A program made the position numbers and the translations under genes. Positions 1-53,002 of a stretch of DNA of 53,002 nt are shown here, piece by piece; positions within the stretch are counted from its first letter, which is position 1; every line of letters begins with the position of its first letter. The DNA is taken from the IMG/VR virus record IMGVR_UViG_3300049732_000296, positions 1 through 53,002 of that record; one strand, 5' to 3'. Under the pieces are notes generated by a model, which saw only the letters and a program-made list of their open reading frames with translations, ran no database searches and was not told the DNA's origin. Source of the stretch: a virus (taxonomy: Duplodnaviria; Caudoviricetes).

Positions 1-246
1 AAGCTGCTCGTCAAGAACGCGGACGCCGTCGAGGCGATCCATGTCCTCGCCTACGAGTGCCTACGATCGCCCGGGATGGCCGTCGCTGTTACTCAGATCG
101 CTGACGGTCTTGAGACGGTTCGGATCTCTGCCGCAAGAAAGGCAGAAGGGCTTTCAGAATTACCCGAGCCTCGTCCTCCGGAGACAAGTCCGAGCGGTCC
201 GGAGCGACGCAGGCCGACGCGGAAGACGCGAAAGGAAACGGAATGA
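1..246 (+). CDS. 3' end of putative repressor-position gene of left-hand phage (partial)
   Basis: Open frame from base 1 (KLLVKNADAVEAIHVLAYE...RKTRKETE*); same position relative to the downstream membrane-protein gene as 47125..47508. Confidence 0.5.
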   Translation, partial: KLLVKNADAVEAIHVLAYECLRSPGMAVAVTQIADGLETVRISAARKAEGLSELPEPRPPETSPSGPERRRPTRKTRKETE

Positions 247-259
247 TCTGTCCCACCAT
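89..259 (-). CDS. small antisense ORF (56 aa, MVGQIIPFP...)
   Basis: AGGA-type RBS; N-terminus resembles 47318..47518 (MGDIIRFP); downstream of conserved minus-strand promoter. Confidence 0.45.
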   Translation of the reverse strand: MVGQIIPFPFASSASACVAPDRSDLSPEDEARVILKALLPFLRQRSEPSQDRQRSE

Positions 260-275
260 CAATCCTACCGGGATC

Positions 276-329
276 GGCTACCGGGTGCGACTCCCGGCGT
301 CTCGCCGGCCCGAATCGGCGAGTGGAGCC
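276..329 (-). ncRNA. candidate structured RNA leader (two hairpins closed by a GGCT/AGCC stem), copy A
   Basis: CTCGCCG-N8-CGGCGAG hairpin (301-322) and CCGGG-N7-CCCGG hairpin (281-297); stems covary with copy at 47538..47589. Confidence 0.5.
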
Positions 330-347
330 TGTCTCGACGTTGGGCCT

Positions 348-376
348 CTTATACTCCAGGCGGGATGAGAATGCAA
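348..376 (-). promoter_or_regulatory. sigma70-like antisense promoter TTGCAT-N17-TATAAG
   Basis: Both hexamers and 17-nt spacing identical at 47608..47636 while spacer sequence differs. Confidence 0.6.
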
Positions 377-790
377 TGCCCGCCGTAGCAGGCCAGAAGA
401 ATGACCCGGCCGCTATTGGATGCGTCGTGGTACTTGCCGTTCTTGCCTTCTTTTGCGGGGTCGCGCGCGTGTCGTCCTGCGTCGGTGGCAAGGAAACCAC
501 CCAACAAGCCCAGGCACAGATCGCCGAGAAGGCGGCCATCTACGAGTCGGCCATCCAGCAGTTCCAGACCGCGGGGGTAGTAAAAAAAATACGAGCCCAG
601 GATGAACACCGCGCACGTCGACCCCTTGAAATGGGCGGCCCTCAACGTGGACGAGAAGGAGAAGCTGGCCTTCACGCTGGCCGAGTACTGTGGGACCAAG
701 AATGGGGTATCGGCGCGGGTCGAGATCTACAGCTACCAGAGCGGAAAGAAGCTGGCCGCCTATAGCGCGCTCGGATTCAAGGTCGAATGA
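376..790 (+). pseudogene. single-TM membrane protein, frameshifted at an A8 tract (homolog of 47636..48049)
   Basis: ORFs 376..765 and 602..790 together match the intact copy (NTAHVDP..WAALNVD.KEKLAF.LA.YCG); A8 at 582-589, A7 would restore the frame. Confidence 0.75.
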
Positions 791-981
791 GCACGCCCGA
801 GATCACCGCCTGCCCCCACTGTGGCGCGTCGATGCGCTCGAGCTCGCGCGTCTGTTCTCGCTGCCATCTTCCGCGGGAGGTCAAGGCCAGCATCGACTTC
901 GGACTGCGCCGGCACACGCCCAAGAGCCCTGACGTCCAGGATGAACCGAGGCCCGAGGTGGAAGATCTCGAGGTCGAATGA
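787..981 (+). CDS. small zinc-ribbon protein
   Basis: CPHC-x9-CSRC; ATGA overlaps; homolog at 48046..48222. Confidence 0.7.
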   Translation: MSTPEITACPHCGASMRSSSRVCSRCHLPREVKASIDFGLRRHTPKSPDVQDEPRPEVEDLEVE

Positions 982-1325
982 TGGAGATCAGGGCGTTCAT
1001 CTCGGATGTCCTCAAGGCCGTGGTCGACGGTGTCGTCGACGCTCAGATGGCGACCAAGTCATCGGGGGCAGTGATCAGCCCGGCGCGGTCACGGGAGTTC
1101 AGCATCCCCACCGATTTATCTGGCGCCGGCGGCGACATTCAGACGATCGATTTCGAGATCGCGATCACGGCGACGAAGCCCGAGCGTGGGAAGGGCGAGG
1201 CCCATCCCACCGTCTGGGCCGCGACGTCTGACGAGGTCGGAAGGCCATCCAGCTCACGGGCCCTATCGAGGCTGAAGTTCCGAGTTCCGGTGGCGCTCCC
1301 CGTTCAGCGCTCGCCGAAGAAGTGA
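978..1325 (+). CDS. Trypco2-like domain protein
   Basis: ME(I)RAFISDVLKAVVDGVVDAQ...IDFEIAITAT...SRLKFRVPVALP pattern; homologs at 48219 and 48575. Confidence 0.6.
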   Translation: MMEIRAFISDVLKAVVDGVVDAQMATKSSGAVISPARSREFSIPTDLSGAGGDIQTIDFEIAITATKPERGKGEAHPTVWAATSDEVGRPSSSRALSRLKFRVPVALPVQRSPKK

Positions 1326-2383
1326 TCCGCAAGCCCCGCACCGGTCCCCGCCGGCCGAAGGGTACGGGCCGAATCGACCAGCTCCCCTCCGGTGCGTGGC
1401 GGGCGAGGATCACGATCGCCGGAAGGATCTACCAGAAGACCCTGGTGGGGCACGGCGCCAGGACCCGCGTCAGGGCCTGGCTGGAATCGAAGATCGGGGA
1501 GCGGGCGGCCATCGAGTCCGGAACGGGTGACGTCCGCGGCACCCGGCAAGGCGTCACGGTGGAGAGCCTGGCGGACGAGTACCTGGAGGACCTGCGGCAG
1601 ATCGGGCGCACCCCTGACACGCTCCGCGGGTACCGGCGGCACCTGGCCGTGGTGCTGCGGCACTGGAGCCGGGTGCGGCTGCGGGAGCTGACCGGGCCGA
1701 GGCTCGAGCAGATCCGCGCGGAGATGACCGCGTTCAAGTGGTCGCCGTCCACGGTCCGGAACCGGCTCGACAGGCTCACCGGCATGGCCCGGTTCGCCAT
1801 GCGCATGGGCTACATCCCGGCCCGCGTGCTCCCGGTGAGACGGCCGAAGGTGACCATCGCGTCCAGACCCCACCCGTACACCGACGCCGAGGTCGCCGCG
1901 CTGGTGCAGGCCGCGAAGGCTGCGGGGCCGCGCGAGCTGGTCGCGGTCCTGCTCGGCGCCGACGCCGGGCTACGCCGCGGCGAGATCATGCGGGCGAGCA
2001 AGGCCGACTTCGACCCGCACCAGCGACGGCTCCACGTCCCGATGGGCAAGACGGGATCGCGGTGGATCCCCGTAACGCGACGCCTGGCGCGCGCGCTTGA
2101 CCGCTGTGAGCCGTTCTCCACCGGGAAGTACGTCTGCCGCCCGACGTGGACGGACCCGACTCCGCTCGTTGGGTGGCTCCAGGACGTCTGGGCGGCCGCT
2201 GGCATCGATGGCGGCACGAGGCTGCACCGGTTACGGCACTACTGGGCCACGCTGATGGTGCGCAACGGCGCGAAGCTCGATCAGCTCCTCGCGTGGGGCG
2301 GGTGGGCCAATCTCTCCACGGTGCGGCGGTATCTCCACGAGCGGGACGACCTGGACCGTAGCCCGGTGGACCGGATTCGATAG
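1322..2383 (+). CDS. int: tyrosine recombinase / phage integrase A
   Basis: GLRRGEI, KT, HRLRH, GW..LSTVRRY catalytic motifs; N-terminal arm-binding-like beta region; adjacent tRNA fragment. Confidence 0.93.
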   Translation: MIRKPRTGPRRPKGTGRIDQLPSGAWRARITIAGRIYQKTLVGHGARTRVRAWLESKIGERAAIESGTGDVRGTRQGVTVESLADEYLEDLRQIGRTPDTLRGYRRHLAVVLRHWSRVRLRELTGPRLEQIRAEMTAFKWSPSTVRNRLDRLTGMARFAMRMGYIPARVLPVRRPKVTIASRPHPYTDAEVAALVQAAKAAGPRELVAVLLGADAGLRRGEIMRASKADFDPHQRRLHVPMGKTGSRWIPVTRRLARALDRCEPFSTGKYVCRPTWTDPTPLVGWLQDVWAAAGIDGGTRLHRLRHYWATLMVRNGAKLDQLLAWGGWANLSTVRRYLHERDDLDRSPVDRIR

Positions 2384-2621
2384 TGTCATGGTAGTGTCAC
2401 GGGGACGGGATTTTCACGAAAAAGGTGGAGGCGGCGACCGGGATCGAACCGGTGATGAGGGTTTTGCAGAACGCTCTGGCCCCTCGGCCGCCCAGGGCCG
2501 CGCCGGTCCGTTTCGTGGTTAACCGGCTCGTTTCCATGGGCTTACTGGTTTGCCGTGGAATCCGGCCGTGACCACCCTGGACCATGAGAAACCGATGGGT
2601 CCTGCGGGGATAGTGTCACGG
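2381..2621 (+). repeat. integrase arm-type direct repeats TAGTGTCAYGG (2381, 2392, 2611)
   Basis: Three 11-mers flanking the tRNA-Cys core on both sides. Confidence 0.7.
2426..2470 (-). tRNA. 3' half of tRNA-Cys(GCA); att core, not an intact tRNA
   Basis: Minus strand CTGCAAAACCCTCATCACCGGTTCGATCCCGGTCGCCGCCTCCA; upstream sequence cannot form the anticodon stem or D-arm. Confidence 0.9.
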
Positions 2622-2652
2622 ACGGGCGCTCCCAGAAGGGAAGCAAAAGGGC

Positions 2653-2681
2653 TGGACGCTGCCCGGTGCGGCGCGTATAAC
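2653..2681 (+). promoter_or_regulatory. sigma70-like promoter TGGACG-N17-TATAAC
   Basis: Near-consensus hexamers 7 nt upstream of ATG 2689. Confidence 0.45.
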
Positions 2682-2688
2682 ACCCCCC

Positions 2689-2787
2689 ATGGTGAGAAAG
2701 CCGACCCGGAAGAAGCGGGCGCAGGACCTCGAGGACGAGGACGACGACCGGTGGTACGAGGCGCGTATCGCTTGCGTCTACGGCTGA
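2689..2787 (+). CDS. putative leaderless 32-aa peptide (MVRKPTRKKRAQDLEDEDDDRWYEARIACVYG)
   Basis: ATG at expected +1 of the promoter; no RBS. Confidence 0.35.
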   Translation: MVRKPTRKKRAQDLEDEDDDRWYEARIACVYG

Positions 2788-2938
2788 AGACGAGGGCTGC
2801 CGCCATCTGTGCGCCTAGCACTGCGGGAGTATACGTCCCCTTCTCGTAAACTCGACCCCTCGGGCGTAAGTGTGACCCGCTCTTTTTCTTGCGACGGCAC
2901 TACGGTCGGCAGCCCGCTCCCACCAGTTATTGGAACGC

Positions 2939-3655
2939 CTATCGACGGCCGAGCGACAGCTCGGGTCCGCCGGCGATCGCCCACTCGGAGCGGTCGAGGT
3001 CGTAGTCCAGATCGGCCCACCACCCGACGCGCTTCCGGCCGTACCAGCTGAGCCCGGCGCGCAGTCCCGGGTCGCTCGAGATGCCGACCCGGAGTGCCGC
3101 CCGCCAGCTGGCGAGCTGCTCTTCGACCGTCCCGGCCGGTCGGCTCGAGACCGCCTCGGACTCCGTCAGGTCAAGGGGGCCGTCGTACAGCCGGACCCAG
3201 GGGGCGTCGGATCCCATGCGCACGTCGCAGAACAGACGACCGCGCCAGCCGGCAACGACGCGATCGCCCTCCAACCCCTCGACCTTCTGCAGGCCCTCGG
3301 TGCCGGCCACGGCCTCGAGGTCGGTCAGGGCTGGATCCAGGACGACGTACTCCTTGATGGCCTCGCGGGCCTCCGGAGGCACCGGGCGGACCTCGCCGCG
3401 CAGCCGGGCGATCTCGACCGTGCGGGCCTGGACGTCGCCCTCAAGCTCGGCGACCTTGCCCTCCGCAGTGCGCAGCTCGCCGGCGAGCCGATCGAGGGCC
3501 TCCTGGTCGACCACCTTGACCTCGACGACCTCGGGGGGCAGGGGTGGCAGCGGAGGCGGAGGCGGCGGCTCGGGCCCTGTGCACCGGCCCAGCCCGAACG
3601 CCGCGGGGATCGCCACGAGGGCCAGGGCAAAGGCGATCAGGCGGAGGCGGGTCAT
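2939..3655 (-). CDS. putative spanin-like protein (N-terminal TM, Pro linker, coiled coil, C-terminal amphipathic beta strands)
   Basis: Start MTRLRLIAFALALVAIPAAFGLG; last gene of lysis cassette; homolog 50368..51078. Confidence 0.6.
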   Translation of the reverse strand: MTRLRLIAFALALVAIPAAFGLGRCTGPEPPPPPPLPPLPPEVVEVKVVDQEALDRLAGELRTAEGKVAELEGDVQARTVEIARLRGEVRPVPPEAREAIKEYVVLDPALTDLEAVAGTEGLQKVEGLEGDRVVAGWRGRLFCDVRMGSDAPWVRLYDGPLDLTESEAVSSRPAGTVEEQLASWRAALRVGISSDPGLRAGLSWYGRKRVGWWADLDYDLDRSEWAIAGGPELSLGRR

Positions 3656-3657
3656 GC

Positions 3658-3816
3658 TTACCCCCGCCGGCGACGCGTCCGACGCACCACCACCCAGACG
3701 GCGTGGAGCGGCAGCGAGGTGACGAGGACGCCGACGTAGGTGGTCGAGCACTTCGAGGCAACCACGCCCAGCAGGATCAGCGCGTGCGCGAACACGTGCA
3801 TCCCGATGGTGCTCAC
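3658..3816 (-). CDS. small hydrophobic lysis-cassette protein (52 aa)
   Basis: MSTIGMHVFAHALILLGVVASKC...; homolog 51463..51606 (HGALLLLGTAGSKC). Confidence 0.6.
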   Translation of the reverse strand: MSTIGMHVFAHALILLGVVASKCSTTYVGVLVTSLPLHAVWVVVRRTRRRRG

Positions 3817-4148
3817 GAGTCACCTCCACCGTCCGAAACGTTCGGTGCCGTCAGCTTCTTCGACGCCCACACGACGCCGTAGCTGCCGACGACGGTTGCG
3901 ACCGACATGAGCGCGATCCCGGCGAGCGACGCTTCCCAGCCCTCACCCGGGAGCGCCAGGAAGCCGGCCCGCCAGCCGACGATCCCGAGGAGGAACGAGT
4001 ACAGGAGCGCGTTGTACCGCTTCCGGTTGCCCTTGTTGGGGTCGGGGCTCGTGCGCCCGATGGGCAGCGTCGCCCATTCCGAGAGCCCCATCGCACTTCC
4101 ACCGATGGTCACGAACTGCACCAGGTAGCGGGCGAGCATGTCGTCCAT
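3813..4148 (-). CDS. putative holin (about 3 TM segments)
   Basis: 111 aa hydrophobic protein near endolysin; homolog 51603..51941. Confidence 0.65.
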   Translation of the reverse strand: MDDMLARYLVQFVTIGGSAMGLSEWATLPIGRTSPDPNKGNRKRYNALLYSFLLGIVGWRAGFLALPGEGWEASLAGIALMSVATVVGSYGVVWASKKLTAPNVSDGGGDS

Positions 4149-4603
4149 CAGCGTCTCTCCTTCAGCAGCTCACCGAGCTGTGTCTTGACCTCTGCGATCT
4201 GACCGCCGACGTGCCCGAGAGCTCCGTGAAATCCGGCGATCGTGGCGTCGAACGTGGCCTTGGCGACGAGATCCTGGTAGAGCCGTTGCTTCTGATTCTC
4301 GGCCCACTCCATGTGCGATTCCTGCCAGGCATGGAGCGCGGCGATCTTTTCCTTGTTCTCCTCGTGCATCCGATTCGCTTCTTCCTTGCGCGCGCTTTCT
4401 CTCTCTGACCTGGCCGACTCGTTCGCCTCCATCGTCGCGCTCAGGGCTCGGAACGCCCCGAACAGTCGAATGAGGGCACCGACGGCGGAGCCGAGCAGGA
4501 CGCCCATCGCCGCCACGAGGACGCGCATCACGATGTCGCCGGTCGTGGTCTGCGGAGCATCGTGCGAGGCGAGCTGGGCCAGCACGGCGAGGAGCACGCT
4601 CAT
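4148..4603 (-). CDS. TM + coiled-coil lysis-associated protein
   Basis: Start MSVLLAVLAQ overlapping endolysin stop; homolog 51941..52429. Confidence 0.65.
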   Translation of the reverse strand: MSVLLAVLAQLASHDAPQTTTGDIVMRVLVAAMGVLLGSAVGALIRLFGAFRALSATMEANESARSERESARKEEANRMHEENKEKIAALHAWQESHMEWAENQKQRLYQDLVAKATFDATIAGFHGALGHVGGQIAEVKTQLGELLKERR

Positions 4604-5076
4604 GGCACCTCCGGCAGCGGGTCGACCAATCCTCGGAGCCACAGCAGCGGGTGGATCGGCGTGTCGTTGATCCGCACTTCCCAGTGGAGGTGGGGCGGGA
4701 TCCCTGGGCGGTCGGCGTTGCCGGTCTTCCCTGTTCGGCCGAGCTGGTCGCCGGCTTTCAGCACGTCGCCGATGGCGCACGAGCGCGACTTCAGGTGGGC
4801 GTACCTCGTCTCGAGCCCGTCCGGCCCGGCCAAGTAGACGACCTCGCCGTAGGTGGTCGAGACGCCCGAGCGCGTCACCATGCCGTCGTGGGCCGCATGG
4901 CACGGCCAGTCCTGCACGCACAGCTCGTCGACTCCCTTGTGGGCCTGCGGCTTGCCCTGCTCGTTGGTCCTGGTCCAGCCGAAGTCGCCGATGGAAGGGT
5001 TAGCGGTTGAGGTACGCATCGGCGGGAGACCGTCGTCACCGGGCAGGCGACCGAGGAGCGGGTGGACGCGGATCAT
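4600..5076 (-). CDS. M23 family peptidase, putative endolysin
   Basis: HKGVD, YAHL, GKTGNA, PHLHWEVR motifs. Confidence 0.9.
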   Translation of the reverse strand: MIRVHPLLGRLPGDDGLPPMRTSTANPSIGDFGWTRTNEQGKPQAHKGVDELCVQDWPCHAAHDGMVTRSGVSTTYGEVVYLAGPDGLETRYAHLKSRSCAIGDVLKAGDQLGRTGKTGNADRPGIPPHLHWEVRINDTPIHPLLWLRGLVDPLPEVP

Positions 5077-5420
5077 CGCGCCGCCCTGTGCTCAGCCTGG
5101 ATGCGTCTCCGGCGCCGCTGCTCCTCCTGGATCTCGCTATAGAGCCCCTTGCGTAGACCCAGGCGTTTCACCTGGTAGCACATGACGCGATTCGAGACCC
5201 CGAGAAACTCCCCCGCTCGCTTCTGCGTCGAGAAGCGATCCATGGCGCCCTTGTAGGCCAGTCGCTCCAGAGCCTCGAGTACCGTCTCGTTCGGGCGGCG
5301 CCGCAGGTCCACCGCGTCGAGCAGGCTCATCAGGAGTCGGGCGAGCGGCTCCTCCCCGAGATCCTCGATGCGCTTACGCGCGACGTGCAGCTCGTGGGTC
5401 TCCGTCAGCGTCAGGCTCAC
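5073..5420 (-). CDS. Fis-like helix-turn-helix protein
   Basis: LERLAYKGAMDRFSTQKRAGEFLGVSNRVMCYQVKRLGL; GTG start overlapping upstream stop; homolog at 52803 onward. Confidence 0.7.
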   Translation of the reverse strand: MSLTLTETHELHVARKRIEDLGEEPLARLLMSLLDAVDLRRRPNETVLEALERLAYKGAMDRFSTQKRAGEFLGVSNRVMCYQVKRLGLRKGLYSEIQEEQRRRRRIQAEHRAAR

Positions 5421-6508
5421 GGAACCCTCGTGAACCGCACCGCGTCGGCCACGACGCTCGCCGTGCCGGCCGAAGCCTTGCGAACGGTCACACTCGCCTG
5501 CCCGGTGACGAACTGGTGTGTTCCGAGCGCGGAGGCCGATGTCCACTGCCCGCTGATCCTCTGGTCGCGCGTCACCGAGGCGAGCAGAGCAGACCCGTCG
5601 CGGATCTCGTAGACCGTGGCCGGGTCGCGCGTGCTCGTGCTCGTCCAGTAGGCCTCGACCGCGAGGCGGCCCGCTATCCCAGCGCGCCACGTCCAGGTCG
5701 ATCCCGTGGCAGTTGTCACGTGCGCGGTCCCGCTGCCGCCAGGCGGATATCGGGTCGACGCGGGGGCGGTCTCCGACCATGATCCGCTCGAAGAGACTGA
5801 CGCGGAGTCCACGTTGTCCACGACCACGAGGTCAGGTCCGGGCGCTGGACCCGTCGACACAAGGTCCGAGCGCGTGAGGTTCTGGACCGTTCCAGGGATG
5901 ACCACGGCCGTGATCGTCGCGGGAACGTCCAGGTACGTGTTGTCCGGGTTCGTGATCGTAAGCGTCACAGTCTGCGGCGCCGTCGGAGACGAGACCACCG
6001 CCACGGTGAACGTCATCGACGTGCAGCTCGCCCACTGGACGGCCGACACCATCACGTCCTGGGAGTTGTCGGTCACCTGGAGCCCGCTCCTCAGATTCGT
6101 GCCGGTTACCGTTACCTGGACGGTTTGTCCCGCGAACCACTGCGCCGGGGCAATGCTCGAGACGGTGATCCGTGGCCAGCCGCTGATCTCGTTCGAGAAC
6201 TGCGCCGAGGGCGTGACCGTCCCGCCGACCGTGCAGGTTGCCTTGACGGCGACGAAGCTGGTCGTGCAGTCCGGAGCGGTGAGGTTGAACGCGGTGACGT
6301 TGCCCGTGGGAGTGACGGTCGAGTACGTCCCACTGGCCGTACCGCGGTGGACGGTGTACCCCTTCGTGTCACACCCAGTCGTCGGGAAGGCGACTGGGTC
6401 CCACCGGGCCGGGATCTCTCCGGCGAAGACCCGACACGCGGTCCACCCGCAGATGACCAACGAGATGACGATCGCCGCCAGCAGGCCCAAGAACCGTGCT
6501 CGCTTCAT
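5417..6508 (-). CDS. exported protein: signal peptide + Fn3-like + IPT/TIG-like + C-terminal CBM/golvesin-like domain
   Basis: GGAGG RBS; MKRARFLGLLAAIVISLVICGWTACRVFA; WDPV..GYTVHRG.ASG.Y; VTVTGTNL; VVVDNVD...VVADAVRF. Confidence 0.75.
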   Translation of the reverse strand: MKRARFLGLLAAIVISLVICGWTACRVFAGEIPARWDPVAFPTTGCDTKGYTVHRGTASGTYSTVTPTGNVTAFNLTAPDCTTSFVAVKATCTVGGTVTPSAQFSNEISGWPRITVSSIAPAQWFAGQTVQVTVTGTNLRSGLQVTDNSQDVMVSAVQWASCTSMTFTVAVVSSPTAPQTVTLTITNPDNTYLDVPATITAVVIPGTVQNLTRSDLVSTGPAPGPDLVVVDNVDSASVSSSGSWSETAPASTRYPPGGSGTAHVTTATGSTWTWRAGIAGRLAVEAYWTSTSTRDPATVYEIRDGSALLASVTRDQRISGQWTSASALGTHQFVTGQASVTVRKASAGTASVVADAVRFTRVP

Positions 6509-6519
6509 GGTCTGTCCTC

Positions 6520-9500
6520 CTAGGGGCTCATACAAAACGAAACCAGCATCGTGCCCGCCGCAGCTACGGAAGCGCTGCCGACGACCTTGATATCAACCTT
6601 CCGGGAAGCAGCGATCGCGGGGACGTGCGTCAGGTCTGTGCACGTCGTGGCCGATCCGGTGATCGTGCAGGTAAGACTCGTCGCGGAGGTATTGTCCATA
6701 AGAGTGACAACCCAGGTCTCGCTGCCGGTGGGCGCAGCATCAACCTCGACGCGAAGCTGGTGGGCTTCCAGCGCCGCTGGCGTCAACGACTGCGCGTTGG
6801 TCTCGACCGCGAAGAGCGTTGCACTCCCGTTGATGGAGACGTACCTGGTGGCGTTCTCGGCTGGGTCGAAGTGCCCAGGGAACCAAGTCGTGCATGGCCG
6901 CGGTGCCGGATCGTTGGCGGAAACAACGACCGTCCCGCTGAGGTCTGGAAGGTAGGCGTTACGGTCGGCCGTGGGAAGACGCGTCAGCATGCAGATCTCG
7001 TCGTTGTCGGTGATCTCCGTGTAGCCGCCGGTCGCGCCGTCCGGCTCGACTCCCTTGAAGCAGATGCGCTGGCCGGCGCCGTCGTCCTCGTCGTAGGATC
7101 CGAGCCAAAGCGTCGAGTCGGCCTGGAATGAAAAGCTCTTGCGGACCTGGACGTCCTCCCCGGGCAGGTAATCCCAAAACACACACGGAGCCCCGCGCGT
7201 GGGGCAAAAACTCTTGTCGTAGATTTCGAGCAGTGGGGACTGCGCGAAGGCACCGGCGTTACTGGAGCCGAAGATCCCGATGGCCGGGTCAGTCGACCCG
7301 ACGTCGTGATGCGCGGCAAGCTGAAACGCCGGGTATCGGTGCGAGCCCCGAGGGTGCGGCCAGGCCAGCTTGTTCCCGAACATCGACCCGCCGTCGGTGT
7401 AGATCCCGCCATCCCACGGGACGAGGAACACCGGACGGTTCCAACCGAATTGGGTCATGTCGTTGGGCTGCCCCGCGAAGATCGTGAGCGCCGAGCCGTA
7501 GGTGAATGTGTTCACCGGCGGGGTGAGCGGCTCGTAAATCGCGACGCCGCCCATGTGAACGCCGAAGATGGGCCGGTCCCGTGTCTCGCCCGCCGTGCCG
7601 GTGCTCGAATCGGTCTCAACCCCAACGGCGTCAATCAGCGGCCCGGAGCAAACGGTCTGCGCAAAGAAGCACGGGCCATCAGCACCGCAGTCACCATCCA
7701 CCAAGCACCGCTTGGACCCGTCGCCGCTACAGAAGCTCTCTCCGATGTTGCACCCACCGCCGACGATCCATGAGTTATCGCCAGCGGCGTCCTTCCCGCC
7801 CTTGTAGTGTGACCCGCCGATATTCGGCATGTTCTTGTATTCGTCGAGTCGGTCCCAGGCCGCGGTGCATGAGCCCCCGGAAACGGGGCACCGGACACAC
7901 GATTCGCCCGCCGGGCATTGCACCGCGGTCTTGCACCGGGTCGCGGTGGTCGTCGAGCAGTACCCGACGACGCATTTCTCGCTGGGGCAATCCCCGTCGG
8001 CGTTGCAGGCGGTGCTCGTCGTCGTCTCGCATGAACCGATGTCCTGGAAGGCCGACCACTCCCCGATCGCGCCCCCGTCGAGGGTGCCGTCCGTGTCGCT
8101 GTCGCTGTAGGCCTTGGTCGGATCATCGAGCCGGACCCAGCGCTGGAATGGAACCTGGGCCATCGTGCAGTTGTTCCCGCTTCCACAGTGCGGTTGGTCG
8201 GCCGAGGAGAGCACGCGGTTCTTGCCGTCGCGCATGTCGGCCACGAGGGCATCCTGCTTCCCTGTCGAAGCTGTTGCCGGATTTGTGTCAACAAATGCCG
8301 TGGTGTCGTTCTCGTCGGAATCCACGCGGAGCAGACCATCCGTGCTGGGGAGATCAGCGAGGGCCGTGGCGATGTCCGTATAACCGTCGCTGCGGCGTTC
8401 CTGATTGATCCAGTCGACGAAGACGCCGGTGAAGAACGTCGTGGCGCGGCCCAGCGAGGTGGTGCCTACGGAATGCGTGGACGCGCTGGTCGAGTCGTCG
8501 AAGTTGACCACGTTGACCGGGGTCGCCTGTTCGTAGTTGTTCCAGATGTTGAAGTCGCGCGCGCCGTCCATGCCGCTGTCGTTGATGAGGCCCCACTCGT
8601 TCGTGCCGGCAGCGTTGCCCGTGGCGATGCCGCGGAACTGGTTGGCGGCGTTCAGTTCCAGGATGCCGCCGTCATAGCGCGTCCTGTTCGTCGCCGGGTT
8701 CCACGTCCAGCACGGGTCAGTGAGGTTGTCGTCGTCGAAGCAGATGGCCGTCGCTTCACTCGCGCTTGCGTACCCGAACTTGATGGTGGGGATACCCATC
8801 GTCACCTGCCCCCGCCGGTCCCCGGCCCCATCCCTCGCCCAGCGCATGACCTCCGTCGCGTTCCCTCCCGAGTTGTCGTAGGACGTCAACGTCAGGTCCG
8901 CGGTCGCGTTGTTGTCCCGCTCGAGCGTCCACAGCAGACGATCCCCTCCCGTGGTGGACATGAAGCGCATCCCGCACGAGAACCCGTCGCCGGTCTGGCA
9001 ACGGAACCAGTGGCTGGCCGCGGTCGATCGCAGGTTGACGTTCGAGTCCCATACGGTGTTGTCGGAGGCCGCGATCCTGGTCTTCTCGGCATCGCCGATG
9101 TAGGTACGCACCTCGCCGGTGGAGGTCGTCACGCGCTCGATGACCGTGCCGCGCACATAGGAGTCGCCTGTCTGGAACTTCGGGTCGTAGACAGTCACGA
9201 CGGTCGATGACGCGGCCTCGGCCTCGACGTAGCAGCGAGTATTGCCGCCCTGGACGAACGGCGAGTACACGGAAGCCTGGACCGCGCCGTCGAAGTAGAG
9301 CCCACAGTCGCCGGACGTGTCGTAGTCCTGCACACATCCGGTTCCGGCACCGGTGCAGCAGTCGTAGGGGTTGTCGAGCCCGAGGCATTCCGCGCTCGCG
9401 TTCTGCGCGGTCATCGCGTAGGACACGTCGATCAGCGTGACGCCGTTGACCCCGTCCTGACCCACGGGAAGCGTGGTGCCGCCAGGACCTATGAAGGCCA

Positions 9501-10527
9501 TGTCGGCCCGCTGCGCCGGGGTCCCGATGTGGGTGTTCAGAATCGTGATGTCCCGGCCGCCGGTCGCGTAGACGTGGTAGAGCGGCTCGGGGTACGGCGC
9601 CCCCGTGCACGTCCCGGTGCCGACCCCCGTGCAACACGGGAGCGGGGCTCCTGACCCGGTGCATGACGTGTTGTCGCGGCGTTCGCGCTCGAGGACGCCA
9701 CCGATGATGATGTTCCCGGTCTGCTGGTCGCCCCCGGTGGCCTCGAACGTGATGCAGTACTTCGTGACGTGCTCGCAGTCGATGGCCTGGATCAGGTTGA
9801 GGGAGCTGGTCCCTCGAATCCGCATCCCGATCTCTTGGTCGGCAACCTGAATCTTGGAGATGAGCGCGTTCTGAGCGTTGACCAGGTCGAGCCCCGTGCT
9901 ACCCGCCAGCGGCCCGTTGAAGATGTTCAGGTTCGAGATCTCCAGCTTGGCGCCGGCGGCGACCTGGAACCCGGTGGTGGCGATATCGTTCATGTTGAGG
10001 CTGCAGCCGGTGACAGCCTTCGCTCGTGCGCCCACACCGCCCGCAGGCGCGTAGGTCAGAAGCGTTCCGGACACGTTAGCCTTGAACCCGCTGCCGTCCC
10101 CGAAGCACTTGACCGTCACGCCGTCAGGGATCGTGAGCGGGTTGACCGTGTACATCCCTCGGACGTGGAGCTCGCGCTCGGGTCCCGAGGCCGCAGCGTC
10201 GAGCGCCGCTTGGATCGCGGTCGTGTTCTGCGCGACGGTCCGAGCATCGTGCGCGCCGCTCTGCCATTGCATGTGGCGCACGTCCCAGGGGTCCGAACAA
10301 TAGGTCCACTTCAGCGTGGTCGGGTCGCAGCAATACGTCTCTCCGGCTCCATCGCCGCTCGCGACCTGGAGCGCATACTTCGAGTTGCCGCATCCGAGTT
10401 GACACGGTGCGGTGCCGCACTTGGTATCCGGGGAGTCGATGACCGAGACGACCGGGCCCGTCCCTTGGGCCCTGGCCGGTAGCGCGAGCCATGCGAGTAC
10501 CGTGAGGAGCAAGACAGCGCGCCGCAT
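6520..10527 (-). CDS. large tailspike/tail-fibre-like protein with Sec signal peptide and Cys-rich inserts (about 1335 aa)
   Basis: TGATG coupling to upstream tail gene; MRRAVLLLTVLAWLALPARA|Q; TTAIQAALDAA beta-helix start; PTADRNAYLPDLSGTV fibre-like motif. Confidence 0.75.
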   Translation of the reverse strand: MRRAVLLLTVLAWLALPARAQGTGPVVSVIDSPDTKCGTAPCQLGCGNSKYALQVASGDGAGETYCCDPTTLKWTYCSDPWDVRHMQWQSGAHDARTVAQNTTAIQAALDAAASGPERELHVRGMYTVNPLTIPDGVTVKCFGDGSGFKANVSGTLLTYAPAGGVGARAKAVTGCSLNMNDIATTGFQVAAGAKLEISNLNIFNGPLAGSTGLDLVNAQNALISKIQVADQEIGMRIRGTSSLNLIQAIDCEHVTKYCITFEATGGDQQTGNIIIGGVLERERRDNTSCTGSGAPLPCCTGVGTGTCTGAPYPEPLYHVYATGGRDITILNTHIGTPAQRADMAFIGPGGTTLPVGQDGVNGVTLIDVSYAMTAQNASAECLGLDNPYDCCTGAGTGCVQDYDTSGDCGLYFDGAVQASVYSPFVQGGNTRCYVEAEAASSTVVTVYDPKFQTGDSYVRGTVIERVTTSTGEVRTYIGDAEKTRIAASDNTVWDSNVNLRSTAASHWFRCQTGDGFSCGMRFMSTTGGDRLLWTLERDNNATADLTLTSYDNSGGNATEVMRWARDGAGDRRGQVTMGIPTIKFGYASASEATAICFDDDNLTDPCWTWNPATNRTRYDGGILELNAANQFRGIATGNAAGTNEWGLINDSGMDGARDFNIWNNYEQATPVNVVNFDDSTSASTHSVGTTSLGRATTFFTGVFVDWINQERRSDGYTDIATALADLPSTDGLLRVDSDENDTTAFVDTNPATASTGKQDALVADMRDGKNRVLSSADQPHCGSGNNCTMAQVPFQRWVRLDDPTKAYSDSDTDGTLDGGAIGEWSAFQDIGSCETTTSTACNADGDCPSEKCVVGYCSTTTATRCKTAVQCPAGESCVRCPVSGGSCTAAWDRLDEYKNMPNIGGSHYKGGKDAAGDNSWIVGGGCNIGESFCSGDGSKRCLVDGDCGADGPCFFAQTVCSGPLIDAVGVETDSSTGTAGETRDRPIFGVHMGGVAIYEPLTPPVNTFTYGSALTIFAGQPNDMTQFGWNRPVFLVPWDGGIYTDGGSMFGNKLAWPHPRGSHRYPAFQLAAHHDVGSTDPAIGIFGSSNAGAFAQSPLLEIYDKSFCPTRGAPCVFWDYLPGEDVQVRKSFSFQADSTLWLGSYDEDDGAGQRICFKGVEPDGATGGYTEITDNDEICMLTRLPTADRNAYLPDLSGTVVVSANDPAPRPCTTWFPGHFDPAENATRYVSINGSATLFAVETNAQSLTPAALEAHQLRVEVDAAPTGSETWVVTLMDNTSATSLTCTITGSATTCTDLTHVPAIAASRKVDIKVVGSASVAAAGTMLVSFCMSP

Positions 10528-11321
10528 CAGAAGGGCCCTCCGCCGACCAAGAACGGCTGCCAGCGGTACACGTCGTCGTAGCCCCTCAGGCACTTCCGCT
10601 GTTCACCTTGACGGCCGCTCCCCTCAGGCGGGCGAATGATGGCGAGTGCATCCCGCCACAAGTAGCTGGGGGCGGGGAGCTCGTCCTCGTGGCTCACGAT
10701 GAGGACAGCCGCCTCGGGAGCCGCACCGGGCGGGGGCGCTTGCATCGGCGGTACCGGAGGGGCCGCGAGCGTTGCCCAGCGCCAGGCGCGCCGCGGGACC
10801 GTGATGGCGGTCGCCGCCGTACGAATATGCAGGCGCGCGACGCTGATGTTCATCCGCGATTGGAAACTGAGCCACTTGTACTGGCCGCGCCACGCGCGCA
10901 CGTCCTGCACGATCTCGACCGGACGATCGGCGGGCTTGGTCGTCCCGACCCCGGTCTCGCCGACGACGTAACCCGCTTCGCTGTTCGTGTCGTTGATCAG
11001 GAGCCTGGTGTCGTGCAGATAGCCGAAGATCGGACCGACCTGGAAGTCGTTGAGAATCGCTTCGATCGAGTGCAGCAGGCGAATCCAGAGGACATCGGCC
11101 CAGGGCGGTATCCAGTACTCGAACCAGCTGTCGCCAACGACCGTTTCCTCCGGCCGATACCAGGTGTCTGGAACGGGGTTCTCGACGAGAAGGTCGATCT
11201 CCGGTGTCACGGCTGGACGGTTGCGCAGCTCGCTTTGGCGCTGGAGGACGACCTGCCACCAGCGCGGATCCATTTCCGTGCCCGGGCGGCGGTGCTGCTT
11301 CTTCCACTCGACCCAGGTCAT
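10527..11321 (-). CDS. minor tail protein, unknown function
   Basis: Start MTWVEWKKQH overlapping upstream stop; position in tail operon. Confidence 0.55.
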   Translation of the reverse strand: MTWVEWKKQHRRPGTEMDPRWWQVVLQRQSELRNRPAVTPEIDLLVENPVPDTWYRPEETVVGDSWFEYWIPPWADVLWIRLLHSIEAILNDFQVGPIFGYLHDTRLLINDTNSEAGYVVGETGVGTTKPADRPVEIVQDVRAWRGQYKWLSFQSRMNISVARLHIRTAATAITVPRRAWRWATLAAPPVPPMQAPPPGAAPEAAVLIVSHEDELPAPSYLWRDALAIIRPPEGSGRQGEQRKCLRGYDDVYRWQPFLVGGGPF

Positions 11322-11803
11322 GCTTCCCGCCTGAGCTGTGTGGCGCCGCCGTTGTAGCGCACGTGGAGAGTTCCGCCTCCACTGACCATCTTCAGTTGTG
11401 TCTCGAGGCTCGAGAGTCCGATCGCAGCCTTGACATGCGCGTCCGGGATGATCACCGAAATGGTCGTGCCAGGAGCCGCCACGACGATGTCTATGGATTC
11501 GACGTACGCCCCTGATCCGAGTCGGACCTGGACCTTCCCCGTCCCGCCACCGGTCACCCAGGCCTCGAAGCGGACCTCGAGCAGGACCTCTCCCTGGAGC
11601 GTGGCGACCGCGGGCGGTATCGGAGCCTCCTGGTTGACCTTCGTGACGTAGGCCGCCCCGGCCTCCGTGACCTCGGCGAAGTTGTAGGCGAGCTGCTGGG
11701 TGATCAGCGCCTCCTGGTTGTTGTGCAGGTCGTCGAGGTAGGCCTCGATCACTGGGTTGTTGCCGACGAGCGCCGCGAGGTCGACCCACGGGAGGGCGCT
11801 CAT
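11318..11803 (-). CDS. minor tail protein
   Basis: 161 aa, coupled to neighbours, follows hub gene. Confidence 0.6.
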   Translation of the reverse strand: MSALPWVDLAALVGNNPVIEAYLDDLHNNQEALITQQLAYNFAEVTEAGAAYVTKVNQEAPIPPAVATLQGEVLLEVRFEAWVTGGGTGKVQVRLGSGAYVESIDIVVAAPGTTISVIIPDAHVKAAIGLSSLETQLKMVSGGGTLHVRYNGGATQLRREA

Positions 11804-14064
11804 GGCGGCACCGTGTAGGGCAGGGACCCGTCAGCGAAGCCGCTCTCGTCCGGTGCAACGAAACAGAACTCGCGTTGCCCTTCGGTCGCCGTGTCGTAGG
11901 TGACGCCCGCCAGGCTATTCGGTCCGACGATCGCCGGTCTGTTGAGCGTGCGGCGCTCGCGGATACGAAGTCGAACCACGCCGCGCGCCAGGTCCTGGGC
12001 GACCCGGACCATGTGGAATGTTCGCGGCGTGGTCTGCCTGGTTCCAGCTTGCAGGTCGGGGATGCTCCTGATGAGCACCGTGACCGTGTTGAGCAGGGAT
12101 ACGTCTTTGTACTTCAGAAACGCATCGATCTCGATCGGCGTCGAGGGGTTGGCGAGCTCCAGGAGGATGCGAGTCGCCGCCTTGCGGGCGATGGTCTCTC
12201 CGTTCAGGTCAGGGAAGCCGAGCCGGCCGGTTCGCAGCCCACGCGTCTCGAGCTTGATCGGCTCCGACTTCCCGAAGGCGTCGACGCTATCGTCGTCCAC
12301 AGCCGCCGGCAGCTGCCGGTCGTATTCGTTCTCCGCCGCGTTCCAGTCCGAGCCGAAGGTGACGCTGTTCACGGCGTCCGCGAACGAGCGCGACCACTTC
12401 GGCCGGTAGTCCTGGGAGACCCACTCCTCACCGATTGCGATGTTGGTCGGCGGCACCCGGAACAGCTTGTCGAGGCTCCACCGGCCCAACGAATCGACCA
12501 CCGGACGGAGTCCGAACGATCGCAAGAGCTCCTCGACCCACTCCCGGACGTTGTCGATCGAGTCCGACTCCACGAACAACGCGGCATCGCCGGACGTAGC
12601 GCGGCCAGCGTTGTCGAAGGCCGGATGGGGCCAATACGCCGCGAGAATGTTCTCGGCGTGGTCGATGTTCATGAAGTCGACGTCGATCCCGAGACCATCA
12701 CCGTCGCCGGCGTCGTAGGGACCGTTCGGCGCGGAGTCGAATGGACCCTCGAGGATCGGCCCGGGGCCCGCGTCGACCCAGACCGTGCTCGCCGTGCCTC
12801 CGGTGTTGTTGTGGATCTGGACCGAGAGCCCGTCGCCGCCGGGGAATCCTGGATCCCAGCGGAAGACGATTGTCGCGCGTCGGACGTCGACCCCGAGGTC
12901 GAAAGCATGGAGCGTCGCGCTTCCTGTCCAGACGGTCCCCGTCCCGTCGTCGTCTAGGTGCACATTCTGGGTCGAGTTGCTAACGAGAATCCCGAGGCCA
13001 TCGGCGAACGTAGCTCCGGCCTTCGCGAGCACGGTGAGCCGATACCACTTGCCCGGCGTCAAGACCGCCCCGAAGGCGCGGGAGATGCTGAGAGTCCCGG
13101 CGACCGTGCGGACCATCTTCACCGCCGAGAAGCCGCAAACGTGCTCGATGTCCTCGCGCGCGATCGTGCCCGCTCCGATGTTCTCCACCCAGCCGTCAAG
13201 GTTCGTGTCCGAGATCCAGTCCTCGAGGAAGGGGTTGCTGCCGACCGCGGCCGGCGTCGACGCCCCGGCTGCGTCTGTCGTAGTGAGCGTCCGCAGCGCG
13301 AGCTCGCCGACCCCGCCGCGCAGGACCCACACCGCCGTGATGCTCGTGTTGCCCGTCACCGGGAAGACATATGGGGACTGGCCCACCCCGAAGACGCGCC
13401 GCTCGACGCCCGTCAGGGCCCACTTCTCTCCGACGATCGCCTTGGCCCCATACCTGACGATCTCCTGGAGTTTCGCGTCCGTGTCCGAGAGGAGCGCGTA
13501 ACCGCTCGCCGGCCAGTCCGATGGATCTCCGGAGAGAACGATCGTCGTCGCCAGGACGTCAAGGCCGGAGGGTTGGGTCTCCGTGTCGAGGCTCAAGCTT
13601 CCGCCGGAGACGGATTCGAACAATCCAGCGGACATCGCCGCGAGCACGTTCCCGAGGACGAATCGGTAGCCGCCGCCGTGCCGGCCCTGGACCTCGTAGT
13701 CCTCGAGCACCAGCTGTTGGCCCGGCCACTCAGCCTCGGGCGTTCCCCGGAATCCGGCGCGCATGACCACGGTGGCCCGCGCCAGGCCCGCGCTGTCGTG
13801 GTCCTTGAGCCAGGCCGTCACCGTCTCGTCGAGATCCGGGGCCCAGAACGACTGCCCACCCACCTGCAGCCGCCCGGTCTTCGCGTCGTAGGTAGAGCCG
13901 TCCTCGGCTTCCGGCATAGCTCCGGAGAACACGGTCCAGCCGGGAGGATGCGAGAGCCCCGCTGCGCTCCGGTCCGTGACGAATCGGGTCTCGAGGTTCG
14001 GGAAGTCGTACGCGACGACGACGTCCTTGCCCGTGAGCTTGTCGCGCTGGGTGAGGTAGCTCAT
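11800..14064 (-). CDS. baseplate hub / Tal-like tail tip protein with inserted CBM-like domain
   Basis: 754 aa, second gene after tape measure; insert starting GSNPFLEDW...GW. Confidence 0.6.
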   Translation of the reverse strand: MSYLTQRDKLTGKDVVVAYDFPNLETRFVTDRSAAGLSHPPGWTVFSGAMPEAEDGSTYDAKTGRLQVGGQSFWAPDLDETVTAWLKDHDSAGLARATVVMRAGFRGTPEAEWPGQQLVLEDYEVQGRHGGGYRFVLGNVLAAMSAGLFESVSGGSLSLDTETQPSGLDVLATTIVLSGDPSDWPASGYALLSDTDAKLQEIVRYGAKAIVGEKWALTGVERRVFGVGQSPYVFPVTGNTSITAVWVLRGGVGELALRTLTTTDAAGASTPAAVGSNPFLEDWISDTNLDGWVENIGAGTIAREDIEHVCGFSAVKMVRTVAGTLSISRAFGAVLTPGKWYRLTVLAKAGATFADGLGILVSNSTQNVHLDDDGTGTVWTGSATLHAFDLGVDVRRATIVFRWDPGFPGGDGLSVQIHNNTGGTASTVWVDAGPGPILEGPFDSAPNGPYDAGDGDGLGIDVDFMNIDHAENILAAYWPHPAFDNAGRATSGDAALFVESDSIDNVREWVEELLRSFGLRPVVDSLGRWSLDKLFRVPPTNIAIGEEWVSQDYRPKWSRSFADAVNSVTFGSDWNAAENEYDRQLPAAVDDDSVDAFGKSEPIKLETRGLRTGRLGFPDLNGETIARKAATRILLELANPSTPIEIDAFLKYKDVSLLNTVTVLIRSIPDLQAGTRQTTPRTFHMVRVAQDLARGVVRLRIRERRTLNRPAIVGPNSLAGVTYDTATEGQREFCFVAPDESGFADGSLPYTVPP

Positions 14065-15011
14065 GGCACCTCACCGTTGACGTTGAACCGGTAGTCATAG
14101 TGCCGGTACTCGACTCCGGGCCGGATGTCGACGCGCAGCTGGTCGTCGTGGAAGGCGTGGGTGTAGTGGTGTGCGTCGTTGGTCGAGCGGTCACGATCGA
14201 CCCAGAGGACGACTCGACCAACGTACGGGCTCCCGAGCCACGCCGAGAAGCGCTTCGCGCCGGGGTCGATCGTGCCGTGGTTCACGAGCACGTTCCGCAG
14301 GCTCAGATCGAGCCTCGTCTGCGCGGCGGTGAACCTCACGACCTCCGCTACCTTGTTGCCCATGTTGACCGCGACGCCGGTCTGCACCCGGTCGCTGACC
14401 TCACGGAAGCCCTTGTCCACCAGGTCGAAGACCGCACCGACGTAGACGCGGTCCCAGTAGGCGTTCGAGGCGGCGTTATAGCCCGCCACGGCGATGTCGT
14501 AGGTCAGGATGACGTCCACCCAGGCCGCGGAGGCATGGATCGTCTCGGCAGCGACCCGGAGGTACCAGGGGCCCGCGCCGGCGACGATCGAACGGCTGGC
14601 CGCAGGGGCGAGCAAGACGCCGCTTCCTGGAGCCGACGTCCCGCCGGAATACTGCTCGATTGCGATCGACGCGTTGTCGAGCGCGCGCTGGTCCACGCCC
14701 TTGAGGAGCGCGGCCGCCGCGATCTCTCCGCTCCCGTAGAGCTTCAGGAATCCAACCGCATCGGCGGCGGCCGTGCGCTGACGCAACACCGCCTTGCTCC
14801 CGCCCGCGCCGCTGAGGGTGTTCTGCCGGACGGATTGAGTCGATGGGAACCCGATCCCAGGGCTGTGGAACTCTGCGGTAGTGACCTCGAGGATCTCATT
14901 CGAGCCGAGCGAGTCGTCCCATCCCGTGGGCACGAAGGGACCCGGGGCATCGTCCTCGAAGCTGTGGTTGTCCAGCTCCTCGACGCCGTACAGGATGAGC
15001 GGCCGCCCCAT
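14061..15011 (-). CDS. distal tail (Dit-like) protein with inserted CBM-like domain
   Basis: First gene after tape measure; LDNHSFEDD..P..GW...YWDRVYV. Confidence 0.55.
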   Translation of the reverse strand: MGRPLILYGVEELDNHSFEDDAPGPFVPTGWDDSLGSNEILEVTTAEFHSPGIGFPSTQSVRQNTLSGAGGSKAVLRQRTAAADAVGFLKLYGSGEIAAAALLKGVDQRALDNASIAIEQYSGGTSAPGSGVLLAPAASRSIVAGAGPWYLRVAAETIHASAAWVDVILTYDIAVAGYNAASNAYWDRVYVGAVFDLVDKGFREVSDRVQTGVAVNMGNKVAEVVRFTAAQTRLDLSLRNVLVNHGTIDPGAKRFSAWLGSPYVGRVVLWVDRDRSTNDAHHYTHAFHDDQLRVDIRPGVEYRHYDYRFNVNGEVP

Positions 15012-18000
15012 CAGCTCCTCCCGGAGAACGGCGCGATGCGGCCGCGACGGATGAGCGCCTCGAGCTCCTCGGCGATCGCCTCGATGAACCGGCGCGGGAT
15101 CTCCTCCGAGAGCACCGGGGCGGCATTGGTGAACGAGATCGCGACCTCGGGGCCGCGGTTCACCAGCGTCTCGATGGCGCGTACGATCGCGCGCTGTGAC
15201 TCGACGCTCTCGCGGCCCGGACCGCCGGTGATCGTCAGGACCTCCGGAACTGGCGCGGCGACCGTCGCCCGCAAGCGGGAGATCTCGTCGCTGAAGTCCG
15301 GCGCCGACGGCGGCTCGAACCGTGAGCTGAGGTCAGCCAGGACGTCCTGGATATCGGTGAGTCCGAGGGTGCTCGCGACGTGGTCAGCAGCCGGCCCCTC
15401 CAGCGGCAGCACGGCCTCCTGGCGATCGTCCTCGCTGAGGTGGAACAGCCCCTCACGCCTGGTCAGCCCGCCCTCGCGCAGGCCGATTGCTCCACCACCG
15501 AGCGCGGCTCCGAAACCCGCGCCGGCGGCCGCAGCTCCTGGCGTGCCGGCGGAGACGAGGCCGAGGTGTGCCGCCGCGACCGCCGGGGCCGTCAGGTTGA
15601 TCGGGAACGGCGCCGCGGACATCGAGGCGAACGTGTTCGCGAACGTGAGCCCGAAGGCCTTGCCGAACTCCGCGGTGGCCTCGCTCGCGACGGTGGCGGC
15701 CGTCAGCTTGCCGACAACGAGCCGCCGCAGCCCCCACTCCAGGAGCAGGGCGATCGACTGTGCGGCGACGCCCTTGATGAGTCGGCCGAAGGATCCGGCA
15801 GCTTCCTGTCCGAAGACCACGGCCTGGCCCGCCCAATGGGACAGCGAGCTGATCCCCTGGTTGGCCAGGTCGCCGAAGTGCTCGCCGATCGTCTCGACGA
15901 AGAACTCGGAGTAGCCGATCAGCTCGTCGAAGAAGTCCTGCCACTGGTCCGTGGCCGGCGGCTCGGCGGCTTCCTGGGCGAGCCCGTTGAACCTCTCGAA
16001 GGCCTCCAGGTCGAAATCCGGCGTCGTCGGCGCCTCGAACTCCCCTCCTTCGAAGCCCGGGATCGCGAGCGGCTCGAAATCCTCTCTCAGCGCCTTGAGA
16101 ATGGTGACCCGGTCGATGAGCTTCTGGAGTCCCTCGCCGGCGGTACCGCCTGCGGTAGCGACCGCGTCGCCCATCGCGAGGATGTCGGGGCCGAGCGCCT
16201 CGAGAATCGACGACAGGTCCACGCCTTGCGCCACCGCGAGCTCGACCTGCGCGGTGAGATCTCTGGCGAACCGCTCCCCCATCGCCTCCGTTGCCAGGCC
16301 GAGCGATGCGAGGATCTTTTCGAGGTCCGCCTGGCCCTCGACGGCCTGCTGCGTGGCGGAGGCGAATCGCCTCTCCTCGTCGGCCGTCGATGCGATCGCG
16401 GCCTTGAGCTTCGCGAGCTGCTGTTCGGTCGTCCCGCCCGCCGCGACGATCTCCGCCGCCAGCTCGGGGAACTGCGCGGTCAGCGACTGCAGCTCCTTGT
16501 CCGGGTCGACGAGCGCGACGGCCTTCTTGAGCCTTTCGAGCTGCTCGACCGTCGTCCCGCCAGCGGCAACAGACGTGGCGGCGAGCTCGGGGAACCGCTG
16601 GGAGAGAGCACGCAATTCGTTCTGGGCATGCAGTAGAGGCGCGGCGAAGGACTCAACCGCTTGTCGAGCTGCCTCAGCGGCATCCCGAACTTCCTTGGGC
16701 AAAAGGTCAGCGCCAGATGCAAAGGTTGGCGGCGTGCGAAGACCGGATGGGATCACGACCGTCTTGGTGCTCGCTTCCGCGATCCTCTTGAGCAACCCTT
16801 CGGCGGCCTCGAGCGCTAGAACCTGCTCGTTGGTGATGACCACCAAGCCCTTGTCCACAGCCTTGCGGAGGCTGGCGACCGATACCTCCAGCGAGTTGAT
16901 CGAGCTGGGAAGCGGTGCCTTCTGTAGATCGCGCTCGAACATCTTCTCCAATGCGGCATCGATGCCCGAGAGCTGGGAGAACAGCCGACCGAGTCCGAAA
17001 CTCAGCGCCCCGACAGTCGCGACGAGCCCCACCATGCCGGCCTTCTGCGCGAGCGTGGCCGACGTCCAAACCGTCGTGAGGCTCGTGGTCCTGGCCATCG
17101 CAACCGCGGCTGTGTCGTTCATCAGGGCGAGACGGAGCAGCGCAGCACTGAACGTTCCGGTGGCGGCGGAGGCCTGGCCGAAGAGCCTAATGGTCGTCCC
17201 GGTAACGATGAGCAGCGGGCCCGTTGCGGCCACGACGGCGCCGACGCCGATGACGACATCCCTGGTGCCCTCGTCCATCTCGCCAAAGGCCTGGGCGAAG
17301 TCCGCCCCGAGATTGGCGACGCGCAGCAGTACCGGGGCGAGCTGCCCCCCCAGGTCGATCGCGACGTCGTTGATGCGTTGCCGAGCCAGCTGCAATTGGG
17401 CGGCGTTGGTCTCCGCGCGTTTCCCGAACTCGGTCTGGAGCGCCGTAGCCTCGGACCATGCGTCCGAGCCCTGCTGGAGCGCGGCGGTCATCTGGTCCGC
17501 CGCGGCGCTCGAGCGGAGGAGAGCGTCACGGACGCGCACGTTCTCGAGCCCGAGCTGCTCGAGGACACCGAAGACGTTGCCTCCGCGTTCCTCGAGGGTG
17601 CCGAGACCCTCGATGAAGCGGCGCACGGCCTCTGCGGCGTCCTCCTCGAACAGGGTCCGGAACTCCTCGACCGAGAGCCCAGCGGTCTCCGCGAAGGTCC
17701 GGAGCCGCTCGTCCCCGGTCCGGACCGACTTGGCGATCTCGATGAACGTGCGGCTGACCGCGGTCCCGCCCGCCTCGGCCTCGACCCCGACGCTCGCGAG
17801 CGCGGCCGCGTAGGCCAGGACGTCGGCCTCGCTCAGGTTCAGCTGGCGGCCGGCACCGGCGATCCGGAGGCCCATCTCGAGGATCTCGCCTTCCGTCGCG
17901 GCGAACTTGTTCCCCAGCTCGACGATGGTCGACGCCAGGCGCTCACTATCGGAGATGGACGTCCCCATGATGTTCGAGAAGCGCGCCAGCCCGACCGCGC

Positions 18001-18520
18001 CCTGCTCGCCGGCGAGGTTCGTCGTGGCTCCGAGCTTGGCGATGGTCGCGGTGAACCCGACGAGCTCTGGGGCCTTCACGCCGATCTGGCCGGCGATCTC
18101 CGCGATGCGGTTCAGTTCGTTGACTTCGATGGGGATGGCGTTGGGACCCGCGGCGAGATCTCGGATCCCCTGTCGAATCTGGCCCAGCTCTTCGTCCGTG
18201 GCATCGATCGTCTTCCGGACTCCGGCGAAGCTGCTCTCAAAGTCGAGTGCGGCTTTCGTCGATGCTGCACCGATCGCGAGAACGGGGGCCGAGGCGAGCA
18301 AGGAGAAGTCGGTGCCGAAGGTCCGGATCCGGCTGCCGACGCGGTCGAGATCTCGGGAGACGTCGTCGAAGCTCCGGCGCGTGGCGGCCGCGGATCGGCT
18401 CGCGGCCTGCTCGACGCCGGTCGAGATCCCCGTCAGCTTCTGTTCCGTGACCCGGGCGAATCGATCGACAACGACGGTGCCGTCGTCCCGTACGGTCAGG
18501 ACCAGCTGGACGTTCGCCAT
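15011..18520 (-). CDS. tail tape measure protein (TP901-type)
   Basis: 1169 aa helical; FESSFAGVRKT, LGNKFAATEGEI, EAEAGGTA motifs; TM segments. Confidence 0.95.
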   Translation of the reverse strand: MANVQLVLTVRDDGTVVVDRFARVTEQKLTGISTGVEQAASRSAAATRRSFDDVSRDLDRVGSRIRTFGTDFSLLASAPVLAIGAASTKAALDFESSFAGVRKTIDATDEELGQIRQGIRDLAAGPNAIPIEVNELNRIAEIAGQIGVKAPELVGFTATIAKLGATTNLAGEQGAVGLARFSNIMGTSISDSERLASTIVELGNKFAATEGEILEMGLRIAGAGRQLNLSEADVLAYAAALASVGVEAEAGGTAVSRTFIEIAKSVRTGDERLRTFAETAGLSVEEFRTLFEEDAAEAVRRFIEGLGTLEERGGNVFGVLEQLGLENVRVRDALLRSSAAADQMTAALQQGSDAWSEATALQTEFGKRAETNAAQLQLARQRINDVAIDLGGQLAPVLLRVANLGADFAQAFGEMDEGTRDVVIGVGAVVAATGPLLIVTGTTIRLFGQASAATGTFSAALLRLALMNDTAAVAMARTTSLTTVWTSATLAQKAGMVGLVATVGALSFGLGRLFSQLSGIDAALEKMFERDLQKAPLPSSINSLEVSVASLRKAVDKGLVVITNEQVLALEAAEGLLKRIAEASTKTVVIPSGLRTPPTFASGADLLPKEVRDAAEAARQAVESFAAPLLHAQNELRALSQRFPELAATSVAAGGTTVEQLERLKKAVALVDPDKELQSLTAQFPELAAEIVAAGGTTEQQLAKLKAAIASTADEERRFASATQQAVEGQADLEKILASLGLATEAMGERFARDLTAQVELAVAQGVDLSSILEALGPDILAMGDAVATAGGTAGEGLQKLIDRVTILKALREDFEPLAIPGFEGGEFEAPTTPDFDLEAFERFNGLAQEAAEPPATDQWQDFFDELIGYSEFFVETIGEHFGDLANQGISSLSHWAGQAVVFGQEAAGSFGRLIKGVAAQSIALLLEWGLRRLVVGKLTAATVASEATAEFGKAFGLTFANTFASMSAAPFPINLTAPAVAAAHLGLVSAGTPGAAAAGAGFGAALGGGAIGLREGGLTRREGLFHLSEDDRQEAVLPLEGPAADHVASTLGLTDIQDVLADLSSRFEPPSAPDFSDEISRLRATVAAPVPEVLTITGGPGRESVESQRAIVRAIETLVNRGPEVAISFTNAAPVLSEEIPRRFIEAIAEELEALIRRGRIAPFSGRS

Positions 18521-18910
18521 CTACGTGCCCTTCGCAGCTCTCAGGTCCGCCAGTCCGGCATCGATCTCGTCGAGCTCGGCGACGAAGTCCAGGAAGTCAC
18601 GCCCGGTCATCGCGCCCGCCGTGGCCTCGATGACCTCCCGCTGCAGGCCGAATCTCCGGACGGACGGGCGGCTGAGGCCCATGAACGCCGTCCACGCCCT
18701 GCCCGAGCCCTCCGGCATGCGGTTCTCCTTGGAGTGCCAGTACAGCGGGCACCGCTGGCAATCCGCGTCCGACGCCAGTTCTAGGCCGGCCTCGGCTCGC
18801 TGTTCAGCGCATGCGCCGCAGGACCTGGGGCCGCGGTAGCTCTCCCAGAAGCCGGCCTCGGTGGCCGCGAAGTCCCGGAAGGCCCCAGCGCGGCCCCGTG
18901 TCCGTTTCCC
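18521..18910 (-). CDS. tail assembly chaperone, -1 frameshift extension (gpGT-like)
   Basis: -1 frame entered at G GGA AAC (18904-18910), ends adjacent to tape measure start. Confidence 0.75.
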   Translation of the reverse strand, partial: GKRTRGRAGAFRDFAATEAGFWESYRGPRSCGACAEQRAEAGLELASDADCQRCPLYWHSKENRMPEGSGRAWTAFMGLSRPSVRRFGLQREVIEATAGAMTGRDFLDFVAELDEIDAGLADLRAAKGT

Positions 18911-19302
18911 CGTCCGGCTCCGTGCCGGTTCATCAGGTGGATCAGGATCGCGCCGACGACCCCGGGGTTGATGACACCGTTCGTGAGGTACTCGGGGTCG
19001 AACTCCACGGGGAGGTAGCGCGGCGGATCGCTGCCGTCGACCCATGCCACGACGTTCTCCCAGCCGACGATCTTCTTCGCGCCGCGCTCCCGGATGAAGG
19101 CCATCCAGCGCTGCCGGCCCTCGCCCTCGCGGTTCTGCCCGATCGGCATTGCGTAGGTGTCGTCGAAGTCCCACGGCGTGCACAGGAAGACCGTGTCGTT
19201 CGGGTCGGGCGGGGCCTCGCCGGGAGCGAGCTCCTTCCCGACCAGGCCGTGCTCGTCGATCACGAGCCTGATGCGGCCCCCCGAGGGATGGATGATCAGC
19301 AT
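18781..19302 (-). CDS. tail assembly chaperone (gpG-like)
   Basis: MLIIHPSGG..., between major tail and tape measure genes; contains slippery heptamer. Confidence 0.75.
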   Translation of the reverse strand: MLIIHPSGGRIRLVIDEHGLVGKELAPGEAPPDPNDTVFLCTPWDFDDTYAMPIGQNREGEGRQRWMAFIRERGAKKIVGWENVVAWVDGSDPPRYLPVEFDPEYLTNGVINPGVVGAILIHLMNRHGAGRGNGHGAALGPSGTSRPPRPASGRATAAPGPAAHALNSEPRPA

Positions 19303-19328
19303 GCTGTACCTCCCTGGCGATCCTGGTC

Positions 19329-20444
19329 CTAGCCGCCCTGCGCGATGCCAGCGGTCTGCTCGCTGTTCTGGAGCCGCGCGCGGAACGGATCCGCGCCGGC
19401 GACGACCCACGCCCAGTCGGAGCCGTTGACGGCCTCCTGGGGCGTCTTGATGTTGAACGGGATGGTCACCGGGATCTTCTGACCGGGACCCGGAACGTTG
19501 ATCGTGAAGTCCTCGGGGATGATGAGGTGCGGGAAGTCCCAGGCGAGCCGGTACTTCTTTGCCGTCGCGGTCCCCGGAATGCTCCGGCCGGTCCAGATGA
19601 CCTGGGCCTTGTACTTCGCCGGCTCGCGGTCGGCGTTCTGGGCCTGAGCGAGCTGCGCGATGTCGTCGTTCTGGTCCTTGTATCGCGCCATCGTGAGGAT
19701 GAGCTTCGCCTCGGGGAACCCGTTGTTCGTCGGCTCTCCGGTACGCCCCGCGTTGCTGCCGGACTCGTAGTCCCCGGTCTGCTTCCGATCGAGCGTGATC
19801 TGGGCGTTCGTGACGAGAAACTCGTCGCCAGGCGCGAGGTTCCCCTCGGCGCCAGTGATCTGCTTCAGCAGGACCTGCACCTGCTGGAAGATCGCCATGA
19901 GCGCGCGAGAGGGCGCGGTCGCCGCATCGAGGTTCGTCTGGTCGTTGGCGGCCGACGCGCCGCGCAGGACCTGGTCGAAGACCGTCCCCCACCCGGCCAT
20001 GAGCTTGCTCTCCTCGTGGTTGAGGTCGAGCTTCGTGAGCTTCAGCGAAGGCCGCTCCCAGATGCGCGCGCCCCCGAGGCCACCGTCGTTGATCATCGTG
20101 CCGTAGTAGCCGTCGTTCGTCGGCTTGAACGGCATGACATGTTCGTACGCGATGCCGGCCTCGGTCTCCGTGACGGCGTCGGCACCCATGAACAGGGCGA
20201 GCAGGCGCTCGAACCCGAGATAGCGCACGGTCTGCTTGAAGTCGCCCTGCGCGACGACGTTCCCCTGCATCGACCCTTGCGACAGCGAGTCCCCGACGTT
20301 CTCGTCGGCGATGTCCTCGGGGACGCCGCCGCTCAGGTTCTCGCTGGAGATCAGGATCTCGTCCTCGGCGGCGATCTGGACGGCGGTCCCCCACGCGGTC
20401 CCACGCCGGAATGCCCATTTCTGGTCGGCTGCTGTGCCACTCAT
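19329..20444 (-). CDS. major tail (tube) protein
   Basis: 371 aa, GGAGG RBS, position before chaperones; beta-rich. Confidence 0.8.
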   Translation of the reverse strand: MSGTAADQKWAFRRGTAWGTAVQIAAEDEILISSENLSGGVPEDIADENVGDSLSQGSMQGNVVAQGDFKQTVRYLGFERLLALFMGADAVTETEAGIAYEHVMPFKPTNDGYYGTMINDGGLGGARIWERPSLKLTKLDLNHEESKLMAGWGTVFDQVLRGASAANDQTNLDAATAPSRALMAIFQQVQVLLKQITGAEGNLAPGDEFLVTNAQITLDRKQTGDYESGSNAGRTGEPTNNGFPEAKLILTMARYKDQNDDIAQLAQAQNADREPAKYKAQVIWTGRSIPGTATAKKYRLAWDFPHLIIPEDFTINVPGPGQKIPVTIPFNIKTPQEAVNGSDWAWVVAGADPFRARLQNSEQTAGIAQGG

Positions 20445-20494
20445 CGTCCGAACCTCCTATCTGGGCGTTTCCGGCGCCCGTTATCTCGAGCTGC

Positions 20495-21544
20495 TCAGTG
20501 CGGTACTTCCTCGTGGAACACGACATCGATCTGGACCAGGTGGCCCTTCAACCCGATGCCCTTGATCTCCCCGGCTTCGACCGGCGTCGCCCACCGCGGC
20601 CGGTCGGCGAGGTAGCCCATGTAGTTCGGGCCCGTGCACAGGTCCCCGAACTCCGTTGTCTTGCGCGACAGGGCCCCGAGGATCTCCGTGGCGGCATGGC
20701 GCAGCGCCGCGGCTTGCGTGTCGCCCTTCTCCCACTGGTAGAACCCGATCAGGCGTACGCGTGCGCGCCACTCGTCCGAGCCGTTCGTGAGCGGCAGCGT
20801 GGTGATCTCGGGCTGCATGAGCCAGAACCGCGTGACGTTCTGCCCGAGACGCGTCGGGTCATCGAACAGCCCGGGGACGTCGAGCTGCAGGACGCCGTTC
20901 TCCTCGAGGACCTTGGCAGACTGCCAGAACTTCTCTTCGGTGTAGACCTTGCCGACGTTGACGTCCACGGCTTCGATGATCGGCTTCAGCTTCGCCAGGA
21001 AGGCTTCGACGTCGGCGCCCGTGATCTCCTCCATCTGCACAAGATCCAGGAGCCACGTGCGCTGGGAGAAGTTCGGCAGGCCACCCGCGTAGTGGGTCTC
21101 GAAGCCGAACTTGTAGGCCGCCGAGGTCGCGAGGAACGGCGCCGTGATGATCCGGTGCCAGTCGTTCGTCGGGACGTCCGCCTCGGTCAGCGTGCGGTGG
21201 ATGCCCCATGAGCCCCCGAGGTCGTAGGGGTGAAGCACGATCCTCAGAGGCATGCCGGCCGGGCCATTGGGACCGTTCAACGCTTCGTTGCGGTGCGCCC
21301 AGAGCATCGGGCGGTAGCGCCGGTCCCGCTCGGTCGGGATGACGTAATCGTCTCGCCACAAGATCACGCCCGAGACATGGTTTTGGACGTTCAGCTCGCC
21401 GCGCACGAAGAACTTCCAGGTGCCTTCCTTCGCGAGGTAGGCGCCCGCACCGTTCGCCTCGCGGCCGCTGTTGCCGGGGAACTCCGGAGGTAGGCCGGCC
21501 GTCTCCGCGTTGCCGTTCAAGGCCGCCATGGCGTCGGGGCCCAT
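20495..21544 (-). CDS. putative tail terminator with N-terminal extra (CBM-like) domain
   Basis: Position between gp10-like and tail tube genes; C-terminal about 170 aa terminator-like. Confidence 0.5.
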   Translation of the reverse strand: MGPDAMAALNGNAETAGLPPEFPGNSGREANGAGAYLAKEGTWKFFVRGELNVQNHVSGVILWRDDYVIPTERDRRYRPMLWAHRNEALNGPNGPAGMPLRIVLHPYDLGGSWGIHRTLTEADVPTNDWHRIITAPFLATSAAYKFGFETHYAGGLPNFSQRTWLLDLVQMEEITGADVEAFLAKLKPIIEAVDVNVGKVYTEEKFWQSAKVLEENGVLQLDVPGLFDDPTRLGQNVTRFWLMQPEITTLPLTNGSDEWRARVRLIGFYQWEKGDTQAAALRHAATEILGALSRKTTEFGDLCTGPNYMGYLADRPRWATPVEAGEIKGIGLKGHLVQIDVVFHEEVPH

Positions 21545-22098
21545 CAGAACCTCTGCGCCCAGGCGTCCACGGTGCGCCGGATGCGAGCCTCGAGCACGGG
21601 CTTGTACTTCGTCTCGGCACCTTCGAAAATCTTGCGGCCCGGCATGCCGCGTCGGCCGATGGCGCGAGCGATCACGAACGCTACCGACCTGATCACCGAG
21701 GCCTTGCGCCGGCGGCTCGCGATCCGGAGGTCGGCGTCGAGATCGAACTGCCCGCGGCGAATCTTCAACTCCACCCAGCGTTCGATGACCCTGAGTGGCG
21801 GAGCTGTGCGTCCCGGTCGTCGGCCGAGCTCGATCACCGGCCAATGGCTCGCGGTGGCGACGACCGAACCGGTGACTTCGAGGCTGCCGGAGGACGTCCG
21901 GACCTGCGGCTCGCTGCTGTGGACGCTTCCGACCGCCTCGCCCATGAAAACCGGGGTGCCGGTCTTGATGAATCCCTCGGCGTCGATCTGCGTCCGCGCG
22001 ACGTCGCGCTCGAGCTTCGTATGGAGAGCGCTCGACTGCCGCGCGGCATAGGCCGGCAGCCTCGTCGCATGGCTCGCATCGATCGTCGCTCTCAGCAT
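21544..22098 (-). CDS. HK97 gp10-like neck/tail completion protein
   Basis: TPVFMG, IELGRRPG..PP...IERWV, AFVIARAIGRRG motifs. Confidence 0.8.
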   Translation of the reverse strand: MLRATIDASHATRLPAYAARQSSALHTKLERDVARTQIDAEGFIKTGTPVFMGEAVGSVHSSEPQVRTSSGSLEVTGSVVATASHWPVIELGRRPGRTAPPLRVIERWVELKIRRGQFDLDADLRIASRRRKASVIRSVAFVIARAIGRRGMPGRKIFEGAETKYKPVLEARIRRTVDAWAQRF

Positions 22099-22099
22099 C

Positions 22100-22837
22100 T
22101 CAGAACCATCCCGCGCCGCGGCCATGACCGATGTACCGGGAGTCCCCGAGCTCGGAGTCGGGCTCCCACTCGATCGCTCCGCCGGCGCCGGCGACGTCTT
22201 GCGTGCGCGGCTTCAGAACCTCGTCGGCGGCCGCGCGGAGCTCCTCGGCGCGCTTAGCCCAGCGCTTGGCGATCCCGCCCAGGTCGATCTGATCGGCGCC
22301 CAGGCTCGCGTCCTCCTGATCCGATGCGGTGCGCGCGACCCACGCGGCCAGCTTGCTCGCGATCAGGCTGATGAACCCCTCGTCCAGGGTGTTCGCAATC
22401 GTGGTGTCATCCGCGTTGTCGTCGTCGATCACCCACGGCGTCCGGTAGTGGATCCGCAGGGTTCGATCGCCTACCGGGCTCGACAGCCGGAGGACGTCCT
22501 CGTCGTCTGTGCTCTTCTCCTGGCGCCAGTTCTCCTCGGGAACCGGCGTCGTCAGCTCCTCGTCGGTCCCCGGATCGGTGACCAGCTCGAGCCGCATGAT
22601 CTGCTCGGTGCCGTTGCTCCAGCTGGCGATCTCGTCCTCGAGGACCCACCGGCGCTTGACGTTGTCGCCGACGATCTCGTGGATCCGCACGTGTGGATGG
22701 AGGCGGTCGAGTGTGTCCTTCGCGTCGGCCAGCGCGTCGTCTTGCGCCGCGTCCGGAGGCCGGAGCTTGGACGACGACTCCAGGTTCCCGAGCCGGGTCA
22801 CCGCCTGCGCCTTGTATTCCGTGCTGGTCTTCGCCAT
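22100..22837 (-). CDS. head-tail adaptor protein
   Basis: 245 aa directly after capsid gene. Confidence 0.6.
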   Translation of the reverse strand: MAKTSTEYKAQAVTRLGNLESSSKLRPPDAAQDDALADAKDTLDRLHPHVRIHEIVGDNVKRRWVLEDEIASWSNGTEQIMRLELVTDPGTDEELTTPVPEENWRQEKSTDDEDVLRLSSPVGDRTLRIHYRTPWVIDDDNADDTTIANTLDEGFISLIASKLAAWVARTASDQEDASLGADQIDLGGIAKRWAKRAEELRAAADEVLKPRTQDVAGAGGAIEWEPDSELGDSRYIGHGRGAGWF

Positions 22838-22909
22838 CGGTTCCTATGGGGGGCGGGCCCACCGTGATTGGCGAGCCCGCCCCAGGGGGGTTTGGCCGTC
22901 AGTCAGCGA

Positions 22910-25399
22910 TCAAGGAATCGCGCGCTGCAGACCTCGGAAGTCCACGCACTCGGCGTCCCAGATGTGCCGCACCTTGAGCGTGATCTTCTCGTTCGTGAAG
23001 AAGGAGCCCACGTTCTGCATGTCCTGCACGAACAGGCTCGGCGTCTGGTTGCCGTTGAGGAAGCCGACCGAGACCGTCTCGGCCTCGTCCGGGGACGCGG
23101 CCATGATGTAGGTGTCCGCGTCGACGTCGTCGAAGTACAGCACCTCGTGGAGCTGCAGGCCGTAATCGCCCCGGACGATGTTCGGGACGTTCTGGTTGTC
23201 GAAGGTCAGCGACTTCGCCGTCCCGGCCGCCTGGTTGGAATCCGTGCCGACCAGCACCGGCTTGCGGTCCGACATGATCAGCTCGTAGGCGGCGTCGTAG
23301 ATCGTCGAACCCACGAACACGTTGCGCGGCACGACGCGTCCCGCCTCGCGATCGTCGATGTCCTTCTGCTGGACCATCTCCCGACGCATGGTCTTCAGGT
23401 TGTTCAGCGAGAGGGCCGTGGTCACCAGATTGTTGTGGGTCGCGTGGAAGATCGCGGTCGCGTCGACCTGATAGTTGCCGTTGTTGAGGAGGACGTCCCA
23501 CACGTCCTCGTTCAGGGTGCGCGCCGCCGCCCGGGCGAGCTTGCCGGGGATGCGCTGGAAGGCCCGGGTGTCGTCGTTGACGATCATCTCCCAGGTGTAG
23601 ATGTAGAGCCCGCCGCGCTTGACGATCTTGAGCGTGATCTCTTCCTCGGTCGGCTCGTTGGCGCCGCCGATGTCGAGGTACGCCCCGCCTTCCGCGACGT
23701 TCGCGAAGTTCCCGAACTCGCCGAGCTTCAGGATTCGCCAGTTCTTGAAGTCCGTGACGTTCTCCGGGCTCGCGATCAGCCGCCACGTCATGGGCTGCTC
23801 GGCGTACTCCCGGGCCAGCCGCTTGTGCTGGTACTCGGAGAGGATCGCCACGAAGTCCGTGGTGTTCTGTTCCTCGGTGACCCCCGCGGCCCTGTTCCTG
23901 AGCATCCACCGCACCTGGGGGTGGTGACAGACGTCCAGCAGGTCGAGCGACTCGAGGGCGCCGGGGAGCCGTTCGCGCCTGGGCCGGATGTAGAACTCCA
24001 GGCCCTCGCACTGATGGTCGCCCGTGAGGACGCTGTACGCGTGCCGGATGCCGCGGAACGCGTCGACGTGGGCGACGACCTTGCCATCCTTGTCGAGGAT
24101 CGCGCCGCGCGGCTTCCCCTCGAGAAGCGCTTCGAGGGCCGCGAGCGCGTGGTGCCCCTTCGTGTACTGGGGCGAGGTGAGCCGGAGGGCCGCCTCGCGG
24201 CCGCTCTCGAGCAGCCCGCCGCCGGCGCCGGCGCTCTGGCCTTCGCCGAGCCCCTTCTTCAGGTCCGCGACGAATGCCGAGGCCTCCTCTTCCGTGATGT
24301 GCCCCATGGCCTCGAGGCGCGCGGTCAGCTTCCCGCGCAGGAACTCCTGTAGGCCCTTGGGCAGCGTCGCGGCCGCGGTCTTGAGGACCGACTCGATCAG
24401 CGACTTGCCGTTGGCCTTCAGGATCTTCTTCACGGACTCGTCGAGTCCGTCGATGCGCTTGGCGAGGCCCTCGGTGGCCGCGCTCCCGGCGCCTCCACCG
24501 CTGCCCGCGCTCGCACCCGCCCCGGCGTCGCCACCGCCGCCGTTGCCCGAGCCCGCGCCGGAACCCTGCCCCGCGCCCTGACCCTGACCGGGGTCACCCG
24601 CCGGCGCCGGGTCGCTCTCGGGCGCCGTCCTGTACAGCGCCTCGAGCACCGCCCCTCTCGTGGCGGCCTCTGCCTTGACCGACAGCGCCTCGAAGAGCTG
24701 CGTCACCCACTCGCCGTGCCCTTCCACGAGCGCGGCGATCGTGAGGTCTTCGCCCTTCGGGGCCTTCCCTTCGAGCGCCGTGCGCTTGGCCTTGTCGCGC
24801 ACGAGCCGGAGGAGCCTCGATACGAGTCCCTTCATCGTTGCCTCCTTGAGCGCTTCCAGTACCGACTCGAAGGCACCTCCGGCGCTCGGAAATGACACCA
24901 CGTCCCAACCGACGATCCGCGTGACTTCCTGCACGTCCACGCCGCCGCCCTTGATCTGCACGGACTTGATGCCGTCAGCGGGGACGTGAATGCTCAGGCC
25001 GACGCGACGAGCCACGGCTCGCGCGCGCTCGAGGAGACCGCGGAACCAGCCTGCGTTGGTCCCGGGCATGATCTTCGCCCTGACGAATGCACCCTCGGCA
25101 TCGGTGTCGACCCAGGCCTCGGCGATCCTTCCGATCTCCGCCTCGGCGATCCGCTCCGGGAGGAACCGATTGAGTCCCGGGAATCGGCGCAGCAGCGAGG
25201 CCCAGTGGCCCGTGAAGCTGCCGTCGCCGGACTCGCTCATGTCGTAGAAGTGGATCGGCAATCCCTTCGCCAGCTTCGCGATCTGGTCGAGGATCGGGCG
25301 GCTCCAGCGGTTGCCGTTCTTCGACACGCCCTCACGAATCAGGATCGCTTGGAGCGACCCGTCTTCCTCGAGGAGGATGGATCCTTCGTCAGGGAACAC
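22910..25399 (-). CDS. fused prohead protease - scaffold - major capsid protein (Mu gpT-like)
   Basis: GVSKNG, GLSI, WDVVSFPSAGG protease motifs; Gly linker; DFK..., YTWEMIVNDD, IFHATHNNL, KVRHIW capsid motifs. Confidence 0.88.
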   Translation of the reverse strand: MFPDEGSILLEEDGSLQAILIREGVSKNGNRWSRPILDQIAKLAKGLPIHFYDMSESGDGSFTGHWASLLRRFPGLNRFLPERIAEAEIGRIAEAWVDTDAEGAFVRAKIMPGTNAGWFRGLLERARAVARRVGLSIHVPADGIKSVQIKGGGVDVQEVTRIVGWDVVSFPSAGGAFESVLEALKEATMKGLVSRLLRLVRDKAKRTALEGKAPKGEDLTIAALVEGHGEWVTQLFEALSVKAEAATRGAVLEALYRTAPESDPAPAGDPGQGQGAGQGSGAGSGNGGGGDAGAGASAGSGGGAGSAATEGLAKRIDGLDESVKKILKANGKSLIESVLKTAAATLPKGLQEFLRGKLTARLEAMGHITEEEASAFVADLKKGLGEGQSAGAGGGLLESGREAALRLTSPQYTKGHHALAALEALLEGKPRGAILDKDGKVVAHVDAFRGIRHAYSVLTGDHQCEGLEFYIRPRRERLPGALESLDLLDVCHHPQVRWMLRNRAAGVTEEQNTTDFVAILSEYQHKRLAREYAEQPMTWRLIASPENVTDFKNWRILKLGEFGNFANVAEGGAYLDIGGANEPTEEEITLKIVKRGGLYIYTWEMIVNDDTRAFQRIPGKLARAAARTLNEDVWDVLLNNGNYQVDATAIFHATHNNLVTTALSLNNLKTMRREMVQQKDIDDREAGRVVPRNVFVGSTIYDAAYELIMSDRKPVLVGTDSNQAAGTAKSLTFDNQNVPNIVRGDYGLQLHEVLYFDDVDADTYIMAASPDEAETVSVGFLNGNQTPSLFVQDMQNVGSFFTNEKITLKVRHIWDAECVDFRGLQRAIP

Positions 25400-25402
25400 C
25401 TG

Positions 25403-25882
25403 CTACTCCGTGCCTTCTCCCGCCTCGGCGGTCTTCTTCGAGCTGTCGAGAGGGAGATCGACCTGCGAACCGTCCTTGAACACGACGTGCAGGTAGGGCT
25501 CGATCGGCTTCATCGTGTCGTGGTCCACGGTGCGGCCGAGGTCGTCGCGCGTCTCGATCTTCGCCGTGAGGACGTGCTCCAGGCCTGCCTTGATCTCCTC
25601 GCGGCTCTGCACGCTCCTCCGGCGCGGGTTCTCTGGGTCTCGCCCGATGACGGTGTGCACGTACTTCCTGGTGATCGCGACGCCGAGGGTTCCGTGCCCG
25701 TCCTTGCCGCGCGGGCCGTTGCCCCGAACGCGGATCGGCTTCTGTCGTCCCGCGAGGAAGCGGGAGATCACGTCGCCGACGTGCTTGACGACTTTCTCAT
25801 CGGTGCACAGCACCTCGCTGATCCGGGTGTCGAGATCGACGCCGCGCCTGACCTCCACGTACTGTTTCTCGGTCACGAGCAT
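25403..25882 (-). CDS. hypothetical head-module protein
   Basis: 159 aa, GGAG RBS, in operon. Confidence 0.6.
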   Translation of the reverse strand: MLVTEKQYVEVRRGVDLDTRISEVLCTDEKVVKHVGDVISRFLAGRQKPIRVRGNGPRGKDGHGTLGVAITRKYVHTVIGRDPENPRRRSVQSREEIKAGLEHVLTAKIETRDDLGRTVDHDTMKPIEPYLHVVFKDGSQVDLPLDSSKKTAEAGEGTE

Positions 25883-25891
25883 CTCTGACTC

Positions 25892-26770
25892 CTATGCCGC
25901 CGCGCGCGCATCGCCGGCGGCGACTGTTTGATCCAGCGCCTTCGGGACCACGAAGCACCCGCAATTGACGGTCGCGGCCGCCGGCGCTTCCCCGTCGCGC
26001 GGGTACAACATCGAGACCGTTCCCCCGCTGGGGAGCGGGACCTTGAACCTGCCGTTGGCCGGCACGGTCTGTCCGTCGATCCTCGCGTGCTCGACGCGCG
26101 AGATCCCCGACCACATCCACGCCTTCCCGGTCGGCGTGATCTCGTTCAGGCGCTTGATCCCCGCGTCGCTCACGATGCTGTGGATCCGCAACGTCTCGGT
26201 CCGATAGATCCGCTCGGCCTGCCACAACCACGGGCGCTGCTTCCCCAGGGCCCGATGGATCGCGTCGATGGCGCTCATCCGCCCCTGGCCGCCAAGCGCC
26301 GCGAGACGGAGCTCGCGATTCACCTTGGAGAGCATCTGCGCGCCGAGGCCGCCCTGGCGCAGGCCGACGAGCTCGGCCGAGAACTGCGCCGCGGTGTTCA
26401 GGAGCGTGAGGTCGGCGCCGACGATCGGGATCCCCGCGCCCTCCGGCAGGAACGTGGCGACGTAGGCACGCATCGTCGCGTCGGCGACCGCGACCTCGCG
26501 ACGCATGCCGTCCGTGATCACCTGGAACATGCCCGCGCTGAGGTCGGCCACGCGCTCCTGCAGGGCCGCCAGAACCTGCGCGCCCGTCCGTTGCGTGAGC
26601 TCGAACTGCCCGGGAGCGACCACGGCCAGGTCCTGGAAGAACGTCGCGAGCAACCGGCGGATACGCACCAAGTCCGTCTGCTGGATTCGGAGAGACTCGC
26701 GCTCCAGGCGCCGGAGCTCGGCCGCGTACCGCCGCTGCTTCTGCCGCACGAGCTGGGCGCTACGCGGCAT
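25892..26770 (-). CDS. minor head / head morphogenesis protein (SPP1 gp7, Mu gpF-like)
   Basis: AERIYRTE, R.EH..IDGQ, YPRD......VNCGC motifs. Confidence 0.88.
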   Translation of the reverse strand: MPRSAQLVRQKQRRYAAELRRLERESLRIQQTDLVRIRRLLATFFQDLAVVAPGQFELTQRTGAQVLAALQERVADLSAGMFQVITDGMRREVAVADATMRAYVATFLPEGAGIPIVGADLTLLNTAAQFSAELVGLRQGGLGAQMLSKVNRELRLAALGGQGRMSAIDAIHRALGKQRPWLWQAERIYRTETLRIHSIVSDAGIKRLNEITPTGKAWMWSGISRVEHARIDGQTVPANGRFKVPLPSGGTVSMLYPRDGEAPAAATVNCGCFVVPKALDQTVAAGDARAAA

Positions 26771-28412
26771 CGCGCGCCCCCCTGATTCTCGGCTCGGGCT
26801 CGTCATCCGCGTCCTTGCCGAGCGCCGCGGCGCGCTGCCGCAGGAGCTCCAGCTGGTCCATGGCGTTGGTCTGCTCGGGGAGGCCCTCGACGTCGCTGTC
26901 GAGATCGAAGCCCGCCTCCCGGGCCGCCTGGATGATCATCGTGTTGGCGGCCTCGGGCTGCATCACGTTGTCCGTCACGGCCTGGGTGACCGCCAGGACG
27001 ACGTCCTTCAGCACCTCTGTGCCGCGCTTGCGGTCCTTGCCACCGACCTCCGAATGGTTCATCTCGTATCGGTCGGCGTAGTCCTCGGGGATGTTCTTGG
27101 TGGACGAGGCCCGCGTGCGCAACGCGATCTGGATGTCCACCATGCGCTTGAAGGCGTCGACGACGACGCGCTGCTTTCGGCGCATGCGCTTCATCGGGAC
27201 GATTTCCATCGCCTGGGCGGTCGCGAGGTTCGCCCGGCTCCCGGCGCCCCTCCAGTGTTCGGGGAAGGCCTTCGAGCCGTAGATGTTCAGCGCCAGCGTC
27301 TCCTCGAGGCGCGCGATGCTCTGATCGCCGTCGACCTTGGCGGACAGCAGCTGCAGCTCCACCTGCTCGTTGTGGATCTGGACCCGCGGCCGGTGCGGCA
27401 TGCTGAGGAGCTTCAGCTCGCGAAGCTTCTGGGTCTCCTGGCCGGGCTGTAGCCCGTTGTACTTCACGTCCAGAACCAGGGTCTTCAGCAGCTTGACGCG
27501 CTCGACCTCGCTCCACAGCAGCTGGTCGTGAATGTCGATGTAGTCCAGGATCTCCGTGAGCTCGGAGCGCCCGCGTGTCGCCCCCTCGGGCCGATTGATG
27601 AACCAGGCGAAGACGAGCCCTTCCACCTGGATCGAGGAACTCTGAACGATTCCGGCCGGGTCGGTGGACCGCTCCACGATCGTGTACTTCGCGTTCGGAT
27701 CCGACGCGGCCAGATTCGGAACGATCTCGATGTCTTCGTTGAGGCTGTCCAGGACGAAGAAGCGGAGGTTGTCGTGGCCACCGGGAGCGAGCTCGGTGAT
27801 CCGCGCGAAGACGTCGCGCCCCAGGCGGTCCTTGTCGACCCCGACGACCTGCTCAACGGGCATGTAGCCGATCTCGAGCTGCCCGGACTGGAGGCTCAGG
27901 TTCGCGCGCCCGAAGCGCTCGCCCTCGAGAATCAGGCTGCGAACCATCTGCTCGTGATCGCGCTTGAGGTTGTTGCGGGGATCCGCCCAGATCTCGTCCA
28001 GGAGCTTGGCCAGGTCCTTGTCGTCGTCGTCCTTGACCTTCGGCTCGAGCCCGTCGCCGACGATGAAGTCCACGTAGAGCTCGGCGATGTTGTGGGCCGA
28101 GCCGCGGAGCGCGTACGTCCGGTGGGCCATCTTGAGGACTTCGAGCCGCTTCGCCTCGTCGAAGTCGCGGCCGCCGGACCCGCCCATGAGGGTCCGGAAG
28201 AGCCTGGGGTCCTGCGTGCCGGTCAGCTCGCCGTCAGGATCTCGGCCGAGCGATAGCAGGCCCTCCTCCAGGGAATCGAGTCTGGTCGCCAGGTCGTTGA
28301 CCTGCGCCCGGTAGGTGTCGCGCTCGGTGCGAGCTTCGGTCAACTCGCGGTGGAGCCGCGCGGTACCGAGGCCAAGTCGATCGCGCAGGTTCAGCCGGTC
28401 GAACAGGCTCAC
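26760..28412 (-). CDS. portal protein
   Basis: 550 aa after terminase; RGRSEL, ANLATA motifs. Confidence 0.85.
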   Translation of the reverse strand: MSLFDRLNLRDRLGLGTARLHRELTEARTERDTYRAQVNDLATRLDSLEEGLLSLGRDPDGELTGTQDPRLFRTLMGGSGGRDFDEAKRLEVLKMAHRTYALRGSAHNIAELYVDFIVGDGLEPKVKDDDDKDLAKLLDEIWADPRNNLKRDHEQMVRSLILEGERFGRANLSLQSGQLEIGYMPVEQVVGVDKDRLGRDVFARITELAPGGHDNLRFFVLDSLNEDIEIVPNLAASDPNAKYTIVERSTDPAGIVQSSSIQVEGLVFAWFINRPEGATRGRSELTEILDYIDIHDQLLWSEVERVKLLKTLVLDVKYNGLQPGQETQKLRELKLLSMPHRPRVQIHNEQVELQLLSAKVDGDQSIARLEETLALNIYGSKAFPEHWRGAGSRANLATAQAMEIVPMKRMRRKQRVVVDAFKRMVDIQIALRTRASSTKNIPEDYADRYEMNHSEVGGKDRKRGTEVLKDVVLAVTQAVTDNVMQPEAANTMIIQAAREAGFDLDSDVEGLPEQTNAMDQLELLRQRAAALGKDADDEPEPRIRGARDAA

Positions 28413-29857
28413 GCGCGCCTCTTCCAGAGTCCGCCGCCCGCGTCCTCGTCGCTCGCTTCTTCGAGCATCCGATCGAGCGCATCCCTCTCGGCCGCGCTCA
28501 GTTGGCTGGTGTCGGGGTCCTTGCCCTGAAGGATCTTGGAGGCGAGCGACCTGATCCTCTGCCGGTCGACCTCCTCCTCGCGATCCTCATCGTCGTGCCC
28601 TGACTCGAACGGAGAGAGCGTCCCGCGTGTCATCGGAGCCTCCAGCGACGAGCCGCCGGCCCCGGGCCCGTAGAGCGTGAGCATGCGGACGACGTAGCGC
28701 AGCACGTCCGGGCCGTGGTCGTCGACCTTGAGCGGCTCGTCCTTCCCGCGCGCCTGCGCCTTGGCGTCCCAGATGTAGCCTTGGACCTCGTCGATCAGCC
28801 CGGTGCAGCTGCGGTGGATGAACAGCTGCCGTGCGCTCAGGAGATTCGCGACCCCGCGAATCCCGTCGATGACCTCGTTGTCGGCGCCGACCGCGTAGAC
28901 GCCGTCCCTTGTCAGCTGAACGATGAACGACGCGGCCGAGGGATCGACGTAGTGGCACACCGGCGCGATCGACTTGGCCTGGATCCACTTCCGGATCTCC
29001 GCGCTGTACTCCGCGTCGGAGAGCTGTCGACCCTGCCGCTGACTCTCCCAGCGCCACTCGGCGCACACGTAGTAACGCCCGGTCGCCTCGTGCAGGCCAA
29101 TCAGGAGGGCCACGAACGGGTTGACCGTGCCGTAGTCCACCCCGACCCAGTAGCGGTCGCAGCGCGGGACCTCGTCGACGACGTGGACCTTGTCGTCGAA
29201 CATGTCCCAGATCGAACCCTCGGCGACCACCCACAGGCCGTCGATGAACCGCTTCTTCCAGAGGCCCGTGTACTCCGTCGATAGCGAGGCGACGAAGGCC
29301 TCGTCGAGGTGCGGGTTGTCCCGCAGCGTGAAGTGGAACGCCTTCAGGTCCAGCTCAGCCTTGCGATCGAGCCAGTCGCGCTTCAACCAGTGCCGCGGCG
29401 TGTCGGGGTTCGTGGTGCCGAAGAACTTGGCGCCGGGGAGCGACATGCGCGACAGCGCCATCTTGAAGAACGACTCAGGCCATAGCGTCAGCTCGTCGCC
29501 GTAGACGCCGGCGGTCGTCAGTCCCCGGATCTTCTGCTCGGCACGCTCGTCCGCGGCGCCGACCAGGTAGATCTTCCGGCCCCAGAGGGTGGCCTCGCCC
29601 GTGCCCCAGGAGGGCTTCAGCTCGCCGGCGCCGAGGAGCGCCTGGATGGGGTCGATGATGTTCCGCCGCAGCGTCCGCTCGGTCTTCCCGACCATGAGCA
29701 GGTCGCCGTCGGGCCCGCGGTCGGCATAGTCGAGCCACCGCACGATCGACCCGATCGTCTTGCCCGAGCGCACACTGCCGTGCCAGATGTTGATCCGAGC
29801 ATCGCTCTCGACGATGCTCCGCGCCTGCCGCTCGGACGGCTCACTGATCTGAAGCAT
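28409..29857 (-). CDS. terL: terminase large subunit (PBSX-type)
   Basis: GSVRSGKT Walker A, YGDE Walker B, TTNP, GVDYG, DDHGPDVLRY. Confidence 0.95.
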   Translation of the reverse strand: MLQISEPSERQARSIVESDARINIWHGSVRSGKTIGSIVRWLDYADRGPDGDLLMVGKTERTLRRNIIDPIQALLGAGELKPSWGTGEATLWGRKIYLVGAADERAEQKIRGLTTAGVYGDELTLWPESFFKMALSRMSLPGAKFFGTTNPDTPRHWLKRDWLDRKAELDLKAFHFTLRDNPHLDEAFVASLSTEYTGLWKKRFIDGLWVVAEGSIWDMFDDKVHVVDEVPRCDRYWVGVDYGTVNPFVALLIGLHEATGRYYVCAEWRWESQRQGRQLSDAEYSAEIRKWIQAKSIAPVCHYVDPSAASFIVQLTRDGVYAVGADNEVIDGIRGVANLLSARQLFIHRSCTGLIDEVQGYIWDAKAQARGKDEPLKVDDHGPDVLRYVVRMLTLYGPGAGGSSLEAPMTRGTLSPFESGHDDEDREEEVDRQRIRSLASKILQGKDPDTSQLSAAERDALDRMLEEASDEDAGGGLWKRRA

Positions 29858-30449
29858 CGCCGACGATCTTGCGGACCCGGTCCATGAAGCCGCGCAATGC
29901 GCCGCGGCTGTCGTCACCGCCGGCGCCATGCTTGAGGGCCTCGCGGGAGAGCTCCAGGCGGCGGATGCGATCGATGAGATCAGCGACGATGTCAGAATAG
30001 AAACGCATGCGAACGCGAACAGTGCCGCCTTCCGTGTTCTTCGCCACGGAGATGGCCTCACCGCCGGCGGGGTTCTCCTGGTGCCGCTCGATCGCCCACG
30101 TGAGGTAGGCTCGAGCGACTTTGATCTCGTCGTCGAGGGATCCGATGACCGCCTGGGCGTCGTCGTAGGCGAGCCGCATCCCTTCACGGAGGTACTTCGA
30201 GTAGTACCCGGTGATCGGCGGTCGGCCTCCTCGAACGGGATCGCCTGGCTCTGCGCGCTCGTTCTTTCCGCCGTGCATCGTGCAGTGTCTGGTCCGTCCG
30301 TTCTTCGTGCGGACGCCCCAGTTGGCGCATGCCTTGCGTGTTCCGCCGCATGGCTGACCACCGACGAGCTCCTGACATGGTTCTCGCAGCAGCCGCGCGC
30401 CGCATCGGTCGCACCGCCTGGTCTTCGCGCCACACCGTTCATCCGGCAT
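29841..30449 (-). CDS. terS: terminase small subunit (HGGxSTG-like N-terminus)
   Basis: CGAKTR...CTMHGG; overlaps terL start. Confidence 0.75.
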   Translation of the reverse strand: MPDERCGAKTRRCDRCGARLLREPCQELVGGQPCGGTRKACANWGVRTKNGRTRHCTMHGGKNERAEPGDPVRGGRPPITGYYSKYLREGMRLAYDDAQAVIGSLDDEIKVARAYLTWAIERHQENPAGGEAISVAKNTEGGTVRVRMRFYSDIVADLIDRIRRLELSREALKHGAGGDDSRGALRGFMDRVRKIVGDASDQ

Positions 30450-30570
30450 GCCCTCGTCCTTGGCGAAGCCGGGGCGATGCCGTTGCTAATTCCTCGACAT
30501 TCGCCTTTTCATCTGCTCCTTTCTCGCGCGATCGGAGGCATGAATGGTGGCGACGAAAGGAGACGAGACC

Positions 30571-30813
30571 ATGACCCGAAACAGAACCAAGCAGGTCCCC
30601 GGCTACCGCGTGCAGCCCATGCTGCCGATCAGCATCAGCTGGTTCGGCGCGGTCTGCGAGGACGCTGTGTTCACGACCTACGACGGCCGAGTCGACGGCC
30701 ACCCGTGCGTCGAGGCGGTGATGCGGCTCGGGATCGACCAGAAGCGCCACACGCTGGTGCTGAGCTACGAGCAGGCGCTCGAAGCCGACATCGTCGAGCG
30801 CACGGAGCGGTGA
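30571..30813 (+). CDS. hypothetical protein
   Basis: AAAGGAG RBS before ATG 30571; opposite-strand cassette. Confidence 0.55.
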   Translation: MTRNRTKQVPGYRVQPMLPISISWFGAVCEDAVFTTYDGRVDGHPCVEAVMRLGIDQKRHTLVLSYEQALEADIVERTER

Positions 30814-30816
30814 CCG

Positions 30817-31344
30817 ATGGTCCCCGGCCTGCTCGATCCCGGATCCCGCATCCGTTGGCGCGACCCCGACACCGGCTTGTTTCGCTGGGGCCGGATCGTC
30901 GACGCGACCGCCACGACGATCGATGTCGACGTGGTGGAGAGCGGCCGTGAGCCGATCCGCATCCGCAAGAACCTGGTCCACGGGTTCGCGTACGGCTTCC
31001 CCGGCCCGTTCCGTCGCTACCAGATCCCGCCCGACAACGTCCGAAGCTTGAAACCGTTTGAACACGCCGTCCAGGACGGCGAGGAGGTTCCGATGGCCGA
31101 GAAGAAGAAGGCAGCCAAGAAGGCACGCGGTCCGAAGGCAGCGGCTCCCAAGGACACGGGGCCCAAGCCCAACCGCACGTTTGCCGTGCGCATCACGACC
31201 GAGGAGCTCGACGCGATCCACAAGGCCGCCGGCCCGCGCGGCGCCACGCGGTACGCGCGTCAGCTGCTCGCGGCGTTCGCGGCGGGCAGCGTTGACCAGT
31301 TCAAGGGCGTGCTCGAGGAAGCGGCAGCCAATCAGAAGGCGTAG
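30817..31344 (+). CDS. hypothetical; C-terminal ribbon-helix-helix-like part (probable separate start at 31093)
   Basis: GAGGAGG before MAEKKK; TFAVRITTEELDAIHKAAG. Confidence 0.5.
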   Translation: MVPGLLDPGSRIRWRDPDTGLFRWGRIVDATATTIDVDVVESGREPIRIRKNLVHGFAYGFPGPFRRYQIPPDNVRSLKPFEHAVQDGEEVPMAEKKKAAKKARGPKAAAPKDTGPKPNRTFAVRITTEELDAIHKAAGPRGATRYARQLLAAFAAGSVDQFKGVLEEAAANQKA

Positions 31345-31349
31345 CCGCG

Positions 31350-32777
31350 TCATCGCGCCGCTCCAACCGCCTCCGGGCGCTTCGCGCTCGGGGGCGTTCT
31401 TTTCTTCGCGTTCCCGCGCCAGCCATCGGCACGCTTCCCGGTGAAGTCCTGCCAGCGCTGGACAATGACGTCACAGTAGGCTGGGTCGAGCTCCATCAGG
31501 AACGCGCGGCGGTTCATGCGCTCGGCCGCGATCAGCGTCGATCCGCTCCCGCCGAACAGATCGAGCACGTTCTCGCCCTTGCGCGAGGAGTACTCCATCG
31601 CGAGCTCGGCGAGCCGGACCGGTTTCTCCGTGAGGTGCACCATCGACGCGGGGTTGACCTTCTTCACGTTCCACACGTCGGTGGCGTTGTGGAGGCCGGG
31701 CGCGAAGTAGTGCGCGGCGCCCGCGCGCCAGCCGTAGAAGCACCACTCGTGGTTGCCCATGAAGTCCTTGCGAGTGAGGACCGGGTGCTCCTTGACCCAG
31801 ATGATCGCCTGCGAGAAGTACAGCCCCGCGGCCTCCAGGGCCGCCGGGTAGTTCCGGATGTTCGAGTAGCCGCCCCAGATGTAGAACGCTCGTCCGGGAA
31901 GCAGAGCGCCGGCCAGGTATTGGAACCACGTCCCGAGCAGACGCGCGAATTCTTCGTCCGGCAGGAAGTCGTTCTCGAGCACGCGGTCGCGCGCGCGCAT
32001 CTTGCCGGTCGGCTTCGCCTTCTCCGGGTGTCGCGCAAGGTCGAGCTGCTGGTGGTGCGTCTTGGCGCGCTTTCGCTGCTGGGACGGGACGTTGCCCTTC
32101 GTGTTCTTGAGCCCACTCGCGATCGCGTTGTTCGACCGCGGTTCTACCCGGACGTTGTAGGGCGGATCGGTGTTTACCAGGTGGATCCGCGCGCCGTCCA
32201 AGAGCCTTGAGAGCGCCACCGGGTCCGCGCTGTCGCCGCACTTCAGGCGGTGGTTCCCGAGAACGATCAGGTCCCCGAGCTGCGTGTGGGGCTCATCGGG
32301 CGGCTCGGGGACCGCATCGGGGTCTGTGAGCCCGTCGCTGGCCATCTGAACCGACCGCAAGAACGCATCGACCTCGTCGGGCGTGAAGCCCGTCACCTCG
32401 AGGCCAATCCCGCCGCGCTCGAGCTCCGCGAGCAACGACGCTACTGCCGCGGTGTCGAACTCTCCGCCGATTCGATTGAGCGCGAGGTTGAGCTGCTTCT
32501 CCGCTGGCTCGTCCAGGTCGACGTAGACCACCGGCAAGCGCTCGATGCCCTCGGCTTGCGCCGCCTTGACCCGTTGGTGGCCACCAACGATGCGACCCGT
32601 GCGTCGGTTCACCACGACGGGGACCACGGTGCCGAACTGCCGGAGCGATCTGCGCAACGCCGCGAGATCGTGGTCCGAGATCAGGCGCGGGTTCCCCTGC
32701 CATCCCATAGTGGCGAGCTGGGCGGTAGGAAGGTCTACGAGCTCAATGCTCGCATGGGGGTTTGCGGACAACGGCAC
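31350..32777 (-). CDS. ParB-N domain fused to N6A/N4C DNA methyltransferase (beta class)
   Basis: NPR, GGHQR; DPPY; H.TEKP; LDLFGGSGST. Confidence 0.93.
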   Translation of the reverse strand: MPLSANPHASIELVDLPTAQLATMGWQGNPRLISDHDLAALRRSLRQFGTVVPVVVNRRTGRIVGGHQRVKAAQAEGIERLPVVYVDLDEPAEKQLNLALNRIGGEFDTAAVASLLAELERGGIGLEVTGFTPDEVDAFLRSVQMASDGLTDPDAVPEPPDEPHTQLGDLIVLGNHRLKCGDSADPVALSRLLDGARIHLVNTDPPYNVRVEPRSNNAIASGLKNTKGNVPSQQRKRAKTHHQQLDLARHPEKAKPTGKMRARDRVLENDFLPDEEFARLLGTWFQYLAGALLPGRAFYIWGGYSNIRNYPAALEAAGLYFSQAIIWVKEHPVLTRKDFMGNHEWCFYGWRAGAAHYFAPGLHNATDVWNVKKVNPASMVHLTEKPVRLAELAMEYSSRKGENVLDLFGGSGSTLIAAERMNRRAFLMELDPAYCDVIVQRWQDFTGKRADGWRGNAKKRTPPSAKRPEAVGAAR

Positions 32778-32792
32778 CTCTGTCCGGTGCGC

Positions 32793-32843
32793 GTTATCCG
32801 CGCGTGATGCCGTCGTGTCAAGAAAAGTGGTACGTGCGTACCA
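32793..32843 (-). promoter_or_regulatory. putative late promoter TTGACA-N17-GATAAC with upstream palindrome TGGTACG-TG-CGTACCA
   Basis: -35 at 32816-32821, -10 at 32793-32798, palindrome at 32828-32843. Confidence 0.5.
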
Positions 32844-32849
32844 TTTAAT

Positions 32850-33116
32850 TCACGAGGTCCCGCCGACCTTGAAGCAATCGAACCCGTGATTCAGCACCAG
32901 CAGACACCGCCACTGCCGTTCAGCCCCCTTCATCGCGTCCTTCCGCTGTTCGTCGGTCTCGTATTGGTGGCGCTCGAGGATCGCCGAACACGAGGCGCAT
33001 ACGGGTCTGGAGTCGCATGCCACATCGAGCGAAGGCCGGCCCGAACCTCGTAAGCGTGGCCATCTGTCCCTGGTCCCGAGGCGGCTGCAGATCGCGCAGC
33101 GGTCAGTCCTGGACAT
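32850..33116 (-). CDS. small Cys-rich (CxxC...CxxC) protein
   Basis: CAIC, CASC; operon orientation. Confidence 0.45.
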   Translation of the reverse strand: MSRTDRCAICSRLGTRDRWPRLRGSGRPSLDVACDSRPVCASCSAILERHQYETDEQRKDAMKGAERQWRCLLVLNHGFDCFKVGGTS

Positions 33117-33150
33117 CGTGACCGCCTGGAACCCGACCGCCGGTCCGCAC

Positions 33151-33300
33151 TAGACCTTTTGGACCTTTGAGACCTTTTCCTACTACTCTATATCTCATTC
33201 TCTTTCTTATATTTTCTATTCCTCTATTCACCTTACACGTAGCCGGAAAAGGTCTCTGAGGTCTCGAAGGTCTATCCTCTATGTAGACCTAATAGACCTA
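33151..33300. repeat. putative replication origin: GACCT iterons around an AT-rich core
   Basis: GACCT at 33153/33162/33171, inverted at 33250/33259/33268, direct at 33286/33295; AT-rich 33181-33240. Confidence 0.7.
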
Positions 33301-35262
33301 TTGGGGTGCTTCCAGCCTGTATGTTTTTCGTGGCGCCCCTCCTTCGGCGCGGATGATCCAGTCACCGACCGGGGTGTCGGAGTGCTTGCGCAGCACCGAC
33401 ATCGAGAACGCTGTCTGTCTCCCGCGCTCCGTCGTGGCCTTCAACTCGTACTGGAAGACGCCAATCTCCTCGGCGAGCGCGACGAGCTGCGCGGCCGTCA
33501 AGCTCTCGTCCGGATACTTCGTCGCCCAGGCCTCTACAAACGCGCGCAGGTCCTCGCCGTGGGGGTCGGCCTGGCGGGACCACTCCCTCTCGTTCGAGCG
33601 CCACTTGAGGAAGAGATTGGCGTTGAGGATTCCGCCGACGACCTGGGACCAGCGTTCGAATCCGCCCTTGAGTACGAGGTGACTCTTCCTGCCGTTGTCC
33701 CGCCAGCGGACCACCATCCCGATCAGCGAGCCGAGCACGTCGCGCCTGAGGGCTACGACGTGCGCCGGAAGGTCGGGGTGCTTGAAGTCCGCCCTGTCCT
33801 CCGGATGGTCGGTCTCCGGCTGCAGCTGGATCGGCACCGTGCGCTTCACGAGCTCGCCGGTGGCCCGCACGTTGTTCCCGCTGGCCACGATCGTCGTGTG
33901 GTTGGGCAGCTCGACGATCTTCGACTCGCCCAACGGGCGGCCGGAGTAGTAGCTCGAGGTGATCAGGGATGAGAGCGCCGCGGAGTCCAGGTACTCCCGA
34001 ACGTTGTCCAGGTGAACGACCGTGTCGCCACGGAGGAGTAGCGCCAGGATGCGCTTGTCGCGCTCCTCGTCGTTGCCCGTGAGTTGCATCGCCGGCGTCG
34101 GGCGGCCGAGTATGATCCCGCCGAGGACCTGTTCGGCCAGCTTGGTCTTCCCCGTGCGCTCGAGCGGGCTCAGGAGTAGGTGCATCGGCACGTTGCCGCC
34201 GAGCGCGGGGCGCAGGATCGGGCTCAGGAGGAGGCCGTAGAAGTTCTGCCTGGAGGCCTGATCCTTGAAGGGGAAGTCTTCGGTGAGCTGCTGCAGGACC
34301 TCATGCGCGCGTTCGTCGGTGATCGCTGGCAGGTCCTCGAGGCCCGGCGGCTCGTCGTAGTACACTCCGCCGCTGTTCCAGCCCCCACGGGCGAGCTCGA
34401 AGGACTCGAGGAAGCACGGATACGGGACCAGCAGGCGGAGGTTTCGCACCGTGGGATGGATGCCCGCGGCGTCGAGCAGGATCGACCCGTGGTCGCGGCT
34501 GCAGTTGACGTACACCTTGACCGGGTCGGGGTCGGTGCGCTTCTTCTGCCAGCGGACCAGGCGCACGTGTTGGTCGACCAGGACGCGCAGCCGGCTGTTG
34601 GTCAGCATGCGGAAGTGGCGATCGCCCTGAGGGCCGACGATCTCGCCGGCGATGTCGCCACGGCGATAAAGGACGCCAGGTGGTATGGCCCGCAGGACCT
34701 GGTCGGCGAACTCGTGCTGCCCGATCTCCAGGTAGTTGTTCGCGTCGTCCATATGCGCGCCCGGGGTGAGGACCTCTGGCAGCGCGCGGGAGCCGACGTC
34801 CTGCTGCATGAGAAGGCCGGCGTAGTACTCGACGTGCGAGCTTTTGTACGACCCGTCGAGCAGCTCGCCCAGGTACGCCGGACCTCCGACCATCAGCAGG
34901 CGATCGCCGAGGGCTCGCCGGACGGTTACGAGATCGATCGGCGCCCGGTCGGCATGGACCGACGCGATCGCCTCGTAGATCAGCTGGTGGCGGTGGCGGC
35001 GGAAGTGGGAGGAGACCAGACCGTCGGGGACGGGAGCGCCGAGCAGGATCGAGGCCAGGACCGCGCGTTCAGTGTTGTCGTCCGCTTTGGGGGTGTTGTC
35101 AGCTCTGGGCGTGTCGTCCGCGACGCAGACTGGCTCCTCGGTCCTGGCCGCCGGCGCCGCGGGCGTGGTAGCCGGCTCGGAGATCTCAGGCGGGGGGAGC
35201 TCGAGATCGTCTGGATCGAGGTCGTCGTGCATCACATGTACCCGCGGGCCCGTAGCTCGCAC
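33298..35262 (-). CDS. replication protein: DnaB N-terminal-like domain fused to AAA/SF3-like ATPase
   Basis: ERAVLASILL...HQLIYEAI...IDLVTV...GGPAYL; RTGKT, HLDN, SGNN; start uncertain. Confidence 0.75.
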   Translation of the reverse strand: MRATGPRVHVMHDDLDPDDLELPPPEISEPATTPAAPAARTEEPVCVADDTPRADNTPKADDNTERAVLASILLGAPVPDGLVSSHFRRHRHQLIYEAIASVHADRAPIDLVTVRRALGDRLLMVGGPAYLGELLDGSYKSSHVEYYAGLLMQQDVGSRALPEVLTPGAHMDDANNYLEIGQHEFADQVLRAIPPGVLYRRGDIAGEIVGPQGDRHFRMLTNSRLRVLVDQHVRLVRWQKKRTDPDPVKVYVNCSRDHGSILLDAAGIHPTVRNLRLLVPYPCFLESFELARGGWNSGGVYYDEPPGLEDLPAITDERAHEVLQQLTEDFPFKDQASRQNFYGLLLSPILRPALGGNVPMHLLLSPLERTGKTKLAEQVLGGIILGRPTPAMQLTGNDEERDKRILALLLRGDTVVHLDNVREYLDSAALSSLITSSYYSGRPLGESKIVELPNHTTIVASGNNVRATGELVKRTVPIQLQPETDHPEDRADFKHPDLPAHVVALRRDVLGSLIGMVVRWRDNGRKSHLVLKGGFERWSQVVGGILNANLFLKWRSNEREWSRQADPHGEDLRAFVEAWATKYPDESLTAAQLVALAEEIGVFQYELKATTERGRQTAFSMSVLRKHSDTPVGDWIIRAEGGAPRKTYRLEAPQ

Positions 35263-35555
35263 GCGACGTCGTCGACGGAGCGCGCCAGGATGTAGACCCC
35301 GTTGAAACGCTCGATCATCCGGGCGAACGCACCCTGCTGCCCAGTGGCCCGGCCGGTGGCGGACTTGACCTCGATCTCCAGCCGCTTGCCGTCCGGGAGG
35401 ATGCCCGTGAGGTCCGCGGACCCTGGTAGGCCGTAGCGGACCACCTGCGCGCCGTCGGGCGTGATAGCCACGCCGGTATTGTTCCTCCAGAGGCGCATGT
35501 CGCTCCGCGTGGCGAAGGCCTTGAGGATGGAGTTCTGGATCTGCTTCTCGGTCAC
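35232..35555 (-). CDS. VRR-NUC domain nuclease
   Basis: EKQIQ, GSADL, IEVKS..GR....Q. Confidence 0.85.
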   Translation of the reverse strand: MTEKQIQNSILKAFATRSDMRLWRNNTGVAITPDGAQVVRYGLPGSADLTGILPDGKRLEIEVKSATGRATGQQGAFARMIERFNGVYILARSVDDVACELRARGYM

Positions 35556-35728
35556 CGCTCGTCGCTCTCGAAAAGACGGTCCGTTCTCGGGGCGGGATCG
35601 AGCTCTCTGTCGACTCGCCGCTCGTAGTCTCGTGCGGCCCGCAACAGCTCGGGCCGTCGGTGCTGGAAGTAGTCCCGCTGGGCGCGACGCATGTCGCGGA
35701 CGAGGTGGCGGAAGTCCTGATCGGTCAC
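35552..35728 (-). CDS. small hypothetical phage protein
   Basis: GTGA overlaps at both ends; MRRAQRDYF. Confidence 0.6.
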   Translation of the reverse strand: MTDQDFRHLVRDMRRAQRDYFQHRRPELLRAARDYERRVDRELDPAPRTDRLFESDER

Positions 35729-37269
35729 GCACTCCTCTCCCGCCGGGCGAACCGCGGCCACTGACCGAACATGGCCTTGAACTGGTAACCGGCCCAGCCT
35801 GGCTTGTAGCCCTTCGACTCAGCGACGAAGAGCAGCTGCTCGTAGGCGCGGCGCTTCTGGTCTGGCGTCGCCGTCGAGGCCTCGACGAGCTGGCTATCGA
35901 CCACCAGAGGCTTGAAGCCGAACATCGCGACGAACCTATGGAACGACCACCCCTCCCGGTAGCCGAAGCGCTTCCGACGCCACTCCAGGCTCTCCCACGC
36001 CGCGCGCTGCGCCTCAATCGACGGCCTCAGACGCGCGGCATCGGAGAACGCAACGAGCTCGCCCGGGCGTTCCTCCGGGAGCGATGGCTTGAATTGGTGG
36101 CCGCACTCCGGGCACTCCGGCGTGCCCGGGTCGACGAGCAGATAGCAGTCCGGGCACCGCCGCCCGGGCGAGGCCTCGGGGTCCTTGTCGCGCGCCTTGG
36201 GGTGGACGTCGTCCTCGAGGGAATAGTCCAGGCGCTGGATGACTGTTCCGTGCCGGAGGTGGTTCCCCGCGTGGTCGAGGACGATCGCTCCCAGCTTCTC
36301 GGGCGCAGAGCGCATGACGCGCCCGAGCATCTGCAGGTGGAGGCAGAGCGACGCCGTCGGCCGAGCGATGATCGCTACCTCGAGCGCCGGCAGGTCCCAC
36401 CCCTCGGTGAGGACCATGCACTGGCTGACGACGTGGGTGTATCCGATCTTCAGCCGGTGGAGGATCGCGTCGCGCATGGTCCTGCAAGTGCCGCCATCCA
36501 GGTGCTCTGCCCTGACGCCAGCCTCCTTGAAGGCCTCGACGATCTTGTTGGAGTGCGCGACGTTGACCGCGAAGCACACCGTCCTTTTGGCCGTGCCACC
36601 GGAGCAGCCGCGCTGAAACCAGGTCTTCACGATGTCCCCGGTGATCTTGGTCTTCGACATCGCGGCGAAGACGTCGCCCTCGCGGAACTCGCCGTGGACG
36701 ACCTTGACGCCGGAGAGGTCCGGGGTCGCCGGCGCGTACACGATCGGCTCGACGAGGGTCCCGTCCTGGCAGAGCTCGTCGGGGTAGCAAGCGACCACGA
36801 TCGATCCGAAGATGTCGCCGAGGCCCTTGCCGTCGAGCCGGAAGGGTGTCGCGGTCAGGCCCACCACGGGCCGGCCCTGGTAGTGATCGAGGACCTGGCG
36901 GTAGGTCGACGCACGCGCGTGGTGACACTCGTCCATCACCACCAGGTCGACGTCCGGAAGTGTGCGGCGCGCGAGCGTCTGGATCGATGCGACCTGCACA
37001 TGTGCCTTACGGTCGGCAGCCTGGCCCGCCATGATGATCCCGCACCGGAGGCCGTTGTCACGTAGAGAGCGCGCGGCCTGCTGGATCAACTCCCTGCGGT
37101 GCGCGAGCCACAGCGTGCGGAGCTGGAGCTCGCGCACCAGCGCGGCGGCTGTAACCGTTTTTCCGGCGCCGGTGGGCATCGTGAGGATCGGCCGCTCGTG
37201 GAGCTTGCCCGTGAGCTGCGCGATTGCCTCAGCCTGGTAGGGCCGCAGCGTCGGGAGAGCAGGTGTCAC
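35725..37269 (-). CDS. SF2 DEAD/DEAH helicase (RadD/YejH-like)
   Basis: LRPYQ, PTGAGKT, DECH, LTATP, QMLGR, CPDC/CPEC. Confidence 0.93.
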   Translation of the reverse strand: MTPALPTLRPYQAEAIAQLTGKLHERPILTMPTGAGKTVTAAALVRELQLRTLWLAHRRELIQQAARSLRDNGLRCGIIMAGQAADRKAHVQVASIQTLARRTLPDVDLVVMDECHHARASTYRQVLDHYQGRPVVGLTATPFRLDGKGLGDIFGSIVVACYPDELCQDGTLVEPIVYAPATPDLSGVKVVHGEFREGDVFAAMSKTKITGDIVKTWFQRGCSGGTAKRTVCFAVNVAHSNKIVEAFKEAGVRAEHLDGGTCRTMRDAILHRLKIGYTHVVSQCMVLTEGWDLPALEVAIIARPTASLCLHLQMLGRVMRSAPEKLGAIVLDHAGNHLRHGTVIQRLDYSLEDDVHPKARDKDPEASPGRRCPDCYLLVDPGTPECPECGHQFKPSLPEERPGELVAFSDAARLRPSIEAQRAAWESLEWRRKRFGYREGWSFHRFVAMFGFKPLVVDSQLVEASTATPDQKRRAYEQLLFVAESKGYKPGWAGYQFKAMFGQWPRFARRERSA

Positions 37270-38801
37270 TTGGATGCCTTGGCCTTCTTTCGCTTCCGGA
37301 CGTTCTTGGCCTTCTCCCCGGACCCCGAGTTCGGCGGGGAGGCTTTCGGGGCCTCGACGGGCGCGGCGGCGTTGAGGATCTTCTCGACGTCGACGTTGAA
37401 GGCCTTCGCCTGCTTCGGGAAGTGCTGATATGCGCCGTAGAACGTCGCGTCGCGGTGCAGGACCGCGAAGGCGAGGTGCCGGACCAGCTCCTCGGCCGTC
37501 GTGCCGCGCGGGAAGAGCTTCTTCATGGCGACCGAGTCGGTGCGATTCATCACCCCTTCGACGAGGGTCTTCTCGATCAGGCTGCCGGGCCCCACGGGAG
37601 CCTTGGCGACCGCTTCCGAGACGGCCTCGAGGATCGCCGGCCGCGCCTTGACCCAGCGTTTCCGCTCTACCTCCTCCTGCTCCCGTGCCGCCGCGCGCTT
37701 GGCCTCCTCCCGCTCCCAACGCTGCTGTTCGTTGCCGCCGCCGTTCTTGGCGCGCCTCGCCTTCTCCTTCTGCTCCTTGCCCCAGTGCGTGGTGCACTTC
37801 TCCTTCGCCACGCAGACCCTGAAGGCCTCGCCGCGCTCAGGGCCCACGACGACGACCCCGACGACCGAGTGATTGCAGGCCTTCGACCCGTGCTTACCGT
37901 CGGCGCGCTTCCACGACCGCGGCCCGTAGGTGTGTCCGTCGCGCGTTTCGGGCGCGATGTAGTGGTCGTGGGTGATGGGGACGATCTTCTCGGCCTTCTC
38001 GGTCGCGGCGCCGAGCGTGGCCACGGTCTCGGGGAACAGGACCGGGTCCGGCGCCTTCTCGAAGCGGACGTTCTTGTCGATCCAGGCCTGAAACTCCCGG
38101 ACGGTCACGGCCTTGACGGGCTCCTCGGGGCCGTCTTCGGCCTCGCCGTCGTTGTTCGGATTCCACAGCAGCTGCTCGGGCGAGAGCAGCGCGCCGATCT
38201 GCATCGCGCGCTCCTGGTCCTTCTTCGAGAGCCTGGCGAGTGGGATCGCGTGCCCGACGGCGATCGTGCCGTCCAGGAACAGCTTCCGCGCCGCCGGCGA
38301 CAGCCCGAGCAGCGCGACGCGGTCGTAGACGTACCGCGCGGGCCGGCCGATCCGCTCCCCGATGCGCTCCGCGGTGTAGCCGTGCTTCTTCGACATGAGC
38401 GCCCGGTAGCCCTCCGCCTCCTCGAGGGGGTGGACGTCGGCGCGCTGCAGGTTCTCGATGACCTGGACCTCGAGGACCTCGACGTCGCTCAGCTCGCGGA
38501 CGACGACGGGGATCTCCTCGAGGCCGGCGGCCTGGGCCGCGCGGAGGCGCCGCTGACCGCAGACGAGCTCGTAGGCTCCGTTCTGGGTGCCCACGCCTAC
38601 TGGGACAGGGCGCACCAGCACGGGCTGCAGGACGCCCTTCGTCCGTACCGACGCGGTCAGCTCCTCGAGGAGCTTCTCGTCGAGATGCTTCCTCGGGTTA
38701 GATTTCGAGATCGAGATGCGATGCAGCGGCAGCGCTGAAGGCGACCCGCCCTGAGAGACGGCGGGCGATGGGTCTGTCGTCGGGATCGAACTCCTCGTCA
38801 T
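37266..38801 (-). CDS. ParB/RepB/Spo0J family protein
   Basis: NPRK, GVLQPVLVR, GQRRLRAA, ENLQR; AAGGAGG RBS. Confidence 0.88.
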   Translation of the reverse strand: MTRSSIPTTDPSPAVSQGGSPSALPLHRISISKSNPRKHLDEKLLEELTASVRTKGVLQPVLVRPVPVGVGTQNGAYELVCGQRRLRAAQAAGLEEIPVVVRELSDVEVLEVQVIENLQRADVHPLEEAEGYRALMSKKHGYTAERIGERIGRPARYVYDRVALLGLSPAARKLFLDGTIAVGHAIPLARLSKKDQERAMQIGALLSPEQLLWNPNNDGEAEDGPEEPVKAVTVREFQAWIDKNVRFEKAPDPVLFPETVATLGAATEKAEKIVPITHDHYIAPETRDGHTYGPRSWKRADGKHGSKACNHSVVGVVVVGPERGEAFRVCVAKEKCTTHWGKEQKEKARRAKNGGGNEQQRWEREEAKRAAAREQEEVERKRWVKARPAILEAVSEAVAKAPVGPGSLIEKTLVEGVMNRTDSVAMKKLFPRGTTAEELVRHLAFAVLHRDATFYGAYQHFPKQAKAFNVDVEKILNAAAPVEAPKASPPNSGSGEKAKNVRKRKKAKASK

Positions 38802-38946
38802 CCTGAAATTCCTCCTTCGCGCGACGGTAAAGGTCCTCGGCCGCCGTGGCGCATGAGCTGCAGAGCTCGGGCCCGACCCAGAAGCACGGGCCATCGGGCG
38901 TCGCGCAAGCCCGATCGTCCGTGCATCCGCAGCCGACGCAGGTCAT
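38698..38946 (-). CDS. small zinc-finger protein
   Basis: CVGCGCTDDRAC...CFWV...LCSSC. Confidence 0.65.
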   Translation of the reverse strand: MTCVGCGCTDDRACATPDGPCFWVGPELCSSCATAAEDLYRRAKEEFQDDEEFDPDDRPIARRLSGRVAFSAAAASHLDLEI

Positions 38947-39533
38947 TGGGATAGCGCCTGCCAGGCGCGCTGCACCGCGACGAACAGGTCGTGGGAGCCT
39001 CCGGTGTCGGGATGAGCCTTGTGCTGCGCCTCCCGGAGTGCCCGCTTGGCGACGTCCGGGTCCGTGAGAATCTCGCCCGCCGAGAACTCGGTCATCTGCG
39101 ACAGGATGCGGGCCGCCTCCTCGCGCCCGGTCGCGGGCTCGGGGAGTTGCTTCCATCCCGTGTACTGCTCGCCGTAGCGGTCCAGCGTGCGGAGGTGGTT
39201 AAGTCCGAGGGCCACGGCCCGGATGTTGTCCGCGTAGTTGTCGAAGGTGTCGCACGGGAATTTCAGCGTGCCGTACTTCTTGGTTTGGATCACGAGCACG
39301 ATGCCGGGATGTTCCGGCCGTGCCGATGCGCGCGGCCGCCCGCTGAGTGTGATATCGGCCTCAGAGATCGCCATGAGCAAGAGCACGTCGTCGGTGCCGG
39401 CGCCGAGGTGGCGCAGTTCGCTCTCGAGTAGTTCCATGGTCGAGCCCCATTGGGCCTTGAACCGCGCGCGCTGGCGCTTCTGGGGCGGCGTGATCTTCCC
39501 CGGCCACTTGTCGATCGGTCGAGTTGTCAGCAT
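38943..39533 (-). CDS. protein with C-terminal J-domain (DnaJ-like)
   Basis: AHPDTGGSHDLFVAVQRAW (HPD motif). Confidence 0.8.
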   Translation of the reverse strand: MLTTRPIDKWPGKITPPQKRQRARFKAQWGSTMELLESELRHLGAGTDDVLLLMAISEADITLSGRPRASARPEHPGIVLVIQTKKYGTLKFPCDTFDNYADNIRAVALGLNHLRTLDRYGEQYTGWKQLPEPATGREEAARILSQMTEFSAGEILTDPDVAKRALREAQHKAHPDTGGSHDLFVAVQRAWQALSQ

Positions 39534-39542
39534 GGTTGCTTT

Positions 39543-41945
39543 CTATGCCACTACGCCCGCCTCGACGGAGACACGCCCGCCTTCGACGAGCAGCCTGACG
39601 TCGGCGGCCTCCTGGACTTCCTTCTGGTGCGACACGAACAGGACCTGCGCGAACCCTCCGAGCTCGCGCGCGCGCCGGAGCATGGAGACGTAGGCGCTCG
39701 CGTTGTCCGGATCGAGGGCTCCGGCCGTCTCGTCCCGCCACATCGTCCGGTAGCGGATGCCCGACTTGCGCGCGTTGAAGATCGCGATCGCCAGACCGAG
39801 GGCCTCGCCCACAATGACGCGCTCCCCTCCCGACAGCGCCTCGACCTGCCGCTCGGCGCCGCCGTCGTAGACGCGCACGTCGAAGGCTTCGGAGTACTCG
39901 CCCGGCGAGCTCTTCTTCTCCCGCAGGGTTTCGAACGTCAGGGAGAACCGCGGGCCGTAGCACGCGGCGAGCAGCTCGTTCGTGAGCCGCGCGACCTCCG
40001 GGCCCGCGGCGTCGATCTCGAGCGCCTGCACGCCGTCTCGGCCGAGAGCCGTGGCCAGGAGGTTCCAGTCCCCGAGCCCGGTCTCGTGGGCCTGGATCGC
40101 TCGCCTGTGGTCGGTGAGAGCGTTCTCCTTCTCGCGCAGCGCTGTGATGCGCGTCAGGACCTCGGTGGCGGATCGGTCGGCGGTGCGGAGGGTCGCCTCC
40201 GCGGTCTCGCGCGTCGTCCTCGCCTTGGTGACGCGAGTCTCCGCGATGGAGACGTCCTCGATATCGGCCCGGGCCTTCAGCAGCTCGGCCTGGGCCTCGG
40301 TGTGCCGGTGTGCCGCGACCTCGCGGGCGACCCGCGCGCTGCTGATCTGCTCGTCGACGTCGAGCATCTCGCCGGCGAGATGCTCGGAGATCTGGGCACG
40401 GGCGTGCTCGGCTGCCTGGCGCTCGTTCGCGATCGTGGAACGGTCGTGATCGAGGTCCTGCTGGAGCCTGGCCTCCTCGCCGGCGAGCGCGGCGAGTTGC
40501 TCGCGGGCCTGGCTCGCGGCGCGAGCGTTGGCGACGGTCTCGCGGAGGGCGGGGAGCCGGAGCCTCCCGGCCTCGATCTCTTTCCGCCTCGCCAGGGGTC
40601 CGGCATCGGGCATGTCGAGGACGAGGACCCCGAGAGTCCCGAGCGTATCCAGTTGCGCGGCCGCGGCGTTGGCGTCGGCGAGCAAGGGGCACTTCGCCGC
40701 GAGATGTCTCACCGCCAACGGAGCGGGCGGCATGCAGGGAGGATCGTCCGGGTTGTCTCCGGGATCGAGAGGCGACCATTCCTGGGCTTCGGTGCACGGC
40801 ACCTTCCCGCGCAGCTCCGCGGCGCGGCGCAGCCGGTTCTCCTCTTGGCGCCGCTGTTCGATTGCGAGCGCCATGGCCTCCGCTTCCCGCTCTGCGGCTC
40901 TCAGGGCTTCGAGCTCGGCCTCGATCGCGTCGATCTCCTCCTGGGCGGCGTCGGCGTCGCCGGCCTTCGCGATCGCGGCCTCAAGGTTCCGCCGGCGGGT
41001 AGCGAGCCCATCGCGCGCCATGGAGTGTCGGCTCGTGAGGTCCCGGAGTCGCCGATCCAGGGCCCCGAGGTCGTACGCCTTCAGCTGATCGTCCGCGGCA
41101 CGCCTCAGCTTCCCTGGCCTGGCCTCCGTGTCGGCGACGTGAGCGCTGGCCTGGGTCAACGAGAGTCGAGCCGCCTGCTCGGCCTGGACGAGCGCGGCGA
41201 TCCGCTCCTCCGCGCCTCTGGCGCGCGCGAGGGCCTCGGTTGCCGCCGTCTCCTCCATGCGGGCCTTGTCGAGGGCGCCCGCGGCCGTGTCGAGCGCCAT
41301 CTGGGCGTCTCGTAGACGAGCCTCCAGCCCGGGGAGCGCCTGCAGCTCGTTCTCGACCGCCGCGGCGAGAGCCCGCTCCCGGTCGAGGCCCCTCTCTTCC
41401 ATGCCAGCCTGTTGCTTCGCGCTCTCGTGTAGGACCTGCAGCCGCGAGAGCCCGAGCAGCTCCACGAAGAGCGCCTTGCGCTCTGTGGCCTTCATCTGGA
41501 GGAACGATCCGCGCTTGCTCTGGCAGGCGAAGACACTCGACAGGAACAGTTCGAGCGAGCCGAAGCGCTTCGAGATCTCGGCGTCGAACTCGGCCGCCCG
41601 GCCGCTTGTGACCGCGTGCATCTCTCCGGGGACGCCGACGAAAACGTACGACTCCAGGGTTCTCTTCTCGGCGTCAATCTGCAGGCGGACCGTGACTTGC
41701 TGGCCCTGGTCGTCCCATGTGGTCTCGACGTAGGAGCCTCGGCCGGTGCAGTGTTCGTACAAGCTCCCGGGCCTGGTGGGGAGCGTCTTGTAGAGGCTCG
41801 CCGGCGCGGACTCGAAAAGAGTCGTCTTGCCCGCGCCGTTGGGACCCACGACGGCGATGAGGCCATCGCCGAGGCCCTCGAAGTCGACCTCGACGGGGTC
41901 GGTGAAGCGGGTCAGGCCGCGGAAGCGGAGGGAGGTCAGTTGCAC
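39543..41945 (-). CDS. SbcC/Rad50-like SMC ATPase
   Basis: GPNGAGKT, long coiled coil, LSGGE, DE Walker B, VSH. Confidence 0.9.
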   Translation of the reverse strand: MQLTSLRFRGLTRFTDPVEVDFEGLGDGLIAVVGPNGAGKTTLFESAPASLYKTLPTRPGSLYEHCTGRGSYVETTWDDQGQQVTVRLQIDAEKRTLESYVFVGVPGEMHAVTSGRAAEFDAEISKRFGSLELFLSSVFACQSKRGSFLQMKATERKALFVELLGLSRLQVLHESAKQQAGMEERGLDRERALAAAVENELQALPGLEARLRDAQMALDTAAGALDKARMEETAATEALARARGAEERIAALVQAEQAARLSLTQASAHVADTEARPGKLRRAADDQLKAYDLGALDRRLRDLTSRHSMARDGLATRRRNLEAAIAKAGDADAAQEEIDAIEAELEALRAAEREAEAMALAIEQRRQEENRLRRAAELRGKVPCTEAQEWSPLDPGDNPDDPPCMPPAPLAVRHLAAKCPLLADANAAAAQLDTLGTLGVLVLDMPDAGPLARRKEIEAGRLRLPALRETVANARAASQAREQLAALAGEEARLQQDLDHDRSTIANERQAAEHARAQISEHLAGEMLDVDEQISSARVAREVAAHRHTEAQAELLKARADIEDVSIAETRVTKARTTRETAEATLRTADRSATEVLTRITALREKENALTDHRRAIQAHETGLGDWNLLATALGRDGVQALEIDAAGPEVARLTNELLAACYGPRFSLTFETLREKKSSPGEYSEAFDVRVYDGGAERQVEALSGGERVIVGEALGLAIAIFNARKSGIRYRTMWRDETAGALDPDNASAYVSMLRRARELGGFAQVLFVSHQKEVQEAADVRLLVEGGRVSVEAGVVA

Positions 41946-42217
41946 AGCTCGCTCCCCCGCCCGACTCTCGTAGCGCACGCGCGGCATTCCGGGTGCCCCT
42001 GCTTGGTGCGGTCGTCCTCGGACACCGGGAGGCCGCAGCTCGTGGAGGCGAAGAACACCGGGCGGCCGGCGAAGGTGCTGCCTTGCGAGACTCCCTGTGA
42101 GCCCCCGGTCGCCAGGGCGTGCCACACGCCGTGGTGGCGGACGATCCGGACGGGCCGCGACTCGGCGGCGTCCATGCGTTCGCGGAGACGGAAGGCTCCG
42201 CCGCGGTTGCCGGTCAT
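41936..42217 (-). CDS. hypothetical protein
   Basis: 93 aa in operon orientation with overlaps. Confidence 0.45.
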   Translation of the reverse strand: MTGNRGGAFRLRERMDAAESRPVRIVRHHGVWHALATGGSQGVSQGSTFAGRPVFFASTSCGLPVSEDDRTKQGHPECRACATRVGRGSELCN

Positions 42218-42441
42218 CTCCGCCTCGTCTTGGTCTTCGGCGTCCCAACGTCCTGAACAGTGAAGGTTCTCGGATGGAAGTCGGAGTCGTTCCAGATCGC
42301 CTCCATCAGGGCGCAGCGAACGGCGTTGGAGTCGAGAGCGTCGACGAGAGCGCGATCGAACCTCTTGCCCCCAGCCTCCGTCTCGATGCCGTGGGGGCCG
42401 AAGTCGAACAGGTACATCACGGCCACGGCTCGCTTACCCAT
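42214..42441 (-). CDS. hypothetical protein
   Basis: TAATG coupling after SbcD-like gene; MGKRAVAV... Confidence 0.5.
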   Translation of the reverse strand: MGKRAVAVMYLFDFGPHGIETEAGGKRFDRALVDALDSNAVRCALMEAIWNDSDFHPRTFTVQDVGTPKTKTRRR

Positions 42442-43622
42442 TACGCCCCTACCTCCACGCCTTCCGGCTGTTCGATTCGCGCGAGCTTGTCCCGCACGCG
42501 GTCTTTCTCGGCGTCGGAGAGCGAGATGCCCTTCGCGGTCCAGTAGGCCTGGACCTTCTCCCACGTCGCTTGCGCGCTCACGATCTCCGTGGACCGGACG
42601 CGCGCCTCGTGGACGAGCACGGCTTCGAGCTTGACCTCATGGGCGCCGTTCTCGACAAATATGAACCTGTGGTAGTCCTCGTCCACCAGGTGGAGGTCCC
42701 CGGGACGAATGCGGTAGCGGAACCGTACAAGGGCGCCGGCGACGTCCTCGCTCTTGAGGGAGTCCGCGGACGTGACGGAGATGGACCAGTCCCGCTCCAG
42801 TAGCACGATCCTCCTCGCCGGCAACTCCACGAACTCGACGGAGGCGAGCTTCCCATCCTGGAGAGTGACGAGGTTCCACCCCTTGGCCTCGGGCTCACCG
42901 AAGTTGTTCCGCTGCGTGCTCCCCGAGTACGCGACCCTCCCCCCGAGCCACGACTGCGGCTTGTGGATGTGCCCGAGCGCGACGTATTCGCACCCGACGT
43001 CCGCGAGATCCGAAGGCGACAGCTCCACGGTCGTCCCGATCAGCGTCTGCCCGGTCGAGACCTCCGAGCCCGCCACGAGGACATGGGCCGCCAGGAGCGG
43101 TATGCCGCCCTCGGCACGCACGCGGTGCGCCTCCGCGCGTAGCGCCGTCAGCATGGTCCTGGCGGCCTGGATGGTGAGCTCCGTGGTCTGTGTGGTCGGT
43201 GTGGAAGCATCGAGGGAGGCGCAGAGGTGGGCTTTGGTGAACCAGGGGAGGGCGAGGACCGCGATGGGCGCGGGCCCGATCAGGACGGCGCCCTGTGGCT
43301 CCACCGTCGGTCGATCGAGAATCGTGACCGGGTGCGCCGTGTCGAGCATCGAGAAAACTTCGAGGTCCCCCGGTGCGTCGTGGTTGCCGCGCACGCCGAA
43401 CACCGGCGCGATCTCCGAGGCCGCGAGCAGGAAGTCCGCGAGCACGTTGCGCTCCGCGGGCGTCGAGCGCCGCTCGAAGAAATCGCCGGCATGGATGATG
43501 AGATCTGCCCCGCGCTCGCGAGCGCCAGCGAGGAACGCATTCAGGCATCCGACGTTGTCCGCGAGGCGGTTGCGCTCGTCGAGATGTGAGTCCGCCAGGT
43601 GGGCGATCCGTATGGTGGTCAT
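42441..43622 (-). CDS. SbcD/Mre11-like metallophosphoesterase nuclease
   Basis: ADSH, AGD, GNHD, LGHIH, YSGS. Confidence 0.92.
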   Translation of the reverse strand: MTTIRIAHLADSHLDERNRLADNVGCLNAFLAGARERGADLIIHAGDFFERRSTPAERNVLADFLLAASEIAPVFGVRGNHDAPGDLEVFSMLDTAHPVTILDRPTVEPQGAVLIGPAPIAVLALPWFTKAHLCASLDASTPTTQTTELTIQAARTMLTALRAEAHRVRAEGGIPLLAAHVLVAGSEVSTGQTLIGTTVELSPSDLADVGCEYVALGHIHKPQSWLGGRVAYSGSTQRNNFGEPEAKGWNLVTLQDGKLASVEFVELPARRIVLLERDWSISVTSADSLKSEDVAGALVRFRYRIRPGDLHLVDEDYHRFIFVENGAHEVKLEAVLVHEARVRSTEIVSAQATWEKVQAYWTAKGISLSDAEKDRVRDKLARIEQPEGVEVGA

Positions 43623-44122
43623 GTGATCGCCGGTACGCCGCGGGGCGCGCGCTTCACGGGCGCGGGAGCCTCGCGTTCGACGAGCGACCACTCGTTGTCG
43701 TTCTGCTCGATGATCTTCTTGATCTTCAGTGCGTAGAGCGCGTTCGCCACGTCTTTTCGCCCGGCGTCGATGCCTTCGGTCCGGAGGTGGGCTCTGATGT
43801 CCTTCGTCGTCAGGGAGACTTCCTCCTTGATGATCCTGACGATGGCGGACCGCAGACCGGTAGCGTCGGTCGACTTCCCGGGGCCCGCTGTCTCGGCCTT
43901 GGGCGGTAGGCTTGCCGTCGGGACCGGGGCCTCTCTCTCGGGCTTCCGAGGGGCCTTCGGAGTCTCCGGCAACGGCGGCATCGAAGCCCACATCTTGGTC
44001 GCTTCCGGAGACAGCCCTTCGAGGACCACCGCAAGCGCCTCGATCTTTCCGTCGAGCCGCGCGCGCTCGATCTTGAGCGCGTAGATGGTCTCCCGGAGCT
44101 GCTCTCTCTGGTCGGTGGTCAT
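43619..44122 (-). CDS. hypothetical protein with C-terminal winged-helix-like domain
   Basis: LRSAIVRII...TKDIRAHL...VANALYAL...W. Confidence 0.55.
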   Translation of the reverse strand: MTTDQREQLRETIYALKIERARLDGKIEALAVVLEGLSPEATKMWASMPPLPETPKAPRKPEREAPVPTASLPPKAETAGPGKSTDATGLRSAIVRIIKEEVSLTTKDIRAHLRTEGIDAGRKDVANALYALKIKKIIEQNDNEWSLVEREAPAPVKRAPRGVPAIT

Positions 44123-44147
44123 TCGCTTCCCCCCTGGATCGAGGCGC

Positions 44148-45188
44148 CTACGCCGCGCCCCTCCACTTCTTGAGCGTCTCGACGGTCATCTCCGGCCGGC
44201 TCGGGATCTTGAGGTTGAGCGCCAGGTCCGCGTGGCGCTTGAAATCGAACCGTTTGCCCGGGTAGCAGTCCTTGCAGCGCACGGTGCCGATGGCCTTCTC
44301 GCACGCGCTCAGGGCCTCGGCCGTCTCGACGCGTGCGGTGCAGCCGCACGGGCAGGTGCAGGGCTTGCCTTGATGGGTCGGCTCCTCGGGCGGCATCTCG
44401 AAGTCGTCATCGTCGAGCAGCTCGCCGTCAACGACCTCTCCGCTCCGCCGATCGACCACGACCGTCTCGGGCTGCGCAGCCGGGAGCGCCTGTCGCTCTC
44501 GTTGGCCGTACAGCTCGCCCACGACCCCGAGCGCGTGCGCCGCGACGAGTCGCCGGATCTGCACGTCGCTCGTGTCGAGCATCGGGAGCAAGACCGGGAT
44601 GATGAACGGGCGTTCGAGCTGCTGCAGCGTGTACTTCTGCTTGAGATTCATCGCCTGGCGTACCGCACGGTTGTGCGCCTTCCCCTCGGCGAAGGTCCCA
44701 ATCATCTGCCGGTTGTGCGCGAGCTGCTTGTCCGTCATCCGCTCGACCTGCGGCGAGCCGGGGCGCAGGTCGACCTCCTTCTGCTTGATCGTCTGGACCT
44801 CGCGGCCGTCGATGCTCTTGAGCGCGACCGCGACCTCGTACGTCCGGACGTGCTCGTCGTTGTCGTCGACGCGCTTGCTGTAGACGTCACGCCCGGCCGC
44901 GGTGCGCCACAGCTTCAGGAGCCCCTGTCGACTCGGGGCGCGCTCGTTCTCCTGGCAGAACTGCTGGCCACGGTAGACGTCGCCCTCGTCGAGGAAGACG
45001 TAGCGGAAAGACACCGCGTGCATCTGCGGGATGGTGTCGACCGCGCTGACCGGCGACAGCAAGTTGCCGAGCTGGTCGGCCAATGCGAGCGCTCGATTCA
45101 GCTCCGCGATGTCGGTGATGGGATGGTTCGGGAGCGCGTCGAAGATCTCCTTGAGGATCTCCGGGCGGTTCGTGGTTGCTGTGGTCAT
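44148..45188 (-). CDS. putative recombination protein (possible single-strand annealing protein)
   Basis: AAGGAG RBS; AEGKAHNRAVRQA helix; located upstream of SbcCD-like pair. Confidence 0.45.
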   Translation of the reverse strand: MTTATTNRPEILKEIFDALPNHPITDIAELNRALALADQLGNLLSPVSAVDTIPQMHAVSFRYVFLDEGDVYRGQQFCQENERAPSRQGLLKLWRTAAGRDVYSKRVDDNDEHVRTYEVAVALKSIDGREVQTIKQKEVDLRPGSPQVERMTDKQLAHNRQMIGTFAEGKAHNRAVRQAMNLKQKYTLQQLERPFIIPVLLPMLDTSDVQIRRLVAAHALGVVGELYGQRERQALPAAQPETVVVDRRSGEVVDGELLDDDDFEMPPEEPTHQGKPCTCPCGCTARVETAEALSACEKAIGTVRCKDCYPGKRFDFKRHADLALNLKIPSRPEMTVETLKKWRGAA

Positions 45189-45202
45189 GGTTTGCTCCTT
45201 TG

Positions 45203-46192
45203 TTAGGGCGCTACAGTCGCCCACGAGAGAACGATCACGGCCAGGGCGCCGCACGCGACGCCGAAGATGAACCACGCGATGCGGGTGTCGCGCACGAACG
45301 GCTTGCGGTTGATGGCGTCGATCGTTGGGTCGTTCCACCAGTCGGGGCGGTGGCGGTAGGTGGTCATGACGCCCTCCGTCTGTACGCCGGATCGAGCCGC
45401 AGGCGCATCGCGTGGACGTTCTTGCTGCGCGCCTCGGGCACCGCTCCGAGCGTGTCGAGCAGTCGCGAGAACTCGCGCGGCCATCCGTGCTTGCTTTTTC
45501 GCCTGCTCGCTCGCCGTGCCGCTTCTGGCTTGCTCGGCAGAATGGTGCTGCCCAACCGAATGATGGCGGCCTTGTAGCTGCACGGCCCGAGCCACTTCCT
45601 GGTCATGCCCTCCTCCGTTCCGGTTCTGTCCGCACGTCCAGGGCGCGGCGCTCCATCTCGGCGGGGTCGACAGCGCGGCCGTCAGCGTCCCGGTAGGTGT
45701 TGCAGCTCCCGCAGTACCAGAGGGCGCGGCGGCGACCGACGAGGCAGTACTCGGACAGCGGCGGGTCCATCGTCAGGCCGCAGCAGAGGAGATCGCTTGC
45801 GCTCGCTACTCGCACGGCCCGCACTCCAGGCATTCATCGAGCCACGTTCCGCCGCCGGCCTCGCGACACGCCGTGTCCGCGCAGCCGATGAACCGACAGC
45901 CGCAGCCGCGAGCGCGCCCATGGGTCTCGTCGAGATCTCCGCCGCACTCGGAGCACGGAGGGAGGGACCAGTGGGGAAGCCGAGACGGCAAAGAAGGCGG
46001 GGCCGGCGCCTCCTCGTGAATACCGGCCCCGCCGCGACTCAGAACGGCGCCCCGTCGTCCAGGATCACACCCAGGACGATGAGCACCAGCAGGCCGAGCG
46101 GGATCATCGCTCGCCCCTCCATGCCCGACGTAGCGCGGCACGTCATTGCACCGGCACTCGCCGAGCAGTTGCTGACAGGGAAGGTGGATCAC
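45203..46192 (-). CDS. cluster of about four small early ORFs (e.g. 45203..45367 TM peptide, 45364..45606)
   Basis: Overlapping start/stop codons on the minus strand; individual boundaries uncertain. Confidence 0.4.
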
Positions 46193-46431
46193 GCCCGCCT
46201 CCTGACCCGCGTTCGCGCCAGGAAGTCGAGCACCGACTGCTCGGACACGCGGATCGACAATCGCCTGGCGCCCTTGCTGCGGCTCGGGATGCGGAAGGCT
46301 TCGATCTGACCGGTCGCGACCAGCTCGTAGAGCTTGCTCCGGCCGATGCCCGTGATCTCGTCCACCTGGGGGACGGTGAGCAATCGCGGGATGCGCGAAC
46401 CGGAGGGAAGCGGCTTCGGCGTGGTCGTCAT
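46189..46431 (-). CDS. excisionase-like HTH protein
   Basis: LLTVPQVDEITGIGRSKLYELVATGQIEAFRI...IRVSEQSV. Confidence 0.85.
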   Translation of the reverse strand: MTTTPKPLPSGSRIPRLLTVPQVDEITGIGRSKLYELVATGQIEAFRIPSRSKGARRLSIRVSEQSVLDFLARTRVRRRA

Positions 46432-46805
46432 CACCTGCCCCACCGGCCGGGTGAGATCTCGTTGATCACCAGCAACGCCCGTCCCGCCGCGTGCCGGCGC
46501 ATCGCCTGCGTCGAGATCTCGGCCATGAGATGCCCGGCCACGCGGGCGAGAAACTCGGGGTCAGGGTCGAACGTCGCGAGGACCAGCAGGGCCGCGACCG
46601 GGACGTGTTCCGGGTGCGCGGCCCATGCGTAGATCGTGGAGCGGGAACGGTCGACTGCCCCGCCGACCGTCTCGGCCTTGTGGAGCCGGAGGACGCGCTC
46701 CAGTGAAGCGCCGATCTCGTGGACGAGCGAAGGCGAAAGTCCGTCCGGCGGCTGTCCAGCGGGGTCCGCGGCCGACGGGATTCCTTTCGCCTTGCCGGTG
46801 GACAT
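46431..46805 (-). CDS. putative regulator in CII-like position
   Basis: Follows cro-like gene; VGGAVDRSRSTIYAWA HTH-like. Confidence 0.5.
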   Translation of the reverse strand: MSTGKAKGIPSAADPAGQPPDGLSPSLVHEIGASLERVLRLHKAETVGGAVDRSRSTIYAWAAHPEHVPVAALLVLATFDPDPEFLARVAGHLMAEISTQAMRRHAAGRALLVINEISPGRWGR

Positions 46806-46807
46806 GG

Positions 46808-47026
46808 TTAGGCCGCACCTTCGAAGAAGAAGCGGATCGGCTTCCCCAGGGTGGTCGCGAGGATGGCGAGCTTTCCGGCATCGGGCTCGGTCGAACCGGA
46901 TTCCCAGTTGGCGATCGTGCGGACCGAGACGCCGGCGGCGAGGGCGACCTCTTCGATGGCGCGATCGCCGCGAGCCTCACGGAGCCGCGAGCCGCTGAAT
47001 TGGAGAGGTGCAGAGTTCTTTGACAT
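46808..47026 (-). CDS. Cro-like XRE HTH regulator
   Basis: LREAR...EEVALAAGVSVRTIANWESG.TEP. Confidence 0.88.
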   Translation of the reverse strand: MSKNSAPLQFSGSRLREARGDRAIEEVALAAGVSVRTIANWESGSTEPDAGKLAILATTLGKPIRFFFEGAA

Positions 47027-47035
47027 CGTGGCTAT

Positions 47036-47098
47036 ACGATACGCTTTGTCGGACAATTGCGTCAAGGTATTTCTGCAACAATCTGCGTTGTCTGACAA
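47036..47098. promoter_or_regulatory. lysis/lysogeny switch: operators TTGTCNGACAA (47046-47056, 47088-47098) and leftward promoter TTGACG-N18-TATCGT
   Basis: Two palindromes between divergent regulators; one lies within the promoter spacer. Confidence 0.7.
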
Positions 47099-47124
47099 CT
47101 AGCGTCCGTGCAAAGGTTTACGGC

Positions 47125-47508
47125 ATGGCGCGCGAGGACCGAATCTCGTTCGAGGTCACTCGCGATCTCCGTAAGTGGCTCGAAGATGCCGCGGCCGTTC
47201 TACCAGAGCAACCCGGGAAGCCTGGTCGGAAGGGGAAGCTCTCCGAGTACCTCCGGATCGTGCTGGAGGCCCACAAGGCTGGCGCGAAGCCGGTGATTCC
47301 GCAGCCGGACCCGGATGTCAGGGAAGCTGGGGACTGGTTCGTCGGTCTCCCGGTCCCGGCTCAGCGCGCCCTTCTGAGCGCGGCGCTCGCCTGGGAGCGC
47401 CCCGAGTGGGTCGAGGCGCTACGGAAGCGGCTTCTCTCCGGTCGATCGCGTCGAACAGCGAGGCGTACAGGGCGAGGCGGTCGTTCTCCCTCGAAGGGAA
47501 GCGGATGA
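47125..47508 (+). CDS. putative repressor with ribbon-helix-helix-like N-terminus
   Basis: Divergent from cro-like gene; RISFEVTRDLRKWLEDAA...LSEYLRIVLE. Confidence 0.55.
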   Translation: MAREDRISFEVTRDLRKWLEDAAAVLPEQPGKPGRKGKLSEYLRIVLEAHKAGAKPVIPQPDPDVREAGDWFVGLPVPAQRALLSAALAWERPEWVEALRKRLLSGRSRRTARRTGRGGRSPSKGSG

Positions 47509-47518
47509 TGTCCCCCAT
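47318..47518 (-). CDS. small antisense ORF (66 aa, MGDIIRFPS...)
   Basis: AGGA RBS; N-terminus like 89..259. Confidence 0.45.
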   Translation of the reverse strand: MGDIIRFPSRENDRLALYASLFDAIDRREAASVAPRPTRGAPRRAPRSEGRAEPGPGDRRTSPQLP

Positions 47519-47537
47519 CTACAATCCTGACGGGATC

Positions 47538-47589
47538 GGCTCGTGGCGTTGCCGCGGTCCGCACCGGCCCGAATCGATGCGATGTAGCC
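47538..47589 (-). ncRNA. candidate structured RNA leader, copy B
   Basis: Minus strand CGCATCG-ATTCGGGC-CGGTGCG hairpin (same loop, different stem than copy A), second hairpin, GGCT/AGCC closure. Confidence 0.5.
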
Positions 47590-47607
47590 TGTCTCGACGT
47601 TGGGCTC

Positions 47608-47636
47608 CTTATACCCCGGCGGAGCTGAGAATGCAA
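47608..47636 (-). promoter_or_regulatory. sigma70-like antisense promoter TTGCAT-N17-TATAAG
   Basis: Conserved with 348..376. Confidence 0.6.
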
Positions 47637-48049
47637 TGCCCAACAGAGAGCTGACAATCCCGCCCTCTGGGGCCCGTCCGATCTTCTGGTGGCTCTTGGT
47701 TCTGTTGCCCGCCTCGCTCGTCGCCTTGGCGATGTGTGCCGGGGGCAACGATGAATCGACGCAACGTCCCGAAGGCCCAACCGCCGAACAGATCGCGCTT
47801 TACGACTCGGTCGTCAAGGAGTTCCAGGCCTCTGGGCTCGTCAGGAAGCTCCAGCCCAATCTGAACACCGCCCACGTCGACCCTGTTATCTGGGCCGCTC
47901 TCAACGTAGACCAGAAGGAAAAGCTGGCCTTCGCGCTCGCTCAATACTGTGGGATCAAGAAGCACGGTCCGCCGTGGGTCGACATCTACAGCTATCAAAG
48001 CGGGAAAAAGCTCGCCGGGTATGGCCCCATGGGGCTCAAGGTCGAATGA
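47636..48049 (+). CDS. single-TM membrane protein (candidate superinfection exclusion)
   Basis: N-terminal TM; located between repressor and integrase; intact homolog of 376..790. Confidence 0.65.
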   Translation: MPNRELTIPPSGARPIFWWLLVLLPASLVALAMCAGGNDESTQRPEGPTAEQIALYDSVVKEFQASGLVRKLQPNLNTAHVDPVIWAALNVDQKEKLAFALAQYCGIKKHGPPWVDIYSYQSGKKLAGYGPMGLKVE

Positions 48050-48222
48050 CAGACATCACCTCCTGCCCCCATTGTTCGGCATCGATGCGCGCGAGCTCGA
48101 GCGTCTGTCCGAGGTGCCACCTCCCGCGGAGGATCACCGCGAGCATCGACTTCGGATTGCGCCGAGCGTCAGCCGCGGAGGATGACGCCATGCCCAGCAC
48201 GACCCGTCCCGAGAGCGAATGA
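48046..48222 (+). CDS. small zinc-ribbon protein
   Basis: MTDITSCPHC...CPRC; homolog of 787..981. Confidence 0.7.
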   Translation: MTDITSCPHCSASMRASSSVCPRCHLPRRITASIDFGLRRASAAEDDAMPSTTRPESE

Positions 48223-48578
48223 TGGAGCTTCGGGCGTTCATCTCCGAGGTCCTGCGGGCTGTCGTCGACGGCGTTGCCGACGCGCAGCAGGCAACGGACC
48301 CATCGAAGGCCTTGATCAGCCCGGAGCGGGCACGGGAGTTCAGCGTCCCCCGAGAGTTCGCAGGCGTGGGCGGCGACGTCCAGGCGATCGAGCTCGATCT
48401 CGCCATCACCGCGACGAAGCCTGGAGGTGGGAAAGGCACGGCCCACCCGATAGTCTGGGCAGCGACATCGGCGGAGATCGGCAGGGCCGCGAGCTCGGGT
48501 GCACTCTCCAGGCTCCGGTTCAGAGTCCCGGTTGCGCTCCCCGTGCAGCGGACACCGCGTCAGGGAGCGAGATCATGA
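48219..48578 (+). CDS. Trypco2-like domain protein
   Basis: Homolog of 978..1325. Confidence 0.6.
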   Translation: MMELRAFISEVLRAVVDGVADAQQATDPSKALISPERAREFSVPREFAGVGGDVQAIELDLAITATKPGGGKGTAHPIVWAATSAEIGRAASSGALSRLRFRVPVALPVQRTPRQGARS

Positions 48579-48895
48579 ACGTACGTGAGTTCGTCAGCCA
48601 GGTCCTGCAGGACATCGTTCGCGGCCTGATGGATGCCCAGGAGCGGACGAACGACACGCGGGCCTTCATCGTCCCATCCGGTCACGGCTCCGACTTCACA
48701 ACCAGATCCGTGGAGTTCGACATTGCTCTTACCACAACCGAATCGAAGGGCTCAGAGGCCGAGGCCAAGGTGGCCGTGTGGTCGATCGGCGCGGGTGCCG
48801 GCGGTCGTTCGGAGAGTAGCGATACGAGCGTGAGCCGGGTGAAGTTCGTTGTCCCCGTCTCGCTGCCCTGGCACCAGAAGCCGAAGAAGGAATGA
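48575..48895 (+). CDS. second Trypco2-like domain protein
   Basis: MNVREFVSQVLQDIVRGLMDAQ...VEFDIALT...SRVKFVVPV. Confidence 0.65.
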   Translation: MNVREFVSQVLQDIVRGLMDAQERTNDTRAFIVPSGHGSDFTTRSVEFDIALTTTESKGSEAEAKVAVWSIGAGAGGRSESSDTSVSRVKFVVPVSLPWHQKPKKE

Positions 48896-50034
48896 AGCGC
48901 CACACCTCCGCCGTCAATGGAGTGTTCTCCTACCTCGTGAAGCGCAAGGGCTGGACGAAGCACCGCCGATACTGGGGCGTTCAGTACCGTGACCCGGTCA
49001 CCTGGAAGATGCGCATCCGGCGCGGGTTCAAGCTCCAGGCCGAGGCCCTCGACTTCCGAACCTCCACCGACCGCCAGCACGCCGGTCTCGATGAGGCGAC
49101 GTCGGACGGGTTGACCTTCGCCGACGCCCTGGACCGCTACCGGAAGCACTGGAAGGCCCTCGGACGCCGCGACAGCTCGTACGAGTACCTAGACCGCGTG
49201 TGGCTCCCGGCGTTCGGGAAGCGGCCGATTGCCGAGATCCGGAGCGAAGACGTCGAGGAGCTGCTCGAGGCGTGGCACACGGAGAAGGGCTGGTCGCCCC
49301 AGACCAGGAACACGGTCCTGAACCAACTCTCGGGCCTACTCTCGCACGCCTACGGCCGGCGCTGGATCCACCACCACCCGATCGAGCGCGGGCGCGTCCA
49401 CAAGGTCCCGGTGCACAACGCGCGACAGCGCTGGCTCCGGCCCGACGAGATCTCGAGCATCCGCGCTGGGGCTCCGCCCTGGCTCCAGGACATCATCACC
49501 TTGGCCGCGGCGACGGGGCTACGGCTCGAGGTCGTGTGCGCCGCGAAGAAGGCGGACCTCCAGGAAGACGCCGCGGGGAACCTCTACCTGTTCGTCCAGC
49601 GCGACAAGAACGGACAGCCGCTGTACAAGATGCTCGAGGGCCCGATCGCCGCCCTGGCGAGACGGCACTCCGAGGCGGCCCAGTTCCCTGGGAGCTCCCT
49701 GTTCCCGGGCCCGGGCGGAGGGAACGCGCGGACCTCGATCCGACGGTTCCTGCCGGTCGCCGTGCGGGCGGCCGGCCTCCGGTGGGGCCGGAAGCACGCG
49801 GACGGCGTGACGTTCCACACCCTACGTCACTCGATGGCCTCGATCGCGCTGAACGTCGCCAAGGTCCCCGAGCACATGGTGCGCCGCATGGGGGCCTGGC
49901 AGGACGCCCGCATGGTCGGGCGGTACGGGCACCTGGCGGACGAGGAGCTGCGCAAGGCCGAGCTCGCCGTGGCCAGGATCGTGGCCGGCCCGCCCGCAAA
50001 GGCCGCCAAGCGGCGCCCCCGCGCTCGCGCCTGA
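48892..50034 (+). CDS. int: tyrosine recombinase / phage integrase B
   Basis: TGLR, DKNG, HTLRH, GAW..ARMVGRY; adjacent tRNA fragment. Confidence 0.93.
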   Translation: MKRHTSAVNGVFSYLVKRKGWTKHRRYWGVQYRDPVTWKMRIRRGFKLQAEALDFRTSTDRQHAGLDEATSDGLTFADALDRYRKHWKALGRRDSSYEYLDRVWLPAFGKRPIAEIRSEDVEELLEAWHTEKGWSPQTRNTVLNQLSGLLSHAYGRRWIHHHPIERGRVHKVPVHNARQRWLRPDEISSIRAGAPPWLQDIITLAAATGLRLEVVCAAKKADLQEDAAGNLYLFVQRDKNGQPLYKMLEGPIAALARRHSEAAQFPGSSLFPGPGGGNARTSIRRFLPVAVRAAGLRWGRKHADGVTFHTLRHSMASIALNVAKVPEHMVRRMGAWQDARMVGRYGHLADEELRKAELAVARIVAGPPAKAAKRRPRARA

Positions 50035-50113
50035 GGACGTCCAATCCCTCTGCCCGCCCCGAGATCGTCGATCCTGGGCCAACGTCGCGAGCTGGCGCCG
50101 CTTTCCGGCGGCA

Positions 50114-50361
50114 TGGAACTCTTGTGGAACACTTATCCGTTTGGCTTCCTCGGGCCGATTTGGGCCGAGAGCCAAGCCTAGCGCTATCACCAAGTTACGT
50201 GGTGGAGCTGAGGGGGATCGAACCCCTGACCTCGTGACTGCCAGGCAGAGAAGAAGGGGCGGCGTGGCGACCGAAAGCGGCGGGGCGTGGCTTTTTGCTG
50301 TCCTCGGAGTCCACGGAGGGTGCCCCGTCCTGGCCGCGTGGAACCGATGTTGGAGCGGTTG
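50114..50361 (+). repeat. candidate arm-type repeats TGGAAC/TGGAGC (50114, 50125, 50339, 50351)
   Basis: Paired at 11-12 bp spacing on both sides of the tRNA-Ala core. Confidence 0.5.
50200..50244 (-). tRNA. 3' half of tRNA-Ala(GGC); att core, not an intact tRNA
   Basis: Minus strand CTGGCAGTCACGAGGTCAGGGGTTCGATCCCCCTCAGCTCCACCA; 5' half absent. Confidence 0.9.
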
Positions 50362-50367
50362 GGGGAG

Positions 50368-51078
50368 CTACCGCCGCCCGATCGTGAGTGCCGGGCCGCC
50401 CGCGACCGCCCACGGATCCCCGTCGTCGAGCCGATAGTCCACGTCCGCCCACCAGCCGAGCCGCCGCCGGCCGTACCAGGACGCTCCGGCCACGAGCCCC
50501 GGCGCGCTCGACAGGCCCAGCCGCAACTCCGCGCGCCACCGGGCGGTCTGCTCCTCGACCGTCCCGGCCGGGCGGCTCGATTCGGCCGTGGACTCCGTGA
50601 GGTCCAGCGGCCCGTCGTACAGCCGGACCCATGGGGCCTCGGGGCCCAGGCGGACGTCGCAGAAGATCCTGCCACGCCATCCCGCCCGGACCTTCCCGCC
50701 CTCGAGCCCCTCGACCTTCACCGCGTCCGTCCCGCCACGGGCCTCCAGCTTGGCGAGCGTCGGGTCGATGAACACGTACTCCTTGATCGCCTCGCGGGCC
50801 TCCGGGGGCACCGGACGAACCTCCCCCCGGAGCCGGGCGATCTCGACCACCCGGGCGGCGAGCTCGCCCTCCAGACGCTCGGCGCGCCCGGCCTCGACCT
50901 CCAGCTCTCGCGCCAGGGCGTCCACCGCCTCCTGGTCGACGACCTTGACCGTCACGACGTCGGGTGGCAGGGGCGGGAGCGGGGGCGGTGGGTCCGGCCC
51001 GGTGCACCGGCCGAGACCGAAGGCCGCGGGGATCGCGACGAGCGCCAGGGCGACGGCGATCAGCCGGAGGCGGGTCAT
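50368..51078 (-). CDS. putative spanin-like protein (homolog of 2939..3655)
   Basis: Clear end-to-end similarity. Confidence 0.6.
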   Translation of the reverse strand: MTRLRLIAVALALVAIPAAFGLGRCTGPDPPPPLPPLPPDVVTVKVVDQEAVDALARELEVEAGRAERLEGELAARVVEIARLRGEVRPVPPEAREAIKEYVFIDPTLAKLEARGGTDAVKVEGLEGGKVRAGWRGRIFCDVRLGPEAPWVRLYDGPLDLTESTAESSRPAGTVEEQTARWRAELRLGLSSAPGLVAGASWYGRRRLGWWADVDYRLDDGDPWAVAGGPALTIGRR

Positions 51079-51386
51079 GCCGGGACCCACTTCCCTTGCC
51101 GGATGAAGCCGTGGTCTCCGCAGCGGCGGCACAAGACGCTCGGTGAGATCGTGAGCGGCTCCCACGACTCCACCGTCCAGCGACCACGGTTTGGTTCGAG
51201 GCGACGCTGCACATCACCGTCGAAAATCACCGCTGCTTCGCAGTCGCCATGCTTGATCGACGCCCCGTAACGCTCGACATCGGGGACCCCCTCGTACTGA
51301 GGATTCAGGTCGCGGTCTGGTGCCCACCCGAAGTACGACAGGTGATGATCATTCCCGAGATCGACCCAACGGCGACCGTCGGTCAT
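51075..51386 (-). CDS. DUF6527-like protein
   Basis: W......PLTISPSVLCRRCGDHGFIRQGKW motif; ATGA overlaps. Confidence 0.65.
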   Translation of the reverse strand: MTDGRRWVDLGNDHHLSYFGWAPDRDLNPQYEGVPDVERYGASIKHGDCEAAVIFDGDVQRRLEPNRGRWTVESWEPLTISPSVLCRRCGDHGFIRQGKWVPA

Positions 51387-51466
51387 CGCTGCTCGTCTTT
51401 GTCGGCCCATCGCCACGCGAGCCACAGGCACAGCGCCCCGATGACCAGGAACAGGAGGGCGATCAC
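51383..51466 (-). CDS. 27-aa single-TM peptide
   Basis: GTGA/ATGA overlaps; IALLFLVIGALCLWLAW. Confidence 0.45.
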   Translation of the reverse strand: MIALLFLVIGALCLWLAWRWADKDEQR

Positions 51467-51606
51467 CGCCTGCTTCTCCAGACCGTGACCCAGACCCACG
51501 GCATCGAGAGCACCAGGGCCGCGACCGCCACGGGGTGGCACTTCGACCCCGCGGTCCCGAGCAGGAGCAGCGCACCGTGCAGGGCGTAGACCGCGCTCAG
51601 ATTCAT
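51463..51606 (-). CDS. small hydrophobic lysis-cassette protein (47 aa)
   Basis: Homolog of 3658..3816. Confidence 0.6.
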   Translation of the reverse strand: MNLSAVYALHGALLLLGTAGSKCHPVAVAALVLSMPWVWVTVWRSRR

Positions 51607-51941
51607 GCGTCACCTCCACCACCGTTCGAGACGTTCGGGGCCGTCAGCTTCTTCTTGGCCGCCACGACCACGCCGGAGACGCCGACGGTCACCACAGACA
51701 TGAGAGCGACGCCGGCGAGCGCGGTCTGCCACGTCGTCCCGGGCATCTCCACGAGATCCGCGTACCAACCGAGGGCGCCGAGAACGAACGCGTAGATGAA
51801 CGCGTTGTACCTCTTGCGGTTGCCCCTGTTGGGTTCCGGGCTCGTGCGACCGATCGGCAGCGTGGCCCACTCCGAGAGCCCCATCGCGACGGCGCCGATG
51901 GTCACGAACTGAACCATGTAGGACAGCACCAAGTCATCCAT
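51603..51941 (-). CDS. putative holin
   Basis: Homolog of 3813..4148. Confidence 0.65.
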   Translation of the reverse strand: MDDLVLSYMVQFVTIGAVAMGLSEWATLPIGRTSPEPNRGNRKRYNAFIYAFVLGALGWYADLVEMPGTTWQTALAGVALMSVVTVGVSGVVVAAKKKLTAPNVSNGGGGDA

Positions 51942-52429
51942 CAGCGTCTCTCCCTGAGCAGCTCCGCGAGCTGCGACTTGATCTCCCCGATCTGGCCGGA
52001 CACGTTTCCGATGGCACCGTGCACACCGGCGAGGTTCGCCTGGAACTCAGCCTTGCCGACGAGGTCCTGGTACAGGCGCGCCTTCTGGTCCTCCGCCCAC
52101 TCCAGGTGCCGGTCCTGCCACGACACGACGGACGTCATGGAGTCGCGGTGCTGGGATGCAATGATCGCGAGCGCCTCCTTGTTCTCGGCGTGCAGGCGCT
52201 TCATCTCCTCGCGTCGCTCTTCCTCGCGCTCCGCCCTGGCCTTCTCGTTTGCCTCGATCGTCGCGTTGAGCTCCCGCCACGCGCCGTATTGCTTGATGGC
52301 GGCGGCCACGGCGCCGGCGACGAGGATGGTGAGCGCGCCCATCATGACCCGCATGAGGATGTCGCCCGTGGTCACGCTCTCGTGGGACGGAGCGGCCATC
52401 TGAGCCAAGGCAACGACGAGAAAGAACAT
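51941..52429 (-). CDS. TM + coiled-coil lysis-associated protein
   Basis: Homolog of 4148..4603. Confidence 0.65.
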   Translation of the reverse strand: MFFLVVALAQMAAPSHESVTTGDILMRVMMGALTILVAGAVAAAIKQYGAWRELNATIEANEKARAEREEERREEMKRLHAENKEALAIIASQHRDSMTSVVSWQDRHLEWAEDQKARLYQDLVGKAEFQANLAGVHGAIGNVSGQIGEIKSQLAELLRERR

Positions 52430-52806
52430 CACTTGACCCCCTCGTGCTCCACCGAAAAGTGGTACGGATCCGGCTTCGGCGTGCCGTCCGCGCGCTTGAA
52501 CCGACCGCCCCAGCGGCACAGGTCGTGTTGCGCCTCCCACCACTCTCCGAGCCCCTTGTAGGTGTCGGGCACCCACATCTCGCTGGCCCCGGGCACCGAC
52601 GGGTCATCGACGAACAGGTCGACGGCCAGCTTGATGCAGTGCAGGCTTTTCGTGATCCCGAGACCCTTCTTCGCGTAGATCGCGGCCATCTCCGGCGGGC
52701 GGTAGACCTCGCCGACGCGCACGCCGAGCCCACGCGTGACGCACGCCTCGGTCAGCAGACGACCGAGTAGCAGCGCGAACAGCTCCTGCTTCTGCCCGAG
52801 GGTCAC
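52429..52806 (-). CDS. M15 family peptidase, putative endolysin
   Basis: YR, SLHCIKLAVDL, WGGRF, DPYHFS motifs. Confidence 0.88.
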   Translation of the reverse strand: MTLGQKQELFALLLGRLLTEACVTRGLGVRVGEVYRPPEMAAIYAKKGLGITKSLHCIKLAVDLFVDDPSVPGASEMWVPDTYKGLGEWWEAQHDLCRWGGRFKRADGTPKPDPYHFSVEHEGVK

Positions 52807-53002
52807 GCCCCCCTCGCTTCCTGCTGGATCGCGCGCCGGCGCCGAGCTTCCTCCTGGATCTCGGTGTAGAGCCCCTTCCGTAGACCGAGCCGCTTCACCT
52901 GGTAGCAGACGACTCTCGTCGTCACCCCGAGGAACTCCGCGGCTCGCTTCTGCGTCGCAAAGCGGTCCATCGCCCCCTGGTAGGCCAGACGCTCAAGAGC
53001 CT
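52803..53002 (-). CDS. Fis-like HTH protein (partial, runs off window)
   Basis: Homolog of 5073..5420. Confidence 0.7.
   Translation of the reverse strand, partial: ALERLAYQGAMDRFATQKRAAEFLGVTTRVVCYQVKRLGLRKGLYTEIQEEARRRRAIQQEARGA

Follow-up and report, generated by a model that had tools for sequence, protein, structure and literature searches.

Where does the product of a phage gene act when it lies in the slot of a receptor-binding protein and begins with a signal peptide? The question is raised by a minus-strand gene at 6520..10527 of the window, the whole 53,002-nucleotide stretch of viral DNA that was analysed. Phage tailspike depolymerases are produced in the cytoplasm and assemble into trimers there; they lack a signal peptide, contain few cysteines, and bind the particle through identifiable domains at the amino terminus. 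In contrast, the 1335-aa product of this gene (the target) has a conserved signal peptide, 50 cysteines and no recognisable anchor. The observation made in a preliminary description of the locus, that of a tail-slot gene with a signal peptide, tailspike- and fibre-like features and a high cysteine content, is confirmed.

Start codon and export signal

The target reading frame is open from 10593. Its ATG (10527-10525) has one base in common with the TGA of the upstream gene (10529-10527), and the resulting TGATG at 10525-10529 bears out the translational coupling to the tail operon that had been proposed. A GGAGG sequence is found approximately 9 nt upstream of the ATG. The amino terminus of the translation, MRRAVLLLTVLAWLALPARA|QG, presents a predicted signal peptide at residues 1-20 (10468..10527, minus strand), called from the sequence and its hydrophobicity score. 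It is composed of an n-region (MRR), a hydrophobic core of 13 residues and a c-region (P-A-R-A) with alanines at -3 and -1, and the predicted cut is before QG. Here and below, signal peptide calls were made with an in-house hydrophobicity score and a -3/-1 heuristic, not with SignalP. The N-terminal hydrophobic scores of the target (2.76) and its downstream neighbour (3.23) are the top two among the 46 candidate genes of the record, followed by 2.33, 2.25 and 2.07. With classic Sec-type features, this score and its conservation within the family, the signal peptide described earlier holds up under the heuristic.

A public gene call (P0002, 1250 aa) starts at M86 and loses the signal peptide. 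If M86 were the real start, or if the hydrophobic amino terminus were not used for export, the target would be an ordinary cytoplasmic tailspike, in keeping with the lack of signal peptides in most known tailspikes and in all 26 control proteins. The preliminary description had itself raised a start downstream of the hydrophobic segment; however, in-frame GC3, the ribosome binding site and the TGATG overlap all favour 10527. GC3 is coding-like from 10527 on (0.70-0.85) compared to 0.40-0.70 upstream of it, residues 21-85 lie in an open frame with high GC3, and a start at M86 would waste 255 nt of open, codon-biased sequence. P0018 has a signal peptide region at the corresponding position, such a region is also found in nine other relatives, and 50 cysteines would be very unusual in a cytoplasmic phage protein. 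A cytoplasmic tailspike is thus improbable.

The survey of relatives for signal peptides in this slot, as had been suggested, identified 10 of 16 family sequences as signal peptide-like by the heuristic. Five of the remaining six are N-truncated fragments and P0005 is ambiguous. Peptides equivalent to that of the target are found in P0018, P0003, P0006-9, P0011 and P0019-20, compared to none (0/26, same heuristic) of the canonical fibre proteins that have the same junction motif. P0018 is the only other viral copy found. It is encoded on a second viral contig (L002), is 46% identical overall to the target, occupies the same slot with the same upstream-gene overlap, and has a signal peptide at its start.

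The "dozens" of cysteines noted earlier amount to 50 of 1335 residues (3.7%), none within the signal peptide, versus 21 of 6441 residues (0.33%) in 14 head and tail genes of the record. Across ten family sequences, the cysteine content is 2.66% versus 0.09% in the 26 canonical fibres without signal peptides. Since the signal peptide is conserved in P0018 and the family, cysteines are far more frequent than in the other virion genes, and the adjacent gene product also carries an export signal, the proposed export of the target from the cytoplasm is well supported in silico and very probable.

Predicted beta-helix, fibre junction and exchangeable tip

The target is best explained as a succession, from the amino terminus to the carboxy terminus, of a signal peptide, a small cysteine-containing N-domain, a beta-helix, a cysteine-rich module, a fibre junction motif and an exchangeable tip. 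Residues 21-85, at the amino end of the mature protein (10273..10467, minus strand), include six cysteines and a doubled-Cys ...LKW..C segment that is also seen by eye in P0018, with 28% identity between the two; the AlphaFold model of these residues was not confident.

Residues ~100-480 (9088..10230, minus strand), which include NTTAIQAALDAA at residues 101-112, are predicted by AlphaFold, Foldseek and VIA-align to form a right-handed parallel beta-helix with a pLDDT of ~72-93 outside of insertions. Two cysteine-rich loop insertions interrupt the helix, the first of which (~residues 289-307) is missing from P0018. The pectate-lyase-3-like beta-helix of the preliminary description therefore stands at the level of the fold, whereas a Pfam search of the target gave no Pectate_lyase_3 match. 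In the proposed Foldseek comparison of an AlphaFold model, virion tailspikes lead the matches and the Sf6 tailspike is the best (E 1.8e-6). With VIA-align, Z-scores of 26-30 were obtained for tailspikes and for secreted lyases, epimerases and adhesins alike (RbmB 28.0, AlgE4 28.7, PfbA 29.4).

The middle region (residues 481-690; 8458..9087, minus strand) is poorly conserved, has a low pLDDT, and is common only to P0003 and, weakly, P0018 (26% identity). It is followed by a conserved C-terminal module (residues 691-1184; 6976..8457, minus strand) that is common to P0004-P0013 and P0018; over residues 681-848, the target has 85% identity to P0018. Sequence searches of Pfam, PHROG and the PDB returned no match to this module, and its model was unusable (pLDDT = 42.7). 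Within the module, cysteine-rich repeats with 16 cysteines (residues 833-960; 7648..8031, minus strand) make up the part of the target that is matched in many genomes. P0018 has weak, sub-threshold matches to DUF7107 (E 0.0031) and Myxo_Cys_RPT (E 0.011).

The fibre-like motif noted previously is the junction motif PTADRNAYLPDLSGTV at residues 1185-1200 (6928..6975, minus strand), of a class also found in the 26 canonical fibre-like proteins without signal peptides. The target is the sole carrier of the motif in its phage record, as is P0018 in its own. Beyond the junction, residues 1201-1335 and the stop codon (6520..6927, minus strand) encode a tip that is 11% identical to that of P0018. At least four unrelated tip types occupy this position among the homologues: type A, that of the target (P0001 and P0014, 48% over 125 aa), type B (P0004, 5, 9, 13 and 18), type C (P0006, 7, 8, 11 and 12) and type D (P0010/20). 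Pfam and PHROG searches of the target recognised no virion-anchor domain, and the Pfam search found no S74 domain.

A proposed two-gene cassette between tail and lysis genes

The placement of the target in a receptor-binding-protein slot agrees with the gene order, in which a tape measure gene (15011..18520, minus strand; Pfam PhageMin_Tail 2.8e-18, PHROG tape measure 6.6e-97) is followed by four coupled genes and then the target. Three of the coupled genes (161, 754 and 316 aa; 11318..15011, minus strand) are presumed to encode tail-tip proteins; neither they nor the 264-aa upstream gene whose stop overlaps the target ATG (10527..11321, minus strand) have a family match. On the other side, the start of a 363-aa partner gene (5417..6508, minus strand) overlaps the end of the target. 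The hydrophobic N-terminus of the partner (score 3.23) may be a signal peptide or a signal anchor, and it is joined to TIG-like (E 0.0081, below the cut-off) and Golvesin_C (E 1.7e-14) domains. The gene following P0018 in L002 is 38% identical to the partner (E 1e-55).

Variation of the tip past a conserved junction could also be read as a toxin domain on a fibre stalk, as in a polymorphic toxin-like secreted protein; PMC3482391 lists polymorphic toxins that are secreted and contain tail-fibre repeats. However, the tips are small cysteine-containing domains for which no toxin family match was found, and since the downstream partner is conserved (38%) between phages with differing tips (A versus B), its behaviour is not that of an immunity gene matched to the tip. 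A toxin is thus very improbable.

A lysis region (3813..5076, minus strand) lies directly downstream, with a Peptidase_M23 gene (4600..5076, minus strand; E 4.5e-21), an ORF with a transmembrane segment and coiled-coil, and a holin-like 111-aa ORF (3813..4148, minus strand); the holin-like assignment and the transmembrane segment of the adjoining ORF were made by eye. The target and its partner abut the lysis genes in both phages. With an integrase encoded at 1322..2383, the phage is temperate. The best explanation of this arrangement is a two-gene cassette that lies, in a temperate soil phage of siphovirus-like type, between the tail genes and the lysis genes.

When the window was compared to 15.6 kb of L002, the target and partner were the only strongly similar genes. 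No similarity links the presumed tail-tip protein of 754 aa to the 719-aa protein in L002, or the 264-aa upstream gene to the 221-aa gene at the same place (best E 4.4); overall, the compared tail-tip proteins of the two phages are unrelated (best E 1.8-4.4). Like the tail-tip genes, the N-terminal ~125 residues of the target diverge between the phages.

Cellular relatives of the target have chromosomal neighbourhoods that are not prophage-like. P0007, from a Terriglobia MAG, adjoins an M28 peptidase and an ABC transporter in a genome where no relative of the phage terminase or tape measure was found, and the tip-B proteins, with hydrophobic N-termini by eye, adjoin housekeeping genes. These homologues are built in the same way, with a signal peptide, fibre, junction and variable tip.

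Possible sites of action

The explanation favoured here, although tentatively, is that the target belongs to an exported fibre cassette that acts at the envelope by binding or depolymerising glycans, and is itself a Sec-exported, disulfide-stabilised, tailspike-like protein. Since stop and start codons overlap, it would be made on the late tail-lysis transcript. It would then pass through SecYEG, be cleaved after Ala20 as the sequence suggests, and, given 50 cysteines versus ~0.3% in virion genes, fold oxidatively outside the cytoplasm, so that it would take no part in cytoplasmic tail assembly. To call this compartment the periplasm, as was done previously, assumes a diderm host. Most likely free or envelope-associated, the target would bind or cleave host surface polysaccharide, and the partner may supply carbohydrate binding; both the glycan target and enzymatic activity are suggested by the fold only. 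The other route that had been proposed, display on the host or release from it, is no less likely than the joining to virions.

Several observations run counter to this explanation. A virion role would explain the place of the gene in the tail operon, with its translational coupling in both phages. Within each phage record, a fibre motif, in common with canonical fibres, is confined to this gene, and nothing else was recognised as a receptor-binding candidate. Its predicted beta-helix is tailspike-like, with virion tailspikes leading the Foldseek matches, and the swapping of tips is typical of receptor-binding proteins. Divergence of the N-terminal ~125 residues together with the tail-tip genes may be expected of a tail-specific anchor. 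RNA-library contigs cover parts of the target and tail genes alike, which is weak support since DNA carry-over is possible. From these points, the target could be an exported receptor-binding protein that is secreted, folds with disulfides, and docks on complete, fibre-less tails when cell contents mix at lysis; infectious virions would then be completed after lysis. Docking at a late stage is physically feasible, as P22 tailspikes can bind heads without tails in vitro. However, no earlier case of a tailed-phage virion protein exported by Sec came up in literature searches, the target has no recognisable virion-anchor domain, the cassette is common to phages with unrelated compared tail-tip proteins, cellular relatives function without any phage, and cell contents are diluted at lysis. 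Docking on virions is considered unlikely on this balance.

Among known systems, the tailspike depolymerases (Sf6 TSP 2vbk, Det7 gp208 6f7k, CBA120 TSP2 5w6p/6w4q, K5A lyase 2x3h) have the same right-handed parallel beta-helix, of comparable length (Foldseek E 1.8e-6 to 5e-5, VIA-align Z 27-28.6) and genes that likewise follow the tail-tip genes, but the target adds ~850 residues with a fibre junction and tip. Secreted beta-helix enzymes and adhesins (V. cholerae RbmB 9ozd, AlgE4 2pyg, PfbA 3zpp/4mr0, alginate lyases) share the fold (Z 26.8-29.4) and are exported from cells; unlike the target, they have neither a fibre junction nor a tip and their genes are cellular. Lambda Lom, T5 Llp and T4 Spackle are phage-encoded exported accessory proteins, and Lom is found among tail genes. 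The signal-peptide endolysin Lys44 of phage fOg44 and the SAR endolysins are further exported phage proteins, as outlined in PMC6116005. As proposed for the target, all of these tailed-phage products leave the cytoplasm via the Sec machinery of the host and have their action in the envelope; however, they are small, not fibre- or tailspike-like, and serve in lysis, receptor blocking or exclusion rather than as a glycan-binding fibre.

Two further systems bear on whether the target is instead cargo expressed from the prophage as a secreted or surface adhesin, or a glycan-modifying fibre, of the host. PMC10769870 describes the mosaic adhesive trimer (MAT) fibres of Bdellovibrio bacteriovorus as phage-like proteins of ~1000 aa in which a signal peptide and a conserved N-domain are combined with tips of diverse kinds. 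By that description, the order of signal peptide, N-domain, fibre/beta-helix and diverse C-terminal adhesive tips resembles the target, and MAT proteins form a secreted family of cellular origin, as P0007 and the tip-B proteins do. Compared to MAT fibres, the target is phage-borne, inside a tail operon, and has no S74 domain by Pfam search. PblB, a prophage tail-fibre-like adhesin of Streptococcus mitis and S. pneumoniae, has a predicted signal peptide in its pneumococcal form, while in S. mitis tail morphogenesis requires it and phage-induced permeabilisation brings it to the surface (PMC4508584). As described there, its dual character as a tail-fibre-like protein and a carbohydrate-specific adhesin on the host surface resembles the surface role considered for the target, but its host is monoderm and it has neither sequence similarity nor a cysteine-rich architecture. 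Along with these likenesses, the cellular homologues of the same architecture and the temperate nature of the phage (integrase, 1322..2383) support such lysogenic conversion, with possible roles in attachment, matrix remodelling or superinfection exclusion. Against it, start/stop overlaps on both sides put the target inside the late operon, no promoter-like site was found around it when the sigma-70 consensus was scored, there was no excess of terminator-like sites, and the cassette does not stand out in the RNA-library contigs. Lysogenic conversion is therefore quite unlikely.

If the target is instead the exported, envelope-acting fibre favoured here, it could remove exopolysaccharide, or abolish receptors, in the surroundings of the dying cell. 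Progeny phage would then escape without re-adsorption.

Gene order and the start of the target gene

The 53,002-bp window is a complete, linear IMG/VR virus record (CheckV completeness 100%, GC 67%) in which no tRNA was found. Soil metagenome runs contain the record, with at least half of the sampled words in 7 of the 15 runs listed, four of these seven being flagged as possible sources. Most genes are carried by the minus strand, on which a terminase gene (28409..30442; best cultured matches to Streptomyces phages, ~52% identity) is followed by a portal-like gene (26760..28412), an 829-aa ORF (22910..25399) and a tape measure gene (15011..18520). The 829-aa ORF may be a fused protease-capsid gene; its PHROGs matches to a head maturation protease and a major head protein both lie in the C-terminal ~320 residues. 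Between the tape measure gene and the target (6520..10527, minus strand) are four coupled, family-less genes of 316, 754, 161 and 264 aa. An NCBIfam scan of the upstream genes gave no match above cut-off, and PDB sequence searches with the 754-, 316- and 264-aa proteins gave nothing meaningful. Downstream on the same strand are a 363-aa partner gene (5417..6508) with TIG-like and Golvesin_C domains, a Peptidase_M23 gene (4600..5076) and, beyond it, small membrane-protein ORFs; the integrase gene (1322..2383) is on the plus strand. The target is located in the tail module, after the tape measure and tip genes, and the gene order is the same in L002, a second viral contig that carries a homologue, P0018.

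Elsewhere in the window, a 475-aa fusion protein (31350-32777) combines a ParB-like N-terminus with a DNA methyltransferase (PHROG 498, E 4.8e-112). The interval between the partner and Peptidase_M23 genes (5073-5416) holds a small ORF with a C-terminus that resembles a Fis-type helix-turn-helix by eye only; the full 235-aa ORF has no Pfam match. If this ORF is a regulator, its location at the tail/lysis boundary would be unusual. In L002, a 363-aa ORF (669-1760) with a long hydrophobic segment at its N-terminus lies 5' of the tail genes. The right end of the window (47492-53002) is collinear with the left end (229-5275) over four blocks of 70–82% nucleotide identity, which take in small ORFs, ORFs resembling a spanin and a holin, and the first part of the small gene that follows the partner. 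Between the blocks the two ends differ, with another integrase-like ORF (48892..50034) and another endolysin-like ORF (52429..52806) on the right; the latter resembles that of L002. This arrangement suggests that a second, related prophage begins here in tandem, or that two variants were joined during assembly; the record ends exactly where a second cassette of target and partner would be expected.

Translational coupling of the target to the gene upstream, as given in the preliminary description, is correct: the A of the ATG at 10527 is the last base of the upstream TGA, and a GGAGG sequence lies ~9 nt upstream. The frame is open up to a GTG at 10593, with the extra stretch overlapping the upstream gene; in-frame GC3 is 0.40–0.70 upstream of 10527 and 0.70–0.85 from 10527 onward. 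The public gene call, P0002 (1250 aa), begins at M86 and loses both the signal peptide and a Cys-containing N-terminal domain (10272-10527). A true start at M86, downstream of the hydrophobic segment, is unlikely given the GC3 values and the presence of a signal peptide at the homologous N-terminus of P0018. Mis-starts such as that of P0002 could hide exported phage proteins in databases.

Signal peptide, probable export and cysteine content

All of the sequence details previously described for the target were found to be accurate, including the signal peptide. The 1335-aa product begins with an n-region containing two arginines (MRR), followed by a hydrophobic core of 13 residues and by P-A-R-A, which precedes QG. 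Signal peptides were recognized by an author's heuristic (a positive n-region, a hydrophobic core of 7–15 residues and small residues at -3 and -1) and were scored by the best 10-residue Kyte-Doolittle window within the first ~30–40 residues. Among the 46 candidate genes of the record, the partner (3.23) and the target (2.76) score highest, followed by genes at 2.33, 2.25 and 2.07. By sequence, the partner too bears an export signal. The family was taken as 16 sequences, namely the target plus 15 others that came from the second phage and from a search of representatives with its cluster look-up. Homologues without signal peptides had been named as evidence against export; the opposite was observed, as 10 of the 16 are signal peptide-like (scores of 2.17–3.41), including P0018 in the same slot, whose signal peptide is 30% identical to that of the target. 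Five of the other six are fragments that begin inside conserved regions, and the sixth, P0005, is ambiguous. None of 26 proteins that share only the tail-fibre junction motif of the target is signal peptide-like, and by eye their N-termini resemble those of ordinary phage tail fibres.

From these comparisons, the signal peptide is confirmed to be more than a chance resemblance and, as judged from sequence, the target is very probably exported from the cytoplasm. Export would proceed through Sec, presumably with cleavage after Ala20. Sec is preferred over Tat because residues 2-3, RR in the target, vary (TK in P0018, KK in the relative P0008) and the peptide is short and strongly hydrophobic. 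A lipoprotein was also considered and rejected, there being no Cys at +1.

The dozens of cysteines remarked upon earlier amount to 50 in the target, none of which is in the signal peptide, compared to 21 in 6441 residues across 14 head and tail genes. Ten family sequences contain 247 cysteines in 9285 residues (2.66%) and the 26 motif-only controls contain 19 in 20,209 residues (0.09%). Since these controls lack signal peptides and resemble ordinary fibres at their N-termini, the target belongs to a separate branch of fibre-like proteins, one that is Cys-rich and bears export signals. Oxidative folding of the target presumably occurs outside the cytoplasm, and the combination of export and such folding would therefore exclude it from cytoplasmic tail assembly.

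Domain organization and predicted fold

After the signal peptide, the target consists of a small Cys-containing region (residues 21-85), a right-handed parallel β-helix (residues ~100-480), a module with a run of Cys-rich repeats (residues 691-1184) that has no family or PDB match, the junction motif (residues 1185-1200), which is of a type known in ordinary tail fibres, and a tip (residues after 1200) for which at least four unrelated types occur among the homologues. The AlphaFold model of the β-helix has a pLDDT of ~72–93 outside two Cys-rich insertions and a whole-model mean of 54.9. No N-terminal virion-attachment domain was matched in the target by Pfam, PHROG or NCBIfam, the N-terminal 125 residues being modelled poorly. 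The two insertions (~9600-9670, residues 289-307; ~9330-9390, residues 381-398) carry a CCTG.GTG..C-type motif; P0015 (E 1.6e-4) and P0017 (E 4.5e-4), unrelated proteins with Cys-rich repeats, match the target in this part only. The first insertion is absent from the copy of the second phage.

Foldseek, which had been proposed for a comparison with tailspikes, ranked these first, with the Sf6 tailspike at the top (E 1.8e-6) followed by Det7, CBA120 TSP2 and K5A lyase; 36 PDB and 95 BFVD matches were obtained at E ≤ 1e-3. An all-against-all structural alignment (VIA) gave a broad tie (Z 26–30) between phage proteins (Geobacillus virus E2 ORF18, 29.7; Det7, 28.6; CBA120 TSP2, 28.4) and secreted bacterial proteins (PfbA, 29.4; AlgE4, 28.7; RbmB, 28.0). 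Z scores against lyases, hydrolases and epimerases are 22–30, in line with the right-handed parallel β-helix of the pectate-lyase superfamily. The fold is thus confirmed, but owing to the tie it does not distinguish a virion protein from a secreted one. The pectate-lyase-3-like β-helix of the preliminary description thus holds as a fold by AlphaFold, Foldseek and VIA, but not as a Pfam match, none being found for the target; P0018 reaches 22.9 bits against Pfam Beta_helix, below the 25.9 cut-off. The fibre-like motif also holds in the form of the junction motif, which is common to canonical tail fibres.

The model of the C-terminal half (residues 690-1335), built from a 12-row alignment, was poor (pLDDT = 42.7), and a PDB sequence search with its profile returned nothing at E ≤ 1. 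The ESM Atlas search, with viral clusters at the top, reached a best score of 0.79, below the 0.9 level, and offers no more than a lead. A complex prediction of the 264-aa and 161-aa upstream proteins with target residues 21-140 scored 0.01 and is uninformative either way. From its model, the target may work like a tailspike or like a secreted β-helix glycan enzyme fused to a fibre tip. With respect to virion tailspikes, the β-helix/fibre fold is shared, as seen in the model, the structure matches and the junction motif. The target departs from them in one defining feature, the cytoplasmic synthesis and assembly that goes with the absence of an export signal, since its signal peptide is conserved whereas 0 of the 26 canonical fibres has one.

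A mosaic cassette and its possible functions

The family is small. When 1.84 billion representatives were searched with target residues 1-1200, 16 matched at E ≤ 1e-3; the protein itself and three motif-only matches are among them. Word-based searches, with either the whole target or residues 690-1335, returned no protein besides that of the window itself. Neither target nor partner has a match in 50,697 GenBank phage records. L002 was the one other viral contig with a target relative in IMG/VR scans and the only one re-found with family alignments A4 and A5; with the relatives P0006 and P0003 and alignment A3 as queries, no relative was found among viral contigs.

In L002, P0018 (1300 aa) lies behind a tape measure gene and genes of 719 and 221 aa. 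The P0018 start overlaps the stop of the preceding gene, and a partner homologue (38% identity, E 1e-55), an endolysin-like ORF (by eye) and small membrane proteins follow. A comparison of the window with 15.6 kb of L002 gave strong matches for the target and partner only; the 754/719-, 264/221- and 161/221-aa protein pairs show no similarity (best E 2.1, 4.4 and 1.8). On sequence grounds, target and partner are thus co-transferred as a cassette. Along the target, identity to P0018 is a mosaic: 25–30% in the signal peptide and N-terminal region (residues 1-125), 43–47% in the β-helix (residues 126-285 and 321-480), 26% in the middle region (residues 481-680), 85% at the start of the C-terminal module (residues 681-848), 47% in the rest of that module (residues 849-1184) and 11% in the tip (residues 1201-1335). 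The 168-residue block of 85% identity (window 8457-7954, L002 11543-12046), in copies otherwise ~45% identical, suggests a recent recombination or strong constraint on the segment.

Relatives are also found in cellular genomes. P0007, in which a signal peptide is combined with the C-terminal module and a type C tip, is encoded in a Terriglobia MAG, on a contig of 452 kb, next to an M28 peptidase and an ABC transporter; no relative of the phage terminase or tape measure was found in this genome. Of 119 genomes of this class, one has the full C-terminal module, as does one of 401 in a sample of the phylum. Tip type B alone was found in three further genomes, in two of them on proteins with hydrophobic-looking N-termini (by eye), one of which has housekeeping neighbours. 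Terminase relatives at E ≤ 1e-20 were absent from the 119 genomes, and the capsid protein had matches at ≤ 33% identity in 14 of the 401. Acidobacteriota are a possible host group for this soil phage.

These relationships bear on where the target acts. The reading tentatively favored, at slightly under an even chance, is a late-made fibre that acts at the envelope and not in the virion, binding or depolymerising glycans, because the cassette moves independently of the tail-tip genes and abuts the lysis genes, the partner carries what the author reads as a carbohydrate-binding-type domain (Golvesin_C), and the cellular relatives work without a phage. Docking of the target on virions after lysis as a receptor-binding protein is a less probable alternative. 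In its support, the target is the only fibre-motif gene in either phage record and is coupled to tail genes, its tips are exchangeable, and its N-terminus has diverged along with the tail-tip genes; P22 tailspikes are also known to attach to tail-less heads in vitro. It is less likely than not that a Sec-exported, disulfide-bonded receptor-binding tailspike or fibre completes virions only after lysis brings fibre-less particles and exported fibres together. Thus, export as proposed in the preliminary description is supported in silico, while its unusual virion assembly route persists as a live but minority reading.

Expression signals relate to a further alternative, a lysogenic-conversion surface fibre, which is improbable. 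Exported accessory proteins of phages include Lom, Llp and Spackle, of which Lom (lambda lom type) is a lysogenic-conversion protein. Codons overlap on both sides of the target. As to expression from its own promoter as a moron, no promoter-like site was found around it (0 versus 1.1 expected, sigma-70 consensus only), and terminator-like sites are not in excess (9 versus 6.1 ± 2.6 expected). Two RNA libraries hold short identical contigs; two of the 16 pieces listed are in the target, one is in the partner and the other 13 are in tail, tape-measure and neighbouring structural genes. They give no sign of cassette-only expression, with DNA carry-over possible and the expression level not readable from them. 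A polymorphic toxin is very improbable; no toxin family was matched and, since the downstream genes are homologous despite tips of types A and B, no immunity gene co-varies with the tip.

In architecture, the target is closest to the mosaic adhesive trimer (MAT) fibres of Bdellovibrio, with a signal peptide, a fibre and diverse C-terminal tips in both. MAT fibres are described as having a signal peptide, a conserved N-terminal domain (~130 aa), a phage-like fibre and diverse tips (PMC10769870). Prophage PblB, whose pneumococcal form is reported to have a predicted signal peptide, is a precedent for a tail-fibre-like protein that acts on the host surface (PMC4508584). In lysis, phages are known to use Sec-exported proteins such as Lys44 and the SAR endolysins (PMC6116005). 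Term searches of open-access full texts turned up no account of a tailed phage with a Sec-exported virion fibre, which is not proof of absence.

The prediction of receptor-binding and virion proteins usually assumes cytoplasmic proteins, so that an exported Cys-rich fibre branch would be missed or mis-started. If the target does not dock on virions, it would be a large tailspike-like factor, encoded by a phage and active at the envelope, that could aid release, destroy receptors or be displayed on the host surface in soil phage-host systems about which little is known. If it does, tailed-phage assembly would not always be finished in the cytoplasm, disulfide-rich adhesins would be open to phages, and a two-compartment assembly route, undescribed for Caudoviricetes, would provide a path for module exchange between phage fibres and cellular secreted fibre adhesins. 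The junction motif and tip types, found on phage and cellular secreted proteins alike, link phage fibres with Bdellovibrio-type cellular adhesins.
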